Assembly (NCBI GenBank): GCA_013415865.1
Contig: CP058896.1
Coordinates: 267,957 to 331,956 of the forward strand
Length of the DNA stretch: 64,000 nt
Source: Methanomassiliicoccales archaeon
Lineage (GTDB): Archaea > Thermoplasmatota > Thermoplasmata > Methanomassiliicoccales > UBA472
Direction: 5' to 3'
Part shown: one piece after another, positions 1 through 64,000 of the stretch
How the letters are laid out: every line of letters starts with the position of its first letter
How positions within the stretch are numbered: position 1 is the stretch's first letter
The notes under the pieces: model-generated
The model's database searches: none
The model's input: the letters and a program-made list of their open reading frames with translations, nothing else
What the model was told of the DNA's origin: nothing
Position numbers and translations under genes: made by a program

Positions 1-54
1 ATCTACCGATATATATTCGTTCATCGAAGGATCAAGGCATACCTATCGTCCGGA

Positions 55-1086
55 TTGAAGGTTGAGGTGTTCAGGTTCAACCGTTCCCTCCCAAAGGGTT
101 TCAGTGAGTTCGATGGGGTCGATGTGATCACAGGTAGTTCAAAGGAGTTTGATGACATAATATCTCAAGGGGACTGCAGGACCGTCTTCGTACATTTCCT
201 GAATGAGGAGATCTGGAACTCACTGAAGGACAGAAAGATAGAGCGGATAGTAGTCTGGGTTCACGGAGCTGAGATACAGCCATGGTATCGTAGAGAGTTT
301 AATTATGACAACTTCGCTCAAAGACGAAAGGCGAGAATAGAATCGGACAGGAGGTTAAGGTTCTGGCGCCATCTTCTGTCCGATCCTCCAGAGAATGTGC
401 ACTTTGTATTTGTCTCGAGGTATTTCTTCGATGAGGTTTGCAAAGATCTGGGGGTCAGGTTGGATGATGAAAAGTACAGCATTATTCACAATTATATCGA
501 TAAAAAGAGGTTCCTGTTTGTTGAGAAGGGGCCTGAGATGAGGAACAGGGTCCTATCGGTCAGGCCTTTCTCTAATAGGAAGTATGCGAACGACCTGTCC
601 GTCAAAGCCATTCTTGAACTGTCCAAGAGACCGTGCTTTAAGGATATGGAGTTCAGGATGATCGGCGAAGGGCCTCTGTTCGATGAGACGGTGGCCCCTT
701 TAAGAAGATTTGAGAATGTCATTCTGGAGAATCGCTCGTTGAGCGAGGCTGAATATTCAAGGATATTCGATGATTACGGTGTCTTCCTCTGCCCGACAAG
801 ATGGGATTCGCATGGTGTCTCAAGGGATGAGGCCATGTCAAAGGGACTTGTCGCGATCACGAACAATGTCGCTGCAATTCCTGAGTTCGTTGACGAATCT
901 TCCGCAATGATAGTTCCCCCTGAGGATTATGTGGCCATGGCAGATGCCATGCAAAGATTGTATGATGATCCCGACCTCTTCATCAAACTTTCAAGAAGGG
1001 GACCTGGAGTGGTTGAGGCGAAGTGCGGTTATGAACAGACCATTGCTAGGGAGTTGGAGTTAGCTGTTAAAAATAGGGCGACCTAG
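55..1086 (+). CDS. Glycosyltransferase, GT-B fold, group-1 (GT4-like) C-terminal domain
   Basis: 343-aa ORF with a non-ATG start in the track, so the exact start is uncertain. The C-terminal half carries the Glycos_transf_1-type region GVFLCPTRWDSHGVSRDEAMSKGLVAITNNVAAIPEFVDESSAMIVPPED, followed by the usual DPDLF..L helix. Confidence 0.6.
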   Translation: MKVEVFRFNRSLPKGFSEFDGVDVITGSSKEFDDIISQGDCRTVFVHFLNEEIWNSLKDRKIERIVVWVHGAEIQPWYRREFNYDNFAQRRKARIESDRRLRFWRHLLSDPPENVHFVFVSRYFFDEVCKDLGVRLDDEKYSIIHNYIDKKRFLFVEKGPEMRNRVLSVRPFSNRKYANDLSVKAILELSKRPCFKDMEFRMIGEGPLFDETVAPLRRFENVILENRSLSEAEYSRIFDDYGVFLCPTRWDSHGVSRDEAMSKGLVAITNNVAAIPEFVDESSAMIVPPEDYVAMADAMQRLYDDPDLFIKLSRRGPGVVEAKCGYEQTIARELELAVKNRAT

Positions 1087-1131
1087 CGTCATCATTATAA
1101 GTGGATAAATCATGGCATGGCCAAGTGATGA

Positions 1132-4041
1132 TTGAAGACCATGAGGCTCCGATCGTTTTATTATAGGATCTATTCTAAATTTGATGCGGCAGCAATAGCC
1201 AACTCATCTCTTGGTCACTTCCTACTTTGGGCTGCGAGCTTGAGCGGCAGCGTCCTGTTCAAACTAGGACAGTTCGAGAGCAAGCCTTGGTTCATACGGT
1301 CCAGCATGTGGTCGGTGCGTAAAGTAAAGCCAAAGGCTTTGGAGAGACGGGACGAAAATTTCATCCTACCGAGAGAAATCTCTAAGCTTTCTGAACTAAG
1401 GGTGGCATCGGTCCTGGATGATTTTTCCTATCTTTCCTTCGCCCCAGAATGTCAACTTCTGTCCTTATCTGCAGAGAGGTGGAGGGAGGAGATCGAAGCG
1501 TTCCACCCTCACATGCTGTTCGTGGAATCGGCCTGGATGGGAAAAGAGGACTCCTGGAAATGGAAAGTCTCGGTGGTCAGCCCTGAGCTTATAGAGCTCG
1601 TCGCGTGGTGCAAGGAACGGAAGATCCCGACAGTGTTCTGGAATAAGGAGGACCCGAAGCATTTCGAGACGTTCATAAGGGCGGCAAAGTTCTTTGATAT
1701 CGTTTTCACGACAGATCTGGACATGATCCCTGAGTACCGAATGAGGTTAGGTCATTCAAGGGTCTATCTGCTCCCGTTCGCAACTCAGCCAAGATTGCAC
1801 AATCCCATTGAGACATATGAAAGAAAAATGGGATTCTGCTTCGCTGGCTCATACTATTCCCAACAGATCGAAAGGAACAAGACCTTTGCCAAGTTCGTGA
1901 ACATCGTGTCCAGATACGGCGAATTGGAGATCTTCGACCGTTATATGAACACTGAGGATGTCAGAATGTCCTTCCCTGAAAGATATCGGAGGTTCATCGT
2001 CGGCTCCTTGCCTCCAGAGAATATTGGAAGGGCATACAAGGGTTACATGTTCGGCATCAACATGAACTCGATAAAGAACAGCCAAACGATGTTCGCACGA
2101 AGGGTGTTCGAGCTGCTGTCCTCCAACACTGTGACCGTTGGTAACTATTCAAAAGGTGTTCATAACATTTTAGGTGATCTGACGGTCAGCACCGATGATA
2201 TGGAGTATCTCAAGGCTAGATTGGATATTCTTACAAAGGACATGGAGATGAGGGACATGTTCCGCCTGGCCGGTCTAAGGGAGGTCCTCAGCCATCACAC
2301 CTATTGCCATAGATTGACTACCGTGGTAAAGAAGACCTTCAATGTTGAGCTGGACGTTGCCATGCCCGAGATAGTGGTCATCTCCAGGCCAAAGACCTTG
2401 GAAGAGCTCGAGCGGGTTCTCGACGCGTTCAAACGTCAAACGTATGATAGAAAGAGGTTGGTATTGGTGGGTGAGAAAGGCCCAGGTAATGCCAGGGACG
2501 TCACACGGAACATGGATGTGAGCGTTGATGAGATTGTCTCAAATGCTCATGGGGGCGTTTATTTAGCCTTTTTCGATCCTAGAGATCTTTATGGGGACGA
2601 ATACCTGAAAGATCTCGCTCTTAATGCGTGGTGGAGCAATGCAGACGGGGTTGGAAAATCTTCGTGTTTTTTACGAAACGGGGCGATCAATAGACCGCAT
2701 CTGGAATATCGCGAGGTGGAAGATCTCGATTGGAGATGTTCGATAGTAAAGGCCAGGGAAATGAAGGTAGAAGAAATAATCAAAGGACTTGAGGAGGGCG
2801 GTCTTGTTCTCAAATTTAAAAAGAACATCTCGATCGATAGGTTCAACTATTGCAGAGATTGGGATGGACTTGCCCCTGAAAGATTCATGGACCGCCCTCC
2901 ATTCGACCGAGGTGCAGAACTTGCAAAGATCGAGGAGATGGTTGATTCATTGAACGGAAGGCCTTTTGGTTTTGTGGCAAAATCAAAAAAATTAGCTATT
3001 TATGGATTCTTCCCTGAGCAGAGAAATCAAGCGAGGCATGGATATCTATTGAACCGCCCAATGTGCGAAAAACGTTTAGGGCGATGTCCTGACATCGTCA
3101 AATTGAACAGGAGCGGTCAGGATAGGTTCTATGATGTTTGGGGGGTGGACGTCTGTCATTTAAGCGAGTTCTCGCTCAGTGATGTACTGATGTCCCGACA
3201 ACATGAAGAGATCGACCTTCATCTCTTTGATCCCGCTCTGTGGAAATGCATATCGGATGGGATGGGAGGTCGGCCTACGACCATTTTCGTTTATGGTCCT
3301 GAGCTTCCAGAGGCCGGGGCCATGGATCTAGCCGTCGCCGAGGGACGGTCTGAGATGTCTTCGATCGAGATATGGAGGAGGCTCTTGATGGACGATAGGT
3401 TCAATGTCAAGTTCGCCTCAAGGTATCTGGTTGGCCAGACCGAGAAATTGTTTGGTCGTTTCTGGGATGGTAAGCGACATGGGCTTTTTTCCGTTCCTAT
3501 CGATCATGAACTGTATTTCCGTGGTACCTTAGGAAACGACCCTTTAAAAGTGATCTGTGTGAAGCCGTATCATGGGGCCAAGGTAAACACGACATTGTTG
3601 ATCGATATCATAGAAAAGATTAGGACAGAACCAGGTATGGAAAACATTGTGGTTACGCTCCTTGGAGATTGGTCTCAGGAGATGGTGCATCTTGGTCCCC
3701 TCATTGATGGAAAAAAGATCGTTCAGAGGAAAGAAGGGGATGATGTCAGGGAAAAAGGGGAGGTGTTCAGGAAGAACGGGATCATAATGATGCCACTTAT
3801 AAAGGATATGAACGGCTCAACGATAAGGGAGGCGATGGCCTGCGGCCTTGTGCCCATATTGAACGATGTTGGATGCATAAATGAGATAGTTGACAGAACC
3901 TGTGGTTGGGTCGTTGAACCTAAAGCCGAGGCGTTCGTCGCTGCTATTAAAAAATTGATCGAGAACGAAGAGCTGTTTCATGAACTGTCCAAAAACGCGT
4001 CCAACAGGATTAAAATGGACCAAATTTCAATAAAAGGATAA
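1132..4041 (+). CDS. Large multi-module glycosyltransferase (CgeB/DUF3880-like + GT2-like + group-1 GT C-terminus)
   Basis: 969-aa ORF. The N-terminal module FWNKEDPKHFETFIRAAKFFDIVFTTD is typical of CgeB-like GT-B proteins. The middle PEIVVISRPKTLEELERVLDAFKRQTYDRKRLVLVGE resembles a GT-A/GT2 N-terminus. The C-terminus REAMACGLVPILNDVGCINEIVDRTCGWVVEP is a group-1 GT motif. Start is TTG 1132 or ATG 1141. Confidence 0.55.
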   Translation: MKTMRLRSFYYRIYSKFDAAAIANSSLGHFLLWAASLSGSVLFKLGQFESKPWFIRSSMWSVRKVKPKALERRDENFILPREISKLSELRVASVLDDFSYLSFAPECQLLSLSAERWREEIEAFHPHMLFVESAWMGKEDSWKWKVSVVSPELIELVAWCKERKIPTVFWNKEDPKHFETFIRAAKFFDIVFTTDLDMIPEYRMRLGHSRVYLLPFATQPRLHNPIETYERKMGFCFAGSYYSQQIERNKTFAKFVNIVSRYGELEIFDRYMNTEDVRMSFPERYRRFIVGSLPPENIGRAYKGYMFGINMNSIKNSQTMFARRVFELLSSNTVTVGNYSKGVHNILGDLTVSTDDMEYLKARLDILTKDMEMRDMFRLAGLREVLSHHTYCHRLTTVVKKTFNVELDVAMPEIVVISRPKTLEELERVLDAFKRQTYDRKRLVLVGEKGPGNARDVTRNMDVSVDEIVSNAHGGVYLAFFDPRDLYGDEYLKDLALNAWWSNADGVGKSSCFLRNGAINRPHLEYREVEDLDWRCSIVKAREMKVEEIIKGLEEGGLVLKFKKNISIDRFNYCRDWDGLAPERFMDRPPFDRGAELAKIEEMVDSLNGRPFGFVAKSKKLAIYGFFPEQRNQARHGYLLNRPMCEKRLGRCPDIVKLNRSGQDRFYDVWGVDVCHLSEFSLSDVLMSRQHEEIDLHLFDPALWKCISDGMGGRPTTIFVYGPELPEAGAMDLAVAEGRSEMSSIEIWRRLLMDDRFNVKFASRYLVGQTEKLFGRFWDGKRHGLFSVPIDHELYFRGTLGNDPLKVICVKPYHGAKVNTTLLIDIIEKIRTEPGMENIVVTLLGDWSQEMVHLGPLIDGKKIVQRKEGDDVREKGEVFRKNGIIMMPLIKDMNGSTIREAMACGLVPILNDVGCINEIVDRTCGWVVEPKAEAFVAAIKKLIENEELFHELSKNASNRIKMDQISIKG

Positions 4042-5917
4042 TTTTGTGCCTATCTTGAATATTTAATACTGGAAGAGCAAACATAGTCTCATTTCCAAGA
4101 TCTTGAGATAATTGCGGTCCACACATATCGTTCCTCTCTTTTTCAAGTGTCAAGGTCTCATTCGGCCCAATATCTATCACAAAATGCCATGAGCCCCCGG
4201 TTCCCTTCTCCGCCTCTATCTTGTTGCCATCGGAGACAAGATGATACCACGGCGGTGATTTGGTGTATAATGTGAATCCTTTAATGGGCAGGGAGGTCGG
4301 GTTCTTGACCGTCACACGTGTCGGGCTCTCATACACTTCCACCTGCTGTAAAAGGCAAGACCTGTCATAAACGTCCCTGACCGTTGCGTACCAGATGTTA
4401 TGATCACCGGTCCAGTTCAGGAGCTCATGGAAGGAGGGCAGCATGTGCCAGGCGCTATCTGAGAACACCTTCCTTGGGTTAAGGTCCGACCACGGGAATT
4501 GAGCTATACCATCGTCCTCAGGCAGGACGCTGAACCTCCCTGTCGCATTGGTCACATAGAAGAAGTAAGGGAAATAATCATGGTTCACAAATACAGACCT
4601 CTCGCTGGCCCATGACCTCAACCAACTACCGACATCCTCCTGACGCCCGGGGTTCTGATAGAACATCAAAGCCTGCCCGAACGATACCCTGAACAGAGGC
4701 AGGTCTCCATACTCAGCCCTCGAATAGCTCATACCCTCCAGGTTAAGGTCATAAAAGGAAGATGCCGAGTGCCATTCATGTGAGCATACCGCCCCTATGT
4801 CTTTGATCAGGTCCTTGACGTAATAGATAGAACCGAGCGTTGTCCCATTCTCGCAGATGTCCTGTTGACGGAATCCATGGTCCGACCAGGTACTTATCGG
4901 ACCGTACTCGGCCGATATGTTCTCTATCGCGGCAATGACCTTCTCCCTCGTCAGGTCCATGGCCCCTCCTGCGTGTATCCCCACATCCCATCCCGCTTCG
5001 TTGAGCTCTCGCAGCGCCTCCCTGAAGACCGCGTCATCCGTCCCAAATTGATTAAGATGGCTGAAGTACCATGCATCATAGGTTCCATGTACACCATGTT
5101 CGATCGCCTCTTCGGCCATTAGTTCGAACATCTTAGGATAGGCCCTATCGGCATGGATGTGTAAGGTGAAGCAGAAGTCCTTGCCATCTGGCACTATTGT
5201 CTTATGCAGCACGTCGATGTACCGATGGGGAGAGCCGTTGCCAACTTGGAAGGAGCTTATCGTCATATGTCCCTTCGTCATCTCATTCTCTCCGACCATC
5301 TCGACCTTTTCCAATGAGAATACAGTGACACCTGAGCTCGGTACCTCCATCTTACCGGGGATGCCGTTGATGCCTATCCCTATCTCCCCATCCCTTATCT
5401 CTAAAAGGACATTAAGGACACCTCTTTCGTCATAGAACATATCGTCGTAAACCGTGCCAGAGAAGCCTTGGACGACAAAGTCACATCCTATATCCACATG
5501 ATGCCTGAACTGCACAACGTTGACGAGATAGCTGTTCTCGCCAGAGGAGATGTGGAACGATACCTTGACCGCCGCATCTTTGTGCCTCATGACCCCCGTT
5601 ATGTCCAGTGAGACCGATGCCTTGTCCATGCTCACCGGCTTTCTGACGGATAAACCGCTGCCCTTACCAAGAACGTCGAACGTCATTCCCCCTCTGCTGA
5701 ACGATGACGATGTTGTTGGAAGGAATGCCGTAGGTGCGCTCCCATCGGTGAAATCCTCCTCGAGCACCGGGTCAAGGATCTCGTATCCTGTGAGCGGTAT
5801 GCCTGATGTTCGATGGACTTTCACGGAGACAAGGGAATACGCCGCAACCGAGGTCAACATGATGACCAGTGCGATGGCCAGGACTTTAGACCTTCTCTCA
5901 TCTTTCCTCTCTTCCAC
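4010..5917 (-). CDS. Membrane-anchored extracytoplasmic protein with possible polysaccharide-deacetylase/glycoside-hydrolase-like barrel
   Basis: The long ORF spans 4010-6067. I place the start at in-frame GTG 5917 (MEERKDERRSKVLAIALVIMLTSVAAYSLV = short basic tail plus one TM). The segment FCFTLHIHADRAY...GWDVGIHAGG...WSDHGF is reminiscent of NodB/deacetylase-type barrels, which is a weak match. The 3' end overlaps the convergent gene by 32 nt. Confidence 0.4.
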   Translation of the reverse strand: MEERKDERRSKVLAIALVIMLTSVAAYSLVSVKVHRTSGIPLTGYEILDPVLEEDFTDGSAPTAFLPTTSSSFSRGGMTFDVLGKGSGLSVRKPVSMDKASVSLDITGVMRHKDAAVKVSFHISSGENSYLVNVVQFRHHVDIGCDFVVQGFSGTVYDDMFYDERGVLNVLLEIRDGEIGIGINGIPGKMEVPSSGVTVFSLEKVEMVGENEMTKGHMTISSFQVGNGSPHRYIDVLHKTIVPDGKDFCFTLHIHADRAYPKMFELMAEEAIEHGVHGTYDAWYFSHLNQFGTDDAVFREALRELNEAGWDVGIHAGGAMDLTREKVIAAIENISAEYGPISTWSDHGFRQQDICENGTTLGSIYYVKDLIKDIGAVCSHEWHSASSFYDLNLEGMSYSRAEYGDLPLFRVSFGQALMFYQNPGRQEDVGSWLRSWASERSVFVNHDYFPYFFYVTNATGRFSVLPEDDGIAQFPWSDLNPRKVFSDSAWHMLPSFHELLNWTGDHNIWYATVRDVYDRSCLLQQVEVYESPTRVTVKNPTSLPIKGFTLYTKSPPWYHLVSDGNKIEAEKGTGGSWHFVIDIGPNETLTLEKERNDMCGPQLSQDLGNETMFALPVLNIQDRHKIILLLKFGPF

Positions 5918-6138
5918 AGGGACACCGGCCTTGGGCTTTATGGATATTGATAAGATAATATTTGTCGGCCAAGGGAGAACCTTGAGGAAAATTAATGGGG
6001 GGCATGATACCGATACAGAGAGAGCAAAGTCTCTAGACCGCAAACAGATCTCTGTTCCTCGCCACATTTTCTTGGCAATTTAGATACTCCCATTCAGTGG
6101 GTATTATGAACCTAGAAGGATGTTCTTAAGGCTCAGGG

Positions 6139-6687
6139 GTGTCCGTTGTGGCAGAAAGGGCTTCGGTCAGAGAGAAGGTCCTGTTGGCGGTCATTGCGGT
6201 GCTGGTCGCGCTGAACCTGTTGACAGTAGGGCTATTGATCATGGAAGATGAGGATGTCGAGACCGATGATGAGAGGGTGCTGAAGGTCGGCGACTCGTTC
6301 CATTACATCGTGAGCGGGGATATCACCGGCCATATGTGGTTGAACGTCACTGAGGAAGAGGAGGGCAACTATACCATCTCGATGTGGTCGAGCTATGACA
6401 ACTACCAGGACGAGGGGATGACCTTCAAGCTGCGGGAGGACTTCTTCGTTCTCTTCTGGTATGATGTCTTTGGCAAGGACATGTTCGAAGATGGTCTTGT
6501 CGGACGGTTCGAGGACGACACCCCGTTCGGCCCGAGGGTGATGGACCACTACCATCACGTGTCAGGCCAGAGGACGTTCGACCTGTATTTCGGTACGGAG
6601 AACGGTGTCCTCTACAGTTACTGGTTCTCGACGAGCTCCGGCTCATTCGGATATGTGCTGATGGACTCGACGGTCGATTGGGCATGA
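6139..6687 (+). CDS. Hypothetical N-terminally anchored membrane protein
   Basis: 182-aa ORF with a GTG start. It has a single TM (VLLAVIAVLVALNLLTVGLLIM) followed by an acidic soluble domain. I recognise no family. Confidence 0.45.
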   Translation: MSVVAERASVREKVLLAVIAVLVALNLLTVGLLIMEDEDVETDDERVLKVGDSFHYIVSGDITGHMWLNVTEEEEGNYTISMWSSYDNYQDEGMTFKLREDFFVLFWYDVFGKDMFEDGLVGRFEDDTPFGPRVMDHYHHVSGQRTFDLYFGTENGVLYSYWFSTSSGSFGYVLMDSTVDWA

Positions 6688-7248
6688 TCAAAGCTCTGCC
6701 TTCACCAGCTTGATGTCCGTGCTTTGTCCGAGGCCCTTGAAAGTCAGGGCATCGGGCACTTCGCCGTCGTCGATGGAGAAGCCTATGAGCATCGAGACCC
6801 TCTGCCCGGGAGAGATCTCCCCGGTGAAGTTGCCCTTTATGCCAGGGAAGGGGCCATAGTCCACCCCGCTCTGCATCCTGAGCCGGAACATGTCGATGAA
6901 GAGCGTGACAGGCTCGTCGAGCTCGCTCGTGACCGTCACCTGGACGATGACATACACCTTCCCTGTTGGCGGCAACATGCCGGTATAGTTGTCCCAGCTT
7001 CCTTCTGACAATACGATCTTGGACTCGGGAGGTGCATGATAGATCCCTTGGAGCGTCACCGAGGCCAGTAAGGTGGCGAGCACCAGCAGGGCAAATACAC
7101 CTAAGACCTTCAGGACAGAGAGGTCTCTCGTCCTAACGTCAGGGGCGCCTTTCGCTCCGTCAGAGCGCTCAGCATGACAGAGGCTGCATGGCCCATCGTC
7201 CGGAAGAAGCTCGCTTCCGCATTCGGGGCACCGCCTCAGGTGGTCCAT
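6688..7248 (-). CDS. Zn-ribbon / TM / beta-sandwich (DUF4352-like) membrane protein
   Basis: Start set at MDHLRRCPECGSELLPDDGPCSLCH (CPxCG...CxxC zinc ribbon). A TM follows (VLKVLGVFALLVLATLLASV), then an extracellular domain with a DUF4352-like pattern (VYVIVQVTVTS...ISPGQRVSMLIGFSI). Confidence 0.55.
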   Translation of the reverse strand: MDHLRRCPECGSELLPDDGPCSLCHAERSDGAKGAPDVRTRDLSVLKVLGVFALLVLATLLASVTLQGIYHAPPESKIVLSEGSWDNYTGMLPPTGKVYVIVQVTVTSELDEPVTLFIDMFRLRMQSGVDYGPFPGIKGNFTGEISPGQRVSMLIGFSIDDGEVPDALTFKGLGQSTDIKLVKAEL

Positions 7249-7414
7249 ATTCAAGACATTGCAGATAGGGGAATAAAAGACATGGCATCCATCGATGTAC
7301 ATCCGTACTCCGATGGACCGGCCGATGCGGCCCGCCCACAGCAAACGTTTAATCGGACAAGATGCTCACCACCGCCTCATGGTCTGGTCAGAAACGAAGG
7401 AGGGGGCCGTCGGG

Positions 7415-8254
7415 ATGACGGTGTTGTCGAGCCTCATGCTCGGCTCCTCCTACGTGTTCATCAAGATGGGGGTCTCCGAATACGACCCTTATCTCCTTGG
7501 CGCTTTGGCGATGGCGATCGGCACGCTCGCATGCCTGGTCTTCATGGCCTATCGCAGGACCCTTACGATCAAGATGTTCCGTCATCGGGAGTTCTGGGTC
7601 GCCCCGGTCGTCAACACCGGTGTAGTGGGGTTCTCTTACCTTGGCCTCACGCTGACGACCGCCTCTGCTGGTGGGCTTATAATTGGATCGAACGTTTTGT
7701 TCGTCGCGCTTTTGTCCCATCTGTTCTTCGGCGAAAGGCTGTCCCTTAGAAAGGCGTCCGGCCTTACCCTGGGCTTCCTCGGCCTCGTGACGATAACCAC
7801 CAGATGGGACCTCAAAAGGCTCGAGGGCGGAGAGCTGTTGGGGGACGCATTGATGCTGATGAGCGCGGTGTGCATCGCGCTCGTGGTGGTCCTTTCGAAA
7901 GGAGCGATGAAGAAGCTCACATACGACCAATGGACGCTCTCGCTCCACATGTTCCTTCCGTTCACCCTCTTCGCGCTGTCCATGCTGGTGCAGGACCCGC
8001 ATGGGGTGAGCGATGAGATGCTGCCGATAGCTGTGTTCCTTGGCCTGGTGACCACGACCGTCCCGACGCTGCTATGGACATACGCTCTCCCTAAGATAGG
8101 GGCAGTGACCACCGCGACCGTCCTAATGCTCGAGTCGACGTTCGGCGTGCTGCTGAGCGTCCTGATACTGAATGAGGTCTTGGACGCGTTCGTGGTTGCC
8201 GGGGCGCTGCTGACCTTCGTAGCGATATTCTTCGTGGCCAACGGAGATAAGTAG
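7415..8254 (+). CDS. EamA/DMT-family transporter
   Basis: Start at ATG 7415, preceded by GAAGGAGGGGG. The protein has ten predicted hydrophobic helices in two EamA-like halves (SSYVFIKMGV..., LLWTYALPKIGAVTTATVLMLESTFGVLLSVLIL). Confidence 0.75.
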   Translation: MTVLSSLMLGSSYVFIKMGVSEYDPYLLGALAMAIGTLACLVFMAYRRTLTIKMFRHREFWVAPVVNTGVVGFSYLGLTLTTASAGGLIIGSNVLFVALLSHLFFGERLSLRKASGLTLGFLGLVTITTRWDLKRLEGGELLGDALMLMSAVCIALVVVLSKGAMKKLTYDQWTLSLHMFLPFTLFALSMLVQDPHGVSDEMLPIAVFLGLVTTTVPTLLWTYALPKIGAVTTATVLMLESTFGVLLSVLILNEVLDAFVVAGALLTFVAIFFVANGDK

Positions 8255-8270
8255 GTGGGACCTCGACGGC

Positions 8271-9023
8271 TCATCTGACAAGATATGTCAGTTCGTTGAG
8301 CGTCCTATTAACAATATCATAGTCCATCCTTCCGTATCTTTCGATGGCCGATCGGTCGTTCTTGATCGATTCGATCACACTGAGGAGGAATGGATATCTC
8401 GAAATATAATCGCCCAAATGGTCCAGTCGAATTTCCCTCCCCCCATATTGTGGGTCGATCAGAGCGAGGATATCGCCCCTGTCCTTCTTCAATTTGTCCA
8501 ATTCCCAGTCTCGGTCATGAGACGTGTTGTTCACGACGCGATATTCCCGGTCCCATGCTGCTTTCATCTTCATCATGAGCAGTTCGGTTCTAAAGGGAAC
8601 TGAGATTATCACCCCTGTCTCCATTTCCCACGGGAGGGTGTTGCCGTCCAAGAACCGATAGTCGAGCGAACTGTCCATCCCCTCGAACGGGTCTGGCCTA
8701 TCCCTTCTTCCAAAATCGATCATGATGCTCGTGCCATTTGGTAAAATTTTTTTGACCTCTTTGGAATCATCTGCAGTTTTATATCTTATGAACCCTCGAT
8801 GTTCAATTAGATATTTCTTCAAACTATGTTCGGTCTTGTGGCTGGTTATCAGGTCGATATCAATAGAGCCATACCATGCATTGTAATGATGAACGGCCCA
8901 ACCCCCTATCAGGACCGTCGTGGGGGAGGCAATGTCCTCTTTATCGGATAGGAAGGTCGCGACTGCCTTCAATTCCTCAAAGGACGCCCCGATGATAGGG
9001 AAAAGGTCCCTATAGTTTACCAT
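8271..9023 (-). CDS. Nucleotidyltransferase, AbiEii-like (type IV toxin-antitoxin / abortive-infection toxin family)
   Basis: 250 aa. It has the NTase-fold signature LIGGWAVHHYNAWYGSIDIDL (G-x-n-GS-x-D-x-D). Downstream, LLMMKMKAAWDR...KKDRGDILALI resembles the AbiEii C-terminal helices. It overlaps the upstream gene by 14 nt and lies on a low-GC islet. Confidence 0.65.
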   Translation of the reverse strand: MVNYRDLFPIIGASFEELKAVATFLSDKEDIASPTTVLIGGWAVHHYNAWYGSIDIDLITSHKTEHSLKKYLIEHRGFIRYKTADDSKEVKKILPNGTSIMIDFGRRDRPDPFEGMDSSLDYRFLDGNTLPWEMETGVIISVPFRTELLMMKMKAAWDREYRVVNNTSHDRDWELDKLKKDRGDILALIDPQYGGREIRLDHLGDYISRYPFLLSVIESIKNDRSAIERYGRMDYDIVNRTLNELTYLVR

Positions 9024-10017
9024 AGATCTCCACCATTACTTTGGTCATGTCCCTGCCGTTGTAACCAAGGCCAGCAAGGTCTAGTAGAGTCTGTGATGGC
9101 GATACGACCTTCACTCCTTGAATGATGTTGGCATCAGTATACACATCTCTGTCCGGCCTTAGAATTTGGAGCTTGATCTCATGATCTCCATCCCTCAGTT
9201 CCTCAATGTCGGCCAAGAGCTCCTTGTCAAGAGCATTGACATACATCTGCAACACATCAAAACGGACCGAATGTGCCGTGTACAATGAACCGGCTATGTG
9301 ACCTGTGAATGCAAGCGGGATAGACCTCCTATCTGAATATAAAGTGATCTCTCTCGCGATATCCAATAGCCCATCTCCTCGGACCTTGACCTCTTTGACG
9401 ATGAGAGATGATAGAGGTCTTTCCCATGCGACCCCGTTCAGAAGCTTATCGACATCGACCAACGAAATCGATGTTCCTTTTTTTACCGCGATGCCCTGTT
9501 CTATCAACCCTGTCACCGTGGTGTGGGCCCACCCATATGAAACGTTCTGCCCTATGGCAAGGGCCCTTATTGAGCTGGACCTCGCCTTTAATAGACCTGA
9601 GATGATCTTCCAGGATTTCTCTGTCGTCAGGCTCATGAACCTTTTTGTCCTGACCTTATCTGAACGGGGTAAATTCATGTTCTTAGGGAGCTCTATGACC
9701 TCTATGCCAAGCTGGTCTGACAACTCATGTACCTTTTTTGATATTGATCCTGTGATCAATATGAACTTTGAATTCTGTACGCTGTTGTTCTTCGAGATAA
9801 GATCTTTGAACAGATTGATATAGGCCACGTCGCCCAGGGCAGCTCTCCTTGTTATCTGAATATAAGATCTTGATCCAGAGGTTCTTCCTATAGCAAGGAT
9901 GTCTATTTTGAGGTCTTGATACATTTGATCAAACAGAATGTCCTGGGCATCGTTGTCACCGAGATACGATTGAATGATCTCTAGCAATTTATTTCGATCG
10001 TCTTGAGATGACATCAT
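9010..10017 (-). CDS. AbiEi-like antitoxin/transcriptional regulator with extra N-terminal restriction-endonuclease-like (Mrr_cat-like) module
   Basis: The track ORF runs to 10068. I prefer ATG 10017 (MMSSQDD...) because a TATA-like box (10038-10046) and operator repeats lie just upstream. The N-terminus DILAIGRTSG..YIQITRR...KFILITGSISKKVHELSDQLGIEVIEL is Mrr-like. The middle has a wHTH-like segment, ALAIGQNVSYGWAHTTVTGLIEQGIAVKKG. The C-terminus VKVVSPSQTLLDLAGL is AbiEi-like. Confidence 0.55.
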   Translation of the reverse strand: MMSSQDDRNKLLEIIQSYLGDNDAQDILFDQMYQDLKIDILAIGRTSGSRSYIQITRRAALGDVAYINLFKDLISKNNSVQNSKFILITGSISKKVHELSDQLGIEVIELPKNMNLPRSDKVRTKRFMSLTTEKSWKIISGLLKARSSSIRALAIGQNVSYGWAHTTVTGLIEQGIAVKKGTSISLVDVDKLLNGVAWERPLSSLIVKEVKVRGDGLLDIAREITLYSDRRSIPLAFTGHIAGSLYTAHSVRFDVLQMYVNALDKELLADIEELRDGDHEIKLQILRPDRDVYTDANIIQGVKVVSPSQTLLDLAGLGYNGRDMTKVMVEIYGKL

Positions 10018-10025
10018 ATCGCTAT

Positions 10026-10125
10026 TTACTGATATGTTTATATAATTATCACTGATACATATCTTCAATCAGCAATAACATTCGATTCTATCAGTAATAT
10101 TCGCAAGGAATGATGGTATCAGTAA
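10026..10125 (-). promoter_or_regulatory. Four-copy operator-like motif (TATCAGTAA / TTACTGATA) around a TATA-like box of the AbiE-like operon
   Basis: On the plus strand I read TTACTGATA at 10026-10034, TCACTGATA at 10049-10057, TATCAGTAA at 10089-10097 and TATCAGTAA at 10117-10125. This makes two proximal and two distal copies in inverted orientation. TTATATAAT at 10038-10046 sits between the proximal copies, 21-29 nt upstream of ATG 10017. Confidence 0.45.
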
Positions 10126-10226
10126 AATTAAACCATTCGATTATAGGTCCATACGAGCGGCATTTATCGAGATGTGATGAGAAAAATATATGATTAGGGG
10201 GAGGAACTTTCTATAATGGTGATGGC

Positions 10227-10568
10227 ATGGTTCAGTGTCCTGAGTGCGGTAGCTTTGACTCTGAAGGCCTTGGGTTCTGCATCGCCTGCGGAAAGGTCCT
10301 GCCCGTCTCAAAGAAGGGAGAGGGGGCTGGCAGGAACGTTCATGGTCCTATAGAGAAGGGCGCCCCGATGGACCTCGGTCAGGCGAGGAACGAGGTTATC
10401 ACGAGCCTGTCATTGGTGGCGATGACCGCGGCATTGATCCTGATGTACCTGCTGGCAAATGACACGGACCCTTTGCTCATCATCATGGTCGAGTCGTTCC
10501 CGTTGCTATGGTTGATCATAATATTGATGCAATGGCGCTCCATCGGGGGCAAGAGCGGCAATCTGTGA
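10227..10568 (+). CDS. Zn-ribbon membrane protein, hypothetical
   Basis: 113 aa. It starts MVQCPECGSFDSEGLGFCIACGKVL (zinc ribbon) and then has two hydrophobic helices. Confidence 0.5.
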   Translation: MVQCPECGSFDSEGLGFCIACGKVLPVSKKGEGAGRNVHGPIEKGAPMDLGQARNEVITSLSLVAMTAALILMYLLANDTDPLLIIMVESFPLLWLIIILMQWRSIGGKSGNL

Positions 10569-10718
10569 ACAGGCAAGGCACGCCTCCTTTTCCAAAGAAA
10601 TTGATCATCGCCGCCCGAATGTGATGTTGATCAGGATCTGCCATAAGGGGTCGGTGCAGGGGCATTGAGCATCTATTGATAATGCCGACGTTCAGTTGGC
10701 TTGGAGGCCGCTCCTTTT

Positions 10719-11594
10719 TCAGACGTCCACGACGTGCGCCCCGTACCTCCCCTCAGGGATCTGTCCTATCTTCCAGCCAATGCCTGTGGTCTCACAGTAG
10801 AAGTAATCTACGCCGTTCTCAGTATAATAAGTGCCCCAGGCGTCCTCGCTCGCAACGCCCGCTGCGATGTGGTCCTCATAGATTATTATGGCGGCATCGA
10901 CGCCCATCGCCTCAGCAATCGACGCGAAGAGGAAGCCAGTGTCCTCGCAGTCCCCGGCATAGTTCACCAGGGTCTCAACTGGGAACGTCCAATAGTCCTC
11001 AGCCTGGAACTGGTCTATGTCATATCTGTATGGGATGTACTGGACGAAGGCCAAGGCCAGTTCGAGCGTCTGATAGTCCGAGAGGCCTGCCCTGTCACCC
11101 ATCTCGATGATGTTCGTGGCCACCTCCGCTATGACCGGGTCCCACGGCGTTATGAAGTCTGCCACGTGGTCGTAGTCTATGTTGCCCCAGTAGTCAGAGG
11201 TGAAGTGCCTGGTGATGCTGATATCGGCGTAGAACTCATACTGCTGGTCCGTTATGTTCAGCTTCATCACGTACTCCCTGCCTTCGTATGTCCATTCGTA
11301 GAGGCGTTCCCCCTCGCCGACCTCGACGGGTTTGGTGATCCCCTCTATCACGATGTAGCCTTGATAGGCGACATAGAAGAACGAGGCCACGATAAGTGAT
11401 ACGACCACAAGGGCGATGATCGGGGCCTTCTTATTGACCGGCCTGGGCTGTGCGGGGGTCGGCATCGTTGCATTCGGGCCCTGGGCCTGTGCAACTTCCA
11501 TCCTGTTCTTTCCGCAAAAGGGGCAGAAATTGCCCGTCGACTCTACGTTTGCACCGCATTGGGCGCAGGTCCATCTGCTGTTATCGTCTGACAT
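10719..11594 (-). CDS. Zn-ribbon / TM / transglutaminase-like cysteine-protease-fold protein
   Basis: 291 aa. The N-terminus WTCAQCGANVESTGNFCPFCG is a zinc ribbon, followed by a TM (APIIALVVVSLIVASFFYVAY). The extracellular domain has a transglutaminase-core-like motif, NYAGDCEDTGFLFASIAEAMGVDAAIIIYEDHIAAGV (Cys...His...). Confidence 0.7.
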   Translation of the reverse strand: MSDDNSRWTCAQCGANVESTGNFCPFCGKNRMEVAQAQGPNATMPTPAQPRPVNKKAPIIALVVVSLIVASFFYVAYQGYIVIEGITKPVEVGEGERLYEWTYEGREYVMKLNITDQQYEFYADISITRHFTSDYWGNIDYDHVADFITPWDPVIAEVATNIIEMGDRAGLSDYQTLELALAFVQYIPYRYDIDQFQAEDYWTFPVETLVNYAGDCEDTGFLFASIAEAMGVDAAIIIYEDHIAAGVASEDAWGTYYTENGVDYFYCETTGIGWKIGQIPEGRYGAHVVDV

Positions 11595-11620
11595 GGGTCA
11601 TGGTCGGACCTCAGTGCCAG

Positions 11621-11628
11621 ATATAAAT
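11621..11628 (-). promoter_or_regulatory. TATA-like box for the transglutaminase-like gene (near-leaderless)
   Basis: ATATAAAT on the plus strand (ATTTATAT on the coding strand) lies about 27 nt upstream of ATG 11594, which fits archaeal-type spacing. A T8 run is adjacent. Confidence 0.3.
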
Positions 11629-11773
11629 TTTTTTTGAAAGTCCGATTGGTCGATGAGATAACGTGGTCCGGAATTCTGGTGCCCCGGACCGTTCCCAACG
11701 AAGGCGCTCTCATAGAAAGGATAAATGACCGCAAACCATTATAGTTCCAGTCATCGTTCGACCGCTGTTCAGC

Positions 11774-14700
11774 ATGCACCGAAGGACCATTTCCCTGCTC
11801 ATCTGCATGATGATGCTGATGACACTGACCCCCGTGACGTCGGCCATAGGTTCCAATTCGACAGAGGTCCCGGTCCTAATTACTTCAGGGCCAGATGGAA
11901 TGACGGCAGATCCAGGGAAGGCAGTGCCGACAGGCTACCGCCTTGCCACAGAGGACGACATCTCGCTGATCAAGCTGCAGCTCTTCGGAGACGGTGAGTC
12001 AAACACCTCACTAACGATGGACCTTATGACAGGGGATAGGATGTTCCCCACTGGCCTCCTCATTCCGACCAATGATGAGCTGGATGGGATGGTCGGAAGG
12101 CTGCTCCTGCCAAATGAGGGCGGCCATGTGCTGACGGAGGCCTTCCCAACTTCCTTCGACCTTTCCATCGAGCCTTACTTCCCCCAGATCAGGAGCCAGG
12201 GGAGCGAGGGGTCCTGCGCCGCCTGGGCGATCATCTATTATAACTTCGGTTACCTGGAGGCGGTGGACAACGGGTGGGACGATGCATATCAGGGTAACAA
12301 CGAGCATCTTCTGAGCCCGGCATGGTCGTACAACAAGGTCGTTTACAACGGCTACGGCTCATCGCTGCAGGACAATGCCCTCGTGGCGCAGAGAACTGGC
12401 ATATGCACCTGGGCGGAGATGCCCTATGTGAACGGGGACCATATCAGCTGGGGCGGCGAGACCGCCTGGAGGGGCGCCCCCTTGCATAAGATATCGGACC
12501 AGGTCTACCATCCGTTCTCGGACAGCTCGACCATCGAAAGCATCAAGGAAGCATTGCTGTCGAAGCATCCGGTCAGCATCGCTATCGACGCCACGCCCAT
12601 CAACGGCGCGCAGCCCGCTTTCTCGGACGGAAACAAGATCTTGTCGTCCGCTGAGTACAGCTCGACGACGACGAACCATGGGGTCACCATCGTCGGCTAT
12701 GACGATTCCGTGACGGACGATGGGGATGTCGGCGCCTTCAAGATAGCGAACTCTTGGGGGGCCTCCTGGGGGGAGAACGGATACTTCTGGATGACCTACG
12801 CCGCGATAAAGGAGGTAGGCAACAAGCTCCAGATGACGACCCTGATAGACATCGAGGATAACCGCCCGACGGACCTGGCCGTCTGGCACTTCGACCCTGC
12901 TCCGACGAGGGAGGCGAAGGTGAAGCTCTCTGCGATAAGGGTCTTAGACGGTCTGGTGATGAGCACGGTGGAGCCCTTCTTCGACTGTGGTTCTAGCGAT
13001 AGAATGCCTGATTTTATGGTGCAGGACATCAGCGAGCTATCGCCATACATCCAGGACCAGAGATACAGGATAGACCTTTCTATCGGAGACGGGGCGCTTG
13101 ACGGCAGTGTGTCGTCCTTCAGGCTGGAGAGGTGCGCTATACCATATGTCAATGGAAAGGCGTCGATGGCAAGCGGCCAGTCCCCTGGCGTTCCGTTCCT
13201 CACGCCCGGGCATGCCTCCGTGCAGCTCCTAGGGACCGAGGTAAGCGCCCCTGAGGCGCTGTCCTATGACGGGGCCTTCTCCTTCCTTGGCAACGCGCAA
13301 TGGGTCGGGATGAGGGACGTCAAGGGACGGGAGCATGTCATGAGGAGCGGCGATGTCGGGAACGGCAATTATTCCTCGCTGATCGTCCTCCTGCACGGCC
13401 CCGGGACGTTCACCTTCGATTGGGCGGTCTCGTCCGAGATCAACGTCGACCGTCTTTCTGTCAACATGGATGGTATGCTTAAAGAGAGCATCACGGGAGC
13501 GAGCGATTGGGCCACAAGGTCGATCGAGGTGCCTTCGGGGTTCCATCACATATCCTTCATCTACGCCAAGGACGCGACGGCGAGCGCGAACGACGACTGC
13601 GGCTATCTCGACAATATTTACTGGAATGGAGGGAGGGTCGCGGTCTTTGACGATTTCGAGAATTCTGATCTCACCTGGACATTCGCTGACATGAACCCTT
13701 CCTCGGGCGAGGATTCGTGGAATGGGAGCACCCTCTTCCGCTGGTCTGGCTCAAGGTCGCTATGGTGCTCCGAGGACGGGATGGGGACTAACGGACGGCC
13801 TAACCATCTCAACGGATACTATGATAAGGAGATGGATGCGGTGGCGGTCCTCGCCCTGCCTGACCTTTCGCTCTTCAAGGAGGCGAGGATGTCCTTCGTG
13901 TATTGGGCGGACACCGGCACCACCTCGCTGTCGGACCTGGCCTACGTCAGGGCCCTGGATCATGAAGGTTGGTCCATCATATGGACGCAGCCCTCGCCCG
14001 TTACCACTGGGTGGACGGTGGTGGACCTCCCGCTCCCGGTCGATGTCACGCAGCTAGAGCTGTGCTTCCACAGCGATGATGTCGCAGAGGCAGGGACCCA
14101 TAAGGGGGTGTTCATCGATGCCCTGCTGATGACCGTATGGGAGGAGGAGGTTCCGTCGCCCCCGGTGTCGTCCATCGACCCTCTGCCGAGCTTTTGGAAC
14201 AGGACGTCGCTGAACATGAGCTACACCGCGAGCGCTTACAGCGGGAAGGAGGTGGACCATGTGCAGGTCTTCTTCAGAAAGGGAACATCGGGCAACTACT
14301 CGCTGTATGCCCCGATCTCCAACCCGTCCGGCAACTGGACCTCCGGTATAGTTCAGGTCGAGCTGGAGGGGCTCGGCCTCGGTGAGGGGTTGTATCAGTT
14401 CTACTCGTTGGCATATGACAGTGGTGGGCTTGTCGAGACAGCTCCTTATGCTCCAGATGCATCGACGACCTTCGACCTCGGGGCGCCAGTCACGACGCTG
14501 TCGCACAACGGCAAAGATCCCCCGGCCTGGAATCCCCCGGGCGTGAGGGTGACCTTGAGCGCTGGCGATGCCGTGAGCGGGGTGTCGGCCATATACTACA
14601 AGATCGACAATGGGCCATGGACCTCTTATTCCCTACCCTTCTTCCTGACGTCCCACGGTCAGCATGTCGTCCGATATTATTCGGTGGACAGGGCCGGCAA

Positions 14701-15922
14701 CTCTGATGTTGTGCGGTCGGTCGTCCTGAACATAGACAGCCTCGACCCCGTCTCGACCAGCACCCTGACCGGTGAGGTGGGCGAGGACGGATGGTACATC
14801 GGGCCTGTGGTCGTCAATATCACCTCCACCGACCAGGGCAGCGGGGTGTATCGCATAATATACCGCATCGATGACGGTCCCTGGACCACCTACCGTGGCA
14901 GCTTCATTCTGGACATCGAGGGAAAGGATACGCTGTACTACAGGGCACAGGACCTTGTCGGCAACATCGAGTCCGAGAAATGCGTCATGCTGAGCGTAGA
15001 CTCCGCCCCGCCCATCACGCGGGCATCGATAGAGGGCCCGGGCCTCATCGAAGACAAGATGTTCAACGGCCCGGTCATGATAGCGTTGGCATCGGAGGAC
15101 GCCAGGAGCGGCGTGTCCTTCATAGAGTCCTCATTGGACGGGGGCCCGTGGCTCACATACTCTGGGGCCTTCGTGGTGAGCGAGGAAGGGGCCCATGAGC
15201 TCAGGTACAGGGCCACCGACGGGGCGGGCAACGTGGAGGATATCAAGGCCTTGGCTTTCATGATCGACATGACGTCACCGATGGTCGGAATGGTGGTCAA
15301 TGGCACTTCTGTGAACGAGGGATGGTACGTCGGGGACATAGTGATAGAGATGAATGCCGCGGATGCCCTTTCTGGGATAAAGGGATTGACCTACAGGGTC
15401 GACGGCGGGGACTGGAAGGATGCGGATGGGAGCAATGCCACCATCTTCGTCTCGGGGGAAGGCGGGCATACGGTCGAGTACATGGTCGTCGACCTTGTCG
15501 GGAATGCGCTCTCGTCATCAATCGGGGGGCTGAATATAGACACCATCGCTCCTTCCATTACCTTCGGCGCGGTGGATGGGGCCGTATCGAACACCACGTC
15601 CCTGGACCTGGATGTCTCGGTCAGCGACGCGGGGAGCGGGGTGTCGTCGGTACGATATATATTAGATGGCGGAGAGGAGGTCCTGATGCCGGACGGGACC
15701 GTACATCTGAATGGTCTTACGGAGGGGGGCCATGAGCTCGTGGTGGTCGCGGAGGATGCTGCGGGCAATGTTGCAAGTGCGAGTCTGACCTTCATCGTGG
15801 ACCTACCTGATCCTCCTCTCGAGGAGGATGATGGCCCAGATGAAATGGTGCCGATCGTGATCGCGGCCCTTGCGGGCTTTGCTGCCGTCATCGCCGTGTT
15901 ATTGGTCTTCAGAAGGAAATGA
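11774..15922 (+). CDS. Secreted, C-terminally anchored papain-family (C1) cysteine peptidase with large beta-rich stalk and tandem Ig-like modules
   Basis: 1382 aa with an N-terminal signal-like helix (ISLLICMMMLMTLTPVTSA). The catalytic motifs are QGSEGSCAAWAI (Gln/Cys), NHGVTIVGYDD (His) and ANSWGASWGENGYFWM (Asn-Ser-Trp). The C-terminal TM is VPIVIAALAGFAAVIAVLLVFRRK. Confidence 0.8.
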   Translation: MHRRTISLLICMMMLMTLTPVTSAIGSNSTEVPVLITSGPDGMTADPGKAVPTGYRLATEDDISLIKLQLFGDGESNTSLTMDLMTGDRMFPTGLLIPTNDELDGMVGRLLLPNEGGHVLTEAFPTSFDLSIEPYFPQIRSQGSEGSCAAWAIIYYNFGYLEAVDNGWDDAYQGNNEHLLSPAWSYNKVVYNGYGSSLQDNALVAQRTGICTWAEMPYVNGDHISWGGETAWRGAPLHKISDQVYHPFSDSSTIESIKEALLSKHPVSIAIDATPINGAQPAFSDGNKILSSAEYSSTTTNHGVTIVGYDDSVTDDGDVGAFKIANSWGASWGENGYFWMTYAAIKEVGNKLQMTTLIDIEDNRPTDLAVWHFDPAPTREAKVKLSAIRVLDGLVMSTVEPFFDCGSSDRMPDFMVQDISELSPYIQDQRYRIDLSIGDGALDGSVSSFRLERCAIPYVNGKASMASGQSPGVPFLTPGHASVQLLGTEVSAPEALSYDGAFSFLGNAQWVGMRDVKGREHVMRSGDVGNGNYSSLIVLLHGPGTFTFDWAVSSEINVDRLSVNMDGMLKESITGASDWATRSIEVPSGFHHISFIYAKDATASANDDCGYLDNIYWNGGRVAVFDDFENSDLTWTFADMNPSSGEDSWNGSTLFRWSGSRSLWCSEDGMGTNGRPNHLNGYYDKEMDAVAVLALPDLSLFKEARMSFVYWADTGTTSLSDLAYVRALDHEGWSIIWTQPSPVTTGWTVVDLPLPVDVTQLELCFHSDDVAEAGTHKGVFIDALLMTVWEEEVPSPPVSSIDPLPSFWNRTSLNMSYTASAYSGKEVDHVQVFFRKGTSGNYSLYAPISNPSGNWTSGIVQVELEGLGLGEGLYQFYSLAYDSGGLVETAPYAPDASTTFDLGAPVTTLSHNGKDPPAWNPPGVRVTLSAGDAVSGVSAIYYKIDNGPWTSYSLPFFLTSHGQHVVRYYSVDRAGNSDVVRSVVLNIDSLDPVSTSTLTGEVGEDGWYIGPVVVNITSTDQGSGVYRIIYRIDDGPWTTYRGSFILDIEGKDTLYYRAQDLVGNIESEKCVMLSVDSAPPITRASIEGPGLIEDKMFNGPVMIALASEDARSGVSFIESSLDGGPWLTYSGAFVVSEEGAHELRYRATDGAGNVEDIKALAFMIDMTSPMVGMVVNGTSVNEGWYVGDIVIEMNAADALSGIKGLTYRVDGGDWKDADGSNATIFVSGEGGHTVEYMVVDLVGNALSSSIGGLNIDTIAPSITFGAVDGAVSNTTSLDLDVSVSDAGSGVSSVRYILDGGEEVLMPDGTVHLNGLTEGGHELVVVAEDAAGNVASASLTFIVDLPDPPLEEDDGPDEMVPIVIAALAGFAAVIAVLLVFRRK
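14480..15805 (+). repeat. Five tandem ~85-95-aa Ig-like/beta-sandwich modules inside the C1 peptidase gene
   Basis: A repeated signature D-x-x-SG(V/I)-x4-Y-x-(I/V)DGG(P)W-x-n-G-x-H-x-(V/L)-x-Y-x3-D-x-(A/V)GN occurs five times: DAVSGVSAIYYKIDNGPW..., DQGSGVYRIIYRIDDGPW..., DARSGVSFIESSLDGGPW..., DALSGIKGLTYRVDGGDW..., DAGSGVSSVRYILDGGEE.... Confidence 0.6.
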
Positions 15923-16035
15923 TCCGGACCGAGGCAATAGGATGATTGGCCCAAATAACGCCGTGGCGCAAGGTCGGGCGGAAACTGAGGTCATCATATA
16001 CCATCAGAGACGATGCACCGGCAGGAGAGGGAAGG

Positions 16036-17199
16036 ATGAGGCTGGACGTCAGCGAGCGCTCGAAGATGATAGTGCAGTCCGAGATAAGGAACATGACGCT
16101 GGAGTGCAACCGGTGCGGGGGCATCAACCTGGCGCAGGGGGTGTGCGACCTCGAGGTGCCGAAGGTCGTCATCGACGGCGCCTGCGAGGCGATGAGGCAG
16201 GGCACGAACGCCTACACGAGATATGACGGGCTGCAGGTCATAAGGGACGCGATAGCCCACAAGTTCAGAACGTTCAATAAGGCCGAGATCGACCCTGATA
16301 GCAATATCATCGTGTCCGCAGGGGCGACCGGTGCCTTCTACTCGGCCTGCATGGCCCTGCTGAACCCGGGGGACGAGGTCATCATCTTCGAGCCCTTCTA
16401 CCAGTACCACGTGAACACGGTGCTGGCGGTCGGGGCTAGGCCTGTCTTCGTGAGCATGAGGGGGGAGGATTGGAGGATAGACATCGATGAGCTCCGCTCC
16501 GCCATCAACGATAGGACGAGGGCGGTGGTGATAAACACCCCCGGGAACCCTTCGGGAAAGGTGTTCCCAAAGGAGGAGCTGAAGGCGATAGGGGACGTTT
16601 GCATCGAGAAGGACCTCTTCCTGTTCTCCGACGAGATCTACGAGTATTTCGTGTACGACGGGCTGAGGCACGTCAGCCCTTGGTCATTGGAGGAGCTGAG
16701 GGAAAGGACGATCGTGATCTCAGGCTACTCGAAGACGTTCAGCATCACCGGCTGGAGGCTCGGGTACGCGGTCTGCGATGAGCGGTGGGCGCAGATGATA
16801 GGGTATGTGAACGACCTTGTGTATGTGTGCGCGCCGGCGCCGCTGCAGGTCGGGGTGGCGAAGGGCATAATGGAGCTGCCACCGTCGTATTATGAGGATG
16901 TAGCGAGGATATACCAGGCGAAGAGGGACATGATGGTGGATGCCCTGAGGAAGGTGGGGATGGAGCCGATAGTGCCGAGGGGGGCGTATTATATTCTGGC
17001 AGATGTCAGTAAGATCCCAGGCGTAAGTTCTAAAGAAAGAACGCTATGGTTGCTATCCAAGACAAAAGTTGCGTCTGTCCCTGGCTCGGCTTTTTATTCA
17101 ACGGGCAATGGAGAGAATTTTGTCAGGTATTGCTTTGCAAAAGATACGACCATCCTGAAAAGATCGATCGATGGTCTGAAGATGTTGAATACCTTATGA
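16036..17199 (+). CDS. Pyridoxal-phosphate-dependent aminotransferase, class I/II
   Basis: Start set at ATG 16036 (MRLDVSERSK). The PLP-lysine motif SGYSKTFSITGWRLGY is present, along with NTPGNPSGKVF and a typical fold-type-I layout. The substrate cannot be assigned from sequence alone. Confidence 0.85.
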   Translation: MRLDVSERSKMIVQSEIRNMTLECNRCGGINLAQGVCDLEVPKVVIDGACEAMRQGTNAYTRYDGLQVIRDAIAHKFRTFNKAEIDPDSNIIVSAGATGAFYSACMALLNPGDEVIIFEPFYQYHVNTVLAVGARPVFVSMRGEDWRIDIDELRSAINDRTRAVVINTPGNPSGKVFPKEELKAIGDVCIEKDLFLFSDEIYEYFVYDGLRHVSPWSLEELRERTIVISGYSKTFSITGWRLGYAVCDERWAQMIGYVNDLVYVCAPAPLQVGVAKGIMELPPSYYEDVARIYQAKRDMMVDALRKVGMEPIVPRGAYYILADVSKIPGVSSKERTLWLLSKTKVASVPGSAFYSTGNGENFVRYCFAKDTTILKRSIDGLKMLNTL

Positions 17200-17262
17200 T
17201 CTTTTGATCAAAATTATATCGAATTTCATTAATATTACCATCGCTCTTCCCATTTTTCATCG

Positions 17263-20200
17263 TTGCGTGGGGAGAACGATATTGTGGGGGTCAATGATAA
17301 TTTTCAGAATTGCCCATGGTTTTTCCCTTGCCATACCTCGTCCATGGTCATGAGCTCGGTATTAAAATTGATCCGATGTGATGATTATTCTGATGATAAA
17401 TTAAGAAAATTATCGGCCCACTCATCTGGTTTTTCAATAATTGGAGAAAGGGAAATTGAAAATACAGAAGTGGATGAAGAAAGGGCGTTCCTGGCGGCGG
17501 TCCTTTCCAAGATCTATCAAAGGGGCAGTCCTTCACCCTGCAGTCTAGAGACCGAGAGAAGGTTGCTGATGAGATGTCAGGAGCTTTCTATTTTGAAATT
17601 TGAGGAGTCCAATAGGTCTGGCAGCATTGTATTCGATGTGACGGGGTCGGTCGAAGGTCTTTCCTCGATGCTCGAATCTTGTTTCTTCCCGGAGCTGTTG
17701 GTCGAGGGTAAGGATCTCGATGGCCTCATCGAACTGTACCTCTCAATATGTACCGGGCCTGAAAAGGAATTCTTCAATAAGATATGCAGCGCGCTCCCTC
17801 TCAAGAATCTGGCCTTGATGATAGTTCCCCAAAGGACCTTCAGATCGATGGGGATCGACGGGCATGTGTCGGAACGCGTGGATTTCGCTATCGAGGTACC
17901 TGACCTCGACCGAGGGGGCTGGCTCAAAATAGTCATCGAGATAGACGATTCCAGCCACAATTCTACTCAGTTCAAAGATAAGCAAAGGGACAAAGACCTC
18001 AGCAACGCCAAATGGAAAGTATATAGATTGAGGACCAATGAAAAACATAAATGGGACCGAGCGGTCGAGAACATTGCCATAGATCTGATCACCGCAGTAA
18101 CTCCGAATATAATCGAGGCCTCGGTCCGGCTTAATAAAATGGAAGAGAAGCGGAGAAACGCCATCAGAGATATGGTCCTGGTGCCCATGGCGGAATCCAA
18201 GATTGCGTTTTTGGCATCTCGAGGATTGGTCCGAAATGTTGGACAGGGGATCATTGTCAAATCACCTCGAAATTTAGACCTTGAGCCGGCAGTTAGATCT
18301 GTTATGGACACGATCCGCCACATCATTTCGCTTTATAATCTCAATGTCCATTTCAAAGTGAAGTTGGGACCTGAAGGGACTGTCGATTATTATGCCTGTC
18401 CCCATCCTTCGATGTGGAGCTCGGTCGATCCGGGCGAGCGGCTCTGTCCGATCGTTGTGTCACCGGAAGTTGTGGAACGTATGATCGTTGCTGACCCGGT
18501 CCCGTTGTATTACAAAGGATTCGAGGAGACCGTTGACAGGTCCCTCAGATTCTTCCTTCAGAACATATTTAGAAAATATGATTTCAGATATGGTCAGCTT
18601 GAGATAATCCGGAGAGCTCTTTCCCTGGAACATGTGGTCGGTCTTCTTCCCACCAGCGGAGGGAAGTCCCTCTGCTACCAATTATCCTCAATTCTACAAC
18701 CAGGAATATCGGTCGTGATCGATCCTTTACGGTCCTTGATCGTCGATCAGGTCGACAATCTGAACAGAATGGGGATGGACAGGATCGGGGTCATCATAAG
18801 CAGAGGTAGAAAGAACATCTCGGAAGAATCGGCCTTGAGAGAGAAAGTGATGGATAATATGATGGGCGGGATGTATCAGTTCATCTTCATCGCCCCTGAG
18901 AGGCTCCAGATCCAAAAATTCAGCAAGTTGATAATGGAGCAGATCGAGATACCGATAACATATTGCGTGGTGGATGAGGCGCATTGCGTAAGTGAATGGG
19001 GCCATGATTTCAGGACCTCGTATCTGAACGTCGGTAGAAGGTTCGCTGAGAGGGACATTGACAGACCCAATTGGAGGACCCACTTCATCGCATTGACCGG
19101 GACGGCCTCCAGGAATGTTCTGGTCGACATCATGAGAGAATTGATGATTGAGGACGAGGAGGCCATAGTCGAACCCAGGTCCTACGACCGTCCAGAATTG
19201 CATTTTTCCGTTGTGAAGGTAAGTAAAGAAGAAAGGATCGGAACGATCGTGAGGTTGGTGAGCAGGATCGTTGAAAAGAATTTTTATGAGTCCAGAAAGG
19301 TCCCGTCTGGCCTGATCTTTACAAATTTCGCTGGCAGCGAGATAGGGGTCATCCCATTAAAAAACGCCATAAGGTCGGAATTGAGCGGTGTGAAGGTCGA
19401 TTGTTACGCCGGAAAGAATCCGGAGAATCGGGACAATAACGAAACGATGAAATGCGATTGGGAGGATCAAAAGATCAATGTCCAATCGGATTTTAAAAAC
19501 GGCGCGGTCGATATATTGACGTGCACCCACTCATTTGGCATGGGTATCGATAAGCCTGACATCAGATTTACGATCAATGCCATGTTGCCCCGTTCCATCG
19601 AGGAATTCTATCAGCAGGCGGGAAGGGCAGGCAGGGACGGAAATGACTCGGACTGTTATCTGGTGTTCTCCGATGACGAACCCGGTCTCAGTGACCAGAT
19701 ATTGGATGATAATAGGACTCCGCTTGACGATATCTCATTCAGGGTCAATAATCTGGACTGGGAGCGGAGGGATGATGCCCTGCATAATACCTGGTTTCTC
19801 TCGGCTGCATTTCAGGGAGTGGAGGAAGAGAAACAACAGCTGAGATATTTGCTCAGAAGGGAGATCGAATTGGTATTGAAGGATGAATCGAAGCTCAGGG
19901 TCACCAGCATTCCCTTCCTTCTCAGTCGAAAAGACCCGTTCAACGGAAAGGACGAGACTGTCCTAGAAAAAATAATCTACAGGCTCCAGACGATCGGGGC
20001 GATCAGGGATTATTACAAAGATTACAATGGTCAAAAATTCACCCTGCACCTGATCGAATTCGATTCAAGTTCGATCTACGAACAAACAAGAAAACACCTC
20101 GGAAGATACATTTCCGAAGGAGAGATAGAAAAGCGTCTGGGAAGGGCATCCCGATCGGACCCTTATGAGGCCGTTGAGCATTGTGGTGGCGTCCTCATCG

Positions 20201-20793
20201 ATTTCATTTACGATAAAATCGTGAAAAGACGAAGAAGGGCCATGCACCAGATGCTTGAGCTTGCGAGGGTAGGGACCGTCGACATCGACAGGTTCAAGCT
20301 GGATATGCTCGCATTCTTAGAAGAATCGGAGTTCACGAAGCCGGTGGCCGGTCTTAGCTTGAGCGATGACCCGGATGCATGGCTCGAGATCCTGGAAAGA
20401 TTGGATGGCGTAGACTCGATGAGAAAGCTTCTGGGGGCGTGCAGGAGACAGTTAGAGGAAACGCCTGGACATCCCGGGTTGCTGATAATGGCCGGGTTCT
20501 GTGCCCTGAGCTATTCGAATGTGGCCAATGGCATGAAGGACCTTAAGAACGGATTATTTGCCTTGAAAGATTCTGTTTCGGACGATCATACCATAATGAA
20601 GACGGTCGAGAGGTTTTTCGAGATCTCGGAAAGGGTCCAGCCCTCGAAAAGAGAGTACATTCTCGAGGCGCTTCTGGAGCTTGGGATGCCGGATGTTGAT
20701 AGGTTCGTTTACAAGAGGTCCGGTCAATTTGGATACGCGCATCTGACCAGTCTTGTTAAGATCACTTCGGAGCTGGGGATCGGGAGAGAATAA
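17263..20793 (+). CDS. RecQ-family SF2 helicase with N-terminal PD-(D/E)xK-like (DUF2726/DUF559-like) module and unassigned C-terminal domain
   Basis: The helicase motifs are LLPTSGGKSLCYQL (I), VVDEAHCVSEWGHDFR (II), LTGTAS (III), HSFGMGIDKPDIRF and QQAGRAGRDG (VI). The N-terminal module is RVDFAIEV..KIVIEIDDSSH..KQRDKDLSNAKWKVYRL. No RQC/HRDC is recognisable. The start lies somewhere between TTG 17263 and ATG 17344, and a TATA-like AAATTATATC sits at 17211-17220. Confidence 0.8.
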   Translation: MRGENDIVGVNDNFQNCPWFFPCHTSSMVMSSVLKLIRCDDYSDDKLRKLSAHSSGFSIIGEREIENTEVDEERAFLAAVLSKIYQRGSPSPCSLETERRLLMRCQELSILKFEESNRSGSIVFDVTGSVEGLSSMLESCFFPELLVEGKDLDGLIELYLSICTGPEKEFFNKICSALPLKNLALMIVPQRTFRSMGIDGHVSERVDFAIEVPDLDRGGWLKIVIEIDDSSHNSTQFKDKQRDKDLSNAKWKVYRLRTNEKHKWDRAVENIAIDLITAVTPNIIEASVRLNKMEEKRRNAIRDMVLVPMAESKIAFLASRGLVRNVGQGIIVKSPRNLDLEPAVRSVMDTIRHIISLYNLNVHFKVKLGPEGTVDYYACPHPSMWSSVDPGERLCPIVVSPEVVERMIVADPVPLYYKGFEETVDRSLRFFLQNIFRKYDFRYGQLEIIRRALSLEHVVGLLPTSGGKSLCYQLSSILQPGISVVIDPLRSLIVDQVDNLNRMGMDRIGVIISRGRKNISEESALREKVMDNMMGGMYQFIFIAPERLQIQKFSKLIMEQIEIPITYCVVDEAHCVSEWGHDFRTSYLNVGRRFAERDIDRPNWRTHFIALTGTASRNVLVDIMRELMIEDEEAIVEPRSYDRPELHFSVVKVSKEERIGTIVRLVSRIVEKNFYESRKVPSGLIFTNFAGSEIGVIPLKNAIRSELSGVKVDCYAGKNPENRDNNETMKCDWEDQKINVQSDFKNGAVDILTCTHSFGMGIDKPDIRFTINAMLPRSIEEFYQQAGRAGRDGNDSDCYLVFSDDEPGLSDQILDDNRTPLDDISFRVNNLDWERRDDALHNTWFLSAAFQGVEEEKQQLRYLLRREIELVLKDESKLRVTSIPFLLSRKDPFNGKDETVLEKIIYRLQTIGAIRDYYKDYNGQKFTLHLIEFDSSSIYEQTRKHLGRYISEGEIEKRLGRASRSDPYEAVEHCGGVLIDFIYDKIVKRRRRAMHQMLELARVGTVDIDRFKLDMLAFLEESEFTKPVAGLSLSDDPDAWLEILERLDGVDSMRKLLGACRRQLEETPGHPGLLIMAGFCALSYSNVANGMKDLKNGLFALKDSVSDDHTIMKTVERFFEISERVQPSKREYILEALLELGMPDVDRFVYKRSGQFGYAHLTSLVKITSELGIGRE

Positions 20794-20794
20794 A

Positions 20795-21673
20795 ATGCCA
20801 TTGGAAACAAATGAGGAATCGCGGCGGGAGCTGATATTGAAGGCGGAAGAAGCGATACGACTGCTTGCGGAAGAATATGGAAAGGCATGTCAAGTATCAA
20901 ATTTCGCAAAAGAATCGCTGGACAGGATCACCGAGGCCAGAAACACCCTGACTGAAGCATTGTCATTGATAGAGAACGCGCAGATGAACCTTATTGAGGA
21001 CTCCAATAGGTCCAGGGAGGCTCTGGAATCTGCCAATAAGAGAAACGAGGAGGTCCGAGTAAGTCTTTTATCCTCTCTCGTCACGATCGAGAGGCTGGAC
21101 AAGGAGGTCCAGTTGCTTCAGAGGGACCTGTCCTCGGCGATCACGGAGCTCAAGAGAAGAGACAAAGAGATCTTGGACCTGATGATCGAGAATAACGAGA
21201 ATATAGTTTCTACCATCGAAAAATTGAGCGGGTCGGTCCAAGTAATTTTTGATGAGCTTAAGAAAAATTACGCACAATTGACCCTGTTGATAGAACAGGG
21301 GGATAGATCAATTCAGGATCTGATAAAAGACCGGGAACTTAAGTTGTCCTTTAAGATCGATGAGAGCGGATCGAAGATCGTAAATGACCTTGCTGCGTTG
21401 AAAGAGAAGCTTGAAAACTATTATGGGCAGATGGTCAATAATTTCAAAGATACAAATCAGGAAATTACGCTCAAGAACGAGCTGTTGGTATCTTTATTGA
21501 AGACGGAATACGAGAGCCTCATCGAAAGGTTCGAACGATTGGACAAAGAGAGCAAGGCCCGTCACGAGGAAGTGATGAACAAGCTTGAGCTTGCCCGATA
21601 TGCAGCAGTGTTCTCGGCCATATCTGTGGTAGGGATCGCTGGAGTGTTGATAATTTTGTTCATGGGAGGGTAA
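20795..21673 (+). CDS. Tail-anchored coiled-coil protein, partner of the helicase
   Basis: ATG 20795 is 1 nt after the helicase stop codon. The 292-aa protein is almost entirely charged heptad-like helix (EEAIRLLAEEYG..., LDKEVQLLQRDLSSAITELKRRDKEILDL...). It ends in a single TM, AAVFSAISVVGIAGVLIILFMGG. Confidence 0.6.
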   Translation: MPLETNEESRRELILKAEEAIRLLAEEYGKACQVSNFAKESLDRITEARNTLTEALSLIENAQMNLIEDSNRSREALESANKRNEEVRVSLLSSLVTIERLDKEVQLLQRDLSSAITELKRRDKEILDLMIENNENIVSTIEKLSGSVQVIFDELKKNYAQLTLLIEQGDRSIQDLIKDRELKLSFKIDESGSKIVNDLAALKEKLENYYGQMVNNFKDTNQEITLKNELLVSLLKTEYESLIERFERLDKESKARHEEVMNKLELARYAAVFSAISVVGIAGVLIILFMGG

Positions 21674-21677
21674 ACCA

Positions 21678-21685
21678 TTTTTTTT
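21678..21685 (+). terminator. Oligo-T (T8) terminator candidate after the helicase/coiled-coil pair
   Basis: TTTTTTTT begins 5 nt after the stop codon of the coiled-coil gene. Archaeal termination typically uses oligo-T tracts. Confidence 0.4.
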
Positions 21686-21764
21686 AAAACCTTTCGAACT
21701 TATTGCATTTATCGACCTTTTGATCCCCTTTGATCCCTCCATTTGGATCGGCCTACCATACTCG

Positions 21765-21772
21765 TTTATATG
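21765..21772 (+). promoter_or_regulatory. TATA-like box for the flippase gene
   Basis: TTTATATG lies about 30 nt upstream of GTG 21799, which would give a leaderless or very short-leader mRNA. Confidence 0.3.
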
Positions 21773-21798
21773 ATTACGGAATATTCCACTCGATCTAG

Positions 21799-23310
21799 GT
21801 GCTCGGTCGTAAGTCCTTACTTGTGTTCCTCGGCAGCACGATATCCTCTGCCCTGGGGTTCATCTGCCTGTTCTTCATAACCAACTACGTCGGGGTGGAC
21901 AAGTACGGCACCGTCATCCTGATGACCTCCATACTTACAACGATAAACGTCATCGCGGACCTGGGCTTCTCGAGCGCGCACATCAAGAGGATATCCGAGG
22001 GTCAGGACGTCGACGATTGCGTCTCTACCTTCGTCCTGATAAAAATTAATTTGACCTGCCTGTTCGTCATAGCGTCGTTCCTTGCGCTGTTCATCTGGAT
22101 GGCGGCGCTTGGGAGGACCATCACCGACGTATCTAGGGATGTCTTCCTGGTGATGCTGCTGTTCGAGGTGTTCGTGAACCTATCGAACATCGCCGTGATA
22201 ACATTCCAGGGAAGGAGCGAGGTCGCGAAGGTCCAGTTCCTGCAGATACTGAACCCGTTGGTGCGGTTGCCTTTGGTGGTGCTCATCGCGTTCGCAGGGT
22301 CCAGCGCGGTTTTGCTAGCGGTGACCTACATGCTCGGCGCGATGGCGATGATGATAGCCTCATTTTTAATGATCAAGAGGGCGAGGTTCAGATGGAAGAG
22401 GCCCACCCTGTTCCGTTCGTACCTGACCTTCACCGTCCCGATCATCGTTGTGACGATAGTGTCGACGTTGTATCTCAACATCGACAAGATCATCATAGGA
22501 CTGGCGATAGACAACGTCCACGTTGGTTATTATTCGACCGTGCAGACGTTCCTTGGTGTCATCGCGGCCATCGGGACAGCGGTGTCCGTACTTACGTTCC
22601 CGAACTTCTCGTACCTCTTCGGCCAAGGTAGGGTCTCGGAGGTAAGAGAGAAGGCCTTGGCCGCCGAGAGGTATATATCGATGGTCTCGCTGCCGTTGGT
22701 CATTGTGCTGGTCATGTTCCCAAGTGAGGTACTGTCGACGCTGTTCGGCCCTGACCTTGCTGAAGGCGGGGATGCGCTGAGGTTCCTTGCCATTGGAACC
22801 TATATTGTGATGATAAATCAGCCGTACAGCTCGCAGCTGCTTGCGGCGAACAGGCCAGATATACTTGCGAAGAGCACGATAATAGGGTTTGCCATCGGGA
22901 CGGGCCTCTTCCTGCTTCTGATCCCGAAGGAGCTCTATGGAATAAGCACGATGGGGATGGGACTGGCCGGGGCAGGGATCGCAATAATAATGTCGAACCT
23001 GGGCCAGACGTTAATTGTAAGAAGTGCGGCGAAGGGGCTTTCAGGTTTAGCGCTCAACATGAGAATGTCACTTCAATTCTTGACGGCAATTTTCATTGGA
23101 ATATTATCACATGTTGTTTTCTTTTTAATGGATATCGAACCGTTCTTATCTATCCGATTATTTTTTGTAGTATTGGGCATCCCAGTTTTATTTTATACTT
23201 TATTGATTATATTTAACGAAGTTTCAAAAGAAGATATAAAATATTTTAAAGAATTAATAAATATTAAAAAAATGGTCCAATATATTATAAATGAAGCGCG
23301 AAATAAATAA
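21799..23310 (+). CDS. Wzx-like oligosaccharide/polysaccharide flippase (MOP/MATE-like superfamily)
   Basis: 503 aa with at least 12 hydrophobic helices. The N-terminal pattern SSALGFICLFFITNYVGVDKYGTV...DLGFSSAHIKRISEG is typical of polysaccharide biosynthesis (Wzx) proteins. The last ~90 codons switch to very AT-rich codon usage. Confidence 0.7.
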   Translation: MLGRKSLLVFLGSTISSALGFICLFFITNYVGVDKYGTVILMTSILTTINVIADLGFSSAHIKRISEGQDVDDCVSTFVLIKINLTCLFVIASFLALFIWMAALGRTITDVSRDVFLVMLLFEVFVNLSNIAVITFQGRSEVAKVQFLQILNPLVRLPLVVLIAFAGSSAVLLAVTYMLGAMAMMIASFLMIKRARFRWKRPTLFRSYLTFTVPIIVVTIVSTLYLNIDKIIIGLAIDNVHVGYYSTVQTFLGVIAAIGTAVSVLTFPNFSYLFGQGRVSEVREKALAAERYISMVSLPLVIVLVMFPSEVLSTLFGPDLAEGGDALRFLAIGTYIVMINQPYSSQLLAANRPDILAKSTIIGFAIGTGLFLLLIPKELYGISTMGMGLAGAGIAIIMSNLGQTLIVRSAAKGLSGLALNMRMSLQFLTAIFIGILSHVVFFLMDIEPFLSIRLFFVVLGIPVLFYTLLIIFNEVSKEDIKYFKELINIKKMVQYIINEARNK

Positions 23311-24051
23311 TAATTCTATTTAAATATTGGGGTAATCATAATTAAATCATTGTGATATGAAAAAAATATTCTTGACATTCAACTAGCCAGGCTAGTGATA
23401 TAAATAATAGTGTATCTAAGAAATTAAACTTCCTCCTTCATACTTTCTGTAATTTATTAGGGAGCAATCAGGCGTAATGGGTTTATACATTAAGATAATA
23501 TTAATATAGTAATATTCTAAATAGAGCGTTAAAATATCTCGAGGGCACATATTTTTTCGAAAGACGAATGATATAAAACCTCGATATACGCAATTTCAAA
23601 GCTTGAAGGTTCTGTAACAGCGGTTATTGTAGCTATTATACTAAAACTATTTTTATGATCGGTGTTAACCTTATAAATTATACTAAGTTCCAAACATCGT
23701 TCGACAATCCTTTGGATCAAAATTTATAATAAAGGGACGGCATGTGAAACGAGTGATGTTGAATTTATAAAATATGGCTCTAGCATGTCTTACCGAATGT
23801 GATGAAATATTAAAATTAAATAGAGATTATATAATGTTTCCTCCTCGAAAAAATTGAAGTGTCTGATGCTAAATAATATTCTTTATTTGTTTCTTCATTT
23901 TATCCTTTTTTAAAATGGCGTTTAAAAAAAATACATGAATAAATTATATAAAACAAAATTATCTGCGTATAATAGATTAAATAAATCTTTAATTTTATAG
24001 TCGACTCGATGTATAAGATTGGGTAATTTTAAATTGAAAATCGGTGAAAAT

Positions 24052-25446
24052 ATGCATGTAACTGCAATAATTTTAGCTGGTGGTGTCGGGAAAAGATTTG
24101 GGCTTGATGTACCAAAACAATTTGTAAAGTTAGCTGGTAAACCAATTATTTCGCATACCATTGACATATTTGAGAAAAATAGTATGATTAAAGAAATTAT
24201 AATTGTAGTTAATAAAGAATATTATAATTATTTAAATAATCTAGTAAAAAGTGGCCACGATTCAAATAAAATTAAAATAGTGGTAGGTGGTGATACTCGT
24301 CAAGAATCTTCATTCAATGGATTATTAGCTTGTTCAAAAAGTACTACTCACGTACTAATACATGATGCTGTTCGTCCATTTATAGACCAAGAAATTATTT
24401 ATGAATGCATTTTGAAACTTGAAGAATATGATGCAATTGATGTATGCATTGATTCGTCAGATACTCTAGTCGAAATTAATGAAAACAATGAAATCATCAA
24501 AATACCAAATAGAACGTCGATTAAAAGAGGACAAACCCCCCAAGCTTTTAAATTTGATGTGATTTTTAATGCACATAAAATATGCCAATCAAAGGGAATA
24601 CAGAATTCTACGGATGATTGTAACCTTGTATTACAATCAAATTTATGCAAAATACATGTAATCAATGGATCAAACCATAATATAAAGATTACTAATCCTA
24701 TTGACATCTCAATAGCAGAGAAAATTTTTCAAATTAGAGAGAAAAAAAGTCAATTGCTTAGTTATGATGATTTATTGCATAAATTGAATAATAAAGTGAT
24801 AGTAGTTGTGGGAGGAAGTTCTGGAATAGGTAAATCAATATGTGAGATTGGGAACAAACTTGGATCTGTTACCATCCCTTTGTCTAGATCTAATGGATTT
24901 GATGTTAGAAATCCAGAAACCATTAAATTTCATCTAAGTAAAATTTATAAAAAATATGAAAGAATCGATGCTGTAGTGATATGTGCGGCAATTCTCCATC
25001 GAAATAAATTTGAAAACTTTACCGATGATGAAATTAGAGAATTAATAGAAATCAACTTGACTGGGAATGCATATGTGGCAAAATATTCTATACCATATTT
25101 AAAAAAGACAAATGGCAAATTAGTTTTTTTTGCTTCGAGCTCATATTATAAGGGAAGGGGCGAATATTCGACCTATAGCGCAACAAAAGCTGGAATAGTA
25201 AATTTAATGCAATCGTTATCCGAGGAATTAGAGGACAAGGTTAGCGTTTTGGCCATTAATCCTCAAAGAACGAAGACACCATTAAGAACACGTAACTTTG
25301 GGGACGAGGATATAGATACATTGTTATCTGCGGATTTTGTAGCGTTATCCACATTAAATTCAATTGCTAAGGAAGGGAACAATGGTTGCATAATCGATAT
25401 AAGATTGTCGGACGAAAAAAAAGGAAGCCTTAAATATAATGAATAG
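24052..25446 (+). CDS. Bifunctional IspD/TarI-like cytidylyltransferase + short-chain dehydrogenase/reductase (CDP-ribitol-synthase-like architecture)
   Basis: Start at ATG 24052 (MHVTAIILAGGVGKRFGLDVPKQFVKLAGKPII = IspD/TarI nucleotide-binding loop). The C-terminal half has the SDR motifs VVGGSSGIGKS (TGxxxGxG-like) and YSATKAGIVNL (YxxxK). Confidence 0.75.
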   Translation: MHVTAIILAGGVGKRFGLDVPKQFVKLAGKPIISHTIDIFEKNSMIKEIIIVVNKEYYNYLNNLVKSGHDSNKIKIVVGGDTRQESSFNGLLACSKSTTHVLIHDAVRPFIDQEIIYECILKLEEYDAIDVCIDSSDTLVEINENNEIIKIPNRTSIKRGQTPQAFKFDVIFNAHKICQSKGIQNSTDDCNLVLQSNLCKIHVINGSNHNIKITNPIDISIAEKIFQIREKKSQLLSYDDLLHKLNNKVIVVVGGSSGIGKSICEIGNKLGSVTIPLSRSNGFDVRNPETIKFHLSKIYKKYERIDAVVICAAILHRNKFENFTDDEIRELIEINLTGNAYVAKYSIPYLKKTNGKLVFFASSSYYKGRGEYSTYSATKAGIVNLMQSLSEELEDKVSVLAINPQRTKTPLRTRNFGDEDIDTLLSADFVALSTLNSIAKEGNNGCIIDIRLSDEKKGSLKYNE

Positions 25447-26752
25447 ATTTAAATTTATTTTAAATAACTAGGTTCAGATATTTATTTTTGGATAATACAG
25501 TATTTTCCACTTCTTCAATTAAGATAGATATTTAATCGTAATGTGAATATTGTGATTTGGATGCACTTCATGGTTAAAGATACATCAGCTGCGATATGGG
25601 AATATATAGCTGCCCTATGGAGTTTATATTGATAAGCCTCTTTGGGGGATTTTCAGATATATGCGAAGAGATTGATTCTCGGCAAAGATGGCTATATAAA
25701 TATTAAATATATCGTCTCGTTCGCATTTAATATTGGCTCATAGCGCTCGCTCAATCGGTTCTATCTTCTCTCTGGAAATGGAGCTCGCAAAATTGACCAG
25801 ATGAAATCGAGGATGACGATGCAAGGAAAAAAGGGTGGTTTTTCGGTCGTTAATCACACATTGATTGAAAAGACCCAGAAGCAAATTGTCGGCAGGTTTG
25901 ATTTACAATCATTATGAGGATAGAAGCGTATGATTTTACAACTTTGTGGATTGTCCTAATTCGATAGGACCGGATACGGTTTCTTTTTCCTATTAGAACT
26001 ACCTAAAGTATAATTTGGCAAGGAAGATAAATTGATTTTCAAGACGAGGGTTGAACTAGCCGTCCAGTTAATTTAGAAGGTAAAATGCTGGAGCGATCGG
26101 ACTTCTTTCTATTCGGTGCCCAAATTGGAGGAATTGGGTGTAACGTTCAATCTTGTCGATGATGCCATGTTTCCTTTAAGAGGCTCAATCTAATCTTTTC
26201 GACGAGTTAGAAGGCCAAGTGATGTGGCTGGTGTAGGTGTTCCCACTATTGAATCTGAACGATTCCTGGAAGCTTGACGACCATTATTAGGAGGGTTACG
26301 ATCGTTTCTATGAGTTCTTCATGGAGCTGGGCAAATGTCTGGAGAAGGTTAAGGTCGATTTCGTGACTGTCGGCAAGCATTTTCGAGCGACTATCTCGGA
26401 CTAGTTGGAGATGTGCAGAGAATGGGATGGAAAAGTGTAATGTGAAGTGGAAGATTGCAGATGTTCTACCGAGACCACAAGCCGTACCCCGAATATGTGA
26501 ATATCAGGTCAGAAAGATTGGTATAAGAGTTATGAATCTCCTTTTAAGTTATTATAACCTACAATATCCTAAAAGGTATTGATCAGTGCCTCGAAATTCA
26601 AAAATCAAATTAAATGGTGTATACGCCATCTAGCTTTTTTGCCAAATACAGAAACATTGAGCGTTGCAGGGATTGATTTTCAACGATTAGATGGTTGAAA
26701 TTGTAAAAGTGTGGTATAAAATAAATAATAATAGAAGAATTTCGATTTATCC
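25447..26752. other. 1.3-kb ORF-free, stop-riddled segment of intermediate GC (probable decayed gene remnants)
   Basis: The track has no ORF of 60 aa or more in any frame across 1.3 kb. G+C is visibly higher than in the surrounding island genes. My translations give only short fragments (e.g. MELGKCLEKVKVDFVTVGKHFRATISD) separated by stop codons. Confidence 0.35.
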
Positions 26753-27793
26753 ATGGATGTACAAAATAATAAAACAATATGGATAGATTTAAAATGTCCT
26801 TCAGATGTTCATTTTTTTTATTCTGTTATGATTAATTTAAATAAGTTTCGGTATTTAATAACGACTCGAAAAAGAGCTGAAACACATCAATTGTCTATTA
26901 ATTATGGAATGAAAGGAATTCAAATAGGTTCTGATCATCAAAATCACTTATTGAAGGGCATGTATTATTTTGATAGGACCTTCAAACTTTCAATGATAAA
27001 AAAAGAATTTGATGCAATATTCTCATTTGAAGATGCGATTGGTCCAATATTAGGAAAATTTAAAAATAAGCCATCATATTTATTTTGCGATAATGATTTA
27101 AAATTGAATAAATCTTTTTCTAAATTTCAAAAAATAGAATCTAAGTTTAAGAATTTTGCAGATTATTTAATTATTCCTGAAATTTCTATTAAAGAATTTA
27201 TTAATAATTATTCAAATCCTAAAATAATAACATATAATGGCTATAAAGAAAATATTTATATCTCAGATTTTGAGCCGGATCCAAATTTTGATTTATTGGA
27301 TTACATTCCAAATTACGTATTAATACGTCCAGAAGCCATAGGGTCATTTTATGTTGCAGAAAAAAAGAGTATAGTTCCTCAGATTGTAAAATTATTAAAA
27401 AAAGAAAATTTTAACATAGTATATTTGCCTCGCGATCCTCAAGATTTTAGCTATGTTTCTAAAGATGAAGTTTTTATTCCTCCCAAAATTTACAAGGGTT
27501 TGGATTTGTGTTATCACAGTCAGGCAGTGTTAACTGGTTCCGGAACATTAGCTAGAGAGGCGGCAATTCTCGGTAAGACCTCAGTATCTTTTTTTCCTGG
27601 TTCAAAATTATTATCGGTAGATTCAGATTTAATAAGAAAGAAAAAAATGATTCACACTAGAGATCCTAAAGAAATCGTCAATTATATTTTAAATAGTAAA
27701 GAAGATAAAAATTACAATTATAAAACTAACTCAATAAAAGTGCGCGATGAGTTGATATCGAAATTAGGTGAAACATTAGATGAAGAGTTGTGA
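26753..27793 (+). CDS. DUF354-like GT-B-fold protein (putative glycosyltransferase/epimerase-like)
   Basis: 346 aa. The N-terminus KTIWIDLKCPSDVHFFYSVMINL matches the characteristic start of archaeal DUF354 proteins as I remember them. The C-terminal segment AVLTGSGTLAREAAILGKTSVSF is GT-B-like. Confidence 0.5.
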   Translation: MDVQNNKTIWIDLKCPSDVHFFYSVMINLNKFRYLITTRKRAETHQLSINYGMKGIQIGSDHQNHLLKGMYYFDRTFKLSMIKKEFDAIFSFEDAIGPILGKFKNKPSYLFCDNDLKLNKSFSKFQKIESKFKNFADYLIIPEISIKEFINNYSNPKIITYNGYKENIYISDFEPDPNFDLLDYIPNYVLIRPEAIGSFYVAEKKSIVPQIVKLLKKENFNIVYLPRDPQDFSYVSKDEVFIPPKIYKGLDLCYHSQAVLTGSGTLAREAAILGKTSVSFFPGSKLLSVDSDLIRKKKMIHTRDPKEIVNYILNSKEDKNYNYKTNSIKVRDELISKLGETLDEEL

Positions 27794-28880
27794 TTTAAAG
27801 TTATTATTTATAACTCCATATCCACCCGATGTGGGAGGAATATCTACTTATTCAAGTACATTAATAAGCCACTTAAATAATAAAAATTATTCTATAAGGA
27901 TATTAAGAATATATATAGTAAACAAAACCATGTTAAGTTATATTAATAAGATGAAATCGATAGTGTGTAATATCAATATATTATTAAAAGATGAGAGCAA
28001 TCTTGTTCATATTCAATCATCATCAGATTTTTCATTTATTGAAAATTCAATATATTTATTTATAATACGAATCTTAAATAATAAAAAAACAATATTTCAT
28101 CTCCATTCTCCAAATTTCACAACATTTTATCAAAGAAAAAATAAATTTATTAAAAAATATATAAAATTAATATTTAAAAAATCTGATAAAATTATTGTTT
28201 TATCAAATAAAGATCGCCAAGTGTTATTGAATATGAAAATTGAAGAACGAGATATATATTTAATAAGGAATTTCAATGGAGTTCAGAATGTATATAATGA
28301 TATAAAAACAGCAAAGATGTTAGAAATAAATGAAACTAACAATGTAATTTTATCAATAGGAAATTTAGAAGCTCGAAAAGGATTTGATATCCTAATTAAA
28401 TCCCTTTTTGAGTTACGCAAAATTCGAACAGATTTTGTATGCTATATTATTGGAAGCGGAAAAGAATATGATTCATTAAATAATTTAATAGATGAATTAA
28501 ATTTAAATGATAATGTTCGTTTGGTTGGGCGGATTAATTCAAAAACCCTAATTGATTATTATAAAAAATCTAAATTGGTTATTTTAACTAGTTATGACGA
28601 GGGATTGCCAATGGTGATGTTTGAAGCACTATCATTTGGCAAGCCTTTTATTGGAACAAATGTAGGTGGCATCCCAGAGATTATTAATTCAAATAATTAT
28701 GGTTATATTGTTGAACCTGGCAATATTAAAGAAATTACTTACTGTTTAAACAGTGCACTGAATAAAGAATGGGATGCTGATTTAATTTTGGAATATTCAA
28801 ATCAATTTTCCATTGATCGGATGTTGGAAAAAATAGAACAAATTTATTATGATTTATATATGGAAGGATTAAAACTATGA
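27780..28880 (+). CDS. Glycosyltransferase family 4 (group 1)
   Basis: 366 aa. The N-terminus KLLFITPYPPDVGGISTY and the C-terminal motif SYDEGLPMVMFEALSFGKPFIGTNVGGIPEII (E-x7-E) are both family signatures. It overlaps the upstream gene by 14 nt. Confidence 0.8.
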   Translation: MKSCDLKLLFITPYPPDVGGISTYSSTLISHLNNKNYSIRILRIYIVNKTMLSYINKMKSIVCNINILLKDESNLVHIQSSSDFSFIENSIYLFIIRILNNKKTIFHLHSPNFTTFYQRKNKFIKKYIKLIFKKSDKIIVLSNKDRQVLLNMKIEERDIYLIRNFNGVQNVYNDIKTAKMLEINETNNVILSIGNLEARKGFDILIKSLFELRKIRTDFVCYIIGSGKEYDSLNNLIDELNLNDNVRLVGRINSKTLIDYYKKSKLVILTSYDEGLPMVMFEALSFGKPFIGTNVGGIPEIINSNNYGYIVEPGNIKEITYCLNSALNKEWDADLILEYSNQFSIDRMLEKIEQIYYDLYMEGLKL

Positions 28881-30019
28881 TTTTAAATGAGAAAAAAGAG
28901 AAACAACAGAAAAAAATTCACATACTGTTTTTTGGTATGCCGCCTGGCAATAATTTAATTGACGGTTATTCTAAATGGTTTTCACCAATTATAAAAAATT
29001 TGAAAAAAAATGATAGATTAAATGTTTATTATATTAATTACAACAAGATATTGAACGAAAAATTTGAAATATTACGTTTTATATTAATTCCATATTTAAT
29101 ATATAAGTTACACAAATATAAAGATGAAATAGACATTGTTCACGTTTTACGACAAAATGCATGGTATTACAATATTTTTTATGCTCTAAAAATAAAAAAG
29201 AATATAACCCCATTGAAAATAATTACTGTTCATGATATTTATACAGCGAAAGGAAAGGTAAATTTTAAAATTATTAAAAACATTGCTCACGCAGATGCAA
29301 TATTTTGTCCATCCAACTATACAGCAAATGATATTCGTACAATTTTGAAAATTAACAAACCCGTATATGTTACTTATAATCCTTTAGATCCATCATTTTA
29401 TTGTATGGGTACTGATGATAAATTAAAAATGAGAAAAAATATTTTAAAAGAAAGATCGTCTCGCAAAGTCTTGTTATCTATAGCATCAGAAATGCCCAGG
29501 AAAAATTTTGAAAAATTGTTAGAAGTATTATTTCTATTTAATACTTCAATGAAGGAAAAGATACTATTGATTAAGGTAGGCCAGTTTACAAAATTAAGAT
29601 ATAAATATATTAATATTGCAAAAAAATTTGGAATAGAGAATGACATTTTATGGATAAATTATGCAAACGAAAAAGATTTGTTATATCTATATAATATTTC
29701 AGATATTTTTATTACATTAAGTGATGTCGAAGGTTTTTGTATGCCTTTGATTGAAGCCATGGCTTGTGGATTACCTATAATTGGGTCGAAATCTTCTGCC
29801 ATCCCAGAAATTGTAGGAAATGCAGGAATATTGGTAAATAATAATGATAATAAAGAAATTATTGAGGCGATAAACACATTGTTGTATAATATTGATAAAA
29901 GAAATGAGGTTATTGAAAATGGATTTAATAGAATAAGAGCATTCCACGAACAAGAAATAAGTAGAATATATTTTGAATCGTATTTAACAGCCTTGGAAAA
30001 GGGATTGAATGTTAAGTAA
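28877..30019 (+). CDS. Glycosyltransferase family 4 (group 1)
   Basis: 380 aa with the motif SDVEGFCMPLIEAMACGLPIIGSKSSAIPEIVGNAGILV. It has an ATGA start/stop overlap with the upstream gene. Confidence 0.75.
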   Translation: MILNEKKEKQQKKIHILFFGMPPGNNLIDGYSKWFSPIIKNLKKNDRLNVYYINYNKILNEKFEILRFILIPYLIYKLHKYKDEIDIVHVLRQNAWYYNIFYALKIKKNITPLKIITVHDIYTAKGKVNFKIIKNIAHADAIFCPSNYTANDIRTILKINKPVYVTYNPLDPSFYCMGTDDKLKMRKNILKERSSRKVLLSIASEMPRKNFEKLLEVLFLFNTSMKEKILLIKVGQFTKLRYKYINIAKKFGIENDILWINYANEKDLLYLYNISDIFITLSDVEGFCMPLIEAMACGLPIIGSKSSAIPEIVGNAGILVNNNDNKEIIEAINTLLYNIDKRNEVIENGFNRIRAFHEQEISRIYFESYLTALEKGLNVK

Positions 30020-31565
30020 ATTAAATAAAAAATTATCTATTATATCATTTTACACAATAATATCATCGATTTTATTGATTTCCATATATGATAAAGGTGT
30101 GACAGATCCATTTCTTCATGGACACATTTCAACCATCATTAAATTAATTAATAACCCAAATATTAAAATATTGAATTCCGATATGCAATTTTGGCCTCTG
30201 GCAGCTGTACAAATTATAATTTTTAATTTATTGTTTAACATATCTCCGATTACTATTCAATTTTTACCGTTAATTGGTTTATTATTTGTAATTACTTTTC
30301 CTTTATTATTGACTAGGTTTTTCCCTCTAGCAATTGGTATATTATTATCATTGATTGTACTATCATCATGGATATTACCCTACAATTATAGTGTATGGCC
30401 ACATGCATTTGGTTATTATTTATTTTTTATATTAATATATATAATTTATACATTTTACACTATAAAAAATTCTAGATATATAATTCTTATAATTATTTTA
30501 TTTATTGCTATTAATTTTTATTCTTATTCGACCTCTGTTTGGTCATTATCATTTTTAACTTTTATAATTTTATTTAATTACCTATACAATACATTTAAAT
30601 ATAAATCGAATTATAAATTTCAACCTTTTGCATTATTAATTGCTATGTTCGTCATATATTTTGGATTTAATAAAATCGTATATGAATCGTATTTTTCTAA
30701 TTTATATGATTCAGTTGGAGAGAGTAGCATATGGGAAAGATTAAATATATTTAATAATTTATTAATTTCTGACAATATTAAAACTATTTATTACACTAAC
30801 ACAAATTCTGAATTTATTTCGTATTTGGGATTAATTCGATTTCTTATCATTTTTATTCCAATAGTATATTTTTTAATCTATATCCTAAGAAATAAAGATG
30901 AATTAATTTCGAAACAATATTATGTATTTATCCCGTCCATGTTATTTATTTCTATAATTGATATCCTATCATATACGTCGGTATCCAGTAATGCGACTTC
31001 GTCGATTTTGTTCCGATATTATTCATTAATGGCCCCAATTGCAGTATTTTTTTCAATATCTGCATTGATGAAAAAAAGTCAAAGACGAGTCATAATTTTA
31101 ACAATCTATGCATCCCTAATTTTATTATTGTCAATTATAATATTATTTTCTAATCTTTACTCTACAAATATTGTCACTTCAAATGCGCATTTTAACAATG
31201 AAATTAATGGAATAGAGTGGACGATAGAGCATCGAGCTATTGGATCAATGATAATATCTGATCACCATACAGTAGGCCGAACGCTCATAGTTTCGAATGT
31301 TATCCATAGCGATTTGAAATTGTATCAAGACGTTTCATATTACAATGATTATTTATTTGAAAATTTTATTTCTAATAAGAAATCAATAATTGAAAATAAA
31401 TCGACACTAATCATAGTCAATAATGAAATAGAAATATTTCCAACGTCTGGCAATGATTGGATCAATTATCAGCCGCTCTTAAATTATAAACAAAATTATA
31501 CGATGAGTGAATATAATAATAAAGTATTTGATGATAGTAACATCAGGGTGTTTTTTAATAATTGA
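30009..31565 (+). CDS. Polytopic membrane protein, putative glycan polymerase or GT-C-type glycosyltransferase
   Basis: 518 aa with about 12 hydrophobic helices followed by a ~130-aa soluble C-terminal domain. Its position inside the glycosyltransferase operon suggests this role. I recognise no diagnostic catalytic motif. Confidence 0.5.
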   Translation: MLSKLNKKLSIISFYTIISSILLISIYDKGVTDPFLHGHISTIIKLINNPNIKILNSDMQFWPLAAVQIIIFNLLFNISPITIQFLPLIGLLFVITFPLLLTRFFPLAIGILLSLIVLSSWILPYNYSVWPHAFGYYLFFILIYIIYTFYTIKNSRYIILIIILFIAINFYSYSTSVWSLSFLTFIILFNYLYNTFKYKSNYKFQPFALLIAMFVIYFGFNKIVYESYFSNLYDSVGESSIWERLNIFNNLLISDNIKTIYYTNTNSEFISYLGLIRFLIIFIPIVYFLIYILRNKDELISKQYYVFIPSMLFISIIDILSYTSVSSNATSSILFRYYSLMAPIAVFFSISALMKKSQRRVIILTIYASLILLLSIIILFSNLYSTNIVTSNAHFNNEINGIEWTIEHRAIGSMIISDHHTVGRTLIVSNVIHSDLKLYQDVSYYNDYLFENFISNKKSIIENKSTLIIVNNEIEIFPTSGNDWINYQPLLNYKQNYTMSEYNNKVFDDSNIRVFFNN

Positions 31566-31577
31566 AGGGAGTTTAAA

Positions 31578-32618
31578 ATGAAAAAAATATTATTAATTGG
31601 TAACGCTAATTCTAATAGTAGTAGCAGAATATTTCAAAATTTAATCATAGACCTCATCCAACAAAATCGAAACATCACTGTCATCAGTGGTAATAAACCG
31701 CATAAAAATAACGTTGAATGGATTTCAGTATCAGAATTATCAGACATTTTTATAATAAATTTTATATTTATCCAATTAAAAATTATGAAATATATCTTAA
31801 AGAGTTATCATAATTACAACGACATTGTAATATTGATAGAACATTTTGTATTTATTAATATTTTATGTAGAATATTAAATATTAAAAATATTATTTTTGT
31901 GGATGGGAAATCAGTAAATACATTTTCATCAACATTTTCAAAGATTAGTTTTCATTATGCCAGTAAATTGATTGTTCCAGCAACGAGTTTAATTAAAGAC
32001 TGGAAAATTGAAAAATTCAAACCAAAAATTTTTCTATCGAAATATTATATTGATATAAATAAATTTTATATAAAGAAAGATTATAAAAATCGAAATAAAA
32101 ATATAGGTTTTATTGGTCGTTTTACTGAAGAAAAAAGGTTATCGTTATTTTTAGAATTTTGTTCATTAGTTATTAATATAGATCCAAAAATAAAGATTTA
32201 CATTGCTGGAGATGGACGATTAAAAAAAGATTTGATATACAACATTCAAAAATACAATATGGAGAATAAAGTAAGATTATGTGGTTGGATCGAAGATAAT
32301 AAACTAGCAGATTTTTATAACGAGCTTAGATTATTAATTATCACTTCAAAGGTAGAAGGAGGGCCACTAGTTGCATTAGAATCGATGTCTTGTGGAACAC
32401 CGATTTTATCTACTAAGGTTGGAATCATTGAAGATGTAATTGTGGATGGCATAAATGGATATATTTTTAATGAAGAAAATATAATGAATCAGGCGATTAA
32501 AGTTGTTAAGTTATTAAATTCCGAAGAATTAAATACTGTTTCTGTGAACGCAAGAAATACAATTGTAAATAATTATAGTTATGAATCTGGTATTCAAGAT
32601 ATGAATAAAATTCTATAA
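31578..32618 (+). CDS. Glycosyltransferase family 4 (group 1)
   Basis: 346 aa with the motif SKVEGGPLVALESMSCGTPILSTKVGIIEDVIVDGINGYIF. Confidence 0.8.
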   Translation: MKKILLIGNANSNSSSRIFQNLIIDLIQQNRNITVISGNKPHKNNVEWISVSELSDIFIINFIFIQLKIMKYILKSYHNYNDIVILIEHFVFINILCRILNIKNIIFVDGKSVNTFSSTFSKISFHYASKLIVPATSLIKDWKIEKFKPKIFLSKYYIDINKFYIKKDYKNRNKNIGFIGRFTEEKRLSLFLEFCSLVINIDPKIKIYIAGDGRLKKDLIYNIQKYNMENKVRLCGWIEDNKLADFYNELRLLIITSKVEGGPLVALESMSCGTPILSTKVGIIEDVIVDGINGYIFNEENIMNQAIKVVKLLNSEELNTVSVNARNTIVNNYSYESGIQDMNKIL

Positions 32619-33431
32619 CTGAAATTGAATGATATCATGACCCGAAATTCTTTCATTAATCGAAGGAATTTTCATGTAATCACCATACAACTGGGTTAGT
32701 ATCTCATTATAATGTTCTGGTATGGGGAATAATAAATTTTCAAATTTAATATAAATGGACTTATGAAACCATTCAATGGGATATGAAATGTGATCAATAT
32801 CATCAAATGGCCATGCACTGAAAATTACCAGATCCTCCTTCTTTTTTCTTGATAGTATAGAAGAATACCCTTTTTGGAATAATATTTTTGGGAGAGGGAC
32901 AAGACAACTTATAAAATTTGCAAACCCCTCATATTTAGAAGAATTTTTTACCCATATATATTTAATTAAACCAATATATCCAAAAATTGAAACTAATTTC
33001 CAATAAATATATCGTTCATATTTGTTAATCGGTGCATAATCTAAAGGAAAAATATCAATAAATATTCCTTTTGGAATGTCAAGTTTAGAGGTTGATCGTT
33101 CTACAAATTTTGTATTTAAATTCATCATTTTTGAATAATAAAATGGAAAATTTTTATGAGATTTAGAGGAGATTATTGAAATGTTAGGTGGCAACTCTGA
33201 CGCTGGTAATTTAAGTAATTTTTCATAATCATCCCTCATCATCACAAGATCCAAATCATCATCCCAAGGAATGAACCCATTATGCCTCACGGCTCCCAAC
33301 AACGTTCCACAAAATAAAAAATATTTTAACCCATGTTTCTTACAAATTTTATCAAATTCAATCAAAATTTCTAGTTCCTTTTGATGAATTTTATTAAGCA
33401 AATCTTCATTGATGACAAAAATTGTATCCAC
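32613..33431 (-). CDS. LicD-family phosphotransferase (phosphocholine / ribitol-phosphate transferase family)
   Basis: 272 aa with a GTG start. It carries the canonical LicD motif FCGTLLGAVRHNGFIPWDDDLDLVMMRDDYEKL. It is convergent with the last GT4 gene, overlapping it by 6 nt. Confidence 0.8.
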   Translation of the reverse strand: MDTIFVINEDLLNKIHQKELEILIEFDKICKKHGLKYFLFCGTLLGAVRHNGFIPWDDDLDLVMMRDDYEKLLKLPASELPPNISIISSKSHKNFPFYYSKMMNLNTKFVERSTSKLDIPKGIFIDIFPLDYAPINKYERYIYWKLVSIFGYIGLIKYIWVKNSSKYEGFANFISCLVPLPKILFQKGYSSILSRKKKEDLVIFSAWPFDDIDHISYPIEWFHKSIYIKFENLLFPIPEHYNEILTQLYGDYMKIPSINERISGHDIIQFQL

Positions 33432-33853
33432 CTCATATGATTATTATTAACTCCTTCTCATTAATGTTATCGAATTGATATTGATTGTAATATTTATAAC
33501 GCAAGCTTTAAATTTAATTCTTAGGCGATTAAGATGTGAATAATATACATATTTAAGGATATAATAAAACCTTTCGGTCTTCTGAATCAATATTAAAGTG
33601 TTTCGCTTTGTTATTGGTTCGCTTGGGATTAAATATAAAGGTTTTTATCTAATCATATGAAATTATTTCCATATCTATTTGAAGGAGTCAATGGAGCTGA
33701 CTATTCTCCCGTATCGCAGCTGATATGTCTTAAACCCCGAAATGCATCCCAAATAACAAATATTCACATTTCGATTAAATATCTATCTAGATTGAAAATG
33801 TGCAAAAATAGTATAAATTATAAATTATATTTATTTCTTTTTCTTTTCGTCCT

Positions 33854-33880
33854 TCTTTCCGCCCTTTCCGCACTTTCCGC
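33854..33880. repeat. 3 x 9-nt tandem repeat (N-CTTTCCGC) at right edge of the AT-rich island
   Basis: TCTTTCCGC CCTTTCCGC ACTTTCCGC occupies 33854-33880, preceded by the degenerate copy TTCTTTTCGTCC. It forms a GC-rich patch in AT-rich non-coding DNA. Confidence 0.5.
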
Positions 33881-34267
33881 ATGACATTGAATTCTCGCCT
33901 CCTCTTGGGACTTTACCCAATGTGGATAATGCATTTGTTGGCCAAGTATTTCAATCTATTCTTTTTAATCGAAAATTAAGAATAATATTATTTTTCAAAA
34001 ATTAACACTCATTGGCCTTGAGATCAATCAATCTCGAACATGATGACAGGGCCAATTGCCTGACATACAACAACAAAGGCCGACGGTCAACAACATTTAT
34101 TTAATTAGAACGTTATTTAATTGCTCGGGATGCACGGGACCCGTTCAGGCATGGACGGGCCTATCAGGCTGTTAGAATGCCATCGTCCCTCGTCCGATGG
34201 CACGATGCATACGAACAGCCCTACATGATGACGACATGCTCGCGTTCCCTCGTCCGGGAGCTGAGAG

Positions 34268-36055
34268 ATGGAGATAGACACCAGCAAGCTGTTGCTCGAG
34301 TTCGGAGCGATCATGCTCATCGCCTTCATAGGCGCAGCCCTGGCCTTCAGGGCGAAGCAGTCGGCGGTCCTAGGCTACATCGTCGTCGGCATGCTCATAG
34401 GGCCTTCGATCTACCTGGAGATCGGCCCTTTCACCTACACGGGCCTCGTCAGCGAGGTCGGCTTCATCGAGGCGCTGTCGCAGATAGGCATCATCCTCCT
34501 CATCTTCTTCGTAGGTTTAGAGTTCAGCATCGACAAGATAAAGCGCGTCAAGGGGCCGGCGGTCATCCTTTCCTTCATAGATGTCGGCATCAACCTCTTC
34601 GTGGGCTTCCTTCTTGCCTTCGGCCTCGGATGGCCCCTCATCGATTCGATATTCCTCGCCGCCGTCATGGCGATGTCCTGCTCCGCCGTCGCGATGAAGA
34701 CGCTCATCGAGCTCGACAGGATGTCGAGGCCTGAGACCGAGTACATCATGGGCATGGTCATCCTCGAGGAGTTCATCTCGATGGTCTTCCTCACCGTGGT
34801 CGGCGGCCTCGTCATCAAGATAGACCCCGACTTCACCGTGGGCATGATGCTCCTGGGCATGGCCGGGTTCTTCATCTTCTTCGCTATCCTTGCCCTTGTT
34901 ATCATCCCGCGCTCCATCAGCTACATCTCAAGGATGAAGAGCGACGAGCTCTTCGTGCTCTTCATGCTCGCCATCGTCCTCCTCTCCGCGTGGTTCGCCG
35001 AGTTCTGCGGCGTCCCGAAGCTGATAGGCGCCTTCTTCATCGGGATGGTCTTCGCGGAGACGAAGATCATCGACCGCATGGAGAAGAAGATCTCCCCGAT
35101 AAGGGACGCCTTCGTCGCGATATTCTTCGTCTCCTTCGGCATGCTCATCGACCCGGGCATGTTCATACCCGTGCTGCCGGTCATCGCCCTGGCGATCGTC
35201 CTCATCCTCACGGCGGAGATGATCATCATGCCTATGGTCTCGTACCTGATCGGTTTCAACAGGCGCGCCTCGGTGCAGATAGGCGCCTCCTTCAGCGCCA
35301 GGGGCGGCGAGTCGGTCATGTACGCATCGATCGGCTCTCAATCAGCAGGGGCGGTCAAGGGCGCCGAGCTGAACCCCATAGCAGGAGGCATCACCTTCGT
35401 CATGTCCGCGCTGTGCCCCTATTTCATAAGGAAGAGCTATGACATCGCGGACTACTTCGCCCTGAAGGTCCCCGCCTCGATAAAGTATGGTGCGGCTGTC
35501 TTCTCGAGGACGCTCGGCAAGCTCGTGTTCCCGGCGACCTTCCGTCCGTTCAAGATTACAAGGACGTTCATCTTCACCCTAATGGTCATCGTGGCATCGC
35601 TCATCGCCACGGCATCGACCTCAGGTGCGCTTCACCTCGCCTTCTTCGCATTGTCGATCGCGATGTGCGTCTACGTCTGGTACATCATGGTCAAGAATAT
35701 GCGGGGCATAGTGAGGCAGATAGACTATTCCAATCTAGGAGCCGTCCTAGGAAGCGACGAGAAGCTCACGAAGTACATCGCGACCTCGATATCGCTAGGC
35801 CTGGTCATGTGCTCCACAGTCTGCTTCATGTTCCCCATCCTCTGGCAGTCGGTCATCATCATCTCCCTCGCCTACGTGGCGTGGTTCGCCTATCTCATGA
35901 AGCTCGTCTACGACCGCACCTGCTCCAGCTCGAGGTACATCAAGATAGCCAAGGACCAGTTCACCGGCAGGTTCAGCTCCTTCGACAGCACGGAGAAGAA
36001 GAACGGCATGATGTCCTTGGACCTTGAGATAGAGTACAGGCAGAGGGAGAAGTGA
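34268..36055 (+). CDS. Cation:proton antiporter, CPA2 (Kef/NapA-like) with extra C-terminal membrane domain
   Basis: 595 aa. The N-terminus LLLEFGAIMLIAFIGAALAFRAKQSAVLGYIVVGMLIGPS is the typical Na_H_exchanger start. About 12 TM helices are followed by 4-5 more helices. Confidence 0.8.
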   Translation: MEIDTSKLLLEFGAIMLIAFIGAALAFRAKQSAVLGYIVVGMLIGPSIYLEIGPFTYTGLVSEVGFIEALSQIGIILLIFFVGLEFSIDKIKRVKGPAVILSFIDVGINLFVGFLLAFGLGWPLIDSIFLAAVMAMSCSAVAMKTLIELDRMSRPETEYIMGMVILEEFISMVFLTVVGGLVIKIDPDFTVGMMLLGMAGFFIFFAILALVIIPRSISYISRMKSDELFVLFMLAIVLLSAWFAEFCGVPKLIGAFFIGMVFAETKIIDRMEKKISPIRDAFVAIFFVSFGMLIDPGMFIPVLPVIALAIVLILTAEMIIMPMVSYLIGFNRRASVQIGASFSARGGESVMYASIGSQSAGAVKGAELNPIAGGITFVMSALCPYFIRKSYDIADYFALKVPASIKYGAAVFSRTLGKLVFPATFRPFKITRTFIFTLMVIVASLIATASTSGALHLAFFALSIAMCVYVWYIMVKNMRGIVRQIDYSNLGAVLGSDEKLTKYIATSISLGLVMCSTVCFMFPILWQSVIIISLAYVAWFAYLMKLVYDRTCSSSRYIKIAKDQFTGRFSSFDSTEKKNGMMSLDLEIEYRQREK

Positions 36056-36058
36056 ACG

Positions 36059-36682
36059 TCACCCTCTTCCTACGCTGCTCTCATCCTTGATCAGCCTCAG
36101 TTTTGCAACAAGAAGATCTACCTGGGTGGAAGGATCGCACTTTTTACTAGGGAGAGTTCGTCCTTGTGACTCGTGATGGACCCTGAGCTTTTTCGCGTTG
36201 GTCATGGCGATCTCTAACCTTGGGAACAACATCTGGAATACGTCCTTGGACTTTTCATAATCGGCTATGTACTTCCTAAGCTCCTTGATAACATCGCCAC
36301 ATGATCCGGATCAAGACCTGTGAAGGGTGAAGTGAAGTAGGAACCATATCTCAAAACAAGGGTTGGAGATAGCACAATGGACCGGGACCTTCGAACATAC
36401 AGCATCAATGATGTCCTCCTCACTATTGTTGTCCACATCAAAGACGCACCAGACCTCGTCTCCTCCCTGCAGGTCAAAATCTAATTCTTTAATCATCTTT
36501 TCCGCACTCGCAATCATACCTCTGGGGGTCCGGTCCTTAGACGGTTTTACTATGATGCTTATCCTATACTCCTTCCTAAAGCCCTCAAAATATTTTTTCT
36601 CTGTCCTGTTCCCCTCGCAGATTATCGCGATCCTTTTTCGCGGCGCTCTACAGGACTCTTTCCTTCGAGACCTGCTCGTCAC
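36059..36682 (-). pseudogene. RloB-like (Toprim-type) gene interrupted by an in-frame TGA at 36311-36313
   Basis: The GTG start at 36682 overlaps the ATPase stop codon (GTGA). The N-terminal part RKRIAIICEGNRTEKKYF...VWCVFDVDNN...AISNPCFEIWFLLHF matches the RloB motifs. After the TGA, the same frame stays open for 83 more codons (SGSCGDVIKELRKYIADYEKSKDVFQML...CDPSTQVDLLVAKL), which looks like an RloB C-terminus. The combined length of 207 codons is typical for the family. Confidence 0.65.
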
Positions 36683-37956
36683 ACCACCTTCCCAGAGATG
36701 ACTGGGATGGCACCATATCTCCCGGTCAGATACCCCTTTTGGATGTCCCTGTCCTTCCTCTCGCTGAATTCTGACAGGGAATAAAGTCGTGTGCATCCAT
36801 CTTCCACATCCTTCTCAGTGAACCATATCTGGTCCCTTCTGAAGAATTCCAGGTCCAAGAGATTGGTGTCATGGGAGGTGAATATCAGCTGCGCTCCATT
36901 GGTGTTCTGTTGCGGGTCGTGGAAAAGTTCGATCAAGAATCGTACTAGATGGTGATGGAGCTTCACCTCGATCTCATCGACCGCCAGGACCTTTCCGTTC
37001 CTAAGAGCGTCAACCCAGTACCCCATGAGCATGAAGAATTTTTTTGTTCCTTCGGATTCCTCTCTTAGGTCCAGGTCGTACATCATAAGATGGCCATCAC
37101 GATCTTTTATGGCGTGTTTCATCTTGACCTCATGCCTCATAAGGCGGCCTTTTGTCCGGGACAGGAGCGGTCTGAACTCTGGGGGTGCGCTGTTCATCAG
37201 ATTATCAAGCTCTTCTTCTGTGACCATTGTTCTATTCGTCTCGATCTCAACTATACCTAGGTCTGCTACGGTCATCGACCTGACGATGGCATCATGATTG
37301 TCTTTTGACGATTCCATTACATCTAGCGTATATTTTTCATCCATTGGATGAACCAGGTCGCTCGGTCCTACTGTCCGTAACCTCTCTCCGAACCACTCCA
37401 GGACGGCATGCGTCTTCTGATAGTTCATCTGCGTAGCCCGAGAGACGTAGAGCACGTTCTCGGGTGTCATCTCCTTTATCCGTTCTTGCTCCGCTTTGTC
37501 GGTCTTGAAGATGAACTGGTCCTCATGTCTTTCAAACACCGTCGCCTTCCGTCCTTTCGGATAATGGTAAAGGAACTCGGTTATGATCTTGGAACCATCA
37601 TATTCGAACCCATAGCGATATTCCTTGCCCTTCTCGATGAATGCTACCTCCAAGGCCGTGGGTCTATCTGAAGAGCCCTTGTCGAATTTGAATGGGAAAT
37701 ATGGTAGTCGCAATCCCCTCTGAAAGCTGTGAGAGTTCATGACCATGAATCCCATCAGTGATAGGGCATGAAGGACGTTCGACTTTCCTGAGGCGTTCGC
37801 CCCATATATTGCAGCAGACTTCAGGACCTTGTCACTTTTTAAGATATCGCTACTGATGAGGTTATCAGGATGGCTTTGATCGGAAGTTCCGACCATGCTC
37901 AATGTCGCCATATCTTTTATCGACCTGAAATTTGATACTTTGAATTCTAAAAGCAT
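36679..37956 (-). CDS. AAA/ABC-type ATPase (AAA_15/AAA_21-like), AbiLi/RloA-like partner of RloB
   Basis: Start at ATG 37956 (MLLEFKVSNFRSIKD...). The Walker A motif is IYGANASGKSNVLHAL. The C-terminal region VLAVDEIEVKLHHHLVRFLIELF...AQLIFTSHDTNLLD covers Walker B, the D-loop and the H-loop. Confidence 0.75.
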   Translation of the reverse strand: MLLEFKVSNFRSIKDMATLSMVGTSDQSHPDNLISSDILKSDKVLKSAAIYGANASGKSNVLHALSLMGFMVMNSHSFQRGLRLPYFPFKFDKGSSDRPTALEVAFIEKGKEYRYGFEYDGSKIITEFLYHYPKGRKATVFERHEDQFIFKTDKAEQERIKEMTPENVLYVSRATQMNYQKTHAVLEWFGERLRTVGPSDLVHPMDEKYTLDVMESSKDNHDAIVRSMTVADLGIVEIETNRTMVTEEELDNLMNSAPPEFRPLLSRTKGRLMRHEVKMKHAIKDRDGHLMMYDLDLREESEGTKKFFMLMGYWVDALRNGKVLAVDEIEVKLHHHLVRFLIELFHDPQQNTNGAQLIFTSHDTNLLDLEFFRRDQIWFTEKDVEDGCTRLYSLSEFSERKDRDIQKGYLTGRYGAIPVISGKVV

Positions 37957-37984
37957 TAAAATCACCAATTTTATGATTGATTTT

Positions 37985-37999
37985 TGTGATATTATCACA
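37985..37999. promoter_or_regulatory. Perfect 7-1-7 palindrome TGTGATAtTATCACA upstream of the AbiL-like operon
   Basis: It lies 29-43 nt upstream of ATG 37956, within AT-rich promoter-like DNA, and has operator-like geometry. Confidence 0.3.
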
Positions 38000-38731
38000 A
38001 TATTCTCTATTTAATCTATTTGATTTATGATTTTAAATTACCAGAATTAAAAATATTTTTAACGCCTCACAATAGAATGATGTTATTTTTTATCGCCAGC
38101 TCTCATCTAGACCCGCTTAGAAGATGTCTGTGTGGCAAAGTTTGATAATATTCTGGATAAGATGATGTACAAAGAGGTACGACATCGTCATCAGCATCAT
38201 GAAAATGGAGCGCAAAGGTGGCCAGCTTTGAGAGGAACAATATAAAATGGTCCCGTGGGATTATCGAGGACAGGAGGAGGGCATCGACAAGACCAACAAA
38301 AAGATCGAGCGTCGAATTGTATAACCCCCTCCCTCGATCATGATGGGTTATCACATGATCGTAGGAGCCCTCGGGTCAAAAATCATAGCATCTGAACGAC
38401 TAATTGTGGACGACGTTGAGATGACGATGAGAACATAGGATTTCATAAACAACATTGAGCTTGATTCGAACGCCCTTGCATCGTACATGATACTCAGCTT
38501 GAACGATTGGCGATGCTCTTGGAAAAATCGTGGCGTCCTATATTGAAGGACTGGAATCACATAGCTTTTATCAAAGGTCATACTATTGTTGAGGTGATTC
38601 CACCTTTATCGATATTTATCAGAACATACAGAAAGTTCAATACTGACGGAACATCAATGACATGCCTGCCCCTGCGTCCTTGCATGACGAAGGAGGCGGA
38701 GGCCGTGACGACATCTCAAGAGGTCGGAAAG

Positions 38732-39133
38732 ATGAGGAAGAGGGTGCTTTTCATCTGCACGCACAACTCCGCGAGGTCCCAGATGGCCGAAGGCCTTGTC
38801 AACGCATTGCACGACAGGCGTTGGGTCGCGCACAGCGCGGGCACGTCGCCTACGAATGTGCATCCCTTGGCCGTCAAGGCGATGGCCGAGATAGGCATAG
38901 ACATCAGCCGCCATCACTCCAAGGCGCTCAAGGACTTCAAGGGGGAGGAGTTCGACCTCGTGGTGACGGTATGCGATGACGCCAGCGAGAACTGTCCCTT
39001 CTTCCCGGCGAAGAGGATCGTTCACAAAGGTTTCAAGGACCCTTCTAAGGCCGAGGGCACCGAGGAGGAGAGGCTGGAGGCCTTCAGGAAGGTGAGGGAC
39101 GAGATAAAGGACTGGCTGATGCAGGCCTTATAA
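38732..39133 (+). CDS. arsC: Arsenate reductase, LMW-PTPase family (thioredoxin-coupled type)
   Basis: Start at ATG 38732 (MRKRVLFICTHNSARSQMAEG = C-x5-R-S P-loop). A downstream Cys pair, TVCDDASENCPFFP, is present. ATG 38684 is an alternative start. Confidence 0.8.
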   Translation: MRKRVLFICTHNSARSQMAEGLVNALHDRRWVAHSAGTSPTNVHPLAVKAMAEIGIDISRHHSKALKDFKGEEFDLVVTVCDDASENCPFFPAKRIVHKGFKDPSKAEGTEEERLEAFRKVRDEIKDWLMQAL

Positions 39134-39296
39134 TGAACCGAGGTCCGTTCAAACCTCCTATCTTCCGCCTGGTCGGACACATTGTTTTATTAACAGATTC
39201 CGCAATCCCCGCTCGAAGGATGCTCGGCAAAGGTGTCATAGAGGGACCTTATGGTCTGTCTGCATCGCGAGCGGAGGTCGCAGAACCTTGACCGGA

Positions 39297-40256
39297 ATGG
39301 ATTGGATCTGGATAGGTTTCATCGTTTTCATATTGTCAATGCTCGCCATCGACCTTGGGGTCGTCAACAGGAAGGCGCATGAGATCAAGCCAAAAGAGGC
39401 GTTCATGATGTGGGGCTTCTGGATCTCCCTGGCCATCGCCTTCAACGTCCTTGTATACATCTGGTTCGGAAGCGAACAGGCCCTGATGTTCACGACGGGT
39501 TACATCATGGAGCTCGCGCTCAGCGTTGACAACATGTTCGTGTTCGTGCTGGTCTTCACCTACTTCTGCGTGCCGAAGGAATGCCAGCACAAGGTGCTGT
39601 TCTGGGGGGTGCTCGGCGCCCTGGTGATGAGGGCGATCTTCATCTTCGCGGGCATAGCGATCATCGAAAGGTTCGAATGGGTGATCTACATCTTCGGGGC
39701 GTTCCTGATAATAACCGCCTTCAAGATGGTACATGGCGGGGACAAGGAGGTCGAGCCTGAGAACAATCCGGTCGTCAGGCTGTTCCGAAGGTTCTTCCCC
39801 GTCGAGGACAGGTTCCACGGCAGCAAGTTCTTCATACGCTCCGCCAAGGGCACGTTGGTCGCCACGCCCCTCTTCGTTACATTGATATTCGTCGAGACGA
39901 CCGACCTGGTGTTCGCATTAGACTCGATCCCCGCGATCATAGCTATAACCCAGATACCTTTCATCGTCTACTCTTCGAACGCCTTCGCGATACTGGGCCT
40001 CAGGTCCCTCTACTTCGTCCTGGCGAGCATGATGAACGCCTTCGTGTACCTGAAGTACGGTCTCGCCGTCATCCTAGGCTTCGTCGGGGCGAAGATGCTG
40101 CTCTCCGAGTTCGTGCATATCGATGTCCTCGTGTCCCTCGCGGTGATAGTGTCGGTGCTTGCGATATCCGTCATCGCCTCCTGGTCAAAGTACAAGGACG
40201 CAAAGGCGCAGCTGGCCGCCTACGAGGAGCAGGTCTGCAAGGTCAGGAAGGACTGA
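39297..40256 (+). CDS. TerC/Alx-family integral membrane protein
   Basis: The TerC family signatures LALSVDNMFVFVLVF and FALDSIPAIIAIT are present, with about 9 TM helices. Confidence 0.8.
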   Translation: MDWIWIGFIVFILSMLAIDLGVVNRKAHEIKPKEAFMMWGFWISLAIAFNVLVYIWFGSEQALMFTTGYIMELALSVDNMFVFVLVFTYFCVPKECQHKVLFWGVLGALVMRAIFIFAGIAIIERFEWVIYIFGAFLIITAFKMVHGGDKEVEPENNPVVRLFRRFFPVEDRFHGSKFFIRSAKGTLVATPLFVTLIFVETTDLVFALDSIPAIIAITQIPFIVYSSNAFAILGLRSLYFVLASMMNAFVYLKYGLAVILGFVGAKMLLSEFVHIDVLVSLAVIVSVLAISVIASWSKYKDAKAQLAAYEEQVCKVRKD

Positions 40257-40328
40257 AGTGCGCCGTCAGGTGCTAGAAAAGGGACGAAGAATGGGGCCCG
40301 ATAGGACCATCTTTTTTCCCTTCTCCTT

Positions 40329-41717
40329 TCACTCCCTTTCCTCACGGAAATAGAGGTAGCATCCGGCGATGATGAAGAACGGGGCGAAGATGAGGCTGAA
40401 CAGCAGGACCAGGTTGTAGACGGCCTCCTCCAGCCAATTGCCCACCGCATAGAATGTGCTGTTGCCGCTTTCCATTGCTATGACATACAGGGTACCATTG
40501 GAACCGAGGACAGGGTCATAGAACGTCCGTACGACGCTCTCGTCGTCCGGCCTCAGCACCTCGCTCCTCCATAGCTCCATCCCATCGCTCCCGACCGCGA
40601 CGATCGCATCGTTGCTGCACACTATGGTCATCCCGTCCGCGGTCATGACCGTGCAATCGCCAGGGTGCGTCTCTGCACTGATGCTATAGCTCCAAAGACG
40701 CTCCCCCCCTGTCGATACCATGATGAGCGTGTTCTGACCTGGCGTCGCTGCGGGATCATCGAATAGGATGCCATAGGAGGAGACAGCGGCTACCCTCATC
40801 GCCTTTATTTCAGGATCGTCCAGGCTCCACCTTAAAGCACCACCGTCATTGATGGACAGGAGGCCATCGTCGCTCGTGATGTAACAGTTGCCCATCTCAT
40901 CCAGGAAGATGCCCGTTATCAGCTCTTCTTCAATCGACAGATATCCAGGGAGCAAGAAGGACCACACCTGTCCCAGCTCATCGTCGACCTTGAAGACCCC
41001 GTTCCCTGACGGAAAGATGATGGAACCGTCGCCCGTCACGACCGGGTCCCTTGCGGTCATATCGCTCAACGGCCTTGTGACCGTTGGGGATGTGGAGCTC
41101 ATCTCATAGGTCGTGGCGTTCATCCTCACGATGTTTATCATACCATGGAACATCGTCCCCTCTTCGTTTGCCGGCACAACCGATGTGAAGCACACCCCGC
41201 CCGACGGCAGCACCACCGGTGTGCTCACCTCGACGATATTGATGTCACTCACCCCATCATGAAGGGTCAAGGGGACCTCGTTGAGCATCACGCCCTCTGC
41301 ATCGATTGAGACCAGTGAGACGGGAAGACCATCTTCTTCCAGGAAGAAGTAAATGACGCCCTCCTTGTCTATGGCCAGATGCGACCCTATCTCTATGGTC
41401 GCCTCATAGGCCCAAAGGTGCTGGCCGTTATGGTCGAACGCCTCCACCTTGCTGTCATGGACGAGATAGATGTTCCCCTCGGGGCCCAGGGCCATGTCCT
41501 GGCTGGGGGTGAACCCCAGCTCCATCTCCCAGATGACGTCCTCGGGCATCTGCTCCATGATGAAGGGGCTGACGCCGCTGTTCCTAGCGTCGCCGCTGGA
41601 CATGCTCCATGGGGGAGACCAGATGCCCTCTTCCTGGGCCAAGACAGGAGGAAATGCGATCAGCAACAACGACGCGACGACCAGGACGGTCACAACGGCG
41701 GTCCGTTCCTTTGACAT
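40329..41717 (-). CDS. PQQ-like beta-propeller repeat protein, N-terminal signal/anchor and C-terminal TM
   Basis: Start at ATG 41717 (MSKERTAVVTVLVVASLLLIAFPPVLA). Repeated (D/E)G-x-(I/L)Y blades occur (EGNIYLV, EGVIYFF, MGNCYIT, NGTLYVI). The C-terminal TM is VYNLVLLFSLIFAPFFIIAGCYLYF. Confidence 0.65.
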   Translation of the reverse strand: MSKERTAVVTVLVVASLLLIAFPPVLAQEEGIWSPPWSMSSGDARNSGVSPFIMEQMPEDVIWEMELGFTPSQDMALGPEGNIYLVHDSKVEAFDHNGQHLWAYEATIEIGSHLAIDKEGVIYFFLEEDGLPVSLVSIDAEGVMLNEVPLTLHDGVSDINIVEVSTPVVLPSGGVCFTSVVPANEEGTMFHGMINIVRMNATTYEMSSTSPTVTRPLSDMTARDPVVTGDGSIIFPSGNGVFKVDDELGQVWSFLLPGYLSIEEELITGIFLDEMGNCYITSDDGLLSINDGGALRWSLDDPEIKAMRVAAVSSYGILFDDPAATPGQNTLIMVSTGGERLWSYSISAETHPGDCTVMTADGMTIVCSNDAIVAVGSDGMELWRSEVLRPDDESVVRTFYDPVLGSNGTLYVIAMESGNSTFYAVGNWLEEAVYNLVLLFSLIFAPFFIIAGCYLYFREERE

Positions 41718-42179
41718 ATTGGTCCCATCTCTCTGAGCGTCGGATGATGGAGGTCGTCCATACTTATCGTTTTCACTCCCTGAGATTCCTGCCAGCGACC
41801 TTCCGTCAAGAGAGCATGGCAGTCCTGAGGTCCGATCAGATGTGAACATCCTCTACTCTCAAGGATGTTGAGCAGCAAAATGGGGGGAGGATGTAACCTG
41901 ATGACGGGTATTTGATCGGAGCGCATCTTGGCCCGGCCCGCTGTGATAAGCGAGTCGACATTGAGGTGACGGATGTTGCGGCTCCCACAAATGACGAAGG
42001 CTACGTACGACATTCGACCAATAGATTAGTAAATGGCCAGGTTTTCCAATAACGTCTATTACCAACGAAAGCGTTATCTACCGCGCCCGCTCAATATCGG
42101 CGCTCAGGCCGACCTCACGCCCCGGACCATGAAAGGACCGGCGACGCGATAAGGCAGGAAAAGGAGATGGGGGGATGGG

Positions 42180-43394
42180 ATGCTCAAGTCGAAGGAGAAG
42201 GGGTCGGAGAAGAAGAAATGGACATTGGCCATAGTCTTCGTCCTGATCCTAGGGGCGGTGAGCCTTCTTGCCGACATCGCGAACGAAGGCACGAGAAGCT
42301 CGACCGGTGCGTATCTGGGATTGCTGGGGGCGAGCGCCGCAGCCATCGGTCTGATCTCCGGACTGAGCGAGCTCATCGGATACGGCCTTAGGATCGTCTT
42401 CGGGTGGGTCACGGACAGGACCGGACGCTACTGGACGTTGATGTTCATAGGTTACGGCATAAACCTTGTCGCCGTCCCCGCGCTGGCACTTGCGGGGAGC
42501 TGGCAATTGGCCTTCGCTCTCTTGATGATCGAGAGGGTGGGAAGGGCGATACGAGGGCCCGCGCGCGACGCGATGATATCGCACGCATCAGTAAAGGTAG
42601 GGCGCGGCTGGGCTTTCGGCCTGCAGGAGGCGCTGTCATCGGTCGGAGGGATGATCGGCCCGATGGTCGTGGTGATGGTCCTCACGCTCGATGGCACATA
42701 TGGCTCGGCCTTCATCGTCCTAGGCCTCTTCGCGCTTTTCGCGGTCGTGCTGCTTCTCCACGCATGGAAGATCAATCCAAGGCCAAGGGACATGGAGGGC
42801 AAATGCGCCCGTGCGGATACGACGAAGAGGCTCCCGGTCACGTTCTGGACCTTCTCTGTCGCAGGAGCGTTCATCGCCGCAGGATACGCCGACTTCCCGC
42901 TGATCTCGTTCCACCTGGACAATGGAGAACTTATCGAGGAGAGCCTTATCCCGATACTGTACGCCCTGGCGATGGCGGCGGACGCCCTGTCCGCGCTCTT
43001 CTTCGGCAAGCTTTACGACAAGGGGGGCATGAGCGGGTTCATCATCATGATGGCCGTCATACCGGTCTTCGTCCCATTGATATTCAGCGGGGACACTGGG
43101 CTCCTGCTGGTGGGGATGGTCTTCTATGGCATCGGGTTCGGTGCGCAGGAATCGATCATGCGGGCGATCGTGGCGGACCTTGCACCTTACTGCAGGAGGG
43201 GCTCCGCCTTCGGATATTACAACGCCATATTCGGGGCGTCCTGGTTCCTCGGCAGCCTTGTCATAGGACTGTTATACGATGTCAGCCTGATCGCCATGGT
43301 GCTCCTCTCGATGGCGCTCCAGCTCGCGGCCGTGCCTTTCCTTCTGAGGGTCAGGAAGGAGATGAGGTGGAGGCCCCGGGGAGAGGGATGGTGA
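42180..43394 (+). CDS. MFS transporter
   Basis: 404 aa with 12 predicted helices and an MFS loop motif, GWVTDRTGRY (G-x3-D-R-x-G-R-like). The substrate is unknown. Confidence 0.75.
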   Translation: MLKSKEKGSEKKKWTLAIVFVLILGAVSLLADIANEGTRSSTGAYLGLLGASAAAIGLISGLSELIGYGLRIVFGWVTDRTGRYWTLMFIGYGINLVAVPALALAGSWQLAFALLMIERVGRAIRGPARDAMISHASVKVGRGWAFGLQEALSSVGGMIGPMVVVMVLTLDGTYGSAFIVLGLFALFAVVLLLHAWKINPRPRDMEGKCARADTTKRLPVTFWTFSVAGAFIAAGYADFPLISFHLDNGELIEESLIPILYALAMAADALSALFFGKLYDKGGMSGFIIMMAVIPVFVPLIFSGDTGLLLVGMVFYGIGFGAQESIMRAIVADLAPYCRRGSAFGYYNAIFGASWFLGSLVIGLLYDVSLIAMVLLSMALQLAAVPFLLRVRKEMRWRPRGEGW

Positions 43395-43433
43395 GGCAAA
43401 TGCTATCTACCTCCGTCAACAGATGTGCTCAAT

Positions 43434-44285
43434 ATGACCTCCTTCCGCTCAGTGACGACCGTGAGGACAAGCAGGCCGACCACGGATGGCGCCGGGGTCA
43501 GCCTCAGAAGGGCGTTCAGCCGCTCGATGGTCGAAACGTTGGACCCGTTCCTGCTATTGGACAACTTCGGTTCAGAGGTCCCTGAGGATTACCTTGCAGG
43601 ATTCCCGATGCACCCTCACCGCGGCATCGAGACTGTCACCTATGTCCTCGAGGGGGAGGTCGACCATGAGGACAGCATAGGCAACAGAGGGACCATCAGG
43701 GCGGGGGAGGTCCAATGGATGACCGCAGGAAGGGGAATACTTCACCAGGAGATGCCGAGACGGTCAGAAAGGTTATTCGGATTTCAGCTCTGGGTCAACC
43801 TTCCGAGGACGGCGAAGATGATGCCTCCCCGCTACCGTGACATTAGGAAAGAGGAAATACCGGAGGTGAAGCTCGGTCGCGGTTCTTCGGTCAAGGTCAT
43901 CGCGGGGAGGTACGGTAAAGCTGAGGGGCCGGTGAAGGACCTTGTCGTACCGGTCAGTTTTTATGATGTCAGGCTGGGCCCGGGCGACCGCATCGATGTT
44001 CTGACCGACAAGGGGCACAGCTCATTTGTGTTCGTATACATGGGACAGGCGGCCTTCGGGCCAAATGAAGGTACCATCGTCGGTACCCAGCAGCTCGGCG
44101 TTCTTGGAAAGGGCGAGATAGTGACAGCGAGGGCTGGCCCGGGCGGTACGATGTTCATCATGGCCACTGGGAGGCCTTTGAGGGAGCCGGTCGCCTGGGG
44201 AGGGCCTATCGTGATGAACACCCAGGACGAGCTTGAGAAGGCGTATGACGAGCTGGAGAAGGGAACGTTCATAGATACACGGTGA
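43434..44285 (+). CDS. Pirin-family cupin protein
   Basis: The metal-binding motif is FPMHPHRGIETVTYVLEGEVDHEDSIGN...QWMTAGRGILHQEMP. The start is ATG 43434 or GTG 43425. Confidence 0.85.
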   Translation: MTSFRSVTTVRTSRPTTDGAGVSLRRAFSRSMVETLDPFLLLDNFGSEVPEDYLAGFPMHPHRGIETVTYVLEGEVDHEDSIGNRGTIRAGEVQWMTAGRGILHQEMPRRSERLFGFQLWVNLPRTAKMMPPRYRDIRKEEIPEVKLGRGSSVKVIAGRYGKAEGPVKDLVVPVSFYDVRLGPGDRIDVLTDKGHSSFVFVYMGQAAFGPNEGTIVGTQQLGVLGKGEIVTARAGPGGTMFIMATGRPLREPVAWGGPIVMNTQDELEKAYDELEKGTFIDTR

Positions 44286-44384
44286 GAGAGCCCTTTTTCA
44301 TATCTTTTCAAGAATGATAGCCGTTCGAGCGGTTTTATTATACATTAAAAAAGTGATTGACCTCAACGATCTCGACCGATAAGC

Positions 44385-46598
44385 ATGAACGACAACGGCC
44401 CGAACGACGAAATCAGGATCCTCCTGATCGATGACGAGCCGAACCTGCTCGAAATGTCACAGGAACTGCTGGCCGAGGTCGGAAGATTTGAGGTCAAGGG
44501 AGTAATGTCCGCCCCGCAGGGATTGAGCGCCCTTGCGACCGAGAGGTTCGATGCTGTCGTGTGTGACTATGAGATGCCCGGCATGAACGGGATAAACCTG
44601 CTCCAGACCCTCAGAGCAGGGGGTTCCAAGGTACCGTTCATCCTTTTCACCGGAAAAGGGAGAGAGGAGGTCGTCATACAGGCCTTGAACAGCGGTGCTG
44701 ATTTCTACCTGCAGAAAGGAGGGGACGTCAGGGCGACCTTCACCGAGCTCGCGCACAAGGTCCGCACGGCCGTGGGGACGAGAAGGGCAGAGGAGGCCCT
44801 CAGGGAGAGCGAATACAGGTATAAGGGGCTGGTCGAGAGGACCCCGGACATGATCTGGGAGATCGACACGAACGGGACATTGTTATATGTGAGCCCTCAG
44901 GCCAGACCTTTGCTCGGTTTCGAGCCCCATGAGGCCATGGGAAGGTCTCTTTTTGATTTCATCGAGAGGGATGAGGTCGAGAGGGTGCAGGGTATCCTGA
45001 GGGCCAGTATCCTTGGCGACAAGAGCCACAAGGTGATGGAGGTCAAGGCAAGGTCCAAGGCGGGCGAACTTCGAACTATAGAGATAAGGTCGTTGCCGAA
45101 GACCGACACGGATGGCAGATTACTAGGATTCATAGGCCTTGCCAGGGACGTCACCGAGAAGAAGCGCTATCAGGAGATGCTGCTGCATTCCAATCAACTT
45201 ATGAGCTACATAATCGAGCATGCGAGGAGCGCTATCGCCGTCCATGACCGTGAGATGAGATACATCTACGTGAGCGAGAGCTATCTCCGGCAGTACAACG
45301 TCAAGGACAAGGATGTGATCGGGAAGCATCACTATGAGGTCTTCCCAGACCTTCCGCAGAAATGGCGGGATGTTCACCAACGGGTCCTTGCGGGGGAGGT
45401 GATGTCGGCTCAGGACGACCCCTATGTAAGAGAGGACGGGACCGTGCTCTGGACCGATTGGGAGTGCCGGCCTTGGTATGATGCCGATGGAAAGATCGGG
45501 GGATTGATCGTCTACACCGAGGTCATCAACGACAGGAAAAGGTTCGATCAGGAGCTGAGGGCGAATCAGGAAAAGCTTGAAGAGGCCATGCATCTTGCCA
45601 AGCTGGCTAACTGGGAATATGATGTGGTCAAGAACGAGATGATCCTGAACGATTGGTTCTACCGCATGATGGGCACAAGCGCTGAAGAGGTCGGCGGTTA
45701 CAAGCTCACGCCTGAGCAGTATGTTAAGATGTTCGTCTATCCAGATGACGCAGAGATCGTCAGTAACCGTTTCAAGATGGGGAGCAAGGAGCTCGGACCG
45801 GACCTCAGAGGTTATCTGGAGCACAGGGTCGTACGCTGGGACGGCGAGGTGAGGACCGTCCATGCCAGCTATCATGCCTTTAAAGATAAGGCATCCGGAA
45901 GGGTGGTAAGGGTCCTCGGAGCGATCCAGGATGTCGAGGAACGTGCGTTGTCCAATAAAGCATTGAAGGAGGTCCATAAGCACCTCGGGACCCTGTCGCA
46001 GATTACGGAGCATGACGTGCAGAACAAGATCCTTGTGGTCCTTGGCAATCTCGAGCTTGTAAGGAGGAAGGCCAAGGACAAGGACCTAGAGAAATACCTG
46101 GCAATGGTGGAGGCCGCCGTGAAGGACATCGAACTGCAGCTCAGGTTCATGAGGACCTATATCGAGGTCGGGCAAGGGGCACAGGGCTGGCAGAGATTAA
46201 GTGCCCTGGTCCCTGAGAGCCCTTCCAACGAGGTGATCATCGTGGATGACCTGAACGGGTATGAGGTCTACGCGGACCATATGCTCGGCAAGGTCTTCGC
46301 GAACCTTGTCGATAATTCGATAAGACATGGTGGCCACGTGCGCAGGATTGAGCTCAGGGCGGTCGTGGAAGATGATAAGTTGAAGGTGATCTACACCGAT
46401 GACGGCGTCGGCATCTCCGATGAGGAAAGGAGGACCCTTTTCACGCCTGGGGCCGGACATCACACCGGCTTCGGCATGTTCCTCTCCAAAGAGATATTGA
46501 ACATCACCGGGCTGAGCATCGAGGAGCGAGGGACCGATGGTAACGGTGCAAGGTTCGAGGTGATCGTCCCTATGGGGAAATGGCGCCGCGTCGTCTGA
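44385..46598 (+). CDS. Hybrid sensor: receiver (REC) + three PAS domains + histidine kinase
   Basis: REC is shown by ILLIDDEP...VVCDYEMPGMNG...FTGKG. The PAS regions include TPDMIWEIDTNGTLLYVSPQ... The H-box is ITEHDVQNKILVVLGNLEL. The HATPase boxes are NLVDNSIRHG, TDDGVGI and GFGMFLSKEI. Confidence 0.8.
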   Translation: MNDNGPNDEIRILLIDDEPNLLEMSQELLAEVGRFEVKGVMSAPQGLSALATERFDAVVCDYEMPGMNGINLLQTLRAGGSKVPFILFTGKGREEVVIQALNSGADFYLQKGGDVRATFTELAHKVRTAVGTRRAEEALRESEYRYKGLVERTPDMIWEIDTNGTLLYVSPQARPLLGFEPHEAMGRSLFDFIERDEVERVQGILRASILGDKSHKVMEVKARSKAGELRTIEIRSLPKTDTDGRLLGFIGLARDVTEKKRYQEMLLHSNQLMSYIIEHARSAIAVHDREMRYIYVSESYLRQYNVKDKDVIGKHHYEVFPDLPQKWRDVHQRVLAGEVMSAQDDPYVREDGTVLWTDWECRPWYDADGKIGGLIVYTEVINDRKRFDQELRANQEKLEEAMHLAKLANWEYDVVKNEMILNDWFYRMMGTSAEEVGGYKLTPEQYVKMFVYPDDAEIVSNRFKMGSKELGPDLRGYLEHRVVRWDGEVRTVHASYHAFKDKASGRVVRVLGAIQDVEERALSNKALKEVHKHLGTLSQITEHDVQNKILVVLGNLELVRRKAKDKDLEKYLAMVEAAVKDIELQLRFMRTYIEVGQGAQGWQRLSALVPESPSNEVIIVDDLNGYEVYADHMLGKVFANLVDNSIRHGGHVRRIELRAVVEDDKLKVIYTDDGVGISDEERRTLFTPGAGHHTGFGMFLSKEILNITGLSIEERGTDGNGARFEVIVPMGKWRRVV

Positions 46599-46790
46599 AG
46601 AATGACACGTAAAGATAATGGGCCCTCCCTCTGATAAGCTAAAATAATTCATTGGATGACGAAGGTCATCAGGTTGGTCATTGACGCCGGAGCGGAGAAG
46701 ACCGCGGATGTGACCGCGATGTTGTTCTCAACGTTCTGGACTGTACTTATATGGGCTAGGCATCGATGGTCGTGTGCAGAACCACATTGG

Positions 46791-47513
46791 TCATTTGATA
46801 TCGATGAGCTTCGGAGGACATTCGAACGGTGAACATACCTTCTCAAGCTTCCTCGGATACAGCATCTTGCCTATCACTGCCGCCGCCACTATTGCCCCCG
46901 CTATCTCGGCAATCATGAACACCACCGCATCACCAGGCGTGATGCCGCAGATCGCATACGTGAAGACCCGTGCGAACGTGACCATCGGGTTCGCGTACAT
47001 GGTGGAGGAGGTCGTTATAAGGAGCCCCCCGACCACAAAGGCCACCGCCAACGATGTGTTCCTTGACCCGGCCCGGACGCAGCCGTAGATGACGGACAAT
47101 AGGGCGAACGTCCCAACGAACTCCGCAAAATAAAGGGAGGGCGTCTTCGAGTTGTCGCTTATCGTCAAAAGGGCATCGTTGACGTCCCAGAACATTAGGT
47201 GCGTCGCGAGCAGCCCTATGAATCCTCCTATCATCTGGACAAGGATGTAGAGAGCGGCCTTCTTCGCAGGGATGTCCTTTGATATGTAGAGTGATAGCGT
47301 CACGGCAGGATTGAAATGCGCTCCGGATATCGGAGAGAACGTCTCGATCAGGGCGTAAAGGACCATAGCCACCGCCAGGGCGTTCATGAACACCGCTATC
47401 CCGACATCGGCATGGAATACCTCGATCGGGAGGATCGTGGAACCGATGGCCACGATTACCAGGAACATCGATCCTAAGAACTCTGCTGTCAGATTCTGTT
47501 TAAGTGTGGCCAT
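46791..47513 (-). CDS. MIP-family channel (aquaporin/aquaglyceroporin-like) with NPA / NPM motifs
   Basis: 240 aa. The first motif SGAHFNPAVT is canonical. The second reads YANPMVTFAR instead of NPAR. The protein has six hydrophobic helices and a C-terminal CSPFECPP. Confidence 0.8.
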   Translation of the reverse strand: MATLKQNLTAEFLGSMFLVIVAIGSTILPIEVFHADVGIAVFMNALAVAMVLYALIETFSPISGAHFNPAVTLSLYISKDIPAKKAALYILVQMIGGFIGLLATHLMFWDVNDALLTISDNSKTPSLYFAEFVGTFALLSVIYGCVRAGSRNTSLAVAFVVGGLLITTSSTMYANPMVTFARVFTYAICGITPGDAVVFMIAEIAGAIVAAAVIGKMLYPRKLEKVCSPFECPPKLIDIK

Positions 47514-47875
47514 ATACGCTCCCCCCGAACGGTGACCTTACTTTATTTATAATATTAAAATTTAATTAATAACTTAAATAATTAAGTGAAAAACGCGAAG
47601 GTCAGACGACTTCTAGATGACGATTCGACGACAACCGTGTTGGCAACGACACTTAACGGTATTTAGATACGTCAATCATATATTTTCGAAGAATATGTGC
47701 ATTATTCGTATTATTTCGACAATTATCGTTGAATTAATACGAAAGATATAATTATGAAAGTTTTCTTGATGCGACTTTCGAAACTCTTAAAAATAGAACC
47801 AGCTTTTATGGCCAACGATCAAACCATTTATTGAAACGCCAAGTTGGTGATAGGTCTACCGGAGGAATAGTTCGG

Positions 47876-49852
47876 ATGAGCGAAAAGACGATCGAGTCAG
47901 TGATGGAGGAGGACAGGAGGTTCGAGCCTGCGAAGGAGTTCAGTGAACGTGCGCACATCAGGTCGATGGCTGAATACGAAAAGATGTACGCAGAGTCTAT
48001 CAAGGACCCCGTCGCCTTCTGGGAGAAGTACGCCGACTGCCTGCACTGGTTCGCCAGGTGGAACAATGTTTTCAGCTGGGACGTCAACGAGGCAAGGATC
48101 AGATGGTTCGAGGGCGGGAAGACCAACGCATGCTACAATTGTGTCGATCGTCATGCCTTGGGGCCGAGGAAGAACAAGGCCGCGATAATCTGGCAGGGAG
48201 AGAACGACGAGGAGGTGAAGACCTACACCTACCAGCAGCTGATGGTCGAGGTGTCAAAGTTCGCGAACGTCTTGAAGAGCAAGGGCGTGCAGAAAGGGGA
48301 CCGGGTGTCCATCTACCTGCCTATGATCCCGGAGCTGGTCATCAGCATGCTGGCATGCGCAAGGATAGGTGCTATACATAGCGTGGTGTTCGGAGGGTTC
48401 AGCTCGGATTCGTTGCGGGACAGGATCAATGACAGCTCGTGCAAGCTTCTGATAACAGCCGACGGCAACCATCGCGGCGGAAAGCTGGTCACGTTGAAGC
48501 AGAACGCTGACGCCGCATTAGAGAAGGGGACGTCGGTGGAATGTGTTCTAGTGGTCAAACGTGCTGGCAACGAGGTCGTGATGGAAGAGGGCAGGGACTT
48601 CTGGCTCCATGAGGAGATGAAGAAGGCATCGCACGTATGCGACCCTGTGTGGATGGACGCGGAGGACCCCTTGTTCATCCTATACACCTCTGGCTCGACC
48701 GGCAAACCGAAGGGTGTCGTCCACACCACCGGTGGATATCTGGTGTACGCGGCGACCACGTTCAAGTACATATTCGACTACCATGATGAGGATGTCTACT
48801 GGTGCACCGCCGACTGCGGATGGATCACCGGGCACTCGTACATCACCTACGGTCCCCTGCTCAACGGTGCCACCCAGATCGTGTTCGAAGGAATTCCGAC
48901 ATATCCAGCGGTCGACCGCTTCTGGCAGGTCGTCGAGAAGTTCGGCGTCAACATATTCTACACCGCCCCGACGGCGATCCGCTCTCTGATGAGGGAGGGC
49001 GAGAAATGGCCGAACGGAAGGGACCTCTCATCGCTCAGGTTGCTAGGGTCTGTCGGTGAACCCATCAACCCGGAGGCCTGGATATGGTACCACAAGCACA
49101 TCGGCCGTGAGAAGTGCCCCATCGTTGACACCTGGTGGCAGACCGAGACAGGCGGAATAATGATAACCCCTCTTCCAGGCGCGACCGTGACCAAGCCAGG
49201 TTCCGCGACCTTCCCGTTCTTCGGGATCGAGCCCGCCATCTACAAGGAGGATGGAAAGCCGGCGGAGCCGAACGAAGGCGGTTACCTTGTCATCAAGAAG
49301 CCCTGGCCGGGCATCATGAGGACCGTGTACGGTCAGCATGAGAGGTTCAAGGAGACGTATTGGAGCCGCTTCCCTGGTGTGTATTTCACAGGGGACAGCG
49401 CAAGGAAGGACAAGGACGGCTACATATGGATCATGGGCAGGGTCGACGATGTGATCAAGGTCAGCGGGCACAGGATAGGCGCCGCGGAGGTCGAGTCCGC
49501 GCTGGTCGCCCATCCGAAGGTCGCCGAGGCGGCGGTCGTGCCGATGCCCCATGAGATCAAGGGAGAAGCGATCTATGCGTATGTGACGCTGAAGACCGGG
49601 GTCGAGGAGTCGCCCGAATTGGTCAAGGAGCTCATACTCCATGTCAGGAAGATGGTCGGACCGATCGCCGCCCCGGACGTGATACAGTTCGCGCCAGGCC
49701 TTCCGAAGACCAGAAGCGGGAAGATCATGCGCCGTATCCTGAGGAAGATCGCCTCGGACCAGGAGGAGGAGCTTGGCGACACCACGACCTTGGCGGACCC
49801 TACCGTCGTGGACAAGCTCGTGGCGGACCACAAGAAGATCAAGAAGAAGTGA
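47876..49852 (+). CDS. acs: Acetyl-CoA synthetase (AMP-forming)
   Basis: ATG 47876 is preceded by GGAGGA. Full-length Acs signatures are present: [40 protein letters not shown], and [15 protein letters not shown]...[11 protein letters not shown]. Confidence 0.95.
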
Positions 49853-49918
49853 TATTCTTCAATGGGTACGTCTGCCATTTCCAAAACCCATTTATATTCA
49901 TTATGAATCCGTGAACAT

Positions 49919-50017
49919 GGTCCGGAAACTCCACCGGACCACCCCTAAAACGACTCCTCCAGAGTGTCAATCGTTCTGGAGAAAAACCCTTGGGGCGGGG
50001 ACCTCCAACCCCGCCCC
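49919..50017 (+). ncRNA. Candidate structured small RNA or 5' leader: three consecutive perfect stem-loops
   Basis: Hairpin 1 is GGTCCGG-aaactcca-CCGGACC (49919-49940). Hairpin 2 is CTCCAGA-gtgtcaatcgt-TCTGGAG (49957-49981). Hairpin 3 is GGGGCGGGG-acctccaa-CCCCGCCCC (49992-50017). A TATA-like TTTATATT at 49891-49898 lies 28 nt upstream, and TTTT follows at 50042-50045. Confidence 0.3.
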
Positions 50018-50215
50018 ATACACCCGCCCTTCTGATATCAATTTTGGTAACTGAAAAATATGTCTTTTAAATCCCGTCGATGCTCCTCAGGGCAAGGGAC
50101 GGTACGGGCGACCTGTTCGATACCCCCTAAATGGCTCACCTTCCATGTTCCTCTGTCGCCCGTATGCCCTCACAATGAGGCTGACCCCTTGAGACGAAAC
50201 GAAGAGAGGCTCTCC

Positions 50216-53200
50216 ATGAGCGACCGCGGATATGACGATGGGGAGGAGGATGTCATGGTCAAGGATGACCAGGATGATTACGGCCCCGCGAGAAGAAGGA
50301 GCGTTTTCAAGGACTTCTGCAACGTGCTCAAGAATTTCGTCACCGTCGACGAGCTTGATTATAAGAGCGAGAAGGACCTCGTCGCGCATATGGACGAGGA
50401 CAGGGCCGTCATGCACACGAACAAGGACCTTGAGGTAACTTACATAACATCAAGATGCAAAGAGCTGCTTGGCCTCAAGGACGAGGTCATCGGAAAGAGC
50501 GTCGCATCGGCCATCCCGACGAGCGGAATGAACAAGGATCACCTGGAAGAGGTCAGGAGGGCGCTGGTCGTCAACGGGGAGAGGTTCAGGACACTTACGG
50601 TGAGCTATGAGAAGGGCAGGGATCTGCGATGGATTCAGTTCTCCATCGAGAAGTCCACGGATGCTTCTGGTGCCGTAGATAAACTGATATGGACCTGCAA
50701 GGACGTGACAGGCTCTGTGCTCTTCGGGAGCAAAGGTACCAAGGCTGACCAGGATGTTAGGCCTTTCATAGAGGCGGTGCCGATCCCTTTATTGTTGTTG
50801 GGCAAGGACCTTAGACCGAGGTCATGGAACGGCCCGTTCCTGGACCTGTTCGGAATGGAGAGCCCGGCCTCAGACAGGCTGTTGGACCTTATGCTTCAAA
50901 AGGTGGTGGATGCGAAAAAACTTCGTTCCGCCCTTCTCTCCGACCCTGATGACGTTGTGGACCCGGTGACGTTCGACCTTGTTGACGGGAGGAGATTGAT
51001 CGCCGTCAGGTCCGACAAGAGAATCGGCGAAGATGTCCTTTGGTCCTTCAAGGAGGCCATGACCAAAGAAGCCGCGGCGGATATGGGAAGGAAGACCGTC
51101 GACAACCTGCCTGTGAACGTGTGGGAAACAGATGCTGGATTCAAGGTACTCTCCGCGACCAAAGGTCTTGAGAGGCTCCTTGGTCATGAGGTCGATGACA
51201 TGGTGGGATACTCCCTGATGAACATCGTCTGCGACGAGGACCGGGATAGGCTGAGATCTCATCTGAGGTCCATCAAGGCAAGACCTAGCAGCATCGAGGT
51301 GCGCATGCTCAAGGCCGATGGGGATGTCCTCTGGATGAGATTGGACTGCCAAAGGCTCTCAGGGGACAAGGGCCTTCAACCAGGATACATGATAGTCGGC
51401 GGTGACGTCTCAGAGAAGAAGTTCATGGAGCGGTCGCTGTCGGACCTTGTCTATATCTTCAATTTCCTCATGAACCATATCCATGAAGGCGTCTGGATCA
51501 TCGACCAGAACAACCGCCTTGTCCAATGGAACATGATGATGGAATCGATAACGGGCGTGCATTCCTCTGATGCCTTGGGAAAGACCCTTGAGGACCTTTC
51601 ATCCGAATGCGAAGGGTTCGATGAGGTGGCGAAGGCTGCGCGCAATGTCGTCGAGAAGAAGAGGAGCCTGCCGTTCAACAACCAGGTCGAGGTATCACTC
51701 AGACCTGTGAATGGCGTCGGGTCCGACGTCGTGGTCGAGATGTCCCAGATGATGACGGAGAACGGCAGGGTCGTGATGGGGGTCTGCTCGCTGAAGAGGC
51801 CGATCGTGCACGCCGTCCCCGCGTTGGGCGCCGGTGACGTGTTCAAGAACATCGTCGACAACTCGCCCGACCTCATCGTGGACATCTCTACCGAGGGGGA
51901 GGTTCTCTACTGCAACAAGACCATGGAAAAGATCGTTGGAAGGGATGTCGGTCAATTGATAGGGTACAGCATCAAGGACCTCTTCATGGATTGGCCTGTC
52001 GAAACATATAGCCAGGCCGCGGAAGGGGCGACCTTGGAACCGTTCGACCTTGACGTGGTCGACACGGACGGGAGGACAAGGACCTATCATATCAACAGGA
52101 TATCCTTTGACAAGGAGACGAGCTCGTCACAGTTCTACGGAAGGGAGATGACGGAGGTCATTGAGACGAAGAAGATGCTAGGCATGAGCGAGGAGATGAA
52201 GAGGCTCCTGCTGGAGACGCATCCTGCGCCCGTGTTCCTGACCGACCCTCTTGGGAGCGTCGTGTACATGAACAGAGAGGCAAGACGTGTGTTCGGGAGC
52301 GAGAGCGAGGTCGGATGCCTCGAGAACATACTGGACCCTGTAGGTCTCGCGATGTACGCTGAGTGCGTCGATGGGATGGAGAAGGGCGGTCCGATGAAAA
52401 GGGTCTCCCTGGACTTCCACGACAGGGAAGGGAGGACCCATAGGGCCGACGTCGATGTCGAACCGATCGCCGACAAGGAGGGCGCCATAGCCAGCTATCT
52501 TGTCATATTCAGCAACCTGGAGGCTCCCGGGACCGGAGAGGATGGCCTGGCAAGGACGTTGGGGACCGCAGACGACCTTTCAGGGCCCTCATGGATGGAG
52601 GATAGGGCATGCCTCGAGGTCGAGCAGAAAGAGGAAGAGGGGGGCATAATCAGCACGATCGAAGAAGAGGTCGAACTGCTGGAGATCGCAAATGACAATA
52701 ATGATGTCATCACAGAAGAGGAGGAGCAAGGACCAGGACAGAATGGACGAGCGGAGGTCGCTGATGAGGCCGCGCATGATCCGACCTCCTCGTCTCCCCG
52801 TTGGATACCGTTAAGGGCGATCTGCGATGCCGCCTTGGAAGAGCACGGCGAGGACGCAGAACCGATGGGGACCATCGACAATATAGAGATCTTCGCGGTC
52901 CCAGATGCAATGAATGTGATTTCGGAGCTGGTGGACAACTCTTTCACCCATGGGGTCACCACGAGCAAGGTGGATGTAAAGTTCTTCATAGGTGACAAGG
53001 GAGGATATCTTGTCGTCGAGGACGATGGGAAAGGGATACCTCCTGAGAAGAAGGGAAGGATATTCGACAAGGGGCCGGGCGACGAGGTCCATGCCCTATG
53101 CAGGTTGAGGAACACCCTTGCGACCACTGGTATCGTAATAGATGAGGTGAGCGAACAGGGCAGGGGCGCACGTTTCGAGCTCTTCATCCCCGACGACAGG

Positions 53201-53218
53201 TACCGTAGGATAAAATGA
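50216..53218 (+). CDS. Multi-PAS sensor with degenerate histidine-kinase-like C-terminus
   Basis: The start is ATG 50216 (MSDRGYDD), with 50060 as an alternative. It has several PAS-like modules, an acidic linker (EQKEEEGGIISTIEEEVELLEIANDNNDVITEEEEQ), an N-box (ELVDNSFTHG) and a G1 box (EDDGKGI). I could find no clear H-box or G2 box. Confidence 0.65.
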   Translation: MSDRGYDDGEEDVMVKDDQDDYGPARRRSVFKDFCNVLKNFVTVDELDYKSEKDLVAHMDEDRAVMHTNKDLEVTYITSRCKELLGLKDEVIGKSVASAIPTSGMNKDHLEEVRRALVVNGERFRTLTVSYEKGRDLRWIQFSIEKSTDASGAVDKLIWTCKDVTGSVLFGSKGTKADQDVRPFIEAVPIPLLLLGKDLRPRSWNGPFLDLFGMESPASDRLLDLMLQKVVDAKKLRSALLSDPDDVVDPVTFDLVDGRRLIAVRSDKRIGEDVLWSFKEAMTKEAAADMGRKTVDNLPVNVWETDAGFKVLSATKGLERLLGHEVDDMVGYSLMNIVCDEDRDRLRSHLRSIKARPSSIEVRMLKADGDVLWMRLDCQRLSGDKGLQPGYMIVGGDVSEKKFMERSLSDLVYIFNFLMNHIHEGVWIIDQNNRLVQWNMMMESITGVHSSDALGKTLEDLSSECEGFDEVAKAARNVVEKKRSLPFNNQVEVSLRPVNGVGSDVVVEMSQMMTENGRVVMGVCSLKRPIVHAVPALGAGDVFKNIVDNSPDLIVDISTEGEVLYCNKTMEKIVGRDVGQLIGYSIKDLFMDWPVETYSQAAEGATLEPFDLDVVDTDGRTRTYHINRISFDKETSSSQFYGREMTEVIETKKMLGMSEEMKRLLLETHPAPVFLTDPLGSVVYMNREARRVFGSESEVGCLENILDPVGLAMYAECVDGMEKGGPMKRVSLDFHDREGRTHRADVDVEPIADKEGAIASYLVIFSNLEAPGTGEDGLARTLGTADDLSGPSWMEDRACLEVEQKEEEGGIISTIEEEVELLEIANDNNDVITEEEEQGPGQNGRAEVADEAAHDPTSSSPRWIPLRAICDAALEEHGEDAEPMGTIDNIEIFAVPDAMNVISELVDNSFTHGVTTSKVDVKFFIGDKGGYLVVEDDGKGIPPEKKGRIFDKGPGDEVHALCRLRNTLATTGIVIDEVSEQGRGARFELFIPDDRYRRIK

Positions 53219-53472
53219 TGGCCAGATAATTCCAGCTATGCCATTTTTATCATCTTTGATTGCCGTGGCTGTCCTATTTATATCATCCGTTGAAGGTTCT
53301 GAGATATAAGGCCACATGATCGCTGATCAAGAAATGGATGTGGGAGCAGTGATAGGGGCCGAGACCTGAGAGGGATGATGTGATGCTCCAAGACCCTGAT
53401 GGGGAATGTGGCCCTATGGATCCGCCGCGAAGCAGAACGGCACATATTAACATGACATGACAAGGTGTTGAC

Positions 53473-55407
53473 ATGGACAGGTCGAGCTACCTAGAGGCTT
53501 TCATTGAAGAGGTGAAGGAGAACCTCGAGGCGGTCAACAAGATGTTGCTCCAGATAGAGGAGACCGGCTATGACGATGGCGCGATGAACGAGGCCTATCG
53601 TCTGCTTCACACCGTGAAAGGGACCGCCGGCGTGGTCGGTGTTCTCCCCGTCCAAGAGGTCGCGCACATCATGGAGGACCATCTGGATGTGCTGAGGTCG
53701 GAGAAGCGCTCTCCCCCCAAGGAGCTGATGGACATGTTCTTCAAGGCCCTTGACACCATAGAGAGGATGATCTCGGAGCTCGAAGAAGGTTCCAATATAG
53801 TGACCGATGCCAGCGATATCGTTTCAAAGCTGAAGGAATGCAAAGGGACGGCCACGCTCGATATTTCCCCCGAAAAGAGCGGGGCCCATGAAACATCGAG
53901 GCTTGTTCTTACCGATGAGATGGCCATCGAGGCCGAGAGGGCGTCAAAAGAAGGGAAGGTACCCCATCTGGTCAAGATAACTTTCGAGGCGGACCTGAAG
54001 ATGAGGGAGGGGCGTGCCTATCAGCTGAGGAAAAAAATCTCCGAAAAAGGGGACCTCATCGCCATGATGCCTGAGATGGGGTCCGTGAACGATGAGACCT
54101 CCGAAATGGAGTTCTTGGTGGCGACCAGGTGCGAAGCGGACGAGCTGAGGCGGATCGCCATGGACGTCATCGGTGTCTATGATTCCAAGGTCACGAGGAT
54201 GGAGCAGGTGCAACCCATCAGGAAAGAGGCCAACGGACAATGCGACGTGAAGGAGCAGCCGGGGAGCTCGTCCACAACCATCAGGGTCAAGAGCAAGCTC
54301 CTGGACCAGATGCTGGACCTGGTCGGGGAGATAATGATAAACAACATCCGCGTCAATCAGATAGCGAGCAATCTCAAGAACAGAGAGCTGAAGCAGTCCC
54401 TGCAGAACAACGCCAGATTGATGACGCAGATGCAGGAGATCGTCCTAAGGACAAGGATGGTCCCTGTGGATTTCATATTCAAAAGGTTCCCAAGGATGGT
54501 CCGGGACATATGCAATGACCTTGGGAAGGATGTTGACTTCGTGATGAAGGGGACGGACATAGAGATAGACCGTGCCCTCCTTGACAGGATCGGAGAGGCC
54601 CTGGTGCACATTCTCAGGAACGCCGTCGACCACGGTATCGAACGGCCGGACCAGAGGGTCGCCTCCGGTAAGAGGCCGAAAGGGTCCCTCATCCTTTCCG
54701 CGTTCCAGGAACAGAGCAATGTCATCATAACTATCGAGGATGACGGGAAAGGGCTTGATTACAAGAAGATCGCCGCCAAGGCGGTGGAGAAGGGGCTGGT
54801 CCATGAGGAAGAGGTGGCCGTAATGGACGAGAAGGAGATCCTTAACTTCATATTCCTCCCTGGGTTCAGCACCGCCGACAAGGTCACGTCGGTCTCCGGA
54901 AGGGGCGTGGGATTGGACGTCGTCAGAACGAAGATCGAGGGCATGGGGGGATTCGTCAAGGTCGAGTCACAGCCCGGCAAGGGGACGAAGTTCACCCTCA
55001 GGCTTCCCCCGAGCATGTCCATCATAAGGGCGATGCTCGTGGAGATCAACCAAGAAAAATACGCCATACCGCTCGACAATGTCAGAGAGACCGTAAAAGT
55101 GCCCGTGGACAGCATCAGGGAGTTCGCTGGCAACGGGATGTTCAGGTTGAGGGATGAGGTCCTGCCGGTCCTGAGCGTTGAAGAGGAGTTCGGCGGGACC
55201 AGGTCGGAAGGCCATGATGTTTCGGCGGTCATCGTTGAGAAGAACGACTCGAGGGGGTGCCTGATAGTGTCCAAATTGATCGGACAACAGGAGATCGTCG
55301 TCAAGAACGTCGACAGAAGCCTCCGCTCCACAGGATTCTTCTCAGGGGCCACGATCCTCGGGGACGGCAAGGTGGCGATGATATTGGACGTGGGGGCGTT
55401 CCTATGA
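53473..55407 (+). CDS. cheA: Chemotaxis histidine kinase CheA
   Basis: The Hpt motif is LLHTVKGTAG. The kinase core is HILRNAVDHGIE, EDDGKGLD and GRGVGLDVV. The C-terminus is a CheW-like domain. Confidence 0.95.
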   Translation: MDRSSYLEAFIEEVKENLEAVNKMLLQIEETGYDDGAMNEAYRLLHTVKGTAGVVGVLPVQEVAHIMEDHLDVLRSEKRSPPKELMDMFFKALDTIERMISELEEGSNIVTDASDIVSKLKECKGTATLDISPEKSGAHETSRLVLTDEMAIEAERASKEGKVPHLVKITFEADLKMREGRAYQLRKKISEKGDLIAMMPEMGSVNDETSEMEFLVATRCEADELRRIAMDVIGVYDSKVTRMEQVQPIRKEANGQCDVKEQPGSSSTTIRVKSKLLDQMLDLVGEIMINNIRVNQIASNLKNRELKQSLQNNARLMTQMQEIVLRTRMVPVDFIFKRFPRMVRDICNDLGKDVDFVMKGTDIEIDRALLDRIGEALVHILRNAVDHGIERPDQRVASGKRPKGSLILSAFQEQSNVIITIEDDGKGLDYKKIAAKAVEKGLVHEEEVAVMDEKEILNFIFLPGFSTADKVTSVSGRGVGLDVVRTKIEGMGGFVKVESQPGKGTKFTLRLPPSMSIIRAMLVEINQEKYAIPLDNVRETVKVPVDSIREFAGNGMFRLRDEVLPVLSVEEEFGGTRSEGHDVSAVIVEKNDSRGCLIVSKLIGQQEIVVKNVDRSLRSTGFFSGATILGDGKVAMILDVGAFL

Positions 55408-55414
55408 GAGAAGG

Positions 55415-56110
55415 GTGTATGTACAGCTACTTAAGGAGCGTGAAAAGAAGATGATCGGGCCTCAGGGAGGGACCCTTTATAACGAGAGAACGGAGGATGT
55501 CGAGTTCAAGGAGATCGAGATCGATGCATTGAGGGAAGCTGGCAACATTGGCGCCTCTCATGCGAGCACGGCGCTGTCAAGCCTGATAAAAGCGACCGTG
55601 CTCGTCGATGTACCTGACTGTATCGTTTGTCGGACCGAGAAGCTACCCCGCTCCATCGGAGAGCCTTTCGAGACCACCGTCGCCACGTTCTTCCAGGTGT
55701 ATGGAAAAGGTCAGGGGAACCTCATCATGATAATGCCTTTGGAGACCGCTGGAAGATTGGCCGACCTGATGCTAGGGAGGGCGAACGAGCCCCGGTCGAT
55801 GCTGGACGACGACCAGACGAGCGCGATAGCCGAGATGGGGAACATATGCACGTCCGCATATCTCAACGCCATGGCGCAGTTCCTCGGAACGACCTTGCTG
55901 CCATCTCCTCCTGGTGTGGCCGTCGATTCTCTCCAGGCGATACTGCAGTTCCCGGCACAGCTGGTCGCCCAGGAGGCGGAATATGTGGTGGTGCTGAAGA
56001 CCAGGTTCGTGATCGAGGAGGAGATCTACCGTGGATGCTTCATCTTCCTGCCAGACCCTGAGTCGCAACGCATGCTGTTGGCCAAGTTCAAGGTCGATGA
56101 GATGACATGA
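55415..56110 (+). CDS. cheC: CheC-family CheY-P phosphatase (both active-site motifs intact)
   Basis: There are two copies of D/S-x3-E-x2-N-x22-P: DALREAGN...(22)...P and SAIAEMGN...(22)...P. The start is GTG 55415 or ATG 55451. Confidence 0.85.
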   Translation: MYVQLLKEREKKMIGPQGGTLYNERTEDVEFKEIEIDALREAGNIGASHASTALSSLIKATVLVDVPDCIVCRTEKLPRSIGEPFETTVATFFQVYGKGQGNLIMIMPLETAGRLADLMLGRANEPRSMLDDDQTSAIAEMGNICTSAYLNAMAQFLGTTLLPSPPGVAVDSLQAILQFPAQLVAQEAEYVVVLKTRFVIEEEIYRGCFIFLPDPESQRMLLAKFKVDEMT

Positions 56111-56167
56111 TGAGAACATACATGAACGTCTACCGACCATGTAAGAGAGGATGAAGGGGGACATATC

Positions 56168-57004
56168 TTGAAGAGGACGACCTTCACAGTTGTCATCGTC
56201 CTGTTGGTGATCTCGATCATCGCCGTGTCCTATTGGGGTTTGGTCAACAATAGGTCGGAAGATGAGGAGGTCGTCCCTTCTGGGGACATAGCGAGGGTCG
56301 TCCCCGTCTCGTCAAAGGAGATACATCTCATCATAGGGAAGCTGACAGAAAGATTGCCTTATGAAAAATGTCGTTTCGTGATCGAAGCGCCGGGTTCGAT
56401 CGAGACCGTCGTCTTCGACCTTGATGCCGCGGCGCTCTATTATCAGGCCCCGGTCGACAGCTGCTCCCTCAGCTACGTGAAGTTACTGGACCAGGATGAG
56501 GATGGTATGTTGGAGGAAGGGGACGTGATATCGCTTTTCAATACCCAGGACCTTATGAAAGGTCAATGGACCTTCATTCTCTTATATGGAAGCTTAAGGT
56601 CCTTATCGCTCTATGAGCTGTTCGTCGTACCTGACATGGAACGCACGCCATACGGAAGCTTTCACGATGTCAGGGTCGAATCTGGCTCAAAGGCAGTGAT
56701 CTCGTTCGGTCTCATCAACACGGTCGTCCCGTTCTATTACGTCAAGATACTGATATCGGCGCCGGGCAGCAATGAGACGAGGATATGGAACGTGGAGAAA
56801 GGGGATTCTTACGTTTTCTCTTACAATGGGACGGTCTGGGCTTATGTGTCGGACGCAGACAGGGAGGACATCATCGATTATCTCGACAAGATCGTCATCC
56901 AAGCGACGAACGGCACCCTGGCAAAAGGTGTCTGGAGGATAACTGCCGTGTATGATTTCACCAACGAGATGATATGCCATACCTCCTTCGAGGTCGGCGG
57001 GTGA
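56168..57004 (+). CDS. Hypothetical N-terminally anchored protein with internal two-module duplication, embedded in che cluster
   Basis: 278 aa with an N-terminal TM (TFTVVIVLLVISIIAVSYWGL). It has two similar beta-rich modules: CRFVIEAPGSIETVVFDL...GQWTFILLY and YVKILISAPGSNETRIWNV...GVWRITAVY. I recognise no family. Confidence 0.45.
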   Translation: MKRTTFTVVIVLLVISIIAVSYWGLVNNRSEDEEVVPSGDIARVVPVSSKEIHLIIGKLTERLPYEKCRFVIEAPGSIETVVFDLDAAALYYQAPVDSCSLSYVKLLDQDEDGMLEEGDVISLFNTQDLMKGQWTFILLYGSLRSLSLYELFVVPDMERTPYGSFHDVRVESGSKAVISFGLINTVVPFYYVKILISAPGSNETRIWNVEKGDSYVFSYNGTVWAYVSDADREDIIDYLDKIVIQATNGTLAKGVWRITAVYDFTNEMICHTSFEVGG

Positions 57005-57151
57005 CCCTTATTTGACATTATCAAAATCGAGATATTTGGCGCAAGGGTTTATCAATGGAGAACATGGATTCTGCAAACAGGAAATGACCACGCAGGAATG
57101 CCACTTTTCGGATGGCATGTTGGTTTTGAGGTCCATGGACAAGGTGAACAG

Positions 57152-57562
57152 ATGAGGGTGCTCCTGGCAACAGATGGGAAACCTCATTCCGAGAAAGCGG
57201 TGGAGTACGGCTTTGCGCTGTACAAGCAGTTCAAACCCACCTTTGTCGCGCTTTATGTGGTGGACCCTAGGTCCGGGATCGAGAAGGACAAGGACATAAA
57301 GAACGGGATGCGGGTCCTTGGCCGCCTGAAGATAAGAGGGGCGGACATCGGCATCGAGGTCGCCACGTTGTTGGAGGCCGGGGACCCGATGGAGACCATA
57401 CTGTTGGCGGCGCAGCGCATCAAGGCGGATGCCATCGTCCTGGGGAAGACGACCGACAGGTCGACAGGAGGAGGTCTGCTGGGCGGCAGCAAGAGCATAT
57501 CGGAGTTCATCATCAAGAATTCCACATGCCCCGTGATAGTTGTGAAGTCCGGATCGCCGTGA
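57152..57562 (+). CDS. Universal stress protein (UspA family)
   Basis: ATG 57152 is preceded by AAGGTGA. The protein reads MRVLLATDGKPHSEKAVEYG...ADAIVLGKTT...GSKSISEFIIKNSTCPVIVVK. Confidence 0.8.
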   Translation: MRVLLATDGKPHSEKAVEYGFALYKQFKPTFVALYVVDPRSGIEKDKDIKNGMRVLGRLKIRGADIGIEVATLLEAGDPMETILLAAQRIKADAIVLGKTTDRSTGGGLLGGSKSISEFIIKNSTCPVIVVKSGSP

Positions 57563-57770
57563 CGCTGTTCGTCAAGTGAGGCCTGTATGACGGCGATCGT
57601 ACTGTAAAGATATCGCTATCTGCTATGCTGGCTCGTTATCAAATGTGGTAAAATGATTGTGATGTTCATATACGATCTTGTTGCTTTTTGCATCATCGGG
57701 CCGACCGCAGGTCTGGGGTCGAGGGTCTCGACCTCTTGATGATATCGAGGAGAAGACAAGGTGATGACAC

Positions 57771-58295
57771 ATGAGAAGGAGACGGGAGAAGATCGAGATC
57801 TCAGGGGACGAGGAACAGCTTGTCTCTTTCAAGCTCGGAAAGGAGACCTTCGCCGTGAGCGTCTCCCAGGTCAGAGAGATCGTCAAGGTCCATGACATCA
57901 CGCGCATCCCAAAGATGCCGCATTATGTCGAGGGCGTGATGAACCTACGTGGTCAGGTCACCACCGTCATCGACCTGAAGAAGAGGTTCAACATCTCGAC
58001 CTCGGACGACCAAGGCAGGACGGCGCAGTCGAGGATCATAGTCGCCGAGATCGGGGACAACCAGCTGGGGATAGTCGTCGATTCGATAGAGGACGTCATG
58101 CGGGTGTCAAGGTCGACGATATCGCCACCTCCTAAGACCTTGTCGATGGGGGTCGATACAAGGTTCCTGACAGGTATCTGCAAGACCCCGGACAAGCTGA
58201 TAATGCTCCTCGATCTGAACAACATCATAATCGCGGATGCGGACCCGAACAGGATCGTTCCAACTCAGGAACCAGAGAAAGGTGAAGTGGCATGA
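57771..58295 (+). CDS. cheW: Chemotaxis coupling protein CheW
   Basis: 174 aa. The segment LVSFKLGKETFAVSVSQVREIV...VMNLRGQVTTVIDLKKRF...GIVVDSIEDV has the typical CheW fold pattern. Confidence 0.9.
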   Translation: MRRRREKIEISGDEEQLVSFKLGKETFAVSVSQVREIVKVHDITRIPKMPHYVEGVMNLRGQVTTVIDLKKRFNISTSDDQGRTAQSRIIVAEIGDNQLGIVVDSIEDVMRVSRSTISPPPKTLSMGVDTRFLTGICKTPDKLIMLLDLNNIIIADADPNRIVPTQEPEKGEVA

Positions 58296-58663
58296 GCGAG
58301 CCGAAGTCTGTGCTTATAGTGGACGACTCGATGGTCATGAGGTCGATGATAAAGGACGTTCTTTCAAAGAACGGTTTCAACGTTGTGGGGCAGGCCAAGA
58401 ACGGTCAGGAGGCGGTGGCGTTGTACCAGCAGCTGAGACCGAACCTGATAACGATGGACGTGGTCATGCCTGGTGAGACAGGGATCGATGTCGTCAAGAA
58501 GATAATGGCCGTGGACCCTTCCGCCAAGGTGCTCATGGTCTCCGGACTGAACCAGAAGAACCTGGTCATCCAGGCGATGGAGAACGGCGCGAAGGATTAC
58601 ATCGTCAAGCCTTTCGACCCCCAGGACCTTCTGAGGGCGGCGAACAAGGTGGTAAACGGTTAA
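58292..58663 (+). CDS. cheY: Chemotaxis response regulator CheY
   Basis: 123 aa. The conserved residues are VLIVDDS, ITMDVVMPGETG (phospho-Asp), VSGL and KPF. It has an ATGA overlap with the cheW stop codon. Confidence 0.9.
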   Translation: MSEPKSVLIVDDSMVMRSMIKDVLSKNGFNVVGQAKNGQEAVALYQQLRPNLITMDVVMPGETGIDVVKKIMAVDPSAKVLMVSGLNQKNLVIQAMENGAKDYIVKPFDPQDLLRAANKVVNG

Positions 58664-58677
58664 GACCGGTAGATCAG

Positions 58678-59715
58678 ATGGTCAGAGAGATCACGGTGCT
58701 GGTGGTCGATGATTCGATCGTCATGAGACAGATCATCACCGACATACTGGAAAAGGAGGGGGACATCAAGGTCGTGGGCACTGCGCGGAACGGGCTGGAG
58801 GCCGTACAAAAGGCAAAGGAGCTCGGGCCGGACGTGGTCACCATGGACATCGAGATGCCTGTCATGGACGGCATCACCTCGCTCCAGCGCATCATGGCTG
58901 AGACCCCACGACCGGTCGTGATGCTCAGCGCCGTTGGAAAGAGGCAGGCAGACCTTACGATGAGGTCCTTGGAGCTCGGCGCCGTGGATTTCATCCCGAA
59001 GACGGGCGCATCTCTCTCGATAGACCTTAACATCGAGCAACGTCTCATAAGGGACAAGGTCAGGGCGGCGGCCTGTGTCAAGGTATCGCTCTCAAGGACG
59101 GCCGTTGAGGGGGAGATATCCTACGATGAGGTCAGTTCCACCAGCGGGGACTGGGTCGTCATGATAGGGGCCTCGACCGGAGGGCCAAAGGCACTTCCTG
59201 AGGTCCTGAGAAGGCTCCCTTCCAACCTTCCAGCAGGGATCTGCATCGTCCAGCATATGCCGGAGGGGTTCACCAGGTCCTTCGCCGAGAGGTTGAGCTG
59301 TAGCTCCGAGATCGAGGTGAAAGAGGCCCAGGAAGGGGATGAGATAATGCCGGGCGTGGCCTTGCTAGCTCCAGGGAACCGGCACATGGAGATAATCGAC
59401 CACAAGGTCCATCTGAGCGATGGGCCCAAGATACATTTCGTCAGGCCCGCCGTCGATGTCATGATGAGGTCTGGAGCAAGATGTTATGGACATAGGTCGG
59501 TGGGAGTGGTATTGACCGGGATGGGGAATGACGGGGCGGAAGGGATGATGTGCATCAAGCGTGCGGGGGGGAAGACCATCGTGCAGGATGAGGCGACATC
59601 GGTCGTCTATGGCATGCCCAAGGCATGTGTCGAGCGGGGATGCGCAGATGTCGTCACGCCCCTCGGTTCGGTCGCCAGGCACATAGTCGCGGCTTTGAAC
59701 GACGTGGGAGTTTAG
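58678..59715 (+). CDS. cheB: Chemotaxis methylesterase CheB (REC + methylesterase)
   Basis: REC is shown by VLVVDDSIVMRQ...VTMDIEMPVMDG. The catalytic domain has GASTGGPKAL (Ser), VQHMPEGFTRSFAERL (His) and LTGMGNDGAEG (Asp). Confidence 0.9.
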   Translation: MVREITVLVVDDSIVMRQIITDILEKEGDIKVVGTARNGLEAVQKAKELGPDVVTMDIEMPVMDGITSLQRIMAETPRPVVMLSAVGKRQADLTMRSLELGAVDFIPKTGASLSIDLNIEQRLIRDKVRAAACVKVSLSRTAVEGEISYDEVSSTSGDWVVMIGASTGGPKALPEVLRRLPSNLPAGICIVQHMPEGFTRSFAERLSCSSEIEVKEAQEGDEIMPGVALLAPGNRHMEIIDHKVHLSDGPKIHFVRPAVDVMMRSGARCYGHRSVGVVLTGMGNDGAEGMMCIKRAGGKTIVQDEATSVVYGMPKACVERGCADVVTPLGSVARHIVAALNDVGV

Positions 59716-59735
59716 GCTAAGGATCCTCAGATACA

Positions 59736-60416
59736 ATGGAGAAGGTGATGATCGAAATGGACATGAACGACGAAGGCGGCATCGACGACCTGCAACAGTA
59801 TGCTTTGAAGGAGCTTGGAAATGTCGGGGCGACCTACGCCTTGGCCGCCCTTTCCAACCTGGCCAAGAAACCGATATCGGTGGAATCCACCGAATGCTAT
59901 CTCGAGCCTTTCAGGACAATGCTCCCCCAGTTCGGCAATGTCGGGGACAGGTTCGCGGTGATCAGCATCGATGTCAACTCAGCACAGCTGAGCAGGATAC
60001 TCATGATACTTCCTGCAAAGATAGCGACCTATCTGTCGGACATGATCTTCGGCAAGGAGCACTCGGAAAGGTCCGATTTCCTCGAAGAGGACAAGGACGC
60101 CCTGTACGAGGTCGGCGATATCTGCATAAGGGAATATTTCCAGCCGATAATCCGGTTCCTCAACATCGAGATCATGCCAAATCCTCCAACTGTAGAATAT
60201 CATGAGATAGGCCCACGCCGTTCGGTCTCGAGCTCGCTCTTCGAGCTGCAGAGCGGATATGAGGCGCGCATCGAGACGCTGTTCATCGACGCGGACAAGA
60301 ACTTCCAAGGCATGGTCTGCTTCCTTCCTGATAAGGAGACCAGGGCGCTCGCCTTCCGGAAGTTCGGGGTCGATTATGAGTCGCAGGCAGAGACCTTCAA
60401 GAAGTTCGGTCTATGA
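59736..60416 (+). CDS. CheC-like paralogue with degenerate phosphatase motifs
   Basis: 226 aa with a CheC-like layout. The first motif reads YALKELGN with no Pro at +23. The second reads DALYEVGD, with Asp in place of the catalytic Asn. Confidence 0.7.
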   Translation: MEKVMIEMDMNDEGGIDDLQQYALKELGNVGATYALAALSNLAKKPISVESTECYLEPFRTMLPQFGNVGDRFAVISIDVNSAQLSRILMILPAKIATYLSDMIFGKEHSERSDFLEEDKDALYEVGDICIREYFQPIIRFLNIEIMPNPPTVEYHEIGPRRSVSSSLFELQSGYEARIETLFIDADKNFQGMVCFLPDKETRALAFRKFGVDYESQAETFKKFGL

Positions 60417-60634
60417 GGGCATAATATAATAATATAAAATATTTAATATTATATTTATACCATTTTTAATCATATTATTGATAGGTCCAGATGTCCATGA
60501 ATATCAAAAAAGAGTATCACGCTTGATAACTGGGACACGGGGTATAATACCCCCTTTCCGACATTTTCCTTCACAACGAGGGGTTCGCGCATCTATGGAC
60601 CTCTGAATCGATCTGGATCAAAAGGGGATTGAAA

Positions 60635-63600
60635 ATGGAAGACAAGAAGCTGAACTGTGAAGGCATATTCGAGGCCATGCCGACCGCCGCTCTGATGATG
60701 GACAAGGAATGGAGGATCACTCACTTCAACGCCGCCGCCGAGGAGCTGACCGGCATGCCCAGGACGGACGCCATAGGGATGAAGGCCAAGGACATCTTCG
60801 GGACGCTGGGGAGACGTGGGGACCCTGTGATGGCCGGGATAATGAAAGGGTCGGAGGTCGATGTCCCGAAGTTCAGGTTCACCAATTCCTATGATGAGGA
60901 TGTGGTATGTCATCTGAAGGCCAAGGCGAAGAAGGACGCTGATGGCGCCATAGAGAACGTGGTAGTGTTCCTCGAGCCAGTCAGGAAAGATGACCATACG
61001 CTCAAGGTCATAAACTCGGTCCAGACCCCTATCATCGCCATGGACCGGGATTTCAACATCACGTACATCAACAGACCGGGACTTGAGATGCTCAAGCTGC
61101 CTGAGGACCAGGTCATCGGGAAAAAGTGCCATTCGATATTGAGGACGAAATATTGCAATACCGACAATTGCCTGATAAAAAGGTCGTTCCTAGACGGCAA
61201 GGAGCGTATGGGCGATGCTGTGGTGTCGTTGCCCTCAGGGGAGGTCCCCATAAGGGTGTTCACCTCTTTGATCAGGGATGAGAGGGGAGAGGTCATAGGG
61301 GCGACCGAGCAGTTCTTCGACATATCGAAAGAGCTCGAGATCACAAAGGAGGTCGAGCGGATCGCTGAGGCGGCCAGGCAAGGCAAGGTCAAGGAGAGGG
61401 CGAACGTTGACCGTTTTGATAACAACTACCGGAAGATCGTGGAAGGGGTCAACGATGTCATCAACGCCTATCTGGCCCCCCTTCTGGTCGCGAACTCCTA
61501 TATGGCGAAATTGGCAGCTGGGGAGATGCCACAGAAGATAACGAAGGAATATTCTGGGGACTTCGACAGATTGAAGGTGCACATAAACGAGACCATCGAC
61601 ACCATCAACATGATGGTCTCCGAGACCCAGATGCTTGCCGAGGCATCCGCCAAAGGCGATTTCAGCAGGAGGGCGGACGCCACGAAGCACAAGGGGGACT
61701 ATGCGAAGATAGTCGGTCTTTTCAATGACACCCTGGACCTCATGTCGAGGAAGATCGCTTGGTATGAGCAGATACTCGATTCGATCCCGTTCCCGATCTC
61801 TGTGACGGACATGGACATGAACCTGACCTTCATCAACAAGGCCTCGGAGAAGATCGTGAAAAGATCCAGAGCTGAGATGTATGGAAAACATTGCAGCAAC
61901 TGGAACGGCAAGATATGCGGGACGAGCGATTGCGGCATCATGAGGCTGAGAGGAGGAAACAACCAAACGTTCTCTGACCGCGGTGGGAGGATCACGCAGA
62001 TCACCTGCTCATACCTCAAGGACCTGAACGGTCAGAACATCGGCCACATAGAGGTGCTGCAGGACGTCTCCGCCGCAATGAAGCCTGCGCAGTACAATAA
62101 GATAGAGGTCGAACGTCTTGCCAACAACCTCAGGAACCTTGCAAGGGGAGACCTCAACATCGACCGCTCGATAGGAGAGGCGGACGAGCATACAAAGGAT
62201 GCGCGCGAGAACTTCGTGAAGATCTATGATAGTGTGGGCGAGGTCACCTCGGCCATCGAGCAGATGTCAAAGGACGCCAAGATGCTGGTGGACGCCGCCA
62301 TCCATGGCAGGCTCGACACCAGGGTCGATGCGTCAAGGCACAAGGGCGAGTTCAAGGCGATCGTCGATGGTGTGAACGCCACGCTCAACAGCGTCGTCGG
62401 GAACCTTGAGGCGATACCGACCCCGATCATGTTCATGGACAAGGACCTCAAGATCCAGTACATAAACAAGACCGGTGCGGCGCTCCTTGGAAGGACCAAG
62501 GACGAGCTCCAGAACGGACGTGTAAGGTGCTCGGAGGTATGGAGGACGTCGAAATGTAACACCCCTGGTTGCCCCTGCGCCACCGCGATGAGGACCGATG
62601 ATGTGGCCCAGACGGAGAACGACTGCGTCATCGCCGGGAATCGGATGGACATAGCCTGCGTCGGGGCTCCTTTGAGGGACATGGCTGGCAACGTCGTCGG
62701 ATCGTTCGAGTTCGTGTCGGACCAGACGGCCATAAAGAAGCAGATGAGGGTCTCGGAGAAGCAGAAGAAGTATCTTGACGACGTGGTGAACATCCTTTCA
62801 GAAGGTTTCGAGAGCCTTGCCTCGGGGGACATGACGACCTCCATCGAGATACCGCGGACGGACGACAAGGACCTGGAATCTTCGCAGATGGTCATGTTGG
62901 AGATCGGCGAGGCCATCGAGAAGTTCAGGCAGGGGATAGTCGAGCTGTTGACCGAGGTCAACAGGTCAGTGGACCTAGTGTCCTCGACCTCTCAGGAGCT
63001 GGCATCTTCCGCTGAGGAGATGAACGCCTCCACAGAACAGGTCTCCTCGGCGATACAGCAGATATCGAAGGGCGCGCAGAACCAGGCCGCCCAGGTGGAG
63101 GACACGGCGAAGATAATGGCGGACATCGCATCCTCCGTCGAGGTCGTGGTCGAGAGGTCCAACAAGGCCATGCAGACCGCCCAGGGAGGTTCCAAGAGCT
63201 GCGCTGAAGGAATGGTCACGGTGCAGAACACGGTCAAGAAGATGCGGGAGATCGAGAGGTCCTCGGCCGAATCCGCAAATGTGATCAACACCTTGGGACA
63301 GAGGTCCGAGGAGATAGGGCAGATCGTCGATGTCATCACGAGCATATCGGACCAGACCAACCTCCTTGCGCTCAATGCGGCGATCGAGGCCGCAAGGGCC
63401 GGCGAACAGGGAAGAGGGTTCGCGGTCGTGGCGGAGGAGGTCAAGAACCTCGCTGAGGACAGCAGAGAGGCGGCCGAGAGGATCGCGAAGATCGTCAAGG
63501 ACGTCCAATCGATGACGCTGAAGGCCGTCGAATCGATACGCTCCGGGAGCAAAGAGGTGACCGAAGGAGTGAGCGCCGCCGAGATGGCAGGAAAGGCCTT

Positions 63601-64000
63601 CGAGGAGATCAAGGGCGGAGTCGACAACATCGCGGCGATGGTCGATGAGATAGTGAAGCTGATGATCAAACAGAAAGAGGGTACCCAGCGCGCGGCGAAA
63701 TCGGTGGACGGCATAGCCTCGGTCGCAGAGGAGACCGCTTCGGCATCGGAGGAATCGGCATCATCCACTGAGGAGCTGACGGCAAGCATGGAGGATATGA
63801 CGGCCAGGGCGCAATCGCTCTCAGAGATGGCCATCAACCTGAAGAGGATAACCTCGAAGTTCAAGTTGGCCGAAGAAGAGCAGGAGATAGCCTCCCTCAA
63901 GCAATCATCCATGAGGGCCAAGGCCGAGAAGGGCAGACAGACCAAAAAGGAAGACCTTAAGGTACCGGCCAAGGTGAGGGAATCGCTCGAGAAGCGCGGC
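60635..64000 (+). CDS. Soluble multi-PAS methyl-accepting chemotaxis protein (5' complete, 3' truncated by window end)
   Basis: My own translation from ATG 60635 (preceded by AGGGGA) stays open for 1122 codons to the window end. The ORF is not in the supplied track. The canonical MCP signalling hairpin is [43 protein letters not shown]. It has four PAS-like modules and three HAMP-like linkers. I saw no hydrophobic TM segment. Confidence 0.9.
   Translation, partial: [1122 protein letters not shown]

Follow-up and report, generated by a model that had tools for sequence, protein, structure and literature searches.

We describe here a two-gene cassette (positions 17263 to 21673, plus strand) in a 64,000-nt stretch of a Methanomassiliicoccales archaeon genome (hereafter, the window), in which a Vsr-like nuclease module and a RecQ-type helicase core share one polypeptide that is followed by a small tail-anchored, coiled-coil-like protein. 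Judging from the sequences, we see about an even chance that this pair is a horizontally acquired anti-virus or anti-plasmid system whose helicase-nuclease is held at the membrane by its coiled-coil partner, with genomic context being what suggests the defence role. An earlier note on this DNA had proposed an undescribed two-gene helicase-nuclease defence system, and the proposal is supported, having survived comparisons that bear on core-gene status, nuclease identity, co-conservation of the two genes, and likeness to named systems.

Gene organization, composition, and pairing

The helicase-nuclease gene (17263..20793, plus strand) is a 1176-aa open reading frame that runs, as first described, from TTG 17263 to a stop codon at 20791-20793, and its full-length homologues are ~1200 aa long at 37-42% identity. 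The deposited annotation (P0001) is 1107 aa, and its start falls 3′ of an N-terminal CPW motif (17311-17319) that is conserved among homologues; because this motif precedes the deposited start, TTG 17263 or GTG 17284 is the better choice. Upstream lies an AT-rich intergenic leader (17200..17262, plus strand; 29% GC, computed), which is presumed to be the archaeal promoter region of the operon.

By codon composition, the gene pair is foreign to its host. GC is 0.483 in the helicase gene (GC3 0.59) and 0.456 in the partner gene (GC3 0.587), versus 0.57-0.59 (GC3 0.76-0.77) in the upstream protease and aminotransferase genes and a GC3 of 0.72-0.87 in other host-like genes. The lower G+C that had been claimed for the block relative to its flanks is thus clear on the upstream side, while the downstream edge is blurred by a flippase gene of intermediate GC3 (0.67), followed by an 11-kb stretch at 25% GC.

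The partner gene (20795..21673, plus strand) starts at ATG 20795, a single nucleotide after the helicase stop, and encodes a 292-aa helical protein with 35% charged residues, one proline, and a strong 3.5-residue hydrophobic periodicity (z = 8 versus shuffles). Its C-terminal transmembrane anchor, AAVFSAISVVGIAGVLIILFM (21602..21664), ends two residues before the C-terminus, the terminal 19-residue window having a Kyte-Doolittle mean of 2.69. A T8 run (21678..21685, plus strand) lies 5 nt past the partner stop and is a probable terminator, as oligo-T is a transcription termination signal in archaea. The spacing, the charged coiled coil with its C-terminal transmembrane helix, and the T8 run are all as the earlier note had read them. 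Among 23 aligned partners (alignment A5), the terminal hydrophobic helix is present in every one (Kyte-Doolittle 2.1-3.3), and the only conserved soluble stretch is the first ~25 residues, with A17 and E18 invariant and L15, L24, A25, and E27 conserved in at least 90%. Partner length varies from 114 to 292 aa, with nothing else conserved beyond this stretch and the anchor.

Across the family, a helical, C-terminally anchored protein is encoded directly after the helicase in 28/39 non-redundant loci of archaea and bacteria, its start lying between -38 and +5 nt relative to the helicase stop codon, versus 0/43 ordinary RecQ loci used as controls, which answers the question of co-conservation posed at the outset. 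Distant relatives from other phyla (30-39% identity over part of the protein) still keep such a downstream gene. By script criteria, an adjacent partner is absent from the other 11 loci, among them that of protein P0030; three of these are technical misses (a contig-end cut, a frameshifted helicase, and a divergently encoded partner). Because of these 11 loci, the partner appears to be dispensable in some lineages, and in partnerless lineages, the helicase C-terminus is remodelled and ~250 aa longer. The 255 proteins retrieved included no Rosetta-stone fusion of partner and helicase.

Domains of the helicase-nuclease

The central part of the protein is a RecQ-type SF2 helicase core of two RecA-like lobes (18553..19719, plus strand), from which the Zn-binding, RQC, and HRDC regions are absent. 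NCBIfam recQ_fam TIGR00614 scored 235.7 bits (cut-off 219.8) with only model positions 3-338 of 470 aligned, and recQ TIGR01389 aligned solely over 4-345 of 591, such that RecQ models cover only their first ~340 positions; Pfam DEAD and Helicase_C also match the core. The motifs quoted in the earlier note as a complete RecQ-type core are all present, and K468, D571-E-A-H574, T612/T614, G759/G761/D763, and Q784/G787/R788/G790/R791 are invariant in 42 homologues. The missing RQC/HRDC tail was likewise borne out, since Pfam RQC, HRDC, and RecQ Zn-binding families gave no match on the 1176-aa protein even at E ≤ 1.

Residues 1-430 (17263..18552, plus strand) form an N-terminal module with an alpha/beta head, a Vsr-like nuclease core, long helices, and a small alpha/beta domain. 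By sequence and modelled fold, we identify this module as a predicted nuclease of the Vsr/DUF559 type, a resemblance that had been suggested before. Its core (17875..18030, plus strand) carries RVD207F, IE226ID228DSSH232, D239KQR242, and W251KVYR255. The residues of the motif proposed earlier are present, but its spacers (x12 and x8) were wrong, and the actual arrangement is RVDFAIEV-x9-KIVIEIDDSSH-x7-KQRDKDL. Pfam DUF559 scored 23.2 bits on the full protein (cut-off 20.6), and a profile matched the DUF559 structure PDB 3hrl (E=9.4e-5). An AlphaFold2 model of the module from M28 on (17344-18537), built with a 15-sequence alignment, reached a pLDDT of 85.7 and a pTM of 0.87, and its sole meaningful Foldseek match in the PDB was 3r3p_B, the Vsr-like catalytic domain of the homing endonuclease I-Bth0305I (probability 0.91, TM 0.66). 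As to whether catalytic residues are kept within this modelled fold, D207, E226, D228, H232, and D239 are invariant in 42 sequences (ORF numbering), as are W251 and R255, and R242 is nearly so (at least 90%). Residues ~205-256 thus share sequence, fold, and a D...ExD..H...D..R pattern with DUF559, Vsr, and EDxHD nucleases (3hrl; 3r3p), which occur as small proteins on their own or as domains of homing endonucleases, whereas here the core sits inside a 430-residue module fused to RecQ-type cores. A profile search with this module against 1.84 billion representatives returned 129 clusters at E<1e-30, a number that rose to 656 with the threshold at E<1e-10; in most cases the module lies N-terminally in a protein of 1150-1500 aa.

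The C-terminal domain (residues 827-1176; 19741..20790, plus strand) comprises a winged-helix-like element and then an all-helical repeat, and includes the signature motifs KRRRRA (20224-20241) and GACRRQLEE (20434-20460). Its AlphaFold2 model (pLDDT 86.0, pTM 0.69) showed only generic TPR/helical-repeat likeness in Foldseek searches of the PDB, none at E<0.001, and sequence searches of Pfam, PADLOC, and the PDB gave no match, in line with the helical domain without recognised motif that had been claimed; for these 350 aa, no known relative was found.

Known systems, distribution, and neighbourhoods

No entry describing a helicase-nuclease paired with an anchored partner was found in PADLOC, NCBIfam, or the literature. 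PADLOC matches on the window helicase (DpdF and PsyrT) cover the helicase core only, and the N-terminal module, C-terminal domain, and partner, each scanned alone, gave nothing significant. The closest approach to the named-system match that the earlier note wished checked is a DpdF sub-model, PDLC02868 (1078 positions), which aligned over 17-1002 with one enterobacterial relative (1.8e-111), thereby covering the whole architecture, and showed a weak alignment to the nuclease region of the window protein. DpdF belongs to the Dpd island for 7-deazaguanine DNA modification/restriction, in which it is the RecQ-like helicase; its PADLOC models scored highest (up to 2.6e-76), whereas the NCBIfam DpdF equivalog scored 136 bits on the window helicase against a 550-bit cut-off. 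Neither a TGT-like dpdA nor other dpd genes occurred among the window neighbours scanned or at relatives' loci, and we know of no tail-anchored partner in the Dpd gene set.

Helicases joined in one polypeptide to a PD-(D/E)xK or Vsr-type nuclease also occur in defence islands as Hhe, ARMADA, some Druantia YprA helicases, Hna, and Nhi, with Vsr-type fusions to defence helicases documented for ARMADA and Druantia (PMC12458937). These are SF1 or YprA-type with a C-terminal nuclease, unlike the RecQ-type core and N-terminal nuclease seen here, and ARMADA and Druantia have no obligatory membrane-anchored partner. Models of Hhe, Hna, and Nhi were not among the best 25 of 32 PADLOC helicase matches (the other 7 all at E>0.003), nor in a scan of the helicase N-terminal region alone, and to our knowledge these three systems also have no obligatory membrane-anchored partner.

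The anti-phage pair PsyrTA (RqlHI), a RecQ-like helicase toxin with its antitoxin, is the basis of an alternative that we consider possible but doubtful, namely a toxin-antitoxin or abortive infection system in which the helicase-nuclease is a genotoxic toxin inhibited or sequestered by the anchored partner until infection activates it and host and viral DNA are destroyed together. Both are two-gene operons that join a small partner to a potentially genotoxic helicase whose SF2 core is RecQ-type but without RQC/HRDC, and PADLOC PsyrT matched the window helicase core at 8.5e-55. Russell and Mulvey are said to have found in 2015 that the partner RqlI keeps in check the genotoxicity of RqlH, a RecQ-like helicase, a precedent for such an arrangement. 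Overlapping reading frames would suit the stoichiometric co-expression typical of toxin-antitoxin pairs, an enterobacterial relative has an extra ShosA/PsyrA-like DprA-family gene and a ShosT-like segment, and another relative has the toxin DarT (4.3e-24) joined to its helicase C-terminal domain, its partner gene lying upstream in divergent orientation. However, the PsyrT model aligns over just positions 9-350 of its 689, a stretch confined to the generic RecQ core, PsyrT has neither the Vsr-like module nor the winged-helix/helical-repeat domain, and the PsyrTA partner is DprA-family, whereas no DprA-like gene accompanies the window pair. The effector-first gene order and a tail-anchored, long-rod partner without PADLOC match are both unlike PsyrA, and intact helicase-nucleases without a partner in several lineages are hard to square with an unrestrained toxin.

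Anti-virus or anti-plasmid defence finds its main contextual evidence in the neighbourhoods of relatives. Homologues at 37-42% identity occur in Methanoregula, Thermofilaceae, Armatimonadota, Bacillota, and others, and their surroundings overall include BREX, type I R-M, DISARM-like, CRISPR, ShosTA, and Mza genes. The clearest defence island is that of P0030 (BREX, a GajB-like gene, type I R-M), yet this is a partnerless locus; DISARM-like DrmB/DrmC adjoin two homologues, ShosTA lies beside another, a CARF gene accompanies the family member on a Rhodothermus plasmid, and an integrase-flanked E. coli island carries type I R-M, nucleases, and Mza. The DarT fusion in one relative, the foreign composition of the window pair, and the sporadic occurrence of the E. 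coli variant also count in favour of this reading. PADLOC matched 362 families among 109 neighbour ORFs versus 22 among 112 control ORFs, figures that count families, not genes, and are inflated by many redundant models per family. In the window, the genes directly flanking the pair have surface-glycan and protease functions rather than roles in defence, and an AbiL pair lies 15 kb downstream. A search of IMG/VR viral contigs found no family member, which is neutral for defence and lends no support to a prophage hotspot.

Members on Rhodothermus, Klebsiella, and E. coli plasmids, one relative in an element-like context (ArdC, PolB-like, and SRAP genes), and another near a Mu-type transposase and ParB, together with the foreign composition of the window pair, would also fit a function for mobile elements themselves, such as membrane DNA processing in transfer or entry, exclusion of competing elements, or stabilisation of the carrier, and a membrane tether would suit DNA passing through an envelope channel. 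We regard this as unlikely: many copies are chromosomal, among R-M, BREX, DISARM-like, CRISPR, and Mza rather than transfer genes, and neither a relaxase nor a coupling protein nor a replication gene is a regular neighbour. That members travel on mobile elements does not discriminate, because defence systems typically do so too, and excluding competing elements is in practice the same activity as defence.

Less probable still is a housekeeping or stress-related repair or recombination helicase, i.e., a RecQ paralogue placed at the membrane that nicks mismatches through its Vsr-like domain and handles, for example, DNA taken up from outside. Both RecQ helicases and Vsr endonuclease are classically known from DNA repair, the NCBI name of the protein is 'RecQ family ATP-dependent DNA helicase', one bacterial copy lies among rho, L31, and RF1 genes, and two lineages carry an associated DprA-family gene. 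Those DprA-family genes, however, score as ShosA (1.9e-65, 2.7e-69), a defence antitoxin type, and the RecQ-specific regions are missing. The earlier note had asked whether orthologues are syntenic core genes; instead, neighbours differ at every locus examined, the family is scattered patchily over the phyla, the window pair has foreign codon usage, a three-gene variant occurs on plasmids and chromosomes in just 7/5426 complete E. coli genomes (0.13%), and the neighbourhoods are defence-rich, unlike those of true RecQ genes.

A possible mode of action at the membrane

Under the preferred defence reading, the first gene would encode a single-polypeptide effector made up of a RecQ-type DNA translocase driven by ATP, a Vsr-type (PD-(D/E)xK-fold) endonuclease at the N-terminus, and the C-terminal domain, and the second a tail-anchored protein whose entire helical rod is cytoplasmic. 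We propose that partner residues 10-31, RRELILKAEEAIRLLAEEYGKA (20822..20887, plus strand), form a docking helix on the helicase C-terminal domain, because the partner's first ~25 residues and transmembrane helix are what is conserved and because partnerless lineages have a remodelled helicase C-terminus. The anchor would then fix the complex at the inner face of the cell membrane, and rod length (114-292 aa; at most roughly 15-40 nm fully extended) may set the reach of the enzyme. Foreign DNA entering at the membrane would expose free ends or single-stranded stretches, on which the RecQ core could load and translocate while the Vsr-like nuclease nicks or cuts, and two paired rods could bring two nicking domains together and convert nicks into double-strand breaks. 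The chromosome would be spared by spatial confinement and by its lack of such entry substrates.

This spatial discrimination of self from non-self may be likened to Zorya, whose ZorAB membrane complex has a long coiled-coil tail and works with soluble ZorC/ZorD helicase-nuclease (PMC11946911). The analogy, a membrane component with a long cytoplasmic coiled coil plus a DNA-targeting helicase/nuclease, is functional only: ZorAB is MotAB-like and multi-subunit, whereas the window partner is single-pass and tail-anchored with essentially no extracytoplasmic part, its similarity to ZorA models is compositional only (E about 1e-3), and the helicase families differ. No named immune system matched the cassette, which turns up repeatedly beside established antiviral genes across numerous bacteria and archaea, E. 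coli included.

Gene pair and anatomy of the helicase-nuclease

The helicase-nuclease gene and its partner are two adjoining ORFs on the forward strand, the first running from TTG 17263 to the stop at 20791-20793 (1176 aa) and the second from ATG 20795, 1 nt past that stop, to 21673 (292 aa), with a T8 run at 21678-21685 (+) after the partner gene, all as an earlier note, a reading of the sequence alone, had placed them. The motifs it quoted are likewise all found in the ORF, although the nuclease motif has spacers of x9 and x7 where the note gave x12 and x8. By exact-match look-up, the deposited names are 'RecQ family ATP-dependent DNA helicase' (1107 aa) and 'hypothetical protein'. The deposited helicase start lies 69 codons 3' of TTG 17263 (window positions 17263-17470) and is probably too far downstream, since it cuts off a stretch kept at the N-termini of homologues, with a CPW motif at 17311-17319. 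The low G+C reported for the block is evident at third codon positions (GC3 0.59 for helicase and partner vs 0.76-0.77 for the two upstream genes and 0.72-0.87 in other host-like genes), while the downstream compositional edge is blurred by a flippase gene of intermediate composition and then an 11-kb glycan-synthesis island of ~25% GC. A scan for sigma-70 promoters and hairpin terminators, a model inapplicable to an archaeon, stayed near what shuffled sequence gives (11 promoter-like sites against 6.6 ± 2.4, and 4 terminator-like sites against 4.2 ± 2.2).

Residues ~431-819 form a RecQ-type SF2 core, in which Pfam finds DEAD and Helicase_C and which passes the NCBIfam recQ_fam model TIGR00614 (235.7 bits vs a cut-off of 219.8); the RecQ-type motifs I-VI, including the ATPase motifs, are invariant across 42 homologues. 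The recQ equivalog scores 259.8 bits, below its cut-off of 640.2. The HRDC domain is a feature of bacterial RecQ proper, and the earlier reading of a helicase that has no RQC/HRDC tail was correct: RecQ models align over their first ~340 positions only (3-338 of 470 for TIGR00614 and 4-345 of 591 for TIGR01389), and the Pfam families RecQ_Zn_bind, RQC, and HRDC give no match even at E ≤ 1. After the core, residues 827-1176 (hereafter the C-domain; pLDDT 86 in the AlphaFold model) are predicted to form a winged-helix-like element, in which RQC similarity is not detectable, and then an all-helical repeat. This agrees with the helical domain of no recognisable motif described before, and no relative of the C-domain turned up in Pfam, in PADLOC, or among PDB sequences, nor any of significance among PDB folds.

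The PD-(D/E)xK-like module proposed for the N-terminal extension held up by profile, structure, and conservation. A Vsr/DUF559-type nuclease lies at the centre of residues 1-430 (hereafter the N-module; PF04480, 23.2 bits vs a cut-off of 20.6), the module's profile matches the DUF559 crystal structure 3hrl (E = 9.4e-5), and DUF559 is also present in Rhodothermus and Klebsiella relatives. Only one PDB entry meaningfully resembles the AlphaFold2 model of the N-module (pLDDT 85.7, pTM 0.87), namely the homing endonuclease I-Bth0305I in its Vsr-like catalytic domain (3r3p_B; Foldseek probability 0.91, target TM 0.66, rmsd 3.8 Å). The Foldseek E-value of this match is weak (0.59), an effect of querying with a model of 398 residues in four parts. 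Across the 42 homologues, residues D207, E226, D228, H232, D239, W251, and R255 do not vary and R242 is kept in at least 90%, and the D ... ExD..H ... D..R pattern that most of them make up is preserved in alignments A1 and A4. With nuclease and ATPase residues thus conserved, both activities are predicted to be intact.

The tail-anchored partner and its coupling to the helicase

The 292-aa partner is 35% charged with one proline, has a strong hydrophobic periodicity of 3.5 residues (z = 8 against shuffles), and carries a single TM helix, a hydrophobic helix that stops two residues from the C-terminus, all of which fits the charged, coiled-coil-like protein with one C-terminal TM helix of the first description. 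The partner is accordingly a tail-anchored protein, and its rod must lie in the cytoplasm. A single-sequence search found only the partner itself, and a profile search of a 5.8-billion-protein database found only 7 proteins, the word index being poor for low-complexity helical sequence; the family was recovered by reading the DNA downstream of homologous helicases. Its members range from 114 to 292 aa and share an N-terminal segment (consensus R-x-E-[IV]-L-x-A-E-x-A-[IV]-R-x-L-A-x-E-L-A) and a terminal TM helix (23/23 aligned partners), while the middle varies in length and sequence. The partner of a distant bacterial relative (locus L136, 13680-14258) contains a near-exact internal tandem duplication of ~50 residues (DAKNSARTIQESANNIVRGT...), which shows how the length of the rod changes.

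To count pairings, helicase C-termini were clustered at 90% identity, and an ORF qualified as a partner if it started -95 to +60 nt from the helicase stop, encoded 100-330 aa poor in Pro/Gly, and had a hydrophobic helix at its end but none inside. A 6-sequence subset of the C-domain alignment retrieved 45 loci from metagenomes, the 17-sequence alignment being too diverse for locus searching; a contig scan with the full-length alignment keyed on generic RecQ motifs, and the ordinary RecQ genes it returned were reused as controls. The coiled-coil gene proved co-conserved: a qualifying ORF was present at 28 of the 39 non-redundant family loci and at 0 of 43 ordinary RecQ loci. Actual partner starts fall -38 to +5 nt from the helicase stop, frequently as an ATGA overlap, and the arrangement is kept in relatives from a bacterial genome of 6.6 Mb, a Bacteroidia MAG, and a Bacillota-like contig, whose alignments reach only 30-39% identity and in part span less than two-thirds of the protein. 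Cultured organisms keep it too. Plasmids of Rhodothermus marinus have a 1243-aa DUF559-RecQ protein followed by a 202-aa partner (N-terminus MNEGDRILEAERQIRQLAEEL) with a TM helix at its C-terminal end. In Klebsiella, Raoultella, and E. coli, replicons carry a gene for a 1558-aa relative (hhalign probability 96% for the N-module and 95.7% for the C-domain) and, after it, one for a 162-aa helical tail-anchored protein. As a homologue of the partner, this 162-aa protein was rejected (hhalign probability 4.6%); it is an architectural analogue whose homology is not demonstrable.

Eleven loci had no adjacent partner by these criteria. Among them is a group whose helicases carry an acidic, partly helical C-terminal extension of ~250 aa, namely the 1400-1470-aa helicases without a TM partner at L113-L119, L121, and L123 (e.g., L114 7440-13179); those of L113-L119 and L123 are followed by a 456-aa ATPase_2/DUF234 ATPase that matches the PADLOC candidate PDC-S27 (2.2e-34). 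Another is the metagenome locus L112 (734-5869), where the helicase is divided between two ORFs (818 and 658 aa), its C-domain bears a fused domain of the ssDNA ADP-ribosyltransferase DarT (Pfam 4.3e-24), and the partner is encoded divergently, upstream. Two more are a partner running off a contig end and a frameshifted helicase, and the remaining few are simply without a partner. A partner-helicase (Rosetta stone) fusion was sought among the retrieved proteins, and none of the 255 of at least 1000 aa ends in a TM helix.

Genomic setting and comparison with known systems

Neighbours differ in every family locus, and the pair is therefore not a syntenic core feature; conserved core-genome synteny was the outcome that the earlier note had held to be incompatible with its proposal. 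A housekeeping repair role for this RecQ-type enzyme is, in our assessment, very improbable. A location in defence islands or the accessory genome, on the other hand, is recurrent. One family locus has BREX, a GajB-like helicase-nuclease, and a type I R-M system nearby, DISARM-like DrmB/DrmC adjoin two homologues (one in another Methanomassiliicoccales MAG), a ShosTA pair adjoins the helicase pair in locus L137, DNA methyltransferases lie near some loci, and a CARF gene lies near the Rhodothermus plasmid copy. In E. coli ET846, the cassette sits in an integrase-flanked island that also holds type I R-M on the upstream side and, downstream, the Mza system along with two nucleases. Around 21 family loci, 109 ORFs of at least 200 aa lie within 8 kb, and these gave matches to 362 PADLOC families (E ≤ 1e-10), vs 22 for 112 ORFs around 13 ordinary RecQ genes under the same procedure, a crude comparison of redundant models, not genes, that is meaningful in direction only.

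A function for a mobile element itself was also weighed, and we regard it as improbable. The enterobacterial cassette occurs in 7 of 5426 complete E. coli genomes, as three chromosomal and four plasmid copies, two of them disrupted by IS elements. A 6-sequence C-domain search of IMG/VR viral contigs found no family member, and phage records gave core-only RecQ matches and no family member. Around the pair in the window (17.2-21.8 kb), direct or inverted repeats that might mark insertion boundaries were limited to short chance-level matches, and no tRNA or Rfam RNA gene was found in the window as an integration-site marker.

In the window, the pair is immediately flanked by genes for a papain-like surface protease and an aminotransferase on one side and for a glycan flippase on the other. 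The protease (11774-15922), encoded just before the aminotransferase, has 1382 aa, with a cysteine protease domain of the papain family towards the N-terminus and bacterial Ig-like (Big_13) repeats towards the C-terminus, and is presumably secreted or on the surface. Further upstream, 4010-11594 (-) holds four ORFs of 685, 250, 352, and 291 aa with no significant Pfam family, the 291-aa ORF giving only weak transglutaminase-core and zinc-ribbon hints. Downstream, at ~23300-34000, the 11-kb block (22-36% GC; gene GC3 0.17-0.24 vs 0.72-0.87 for host-like genes) encodes an IspD-SDR fusion, DUF354, several GT4 glycosyltransferases, LicD, and a 518-aa protein without a Pfam match, and has the look of a surface-glycan/teichoic-acid-like cluster that was acquired from a donor very rich in A+T. 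A complete AbiL pair lies at 36311-37998 (-), 15 kb downstream of the helicase pair, its 439-aa AAA_21 ATPase matching PADLOC AbiLi (1.7e-98) and its 161-aa RloB-like protein AbiLii (4.6e-25); with a GC3 of 0.54-0.58, it is compositionally as atypical as the helicase pair.

The claim that the pair belongs to no named system survived comparison with PADLOC (2023), where matches were limited to the helicase core (DpdF up to 2.6e-76, PsyrT 8.5e-55), and where N-module, C-domain, and partners scanned alone gave nothing significant except compositional coiled-coil matches. No description of the pair was found in the literature, including by accession numbers of cultured-organism proteins, or in the DefensePredictor and BREX-diversity papers. 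For Dpd, the DpdF equivalog NF041063 gave 136.4 bits on the helicase vs a cut-off of 550, and a Pfam scan of the window neighbours (not every small ORF) showed glycan-synthesis genes, a protease, an aminotransferase, transport genes, and AbiL only, with no dpdA (TGT-like) or other dpd gene. The PADLOC DpdF sub-model PDLC02868 covers the full architecture of the enterobacterial relative, so automated tools may label such genes orphan 'DpdF', and the sub-model captures proteins outside Dpd islands.

PsyrTA/RqlHI supplies the main rival explanation, a toxin-antitoxin arrangement in which the partner restrains a genotoxic enzyme. The similarity of PsyrT to the helicase core and the ShosA/ShosT-like additions in enterobacteria speak for it, whereas intact helicases without a partner speak against it. 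The PsyrT model PDLC03928 aligns only to positions 9-350 of 689, the generic core, and the window pair has no adjacent DprA-family PsyrA gene, the neighbours being the aminotransferase and the partner. A ShosA/PsyrA-like gene was found in the enterobacterial variant and next to L137 only. We consider this explanation unlikely, albeit one to be taken seriously.

The enterobacterial variant (L140 2687-8774; L141 12001-18088, E. coli ET846 NMD57_RS09600-09610) has three genes, for a ShosA/PsyrA-like DprA-family protein, the 1558-aa protein, and the 162-aa tail-anchored helical protein, and the 1558-aa protein reads N-terminal HAD domain, ShosT-like segment, then DUF559-RecQ-C-domain. Together with L137, it suggests that ShosTA-type modules are recurrently linked with the helicase family. 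In the homologous protein P0159 (2086 aa), PknA/PknB-like Ser/Thr protein-kinase domain(s) (residues ~310-910; E about 1e-14) precede the nuclease module, a further case of a sensor or effector grafted onto this scaffold.

Hhe is another defence helicase fused to a Vsr-type nuclease. Hhe/Hna/Nhi models were absent from the best 25 of the 32 PADLOC families matched (the other 7 have E > 0.003), and the N-terminal 431 residues, when scanned by themselves, matched none at E ≤ 1. Vsr-type nuclease fusions to defence helicases are also established in ARMADA and Druantia (PMC12458937). All three involve other helicase families, with a C-terminal nuclease and no known membrane partner, whereas here a RecQ core has its nuclease N-terminal and is accompanied by a partner. 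The nearest functional analogy is Zorya, in which a membrane-anchored coiled coil is coupled to a helicase-nuclease (PMC11946911), but Zorya is unrelated to the pair in sequence and far more complex. The window partner, with its one TM helix, matches 0 PADLOC families at E ≤ 1 and does not correspond to the MotAB-like ZorA/ZorB membrane complex; two partner homologues show weak coiled-coil similarity to ZorA tails (E 6e-4 to 5e-3).

A possible membrane-positioned mechanism and its meaning

Together, these comparisons show parts that are predicted intact, coupled, and evolving as a unit in defence neighbourhoods. The observation made in the earlier note is confirmed, and its defence interpretation is supported as far as computation reaches. 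New candidate defence systems are often reported; this one is a candidate defence gene of the helicase-nuclease kind, distinctive for its three-part architecture and for a tail-anchored partner that looks obligatory.

We favour direct, membrane-localised restriction, a chain of steps that, taken jointly, stands about evenly balanced between right and wrong. The N-terminus of the partner would dock on the C-terminus of the helicase, which we infer from the partner's sole conserved soluble segment being N-terminal and from the altered helicase C-terminus where the partner is lost. The tail anchor would then hold a processive RecQ-type translocase with a Vsr-type nicking domain at the inner face of the membrane, where envelope-entering DNA may offer ends or single-stranded stretches for loading. 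Coiled coils rise about 0.15 nm per residue, and rod length would set the reach of the enzyme at 15-40 nm at most, while dimerisation of the rod could pair two nickases to make double-strand breaks.

More tentatively, and with the balance clearly against it, the family might represent a new class of immunity common to archaea and bacteria that discriminates self from non-self spatially. A tail-anchored coiled-coil 'ruler' of evolvable length would keep the RecQ-Vsr enzyme within a fixed distance of the membrane, so that only envelope-entering DNA would be unwound and cut, and N-module, RecQ core, and C-domain would form a platform onto which DarT, ShosT-like, and kinase effectors were grafted.

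If validated, the pair would give a function to the ~430-residue N-module, which occurs in at least 129 distinct 50%-identity clusters (E < 1e-30) and has so far been annotated only as 'RecQ family helicase'. Tractable members are at hand in the pair on Rhodothermus marinus plasmids and the three-gene variant in seven complete E. coli genomes. To our knowledge, the antiviral repertoire of the Methanomassiliicoccales is little explored, and validation would place one of these archaea among the carriers of a defence system that spans archaea and bacteria. Such a system would join a motor that degrades DNA to a minimal tether with a single membrane pass, and would allow a clean test of a question raised by Zorya and Kiwa, both far more complex machinery, namely whether positioning at the membrane can take the place of self/non-self discrimination based on sequence or modification.

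Follow-up and report, generated by a model that had tools for sequence, protein, structure and literature searches.

A low-GC surface-glycan cassette, probably installed by homologous recombination, at a glycan locus of a deep-aquifer Methanomassiliicoccales archaeon

The window analysed here is a 64,000 nt stretch of contig CP058896.1 from Methanomassiliicoccales MAG Ch47, which originates from a Siberian aquifer, 2.8 km deep. The organism is a free-living methanogen of the deep aquifer, and the study behind the MAG generated both Illumina and MinION reads (PMC7509429). An AT-rich island occupies 11 kb of the window and extends from inside a flippase gene to the spacer ahead of a host antiporter gene. 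The features of the locus are:

21799–23310, plus strand: MOP/Wzx-type oligosaccharide flippase, 503 aa (Pfam Polysacc_synt, 5.4e-23)
23088–34123, no strand: the whole low-GC island, ~11.0 kb, 0.25–0.30 G+C
23311–24051, no strand: AT-rich spacer with no credible ORF
24052–25446, plus strand: IspD-SDR, a cytidylyltransferase/SDR bifunctional protein, 464 aa (ATG at 24052; the ORF opens with TTG at 24019)
25484–25625, plus strand: inverted repeat R, arm A, 38 nt 3' of the IspD-SDR stop codon
25626–26752, no strand: segment X, ORF-less, 0.40–0.43 G+C with a peak of 0.48
26753–27793, plus strand: DUF354 protein, 346 aa (Pfam DUF354, 1.3e-28)
27780–28880, plus strand: GT4 glycosyltransferase, 366 aa (Glycos_transf_1, 6e-39)
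28877–30019, plus strand: GT4 glycosyltransferase, 380 aa (Glycos_transf_1, 1.6e-31)
30009–31565, plus strand: polytopic membrane protein, 518 aa, GT-C fold by predicted structure
31578–32618, plus strand: GT4 glycosyltransferase, 346 aa (Glycos_transf_1, 1.8e-32)
32613–33431, minus strand: LicD-family phosphotransferase, 272 aa (Pfam LicD, 1.1e-44)
33480–33654, minus strand: probable IspD-SDR relic with one stop codon and one frameshift, just upstream of LicD
33683–33825, minus strand: inverted repeat R, arm B, partner of arm A
34268–36055, plus strand: host cation:proton antiporter of the right flank (Na_H_Exchanger, 1.9e-53; GC3 0.87)

Both edges of the island are sharp. Maximum likelihood places the left change point at 23,088 (support 23,046–23,092), where G+C falls from 0.54 to 0.25, and the right one at 34,123 (support 34,120–34,127), where it rises from 0.30 to 0.58, near the positions 23,040 and 33.9–34.1 kb at which a first-pass annotation had bounded an abrupt AT-rich block. 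Per-kb G+C is 0.22–0.36 across 23–34 kb versus 0.54 and 0.56–0.58 in the neighbouring kb, and many 200 nt windows within the island go down to 0.15–0.22. The seven island genes have GC3 values of 0.17–0.24, compared with 0.69–0.87 for host core genes, and the dinucleotide signature distance (delta* x1000) of the island from host segments is 185–221, against 30–81 between host segments. G+C, codon usage (GC3) and dinucleotide signature all set the island apart, and its composition is foreign to the host. The remainder of the window is itself heterogeneous, with host core sequence at ~55–60% G+C and a third gene class at 44–50%; further glycan genes elsewhere in it are at 0.47. No credible ORF covers 23311–24051, 25447–26752 or 33432–34267, which add up to about 2.9 kb, or 26% of the island. 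Mobility genes are missing at the edges, as had been noticed earlier: no tRNA gene occurs across the window, and the scanned genes adjoining the island contain no integrase or transposase domain. There was also no match to an Rfam family in the window, and no att-like direct repeat links the two edges, which have one AT-rich 11-mer in common.

The first-pass annotation had counted seven sugar-modification genes packed with overlapping ends. The seven genes are confirmed and the overlaps are exact (14 nt at 27780/27793, ATGA at 28877 and 11 nt at 30009/30019), but tight packing applies to only five of the seven; the LicD gene is convergent to the glycosyltransferase operon. The assignment to a surface-glycan pathway is upheld by the families detected (IspD-SDR, DUF354, three GT4 and LicD). 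IspD-SDR matches Pfam IspD (1.1e-52) and adh_short (3.3e-28), and scores 170.3 against NCBIfam NF001183 (D-ribitol-5-phosphate cytidylyltransferase; cutoff 166). Its PDB matches include the TarI structures 4jis, 6xhp and 2vsh and human ISPD (4cvh), and JGI names its homologues 'ribitol-5-phosphate 2-dehydrogenase / D-ribitol-5-phosphate cytidylyltransferase', so that the protein is predicted to be a CDP-ribitol synthase of Bcs1-like architecture. LicD matches fukutin-related protein (6kaj, 2.8e-5), and its predicted role is ribitol phosphate transfer with CDP-ribitol as the donor; the DUF354 protein is a predicted glycosyltransferase. No initiating phosphoglycosyltransferase was found among the island genes.

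No Pfam or NCBIfam model matches the 518 aa protein, and a search of 1.84 billion representatives recovered 123 full-length relatives of it. Its AlphaFold2 model (54-sequence alignment; pLDDT 90.7, pTM 0.91) has a GT-C (STT3/PglB-like) fold: all of the top 20 Foldseek matches in the PDB are GT-C enzymes, among them STT3A (6s7o_A, E 6.6e-6, TM 0.55), DPY19, PglB, AftA, ArnT, ALG9, Pmt4 and EmbB. Across the GT-C families compared (STT3/AglB/PglB, DPY19, ArnT, AftA/Emb, ALG9 and PMT), the predicted fold is alike with probability 1.0 and TM 0.40–0.55. A conserved Asp following the first transmembrane helix is common to these enzymes and the 518 aa protein, in which D33 (87% conserved) is placed between predicted helices 1 and 2; the invariant D418 lies beyond the last transmembrane helix. 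The small C-terminal domain would, by analogy, be outside the cell. Unlike STT3/AglB/PglB, the protein lacks the WWDYG motif, and its soluble domain (~110 aa) is far shorter than in known GT-C enzymes. On the basis of the model it is a candidate extracytoplasmic transferase using a flipped, lipid-linked glycan. The single relative whose locus was examined belongs to a glycan cluster that also contains DUF1616, a family that occurs in archaeal-type glycan clusters at the loci studied.

Internally, the island is a mosaic. The spacer at 23311–24051 has no homology to ORFs or proteins of the comparison loci. Inverted repeat R spans ~125–140 nt and aligns with 99/125 identities (79%, E 4e-24), with arms of 49 nt and 51 nt at 88% and 80%; its 30 nt and 18 nt cores are found at these two sites only (chance expectation 0.00 and 0.14). 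Segment X is probably decayed DNA: none of its listed start-codon ORFs exceeds 51 aa, its longest stop-free stretch is 85 aa, and reading any single stop codon as sense yields no ORF. It has no Pfam, Rfam, plasmid or phage match, no homology to the comparison loci and no signal of RNA structure (z = +1.7 and +1.0). The minus-strand sequence at 33480–33654 is the probable 3' end relic of a second, divergent IspD-SDR gene. When a profile of 119 IspD-SDR proteins was searched against a six-frame translation of the whole window (2,169 segments), it matched 33556–33648(-) with an E value of 0.015 (next best non-self match, E = 2); blastx gave 1e-3, the same residues were matched by 26 homologues, and the similarity continues beyond the frameshift as 'CVINITIN'. 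Together, the inverted repeat, the truncated second IspD-SDR and the 1.3 kb of decayed DNA indicate that the cassette itself was rearranged.

The left junction (~23,046–23,092) falls inside the flippase gene, which is a mosaic: its first 1,251 nt (21799–23049) have a GC3 of 0.75 and its last 261 nt (23050–23310) a GC3 of 0.26. The full protein, residues 418–503 included, aligns at 41% identity to the flippase of Methanomassiliicoccales MAG GCA_054813355.1. Since the low-GC tail still encodes a homologous C-terminus, cassette replacement by homologous recombination is suggested, and a junction within a mosaic, homologous gene disfavours integrase-mediated insertion. The right junction is within the spacer upstream of the antiporter (56–74% identical to Methanomassiliicoccales homologues), so that a second crossover is not placeable on a homologous gene.

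No donor lineage was found; the best matches of the island proteins are 23–57% identical. Those of IspD-SDR (52–57%) form a clade in which every member named by its source belongs to Methanomassiliicoccales. In a neighbour-joining tree the window protein is sister, on a long branch, to 17 sequences (bootstrap 56/100), of which two are named by source, both Methanomassiliicoccales; the amino-acid composition of the sister clade is of the high-GC kind, which means that this grouping goes against the AT bias of the window protein. Outside the top clade, archaeal matches in Promethearchaeota and Nitrososphaerales reach 47%. The module had been associated earlier with bacteria, but bacterial homologues are only 42–44% identical (Aneurinibacillus 44%, Epulopiscium 42%). 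LicD and IspD-SDR are adjacent in all five loci of the clade examined (two being short contigs that duplicate locus L011), with a G+C of 0.54–0.59 in four and 0.41–0.49 in L014; the island LicD is 35–38% identical to LicD genes adjoining IspD-SDR in Methanomassiliicoccales loci. At L010, from a Methanomassiliicoccales MAG, a flippase (41%), LicD, IspD-SDR, ACS (74%) and EamA (53%) lie within ~12 kb, and this loose neighbourhood, shared with the window, suggests a pre-existing glycan locus. The DUF354 protein, correctly suspected of being archaeal, has 375 mostly archaeal homologues; its best matches are 45–49% identical, and several are on archaeal contigs of 27–32% G+C with DUF1616. By these comparisons, the testable affinities of the island are archaeal, not bacterial. 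Low-GC DNA upstream of the antiporter was absent from all nine relatives' loci (antiporter 42–74%; 3.6–10 kb available), of which seven are from genomes, including an Acidobacteriaceae MAG (42%), and one is a 4.7 kb metagenome contig; these loci are not syntenic with the window, making this weak evidence. MAG Ch47 has an AAI of 47–59% to known species, and no conspecific genome is available for presence/absence comparison.

The explanation we favour, and regard as probable, is that a surface-glycan cassette of foreign composition was installed at a pre-existing variable glycan locus by homologous recombination. Judging from the anatomy, the left crossover would have occurred in the resident flippase, giving an intact hybrid gene (5' host-like, 3' cassette-like), and the right end of the cassette would lie in the spacer before the antiporter gene. 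The source would be an unsampled gene pool of ~25% G+C, part of it akin to the LicD/IspD-SDR module of the order itself, and rearrangement would have preceded installation. Of the low-GC transfer proposed in the first-pass annotation, the foreign composition and glycan pathway stand, but an anonymous insertion does not, the left junction being inside the flippase. We infer both replacement and recency, the latter solely from the lack of amelioration; no donor or conspecific genome was found. A clearly less probable history is a long-resident low-GC glycan locus circulating within Methanomassiliicoccales, with AT-richness as a property of the locus class, much as AT-rich composition has been argued to be long kept in enterobacterial O-antigen clusters. 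The closest IspD-SDR relatives do come from the host's own order, the low value at L014 in 0.56–0.59 DNA hints at a locus-specific downward trend, other glycan genes of the window are at 0.47, and the decayed relics and 79%-identical repeat arms imply a long history. However, a GC3 of ~0.2 in a ~0.75 genome means essentially no amelioration, L010, L011 and L015 hold the module at native GC, a signature distance of ~200 is far beyond the host range, and the abrupt switch within a single gene looks like a discrete event.

Delivery by a tailed archaeal virus of low GC, with a LicD/IspD-SDR/glycosyltransferase module in its genome, followed by recombination at the homologous host locus, is unlikely, and concerns the vector only, being compatible with cassette replacement by homologous recombination. 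IspD-SDR relatives are encoded on 15 IMG/VR contigs, and P0021 (52% identical) and P0019 are the nearest outgroup (NJ) to the clade with the window protein. The P0021 contigs (33.6% G+C) carry terminase, portal and family-B DNA polymerase genes, the polymerase having its best phage matches in haloarchaeal tailed viruses, and the neighbours of P0021 are LicD, GT4, GT2, methyltransferase and epimerase genes. Yet the island holds no viral gene or relic, viral IspD-SDR copies are not closer than chromosomal ones, and IMG/VR has no DUF354 relative. Even more doubtful is a low-GC bacterial donor of a capsule or teichoic-acid locus, of which IspD-SDR, LicD and GT4 are classic components and for which bacterial IspD-SDR homologues exist: the archaeal homologues are closer, DUF354 is archaeal, as is the context of the GT-C family, the low-GC flippase tail is of the Methanomassiliicoccales type, and neither a TagF/TarL-type polymerase nor a TagGH-like ABC transporter turned up when the seven island genes were all scanned with Pfam. 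A chimera, with a low-GC organism's DNA joined into the MAG during assembly or binning, might be suspected from the metagenomic source and the extreme compositional shift, but is hardly credible. The island proteins are found in the 1.82 Mb GenBank contig (QLH74245–QLH74252) and, identical, on a 258 kb contig of an independent Logan assembly, which speaks strongly against an assembly artefact; within these concordant contigs both flanks are host sequence, the flippase ORF across the left junction is intact, in-frame and homologous, and MinION reads are available for the sample.

Modules for CDP-ribitol and ribitol phosphate are found in Haemophilus influenzae (Bcs1), Gram-positive bacteria (TarI/TarJ with LicD-family transferases) and mammals (ISPD with FKTN/FKRP). 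As in Bcs1, an SDR reductase is joined to the cytidylyltransferase domain, which scores above the NCBIfam cutoff for ribitol-5-phosphate cytidylyltransferase; the island also has a LicD-family gene, and its product matches FKRP. A wall-teichoic-acid pathway was rejected because a TarK/TarL-type polymerase, TagGH exporter and LCP ligase are all missing; unlike in teichoic-acid modules, ribitol phosphate would be one part of a flippase-dependent glycan. Among the papers searched, none joins archaea, CDP-ribitol and LicD; 13 of them bring together ribitol phosphate, archaea and glycan.

Enterobacterial O-antigen clusters are cassettes exchanged through homologous recombination. O-antigen, capsule or S-layer glycan cassettes are swapped in the same way in replacement flexible genomic islands (Lopez-Perez et al. 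2014, PMC4033161), and GI1 of Haloquadratum walsbyi is such an island (PMC4535781). Like them, the present island is a cassette for glycan synthesis that occupies a fixed surface-glycan locus, lacks both integrase and tRNA gene, has a recombination junction inside a gene that borders it and is atypical in composition. It also shares with them a Wzx-type flippase, several glycosyltransferases and a presumed role in varying the surface type under virus pressure. Replacement islands are defined by differing cassettes at one site among conspecific strains, and this island is a putative member. However, its compositional gap is ~30 points of G+C and ~55 of GC3, that of the H. walsbyi islands (47–53%, PMC4535781) being much smaller; and its terminal enzyme is a GT-C-fold protein in place of a Wzy polymerase or WaaL ligase. 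The main and alternative agl N-glycosylation clusters of Haloferax, which have the oligosaccharyltransferase AglB at their centre, are likewise strain-variable archaeal surface-glycan clusters with within-gene recombination and lateral exchange (PMC5867893), but the island has neither AglB nor the WWDYG motif, and its chemistry is that of a CDP-ribitol/LicD module.

Family membership and fold predict a pathway in which IspD-SDR would reduce ribulose-5-phosphate to ribitol-5-phosphate and convert it to CDP-ribitol, the DUF354 protein and three GT4 enzymes would assemble a lipid-carried oligosaccharide on the cytoplasmic side of the membrane, and LicD would add ribitol phosphate from CDP-ribitol. 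The MOP flippase would then move the glycan across the membrane and the 518 aa GT-C-fold enzyme pass it to an acceptor outside the cell, the predicted product being a ribitol-phosphate-bearing cell-surface glycan coat. Of the two functions proposed earlier, host-immune evasion does not apply to a free-living methanogen of a deep aquifer (PMC7509429), while virus-receptor variation is plausible, and the likely benefit would be an altered surface type, e.g. changed virus adsorption. The island would be an archaeal counterpart of the variable O-antigen/capsule loci of bacteria, familiar in kind but unusually extreme in form.

The G+C content of the window is 0.22–0.36 per kilobase from 23 to 34 kb and 0.54 and 0.56–0.58 in the neighbouring kilobases, and many 200-nt windows inside this island stand at 0.15–0.22. 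Likelihood change points place its edges at 23,088 (support 23,046–23,092) and 34,123 (support 34,120–34,127), so the abrupt drop described in the first-pass annotation is real and as sharp as was stated. The difference is of more than base content, because third-codon-position G+C (GC3) and the dinucleotide signature also deviate. The seven island genes have GC3 values of 0.17–0.24, versus 0.69–0.87 for host core genes, and the dinucleotide distance (delta* x1000) between island and host is 185–221, versus 30–81 among host segments and 41–82 when host segments are compared with two other Methanomassiliicoccales loci. A third compositional class in the window (GC3 0.51–0.60) includes the genes just left of a flippase gene and an AbiL pair on the right. 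In all, 26% of the island lacks a credible ORF. The gene coordinates and three start/stop overlaps proposed for it earlier were exact on recheck, and the genes (with the basis of their assignment) are as follows.

21799-23310 (+): MOP/Wzx-type flippase (Pfam)
24052-25446 (+): cytidylyltransferase-SDR fusion, here IspD-SDR (Pfam, NCBIfam and PDB matches)
26753-32618 (+): DUF354, GT4, GT4, a 518-aa membrane protein and GT4, in an operon of tightly overlapping genes (Pfam; the 518-aa protein without a Pfam match)
32613-33431 (-): LicD-family protein (Pfam)

The left junction lies within the flippase gene, where nt 21799-23049 have a GC3 of 0.75 and nt 23050-23310 a GC3 of 0.26. Its 503-aa product, low-GC tail included, can be aligned over its full length with the flippase of a related locus (L010, from Methanomassiliicoccales MAG GCA_054813355.1; 41% identity), and a flippase that is hybrid yet intact is the expected remnant when two homologous flippase genes have crossed over. 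A recombination signal within a bordering gene, free of site-specific machinery, is therefore present at this edge. L010 has, within about 12 kb of its genes for ACS (74% identical to the window copy) and EamA (53%), those for flippase, LicD and IspD-SDR, and the glycan locus itself looks old. LicD is immediately upstream of IspD-SDR in the five loci with the closest IspD-SDR homologues (two short contigs among them duplicate one other locus, L011), and the two genes have a G+C content of 0.54–0.59 in these loci, except in L014 (0.41–0.49). Given the hybrid flippase and the old-looking locus, our reading is that the cassette content of a resident glycan locus was replaced to give the island. 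This variable region is flanked by a DpdF-like helicase (left) and an AbiLi/AbiLii pair (right), both of intermediate G+C, and these neighbours fit such a replacement. The right junction falls in the spacer ahead of a host antiporter gene (34268-36055, +), so that the second crossover is not assigned to a gene. A scan of genome and metagenome contigs for this antiporter retrieved nine loci at 42–74% identity, eight archaeal (56–74%) and one from an Acidobacteriaceae MAG (42%). Low-GC DNA adjoined the antiporter in none of the nine, which is a weak comparison as no locus, including the closest (68–74% identical), is syntenic with the window.

The features of a classical integrative island of the tRNA/integrase type are missing. 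ARAGORN detected neither tRNA nor tmRNA genes across the 64 kb, domain scans of the island and neighbouring genes revealed no integrase, recombinase or transposase, and no att-like or flanking direct repeat joins the two edges, which have only a chance-level 11-mer in common; the first-pass annotation had likewise seen no integrase, transposase or tRNA at the edges. No Rfam family was found in the window, a weak PYLIS_4 match at 23991-24067 (E 0.77) being dismissed. Just inside the right edge (33838-33885) is a CT-rich imperfect repeat of TTTCC/CTTTC units that matches intergenic DNA of L010 (4883-4941) with 80% identity over 59 nt; the likeness is probably a low-complexity coincidence.

Three internal features bear on the history of the cassette: an inverted repeat, a gene relic and an ORF-less segment.

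25484-25625 (+): inverted-repeat arm A, 38 nt beyond the stop of IspD-SDR
25626-26752: ORF-less DNA following arm A
33480-33654 (-): probable relic of a second, divergent IspD-SDR gene (its last 30-60 codons), lying between LicD and arm B
33683-33825 (-): inverted-repeat arm B, upstream of LicD

The repeat is about 125–140 nt long, with 99/125 identities (79%, with indels), and its arms, about 8.1 kb apart, bracket two convergent transcription units of glycan genes. The conserved cores, AGATAGATATTTAATCGWAATGTGAATATT and ATCAGCTGCGATAYGGGA, are unique to the two arm sites. Inverted repeats around a gene block recall a composite transposon or an invertible segment, but there is no transposase or invertase and the arms are only 79% identical, so both were rejected. 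Examined as an RNA element, the two-arm consensus folds weakly (-8.1 kcal/mol, two compensatory pairs). The arms may be duplicated promoter/leader regions, or recombination scars.

The relic was the best non-self match of a profile search among all six-frame segments of the window (E 0.015; next such match E = 2), and 26 homologues match the same residues. It reads 'NPKRTNNKAKHFNIDSEDRKVLLYP*', then, after a frameshift, 'CVINITIN', and is probably a pseudogene fragment of a second IspD-SDR gene, directly upstream of LicD. A further candidate relic of an IspD-SDR 3' end, upstream of arm B ('ALSTL...DEKK'), was attributed to chance (a 13/14-nt match, E 0.12). The ORF-less DNA (1.1–1.3 kb) has a G+C content of 0.40–0.43, with a peak of 0.48, inside DNA of 0.25 G+C. 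The stretch 25447-26752 gave no homology signal (Pfam on stop-free segments; blastx, tblastx and blastn against the retrieved sequences), no plasmid or phage match, no Rfam match at E<=1 and no RNA-folding signal. Since Methanomassiliicoccales use pyrrolysine, amber read-through was included among the stop-codon reassignments tried on it, none of which opened an ORF. With the inverted repeat, the relic and the ORF-less segment, the cassette is a mosaic from several events.

The source of the genes was sought by searching IspD-SDR, DUF354 and the 518-aa protein against 5.8 billion proteins. Besides the query's own sequence, the best identities were 57%, 49% and 23%, respectively, and the cassette was on none of the best-match contigs inspected (high-GC Methanomassiliicoccales loci, archaeal contigs of 27–32% G+C, and a virus). 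The best IspD-SDR matches (52–57%) form a clade of 17 sequences, of which the two source-named members are both Methanomassiliicoccales. In a neighbour-joining (NJ) tree the window protein is the long-branch sister of this clade (bootstrap 56/100), with a terminal branch of 0.33 versus a median of 0.15. The grouping is not a compositional attraction, because amino-acid composition in the clade is of the high-GC kind, whereas the query is strongly AT-biased. DUF354 is 45–49% identical to proteins encoded with DUF1616 on the archaeal contigs of 27–32% G+C, and 42–45% identical to proteins of Thermoplasmata, Methanosarcina, Methanocella and Methanomassiliicoccus. From the affinities of IspD-SDR and DUF354, the gene pool appears archaeal as far as tested. 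The first-pass annotation had associated the gene mix with bacteria, a view disfavoured by bacterial homologues being more distant than archaeal ones, and had thought DUF354 archaeal in appearance, with which its best matches accord. The donor search by protein that it proposed thus gave archaeal affinities for both proteins, while the databases do not contain the donor lineage itself.

The nearest outgroup to the clade containing the window IspD-SDR in the NJ tree consists of two homologues, P0021 (52% identical) and P0019. P0021 is encoded on uncultivated tailed-virus contigs of 33.6% G+C (L021, GCA_020047475.1 JAHZTK010001742.1, and L022, an ERR7570000 contig) that carry genes for terminase, portal and a family-B polymerase, the last with haloarchaeal tailed viruses as its best phage matches. 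They also carry a glycan module of LicD, followed by IspD-SDR, GT4, GT2, methyltransferase and epimerase. Fifteen IMG/VR contigs encode more distant IspD-SDR relatives. DUF354 relatives were absent among viral contigs, and the island holds no viral genes or remnants. Viruses are a plausible vector class.

The island content is that of a pathway for building an exposed glycan: a flippase, a predicted CDP-ribitol synthase, DUF354, three GT4 enzymes, a GT-C-fold protein and LicD. The N-terminus of IspD-SDR matches NF001183 (D-ribitol-5-phosphate cytidylyltransferase) at 170.3 bits versus the NCBIfam curated cutoff of 166, and the IspD Pfam model at 1.1e-52. A C-terminal SDR reductase domain is part of the same polypeptide (adh_short 3.3e-28, residues 294-426), which is the Bcs1 architecture. 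TarI and human ISPD structures are among its PDB matches, and its homologues carry the name ribitol-5-phosphate dehydrogenase/cytidylyltransferase in some sources. Because archaeal isoprenoids come from the mevalonate route, a role as IspD is unlikely. LicD (PF04991, 153.6 bits versus a cutoff of 22.6) has a single solved relative, the ribitol-phosphate transferase FKRP (2.8e-5).

In the proposed pathway, the fusion enzyme would make CDP-ribitol (predicted to be from ribulose-5-phosphate, NADPH and CTP), and DUF354 and the three GT4 enzymes would assemble a lipid-linked oligosaccharide, to which LicD would add ribitol phosphate. The MOP flippase would translocate the product, and the GT-C enzyme would transfer it outside the cell. 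There is no initiating phosphoglycosyltransferase in the island, so initiation must depend on a gene located outside it. This is not a wall-teichoic-acid pathway, since Pfam and NCBIfam scans of the island genes detected neither a polyol-phosphate polymerase of the TagF/TarL type nor a TagGH exporter or LCP ligase. No description combining archaea, CDP-ribitol and LicD was found in the literature searched, and none of ribitol-phosphate glycan chemistry in archaea in the covered part of the candidate literature.

The 518-aa protein (30009-31565) has no Pfam or NCBIfam match. A word-indexed search returned one distant relative and an exhaustive search 123 full-length relatives of about 520 aa. 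This unclassified family comprises about 120 representative clusters, none matching a Pfam model, and Pfam searches with 54 aligned members gave no convincing match. AlphaFold2 with the 54-member alignment produced a model with pLDDT 90.7 and pTM 0.91 (a single-sequence AlphaFold model, pLDDT 44.7, was unusable). The top 20 Foldseek matches in the PDB are all GT-C enzymes (probability 0.96–1.0, TM up to 0.55), among them STT3A, DPY19, yeast STT3, PglB, AftA, ArnT, ALG9, Pmt4 and EmbB. On the basis of the model and these neighbours, the protein is a predicted GT-C-fold transferase. D33, 87% conserved among the 54 members, lies between model helices 1 and 2, the invariant D418 is in an 'SDxxTxG' motif after the last transmembrane helix, and the soluble domain is about 110 aa. 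Despite STT3 and PglB among the neighbours, an oligosaccharyltransferase of the AglB/STT3/PglB type was rejected, as the protein lacks WWDYG/WWDxG, a large C-terminal domain and an STT3 Pfam match. So was a Wzy polymerase or WaaL ligase, given that no Wzy_C, O-antigen ligase or EpsG-type Pfam was found in the 54 members and that the structural neighbours are GT-C enzymes.

All but one of the proteins checked are in GenBank (QLH74245-QLH74252), on a 1.82-Mb contig labelled Methanomassiliicoccales archaeon, and are also on a 258-kb Logan contig of SRR6186653. The exception is the 518-aa protein, which is missing from the proteins that GenBank lists for the MAG. Three accessions are available between QLH74247 and QLH74251, where four genes would need one each; the gene may have gone uncalled in GenBank or been marked there as a pseudogene, although its ORF is intact in the window. 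A chimera is disfavoured, because the two assemblies agree and an in-frame, intact gene crosses the left junction. SRR6186653 is a metagenome from a 2.8-km-deep borehole aquifer in Western Siberia, from which a single Methanomassiliicoccales MAG was obtained (Ch47, 47–59% AAI to known species) in a study with both Illumina and MinION reads (PMC7509429). The organism is free-living, so the role in host-immune evasion suggested earlier does not apply.

Several neighbouring genes are also of atypical composition or related function. Directly left of the flippase (17263-21673, GC3 about 0.58) are genes for a 1,176-aa RecQ-family DpdF-like helicase (PADLOC DpdF 2.8e-76) and a 306-aa protein with a hydrophobic C-terminal segment and no family match; the pair may represent a defence-type insertion, of intermediate composition. 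The AbiLi/AbiLii (RloB + AAA_21) abortive-infection pair (36311-37998, -; 0.47–0.48 G+C; PADLOC 1.7e-98 and 4.6e-25) lies 250 nt past the antiporter. A second segment with glycan-related genes and atypical composition (55-4041; 0.47 G+C, GC3 0.56) is located some 20 kb from the island and carries two glycosyltransferase genes, one for a 343-aa protein and the other for a 969-aa double GT1-type protein. A 1,382-aa Peptidase_C1 protein with a faint Big_13 match is encoded at 11774-15922, and Peptidase_C11 proteins of 1,561 and 1,745 aa are encoded in L011 (21164 to locus end) and a further related locus, L015 (18642 to locus end), with faint Ig-like (Big) matches, plus CARDB in L011. These large peptidase-domain proteins near glycan loci may be surface proteins and targets of glycosylation.

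O-antigen and capsule cassette loci have an archaeal analogue in this island. Low-GC glycan loci exchanged by recombination are textbook matter in bacteria, and we know of nothing on the surface glycans of deep-subsurface Methanomassiliicoccales. Such loci have already been described in haloarchaea (PMC4535781, PMC5867893), and islands of deviant G+C were noted earlier in Methanomassiliicoccales genomes (PMC4153887). Ours resembles the variable glycosylation clusters of Haloferax (PMC5867893) and is analogous to the replacement flexible genomic islands of aquatic bacteria and Haloquadratum (PMC4033161, PMC4535781), although known here from one genome. The kind is known, and the new particulars are the size of the compositional gap, the scar within a gene, the predicted archaeal ribitol-phosphate chemistry and the model-less GT-C family. 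That an archaeal ribitol-phosphate surface glycan, a last step by an STT3-like GT-C enzyme without WWDYG, and possible shuttling between archaea by tailed viruses all hold together seems to us rather improbable. The general understanding of such islands is unchanged. As an instance of surface-glycan cassette exchange in archaea the locus is a clean one, the recombination scar having survived within a gene. From sequence comparison, ribitol-phosphate chemistry is predicted in an archaeon, and a membrane-protein family without an existing model gains a predicted fold and a likely role.

Follow-up and report, generated by a model that had tools for sequence, protein, structure and literature searches.

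The window, by which we mean the whole 64-kb stretch of DNA analysed here, belongs to a methanogenic archaeon of the Methanomassiliicoccales and contains a low-GC island of about 11 kb whose product would be a surface glycoconjugate bearing ribitol-phosphate, as judged from its genes (Table 1). Two proteins are central to this proposal, a cytidylyltransferase-reductase fusion, best read as a CDP-ribitol synthase of the Bcs1 type, and a LicD-family protein, best read as the ribitol-phosphate transferase. We give this reading a probability of about 0.6, because the fusion shares 40% identity with that of Escherichia coli EC958, because of the position of its N-terminal domain in a tree and because LicD adjoins the fusion gene in the relatives.

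Table 1. Features of the island and its borders, in window positions.
Feature	Coordinates	Strand	Evidence
MOP-family (Wzx/AglR-like) flippase, 503 aa	21799..23310	+	Pfam Polysacc_synt E=5e-23
Low-GC compositional island	23000..34100		composition profiles and GC per gene
Fusion: IspD/TarI-type cytidylyltransferase (aa 1-230) and classical SDR reductase (aa 240-464)	24052..25446	+	Pfam, motifs, alignments, tree
ORF-less stretch, 1.3 kb	25447..26752		no ORF >85 aa
Inverted repeat, left arm	25503..25606	+	blastn, repeat search, alignment
DUF354 protein, 346 aa, GT-B fold	26753..27793	+	Pfam DUF354 E=1e-28; AlphaFold pLDDT 92
GT4 glycosyltransferase, 366 aa	27780..28880	+	Pfam Glycos_transf_1 E=6e-39
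GT4 glycosyltransferase, 380 aa	28877..30019	+	Pfam Glycos_transf_1 E=2e-31
Multi-pass membrane protein, 518 aa, C-terminal soluble domain, GT-C fold	30009..31565	+	AlphaFold pLDDT 90, Foldseek
GT4 glycosyltransferase, 346 aa	31578..32618	+	Pfam Glycos_transf_1 E=2e-32
LicD-family phosphotransferase, 272 aa, convergent with the GT operon	32613..33431	-	Pfam, motif
Inverted repeat, right arm	33702..33807	-	blastn, repeat search, alignment

The fusion is 464 aa long from its ATG (475 aa if translation starts at an upstream TTG, position 24019). As indicated in the earlier note, which had been made from the letters alone, it joins an IspD/TarI-type domain (PF01128, E=1e-52, aa 3-226) to an SDR (adh_short, PF00106, E=3e-28) and carries the motifs AIILAGGVGKRFG (aa 5-17), PKQF (aa 21), GGSSGIGKS (aa 254) and YSATK (aa 375). 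In a set of 27 fusions, the cytidylyltransferase residues G11, R15, K22 and K212 were invariant, as were the SDR tetrad N335, S363, Y375 and K379 and the glycine-rich NAD(P) motif; judged by these residues, both active sites are intact.

The comparison with Bcs1 of Haemophilus was made indirectly, through the fusion of an E. coli K100-type locus. Hib Bcs1 is a characterised CDP-ribitol synthase that converts ribulose-5-phosphate, NADPH and CTP into CDP-ribitol; E. coli EC958 has been placed in the K100-type clade, and the fusion of its kps region 2 adjoins a TagF-like polymerase, as Bcs1 does in the Hib bcs cluster. The EC958 protein is colinear with the window fusion over aa 1-451, with about 40% identity in each domain and conserved catalytic residues, and the Bcs1/Acs1, E. 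coli and window fusions have the same order, cytidylyltransferase then classical SDR, in 457-464 aa. Domain order, intact active sites and this end-to-end alignment with a capsule locus of the ribitol-phosphate type all support the Bcs1-type architecture proposed earlier. The systems differ in that the host of the window is archaeal, in the partner of the fusion (a LicD protein in the window, the TagF-like polymerase in the Bcs1/K100 systems) and in the route of the product (flippase and GT-C protein versus an ABC-transporter capsule system).

The earlier note had also taken TarI and TarJ for the split version of the fusion, and this held for TarI alone. TarI and human ISPD group with the N-terminal domain, apart from IspF-linked IspD, and the solved structures that best match the fusion include TarI of Listeria, Bacillus subtilis W23 and Staphylococcus aureus. 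TarJ, in contrast, is a separate medium-chain (zinc) dehydrogenase and not an SDR, which leaves Bcs1 as the only valid comparison for the C-terminal domain; human ISPD, for its part, is without a fused reductase. In a neighbour-joining tree, the N-terminal domain of the window and those of three Methanomassiliicoccales fusions formed one clade (92% bootstrap), nested in a group of all fusions, TarI and human ISPD (60%) that left out every IspD with an adjacent ispF; the bootstrap for the TarI/fusion group versus IspD is only 60-85%. Over 2000 homologues make the fusion family a widespread one; some of them are named ribitol-5-phosphate dehydrogenase/cytidylyltransferase in public annotation, and several are named IspD. 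The claim that this chemistry is little documented in archaea was borne out in part: we found no report of ribitol-phosphate chemistry in archaea in the literature searched, but relatives of the fusion have already been annotated, including, under generic names, those in Methanomassiliicoccales, Promethearchaeota and Nitrososphaerales MAGs.

The LicD gene at the end of the island, correctly recognised beforehand by its WDDDLDL motif (GAVRHNGFIPWDDDLDLVM), encodes a protein that covers the whole of the Pfam LicD profile (PF04991, E=1e-44). Its sole match among solved structures was FKRP, in a local alignment of 44 residues around WD.D.DL, in which the acidic motif WDDDxD aligns. LicD-family enzymes use CDP-linked donors of several types, CDP-ribitol included: the family comprises fukutin and FKRP (ribitol-phosphate), the enterococcal EPA homologues, Cps7C (glycerol-phosphate) and LicD/Mf1 (phosphocholine), and identity of the window protein to characterised members is low. 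In E. faecalis EPA, as predicted for the window, a licD homologue is paired with a CDP-ribitol-forming gene. Within 6 kb, 63 of 80 metagenomic LicD relatives (28-37% identity) had no IspD-like gene, and therefore the LicD sequence alone leaves the donor unfixed. When an immediate neighbour of these 80 was of the nucleotidyltransferase type, it was IspD-type in 7 of 9 cases, and neither choline kinase nor TagD-type genes were among the 25 commonest neighbour families. In all five closest relatives examined (L002, L005, L006, L090 and L091), whose fusions are 53-57% identical to that of the window, the gene immediately upstream of the fusion gene encodes LicD and has the same orientation, so the two genes are indeed kept together, and these LicD proteins (35-39% identity) are the most similar found. 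Bacterial loci with the full fusion had a LicD gene within 10 kb in about 12 of some 67 cases, 8 of these 12 within 300 bp. In the window the two genes are 7.2 kb apart on opposite strands. Transfer of ribitol-5-phosphate from CDP-ribitol is the activity predicted for this LicD.

Every feature described in the earlier note was found where the note had placed it. The three GT4 glycosyltransferases and the flippase named there were all recovered by Pfam, and these matches, like those of the fusion and LicD, are much too strong to be due to chance. The model of the DUF354 protein is closest, among PDB structures, to UDP-GlcNAc 2-epimerases and GT1 glycosyltransferases (Foldseek, TM about 0.7, 12-15% identity). 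The 518-aa membrane protein had been described as polymerase-like. It had no match in Pfam or NCBIfam and no detectable sequence similarity to PDB families, GT-C enzymes included, and its family is small and unnamed (123 representatives in 1.84 billion proteins). The top 15 PDB matches of its model were all GT-C enzymes (STT3, PglB, AftA, ALG12, DPY19 and ArnT among them), including all 12 at E<=0.001, albeit with TM-scores of only 0.4-0.53. Like STT3/AglB/PglB, ArnT and ALG/PMT enzymes, which were its sole significant fold matches, it combines a multi-helix membrane core with a C-terminal soluble domain. By its predicted fold this protein is a GT-C glycosyltransferase (STT3/PglB/ArnT-like); the Wzy-type polymerase identity was rejected, and a long Wzy-made polymer, hence the repeat-unit glycan of the earlier note, is therefore not indicated by the model.

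The island has a GC content of 28%, versus 53% in the remainder of the window, and was probably acquired horizontally; that the region as a whole is a horizontally acquired glycan-biosynthesis cassette appears to us the likelier case. Its left junction falls within the flippase ORF, the first 1.2 kb of which is 54% GC and the last 0.3 kb 30% GC, and its right junction lies just upstream of a Na+/H+ exchanger gene. The ORF-less stretch has a core of about 40% GC and short broken frames, gave no match in Pfam, Rfam or blastx searches, and is possibly a degraded remnant. Two imperfect inverted-repeat arms of about 105 nt (84% identity, blastn E=4e-24) enclose 8.1 kb of the island, the right one lying 270-375 nt upstream of the LicD start. 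The composition of the island, the ORF-less stretch and the DUF354 gene were absent from the earlier note.

Both the ORF-less stretch and the divergence of the repeats may point to a cassette that is rearranged or decaying. Pushed further, the island would be a recent import, partly decayed and non-functional as a unit, or an assembly chimera, as might also be argued from the 25-point GC difference from the host and from the split of the LicD-fusion pair, unlike all close relatives. We think this quite improbable, given that none of the nine protein-coding genes is broken or truncated by comparison with its family and that the ORFs of the five-gene GT operon overlap tightly or abut. The flippase frame, moreover, is unbroken over the GC junction and aligns over its full length with the flippase of L005 (43% identity over aa 1-400, 31% over aa 401-503). 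Against a chimera, NCBI also records a 100% identical DUF354 protein, encoded on a 1.82-Mb contig of a Methanomassiliicoccales MAG; this contig may come from the same sample. That the N-terminal domain is a true IspD of the MEP pathway, making CDP-methylerythritol for isoprenoids, is hardly credible even though it scores above the cutoff of the ispD model TIGR00453 (199.9 versus 181.3), B. subtilis IspD is its second-best solved relative and several public annotations say IspD: the domain falls outside the IspF-linked IspDs in the tree, it is fused to an SDR in a glycan cluster, no ispF or other MEP gene is adjacent whereas all bona fide IspDs compared adjoin ispF, and archaea make isoprenoids via the mevalonate route.

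The other two alternatives concern the substrate. The fusion might make another CDP-alditol, e.g. CDP-arabinitol or the derivative of another pentitol or a tetritol, whose polyol phosphate LicD would transfer; pairs of IspD-like proteins and reductases also yield CDP-alditols such as those of glucitol, mannitol and arabinitol, and the nearest locus whose polymer type is known, that of E. coli K100, shares only the 40% identity given above. We regard this as unlikely, since glucitol and mannitol systems have an extended SDR (PF01370) and not the classical SDR of the window, since the colinear architecture is that of the characterised CDP-ribitol synthase type, and since the fusion passes the NCBIfam model of the D-ribitol-5-phosphate cytidylyltransferase subfamily (NF001183, 170.4 versus cutoff 166). 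It is also unlikely that LicD is uncoupled from the fusion and transfers phosphocholine, phosphoethanolamine or glycerol-phosphate, the donor being encoded elsewhere in the genome, with CDP-ribitol going to another transferase or to none. The distance and opposite strand of the two genes, the variety of donors in the family and the scarcity of IspD-like neighbours would fit such a scheme, as would the only NCBIfam match of LicD, the Mf1 cholinephosphotransferase model; the score, however, is far under the equivalog cutoff (119.7 versus 225). Genes for choline use or CDP-glycerol synthesis did not appear in a Pfam scan of about 38 window ORFs (no choline kinase, LicC, TagD-like or CDP-glycerol gene), though such genes may lie elsewhere in the genome. 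The island has no second candidate phosphotransferase, because DUF354 is not TagF-like, and the LicD proteins nearest to ours are the very ones that adjoin a fusion.

Under the preferred reading, CDP-ribitol synthesis followed by ribitol-phosphate transfer, the SDR domain would reduce ribulose-5-phosphate with NADPH to ribitol-5-phosphate, which the IspD-like domain would then couple to CTP, giving CDP-ribitol in the order of Haemophilus Bcs1. The three GT4 enzymes and the DUF354 protein would assemble an oligosaccharide on a polyprenol- or dolichol-phosphate carrier at the cytoplasmic face, the initiating enzyme being encoded outside the island. LicD would transfer ribitol-5-phosphate to a sugar hydroxyl of this lipid-linked intermediate with release of CMP, a step modelled on fukutin/FKRP and on the proposed role of the LicD homologues in enterococcal EPA. 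The flippase would carry the lipid-linked product outward, and at the outer face the GT-C-fold enzyme may transfer the glycan to an acceptor or add a sugar from a lipid-phosphate donor. All these kinds of enzyme are known already; the predicted CDP-ribitol/LicD pair is of bacterial type and lies in a methanogenic archaeon.

The cytidylyltransferase/SDR fusion and the LicD gene that the earlier note had recognized were both confirmed by the ORF map and by profile searches (coordinates in the table below). The DUF354, GT4, GT4, GT-C and GT4 ORFs lying between them overlap or abut one another and thus apparently form a single operon, with the end of which the LicD gene is convergent. These genes sit in a sharp compositional island, with a GC content of 28% over positions ~23000-34100 versus 53% in the rest of the window. 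The left junction of this island falls inside the flippase gene: the first 1.2 kb of that gene have 54% GC and the last 0.3 kb have 30% (drop at 22900-23310); the reading frame is intact across the junction and the product aligns over its full length with the flippase of a relative. Such an unbroken frame points to cassette replacement via recombination in a conserved flanking gene as opposed to a random assembly chimera, and the compositional data thus argue for an island exchanged as a cassette, with its left junction within the flippase gene. In relatives, the LicD-fusion pair has an ordinary GC content of 46-59%, so the low GC is peculiar to the window copy, and the cassette is evidently foreign. 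The DUF354 product is 100% identical to an NCBI protein from a "Methanomassiliicoccales archaeon" MAG (1.82-Mb contig).

Features of the low-GC island and its flippase junction (window coordinates)
Feature	Position	Strand or orientation	Basis
MOP-type flippase, upstream of fusion	21799-23310	+	Pfam
Cytidylyltransferase/SDR fusion, 464 aa	24052-25446	+	ORF map, Pfam
Inverted repeat arms, ~105 nt, imperfect	25503-25606 / 33702-33807	inverted	84% identity, E=4e-24
DUF354 gene	26753-27793	+	Pfam
GT4 gene	27780-28880	+	Pfam
GT4 gene	28877-30019	+	Pfam
Multi-pass membrane protein, 518 aa	30009-31565	+	ORF map; GT-C fold from model
Third GT4 gene	31578-32618	+	Pfam
LicD gene, 272 aa	32613-33431	-	Pfam

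Looking at the fusion protein, its N-terminal domain matches PF01128 (IspD) over aa 3-226 (Pfam, E=1e-52), and residues G11, R15, K22 and K212 of this cytidylyltransferase domain are the same in all 27 fusions that were aligned. The C-terminal half matches PF00106 (adh_short, classical SDR; Pfam, E=3e-28), carries the glycine-rich dinucleotide motif GGSSGIG at aa 254 and has a catalytic tetrad (N335, S363, Y375, K379) that is likewise invariant in the 27 fusions. The protein scores 170.4 against the NCBIfam ribitol-5-phosphate cytidylyltransferase subfamily model (cutoff 166) and is also above the cutoff of the broad NCBIfam ispD domain model; among solved proteins its best relatives are TarI enzymes and an IspD from B. 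subtilis. The same two-domain architecture is found in more than 2000 homologues across bacteria and several archaeal groups, some of them already named "bifunctional cytidylyltransferase/SDR family oxidoreductase", and the closest relatives (53-57% identity) include Methanomassiliicoccales genomes and MAGs. Together with the identical DUF354 protein, these relatives place the host in that archaeal order.

Likeness to Bcs1, the experimentally characterised CDP-ribitol synthase of the Haemophilus influenzae type b bcs cluster, was judged via the E. coli K100-locus homologue as a stand-in for the Bcs1 sequence itself. Over aa 1-451 the window fusion is colinear with, and 40% identical to, the fusion encoded in the E. 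coli EC958 kps locus (region 2). EC958 is a member of a K100-type clade, and the K100 polymer is of ribitol-phosphate composition. The EC958 fusion adjoins a TagF-like polymerase, an arrangement that is that of the bcs cluster. The Bcs1-type architecture put forward in the earlier note is therefore borne out for both domains and for colinear homology to the K100-locus fusion.

We then compared the fusion N-domains with three TarI proteins, human ISPD, the E. coli and B. subtilis IspDs and six IspDs with an adjacent ispF from the comparison loci. The window domain forms a clade with three Methanomassiliicoccales fusions (92% bootstrap), nested in a group of all fusions, TarI and ISPD (60%), and all seven IspF-linked IspDs (the six from related loci and that of E. 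coli) fall outside the fusion/TarI group with moderate bootstrap values of 60-85%. No ispF is present in the window locus. A clustering of the fusion with MEP-pathway IspD, which the earlier note had named as fatal to its proposal, is thus answered in the negative with moderate support, and an MEP-pathway identity was rejected on gene context together with the tree.

The LicD protein matches PF04991 over profile positions 1-227 of 227 (E=1e-44, 153.6 bits versus a gathering cutoff of 22.6). It carries GAVRHNGFIPWDDDLDLVM, and its acidic D-D-D-x-D metal/catalytic motif (W56, D57, D58, D59 and D61, invariant in 12 LicDs) aligns with WDYDVD of FKRP. In the contigs of all five close relatives of the fusion that were examined (L002, L005, L006, L090 and L091), a LicD gene lies directly upstream of the fusion gene and in the same orientation; these LicDs are 35-39% identical to the window LicD and are its best matches among the loci compared. 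About 12 of the ~67 other full-fusion loci, nearly all bacterial, have a LicD gene within 10 kb (within 300 bp in 8 of the 12), and the loci without a nearby LicD presumably use other transferases. The reverse test gives the link weaker support: among 80 metagenomic LicD relatives (28-37% identity), an IspD-like gene was found within 6 kb in 17 and was absent in 63. A scan of 124 immediate neighbours of these relatives gave nine matches to NTP_transf_3 and seven to IspD, and the 25 commonest families include neither a choline kinase nor one of TagD type. The linkage of LicD and fusion thus stands for the close relatives and does not extend to most of the distant LicDs.

We also studied two further products of the operon. 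The DUF354 product gave no match in a sequence-only PDB search, and Pfam returned DUF354 only. Its model (pLDDT 92) has a GT-B fold, and its top 50 Foldseek PDB matches are UDP-GlcNAc 2-epimerases and GT1 glycosyltransferases (TM ~0.7 and 12-15% identity for the nearest). This epimerase/GT1-like fold rules out a hidden TagF/TarL-type (Glyphos_transf, PF04464) ribitol-phosphate transferase, leaving LicD as the sole candidate phosphotransferase of the island. The 518-aa protein comes from a small family, with ~123 representatives in a set of 1.84 billion proteins, and its sequence matches nothing in Pfam, NCBIfam or the PDB; the significant Foldseek PDB matches of its model (pLDDT 90) are GT-C enzymes only, namely STT3, PglB, AftA, ALG12, DPY19 and ArnT. 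The GT-C fold and the lack of a Pfam or NCBIfam match rule out a Wzy polymerase. We therefore prefer to call this protein, "polymerase-like" in the earlier note, a GT-C transferase of the outer face; no similarity to Wzy/O-antigen polymerases was seen, and the island gives no sign of the Wzy-made repeat-unit polymer that had been envisaged. The only word-indexed homologue of the 518-aa protein (P0122) is encoded in comparison locus L088 (5285-7606), where its neighbours are a flippase, GT4 genes and a gene of the DUF1616 family, and a DUF2206/DUF1616 pair is found near the LicD-fusion module of L002 (1-1458). Such uncharacterised archaeal membrane families may have a part in this outer-face step as well.

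Downstream of the fusion gene, positions 25447-26752 form a 1.3-kb stretch with no ORF of more than 85 aa, which one rarely sees in an archaeal genome. The core of this stretch (25700-26600) has ~40% GC, between the island and host values. Six-frame fragments of this gap had no Pfam match, and neither a blastx match to the comparison loci, a tRNA nor an Rfam match at gathering score or E<=1 was obtained, so that a pseudogene or an RNA gene is unsupported. The left arm of the inverted repeat lies at the start of the gap and the right arm lies upstream of LicD; the repeat thus brackets 8.1 kb comprising the gap, the five-gene operon and LicD. Judging from this layout, an inversion across the repeat could in principle bring LicD to the position immediately after the fusion gene. 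We found no recombinase in or near the island. Fold z-scores for the repeat were not significant, arguing against a structured RNA, and no copy of its 30-mer core occurs in contigs of JGI metagenomes or of IMG/VR, arguing against the end of a recurrent mobile element.

Taken together, we infer a pathway in which the fusion would reduce ribulose-5-phosphate and then cytidylylate the product to CDP-ribitol, while the GT4 enzymes and the DUF354 protein would assemble, on the inner side, an oligosaccharide attached to a lipid carrier. LicD would attach ribitol-5-phosphate to this oligosaccharide, the flippase would move the lipid-linked product out, and the GT-C enzyme would finish or transfer the glycan outside. 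We give this reading, a CDP-ribitol synthase serving a LicD-dependent ribitol-phosphate surface glycan, a probability of about 0.6.

The choice of donor is where other explanations have to be weighed. Members of the LicD family use CDP-ribitol (fukutin and FKRP; also proposed for the enterococcal EPA homologues), CDP-glycerol (Cps7C) or CDP-choline (Mf1), and the gene neighbourhood makes CDP-ribitol the predicted donor of the window LicD. A different donor, for which the many distant LicD relatives without an IspD-like neighbour speak, is improbable: the window LicD falls far under the cutoff of the Mf1/LicD phosphocholine transferase equivalog NF045866 (119.7 versus 225 bits), and a scan of ~38 window ORFs revealed no gene for a choline pathway or for CDP-glycerol. 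These two results also go against the phosphocholine transferase that the earlier note had held up as a possible objection. We consider it equally improbable that the fusion makes a CDP-alditol other than CDP-ribitol; in the known glucitol and mannitol routes the partner of the IspD-like enzyme is an extended SDR (PF01370), whereas the SDR of the window fusion is of the classical type. Least probable of these three is a cassette that has been rearranged or is decaying, which would be compatible with either of the other alternatives.

Further genes surround the cassette in the window. Two more GT4-type genes upstream (55-4041, + strand), one of them encoding a 969-aa protein with two GT-B modules, have a host-like GC content of ~47%, which places the island within a broader surface-glycan region. 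A papain-family (Peptidase_C1) protein of 1382 aa that carries Ig-like domains (11774-15922, +) is probably a large surface protease, and large Peptidase_C11 proteins are encoded near the LicD-fusion pair in L002 and L091. Just upstream of the flippase (17263-21673, +), the gene for a 1176-aa DEAD/DEAH helicase with an N-terminal, endonuclease-like DUF559 is followed by one for a coiled-coil protein of 306 aa that ends in a membrane anchor at its C-terminus. About 250 bp past the island-flanking Na+/H+ exchanger gene, slightly overlapping genes for an RloB-like protein and an AAA_21 (AbiEii/OLD-like) ATPase (36311-37998, -) have the look of a defence module located in a variable region. Further on (44385-59715), genes for PAS-domain histidine kinases (44385-46598 and 50060-53218) are followed by CheA-like (53473-55407) and CheB-like (58678-59715) genes; the organism thus probably has a chemotaxis system.

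In two Nitrososphaerales MAGs (L092, 4463-7099; L093, 95-2656), the fusion gene is directly downstream of a Glyphos_transf (TagF/TarL-type) gene and not of LicD, which indicates a second, teichoic-acid-like pairing in another archaeal phylum. In our literature search, no paper turned up that describes CDP-ribitol, ribitol-phosphate or a LicD function for archaea. The earlier remark that this chemistry is not well documented there holds to that extent; it has to be qualified in that the families are known and some related fusions are already publicly annotated as ribitol-5-phosphate dehydrogenase/cytidylyltransferase, archaeal MAG copies standing under generic names. From bacteria and animals the enzyme families are known, as are the architecture of the fusion and its pairing with LicD, and it is the host that is unusual. 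Since the enzymology is expected from bacterial precedents, the advance would be one of distribution and not of principle.

Ribitol phosphate is a major phage receptor and immune epitope, and in mammals it is part of the dystroglycan glycan, the loss of which leads to muscular dystrophies. If our reading is true, the chemistry of bacterial teichoic acids and mammalian alpha-dystroglycan is also present in archaea, and with the TagF-linked Nitrososphaerales version polyol-phosphate glycans would become a feature of the third domain. The low-GC cassette, with its junction within the flippase gene, also serves as an example of cassette exchange at a surface-glycan locus in an archaeon. More tentatively, at slightly short of even odds, we propose that host-associated Methanomassiliicoccales put ribitol-5-phosphate on a surface glycoconjugate by means of a conserved module of LicD and CDP-ribitol synthase, carried here on a foreign low-GC cassette with a potentially flippable 8.1-kb core. 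The conserved Methanomassiliicoccales pair would offer a testable entry point, with two soluble enzymes and one glycan, and the Nitrososphaerales TagF version points the same way; the outcome would be relevant to the surface that gut archaea expose to hosts and viruses.

Follow-up and report, generated by a model that had tools for sequence, protein, structure and literature searches.

What does a single in-frame TGA mean in the RloB gene of an archaeal ATPase-RloB pair? The pair lies in a stretch of 64,000 nucleotides (the window) from the Methanomassiliicoccales MAG Ch47, which originates from an aquifer 2.8 km deep in Siberia. Ch47 makes up 0.52% of its metagenome, was scaffolded with MinION data and Pilon-polished with Illumina data, and shares an AAI of only 47-59% with its known relatives (PMC7509429). 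An earlier sequence-only reading had described an AbiL-like pair of ATPase and RloB genes in which this one codon splits the latter, a description that Pfam and PADLOC profiles as well as homologue comparison support, and had left the choice between recent nonsense inactivation, sequencing error, and read-through. We favor the first of these: with a probability of about 0.8, the TGA is a recent nonsense mutation that, in an AbiL-like pair, knocked out the toxic effector and left the ATPase intact. The parts of the pair are as follows:

36679-37956, minus strand: AbiLi-like ABC-type ATPase gene, 425 codons plus TGA, identified by AbiLi and AAA_21 matches.
36314-36682, minus strand: pre-stop part of the RloB/AbiLii gene, 123 codons with a GTG start, identified by PF13707 and AbiLii matches (NCBI QLH74254.1).
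36311-36313, minus strand: premature in-frame TGA, codon 124 of 207, established by direct reading, the Logan assembly, and homologue alignment.
36059-36310, minus strand: post-stop part of RloB, 83 sense codons (36310-36062) plus the terminal TGA (36061-36059), identified by a PF13707 match.
36059-36232, minus strand: 57-codon ORF HPY73_01500 (QLH74253.1), listed by NCBI as a separate hypothetical protein.

Direct reading of the minus strand returned every coordinate and motif as originally given. Both genes are chromosomal and adjacent on this strand, the GTG of RloB overlapping the TGA of the ATPase gene as GTGA (36679-36682), and the final TGA of the RloB frame is separated by 3 nt from the stop of a convergent Na+/H+ exchanger ORF at 34268-36055. 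The ATPase, which runs from ATG 37956 through the Walker A motif GANASGKSN to ...GKVV-TGA at 36681-36679, matches the AbiLi/AAA_15-type profiles expected of it: PADLOC AbiLi (PDLC02335) at 1.9e-97, Pfam AAA_21 (PF13304) at 1.9e-36, and AAA_15 (PF13175) at 6.5e-8; the AriA model is matched at 6.4e-34. Judged against 80 homologues, it is apparently intact, retaining 77 of the 80 columns that are conserved at >=85%, including Walker A G52-K58, D327-E328, and H362. Since the homologue alignments begin at residue 1, we take ATG 37956 as the start; the NCBI annotation of 405 aa probably begins 20 codons too late. Plasmid homologues of the ATPase are annotated as RloA or as ATP-binding protein and stand beside an 'RloB family protein'.

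The RloB frame begins with GTG at 36682-36680 and comprises 123 + 1 + 83 = 207 codons. It carries the motifs RIAIICEGNRTEKKYF, VFDVDNN, and NPCFEIWFLLHF, and both the conserved glutamate (CEG..TE) and the DxD motif (FDVD) are located ahead of the stop, in what NCBI lists as a 123-aa RloB domain-containing protein (QLH74254.1). The resemblance to RloB is not confined to this part: of the 195 positions of PF13707, the pre-stop part covers 1-120 (6.6e-29), the post-stop part on its own 126-195 (5.1e-7), and the joined sequence 1-195 in one stretch (2.8e-41). The split homology therefore exceeds chance, and the region downstream of the TGA, as had been proposed, resembles an RloB C-terminus, the profile aligning across the stop. 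Likewise, the PADLOC AbiLii model (PDLC02337) scores 5.6e-25 with the pre-stop part and 7.3e-30 across the stop, so that a PADLOC check matches both the AbiLi and the AbiLii model; automated defence-system callers would score the module as an intact AbiL system. The 57-codon ORF HPY73_01500 is no separate gene: it begins at the first in-frame ATG after the TGA and represents the end of the RloB frame. In the NCBI list of three genes (405-aa ATPase, 123-aa RloB, 57-aa hypothetical protein), RloB is better recorded as one pseudogenised gene. Translational re-initiation after the TGA was considered and rejected: the ATG and GTG codons close to it lie in other frames, and an in-frame ATG comes only 27 codons downstream.

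To place the stop within the family we used about 140 homologues, namely 62 genome proteins adjoining AbiLi-like ATPases, 64 proteins from metagenomes, and 18 viral loci. They are 190-267 aa long and all extend 70-90 residues past the NPCFE.W..H motif; in none of the three groups does an RloB protein naturally end, or its frame contain a stop, at the TGA site. The column aligned with the TGA is open in all 62 genome homologues and variable (F15, G9, N7, S4, P4, R4 ...), with no conserved Cys or Trp. Downstream of it, the family has near-invariant residues (K144, A159, P184, and T186), an (N/D)PST motif, and a conserved Y142, and the post-stop part of the Ch47 frame keeps 11 of 13 conserved columns. 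Its GC3 of 0.566 is like that of the pre-stop part (0.569), and the C/N similarity ratio of 0.50 compares with a median of 0.41 (rank 47 of 62 full-length homologues). By these comparisons, the post-stop part shows neither excess divergence nor extra decay. An absence of decay is equally expected under continued translation.

For the structural consequences, the closest homologue (P0002) was modelled in place of the window protein. In its AF2 model (pLDDT 92.3), the stop site maps to the loop 131-142, ahead of the helices 143-150, 164-168, 171-187, and 203-219. The stop thus separates the α/β core from a conserved C-terminal part of four helices, which is lost on truncation. The model of a myovirus RloB-like protein aligns over 210 columns, and the fold of about 210 aa is therefore conserved over its whole length. 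A Foldseek search of the PDB for a Toprim or OLD likeness of RloB gave nothing significant, and two candidate relatives among PDB sequences, arsenate reductase (0.035) and the RNase P protein (0.47), were discarded as chance-level matches of the phmmer and profile searches.

These features can be combined into a mechanism in which the interruption of RloB is most likely an ordinary recent knock-out and nothing exotic. The module would consist of two genes, the first for an AbiLi/RloA-type ABC ATPase and the second for an RloB/AbiLii effector, putatively Toprim-like. On the model of PARIS AriA/AriB and the NetFlax AAA-antitoxin/TOPRIM-toxin pairs, the ATPase of an intact system may sense infection and restrain a toxic nuclease; in the NetFlax work, the TOPRIM/RloB partner is the toxic effector that the AAA ATPase neutralises (PMC10440598). 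One evolutionarily recent substitution would then have turned a sense codon into TGA at codon 124 of the effector gene. The local sequence offers a possible route to it, as the stop is part of the following element:

36302-36313, no strand assigned: perfect 12-bp palindrome TGATCCGGATCA, with the premature TGA as its outermost triplet.

This palindrome is unique within the window, where perfect 12-bp palindromes cover just 0.43% of positions, and template switching may have perfected a quasi-palindrome into TGATCCGGATCA, thereby creating the mutation. Without the C-terminal part, which contains Lys144, Ala159, and the (N/D)PST motif, the 123-aa product is probably inactive, and because of this the module would be disarmed and the ATPase left an orphan. 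A precedent is found in a class 2 OLD nuclease, in which deletion of the helical domain abolishes both nicking and cleavage (PMC6755086).

The composition of the locus bears on its origin. The pair has a GC content of 0.47-0.48 and a GC3 of 0.57-0.59, against 0.56-0.59 and 0.73-0.87 in the neighbouring host genes, and the low values continue upstream:

37957-38683, no strand assigned: AT-rich spacer upstream of the ATPase gene, GC 0.41, divergent from the LMW-phosphatase gene.

The lower-GC islet described at about 36.06-38.6 kb is thus real in both the pair and the spacer, and we presume the latter to be the promoter region and the edge of acquired DNA. No Pfam match was obtained for the small ORFs of the spacer, and a search for mobile-element boundaries of the islet revealed neither a tRNA nor convincing direct repeats on its flanks. 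Profile matches in the surroundings identify Pirin, MFS, PQQ-repeat, TerC, LMWPc, Na_H_Exchanger, LicD, and glycosyltransferase domains. As part of the favored explanation, the AbiL-like module would have been acquired horizontally and now resides in the Ch47 chromosome.

Damage of this kind is not peculiar to Ch47. The ATPase gene precedes RloB on the same strand in 64 of 78 genome loci and in all 17 of 17 viral loci, and in about 13% of the sampled AbiLi-like loci, a figure subject to selection bias as these loci were chosen for intact ATPases, an intact ATPase stands beside a damaged RloB. Three of these cases are single nonsense codons. In the isolate Eisenbergiella tayi DSM 26961, codon 28 of RloB has changed from GAA to TAA in a gene that is 99.5% identical to an intact copy, and in the MAG SUG1206 a TAA replaces the conserved Glu; eight more loci contain RloB remnants only, and RloB is absent in four. 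The two TAA codons are independent and, lying at different sites, fit random knock-outs. Such a pattern fits the idea of a costly or toxic nuclease partner that is lost first, which bears on the mechanism of AbiL.

Among the competing explanations, the best survivor, though an unlikely one, is that the TGA arose as an error in sequencing, assembly, or polishing, or represents a minority allele caught in the consensus, and that the population has an intact 207-codon RloB gene. The low abundance of the MAG and its MinION scaffolding lend themselves to this explanation, as do the lack of decay past the stop and the fact that no independent sample of the Ch47 organism was found. Exact-protein matches occur only in the NCBI MAG and in the same Illumina run as assembled by Logan, a search of 5.8 billion proteins gave no RloB relative above 43% identity (best match 40-43%), and the DNA around the stop, with NNN in place of the TGA, had no exact match in JGI metagenomes. 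Against an error, the Logan assembly of SRR6186653, made by an independent assembler from Illumina reads alone, yields a 258-kb contig that carries the same TGA and matches at 100% identity over 13,278 bp, although it rests on the same Illumina reads as the published assembly. Furthermore, the published genome had undergone Pilon polishing with Illumina reads, and the change is of the substitution type, while nanopore errors are typically indels; an equivalent nonsense allele also exists in an isolate genome. Of the three explanations initially offered, sequencing error is accordingly disfavored by the recurrence of the TGA in a second assembly.

Read-through of the UGA, whether by leaky near-cognate or by programmed decoding, is rather improbable. 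It would yield a small dose of full-length nuclease and keep a toxic effector low, which could be advantageous because the effector class is toxic (PMC10440598). If true, low-level near-cognate or context-dependent read-through at codon 124 would amount to translational dose control of a toxic defence effector and would explain why the 83 post-stop codons are undecayed, and the frame is indeed open over these codons with family-typical conservation. The comparative evidence points the other way, in that no homologue has a stop at this site and the variable column gives no Cys or Trp signal, and the two other interrupted RloB genes use TAA, at different sites. Nor does the RNA suggest a recoding element: the local sequence folds no better than shuffled sequences (MFE -19.6 kcal/mol against a shuffle mean of -23.2, z = +1.08), and Rfam elements, SECIS included, are absent from 35000-39500 at E<=1. 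Moreover, of 55 long ORFs in the window, 31 terminate with TGA, more than with any other stop codon, and the ATPase gene and the RloB frame themselves do so too. To our knowledge, selenocysteine decoding is not known in Methanomassiliicoccales. A separate survey for genome-wide TGA recoding through same-frame ORF pairs one stop apart was set aside, its output being dominated by adjacent genes and spurious GC-rich frames. Least probable of all is a functional 123-aa minimal effector or regulator, perhaps paired with the 57-aa ORF as a split protein, as the pre-stop fragment with its entire α/β core and conserved acidic motifs and the three separate NCBI genes might suggest, but no natural RloB of 123 aa occurs among the about 140 homologues, near-invariant K144, A159, P184, and T186 sit in the C-terminal part, loss of the helical domain kills the OLD nuclease (PMC6755086), and a split form would lack 26 codons of the conserved region because its first in-frame start lies 27 codons past the stop.

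A recent nonsense knock-out of the effector gene hence remains our preferred explanation, and it can be set against several known systems. The closest is AbiL (AbiLi + AbiLii) of the Lactococcus lactis plasmid pND861, as modelled in PADLOC, which has the same order of an ATPase gene followed by an RloB-like gene, overlapping on the same strand. In contrast to it, the Ch47 pair is archaeal and chromosomal, and its effector gene is interrupted by a nonsense codon. With respect to AbiL membership, the AbiLi ATPase and the downstream RloB gene are both present, but the latter is not intact (TGA at codon 124 of 207); the mechanism of AbiL, that of lactococcal AbiL included, is still unresolved (PMC13064643). 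The effector also matches the RloB family (PF13707) of the RloA/RloB pairs first described in type I restriction-modification loci of Campylobacter. Unlike those, the Ch47 pair is not embedded among hsd genes, and no restriction-modification or hsd gene was found within about 6 kb of it.

More distant are PARIS, with its AriA ABC ATPase and AriB Toprim nuclease, Gabija, and class 1 OLD, which share the logic of an AAA_15/21-type ABC ATPase combined with a Toprim-type effector, and AbiL has been grouped with such OLD-like ATPase-Toprim systems (PMC11464382). Here, the effector belongs to the RloB family instead of DUF4435 or Toprim_OLD, and its sequence similarity to AriB is undetectable. In the NetFlax AAA-antitoxin/TOPRIM_OLD-toxin pairs of Clostridium algidicarnis and Streptococcus agalactiae, the ATPase neutralises a toxic Toprim-type partner, which is the rationale for regarding the effector gene as the partner that was lost; the same AAA node also connects to an RloB-homologous node (PMC10440598), whereas the validated toxins are TOPRIM_OLD and not RloB proper, and those pairs were assayed in E. 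coli. Seen alongside these systems, the Ch47 locus is probably one more archaeal case of the AbiLi/RloA + RloB module, which is widespread, and here the effector would only just have been knocked out.

The sequence-only reading had described an AbiL-like pair, an ATPase gene followed by an RloB gene split by an in-frame TGA, and its coordinates all proved correct in minus-strand reading:

37956 (ATG) to 36681-36679 (TGA), minus strand: ATPase ORF of 425 codons, with Walker A motif GANASGKSN and C-terminus ...GKVV
36682-36680, minus strand: GTG start of the RloB frame, overlapping the ATPase stop as GTGA
36313-36311, minus strand: premature in-frame TGA of RloB

The frame opened by this GTG encodes RIAIICEGNRTEKKYF, VFDVDNN and NPCFEIWFLLHF and continues beyond the premature TGA for 83 sense codons up to a TGA at 36061-36059, 3 nt from the stop of a convergent Na+/H+ exchanger ORF (34268-36055). 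The ATPase matches the PADLOC AbiLi profile (1.9e-97), Pfam AAA_21 (1.9e-36) and AAA_15; its matches to AriA, GajA and related ATPases are weaker. The Pfam RloB profile PF13707 aligns with the 123 pre-stop residues over profile positions 1-120 (6.6e-29) and with the 83 post-stop residues alone over positions 126-195 (5.1e-7). Its alignment across the stop, which the earlier reading had proposed, runs through the TGA unbroken: The joined sequence covers positions 1-195 of 195 in a single stretch (2.8e-41) and also matches PADLOC AbiLii (7.3e-30). Because these matches extend over both parts and the joined sequence, the profiles indicate one RloB gene interrupted by one stop rather than two genes, and the AbiLi, AbiLii and RloB matches together support the classification as an AbiL-like pair. 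The probable explanation (roughly 0.8) is that a nonsense mutation recently knocked out the effector gene of an AbiL-like module and left the ATPase intact.

According to exact-sequence matches, the ATPase corresponds to NCBI entry QLH74255.1, annotated at 405 aa, and the pre-stop part to QLH74254.1, an RloB domain protein of 123 aa. A 57-aa "hypothetical protein" (QLH74253.1 / HPY73_01500, 36059-36232) is the tail of the interrupted frame; all three sit on a 1,818,180-bp contig of the Methanomassiliicoccales MAG. One pseudogene is the appropriate annotation for the RloB locus. The NCBI ATPase start is Met21 of the 425-aa form, whose N-terminus (37897-37956) contains the conserved residues M1, L2, F5, N9 and S12. 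Homologues align from Met1, which makes ATG 37956 the likely start and probably places the NCBI start 20 codons too far downstream. Of the 80 columns conserved at ≥85%, the ATPase keeps 77, Walker A, D327-E328 and H362 among them, and differs in the other three by conservative changes only.

A search of one genome per species yielded 80 loci with ATPase relatives of 35-48% identity, the nearest being from Methanosarcinales, Methanoperedens, Bathyarchaeia, Aenigmatarchaeota, Methanolobus and Thermoplasmatales. In 62 of these, the downstream RloB gene could be aligned over most of its length and was used for comparison at the stop position: All 62 are open there and end about 70-90 residues further. 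The same picture emerged from 64 metagenome proteins found in a large protein search (best identity 40-43%), and on viral contigs the ORFs of 18 RloB loci span 190-267 aa, with an intact ATPase directly upstream in 17/17. Homologues ending at the stop position, which would have contradicted the earlier reading, were thus sought and found in none of the three sets.

The sequence beyond the stop shows no detectable decay in similarity, conserved columns or GC3. When each protein was compared with its ten best non-redundant relatives, the ratio of post-stop to pre-stop similarity was 0.50 for the window's RloB; the 62 full-length homologues have a median ratio of 0.41, and the window's gene ranks 47/62. 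Conserved columns are kept at 11/13 after the stop and, before it, at 24/28 relative to genome homologues and 33/36 relative to metagenome proteins; GC3 is equal on either side (0.569 and 0.566). At codon 183 (36134-36136), the window's RloB has Asp in the (N)PST motif where 59/62 genome and 58/64 metagenome homologues have Asn. This could reflect early relaxed constraint or a weakening older than the stop. The closest RloB relative is only 43% identical, so that "recent" is meant in qualitative terms.

Could the TGA be an error or a minority allele? The same genes occur on a 258-kb contig in the Logan assembly of run SRR6186653; over 13,278 bp, TGA included, this contig and the window agree at 100% identity. 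The run comprises Illumina data from a 2.8-km-deep aquifer in Western Siberia; Ch47, the study's single Methanomassiliicoccales MAG and the source of the window, made up 0.52% of the community; MinION reads served to join its contigs, and Pilon to polish them (PMC7509429). Two assemblers agree on a substitution-type difference, and we therefore consider this alternative unlikely, although both worked from the same reads and their agreement does not bear on allele frequency in the population. Leaky or programmed read-through of the UGA is more unlikely still: The 111 nt around the TGA are no more stably folded than shuffled sequence (z = +1.08), the region 35000-39500 has no Rfam match even at E ≤ 1, and the column aligned with the TGA is variable (F 15, G 9, N 7, S 4, P 4, R 4 and others among the 62 open genome homologues), with no hint that Cys (selenocysteine) or Trp is conserved there. 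Among long ORFs of the window, TGA is the stop used most often (31/55), and both the ATPase gene and the RloB frame terminate with it; the premature TGA shows no signs of recoding.

What the truncation removes can be seen in the AlphaFold model of the closest homologue, P0002 (220 aa, pLDDT 92.3). An α/β core (strands 29-35, 55-61, 90-96 and 117-122, with helices between) is followed by a loop (131-142) and helices 143-150, 164-168, 171-187 and 203-219. With a myovirus RloB-like model, the alignment extends over 210 columns (TM 0.70), and the fold of about 210 aa is therefore conserved end to end. That a truncated or split protein is functional is the least likely alternative, for although the 123-aa product retains the conserved Glu and DxD motifs, the stop corresponds to residue ~139 within the loop, and the product consequently lacks the whole helical part with the near-invariant K144, A159, P184 and T186. 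Sequence, profile and structure searches against the PDB found no significant similarity of RloB to solved Toprim structures. Residues 15-108 (36359-36640) marginally matched arsenate reductases of the LMW phosphatase fold (E 0.035-0.07; KRIAIICEGN versus KTIYFICTGNS), probably a fold-level or chance resemblance only. An LMWPc gene of that same family lies at 38684-39133, ~0.7 kb upstream of the ATPase start.

Damage to RloB recurs elsewhere. The gene is apparently intact in 64 of the 80 loci, and two unrelated bacterial AbiL-like loci carry a single nonsense codon: In L031 (Eisenbergiella tayi DSM 26961), GAA has become TAA at codon 28 (7301-7303) of a gene that shares 99.5% identity with the intact L034 copy (Diplocloster modestus), and in L052 (MAG SUG1206) TAA replaces the conserved Glu (1630-1632). 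The positions differ and the codons are TAA, which points to independent knock-outs and against a common recoding site. Eight loci have only partial matches: L065 is interrupted by ~310 nt (7777-8087), and L014, L023, L050, L056, L066, L067 and L075 retain remnants from one part only (N-terminal, C-terminal or middle). RloB is absent from four (L020, L030, L036, L073) despite at least 1.7 kb of downstream sequence, and two have no downstream sequence. These patterns suggest frequent loss of the effector. The ATPase is intact in 80/80, an asymmetry that is only suggestive because the loci were chosen by ATPase.

As for the origin of the mutation, a perfect 12-bp palindrome, TGATCCGGATCA, lies at 36302-36313 and has the premature TGA as its outermost triplet; it includes two GATC sites and a single TCCGGA site and occurs once in the window, where perfect 12-bp palindromes cover just 0.43% of positions. 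Since any single-base ancestor of the TGA would leave the palindrome imperfect, it is plausible, post hoc, that the stop arose from a template switch (quasi-palindrome correction) perfecting it. The lower-GC islet noted earlier was borne out: The pair and its AT-rich upstream spacer have GC 0.41-0.48 and GC3 0.57-0.59, versus GC3 0.73-0.87 in the flanking exchanger, TerC and PQQ-repeat genes, a composition consistent with horizontal acquisition. The surroundings of the pair were searched for flanking repeats, tRNAs and integrase remnants, and none turned up; plasmids often carry the ATPase family (181 records, annotated ATP-binding or RloA beside RloB). A block at ~22000-34000, far more extreme in composition (GC 0.24-0.41 per 2 kb versus ~0.55-0.59 in its flanks), holds LicD (GC3 0.24) and glycosyltransferase genes and looks like a foreign surface-polysaccharide island.

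AbiL is grouped with ABC-ATPase and Toprim systems (PMC11464382), and its mechanism is still unknown (PMC13064643). Class 2 OLD nucleases have a helical domain that provides a metal ligand and a catalytic Lys, and its deletion abolishes nicking and cleavage (PMC6755086); by analogy, the helical part of RloB may be similarly needed. The Toprim partner of related pairs acts as a toxin that the AAA ATPase neutralises, and the same ATPase node has a link to the RloB family (PMC10440598). Because of this division of roles, the effector gene would be the one whose loss is tolerated, even favoured.
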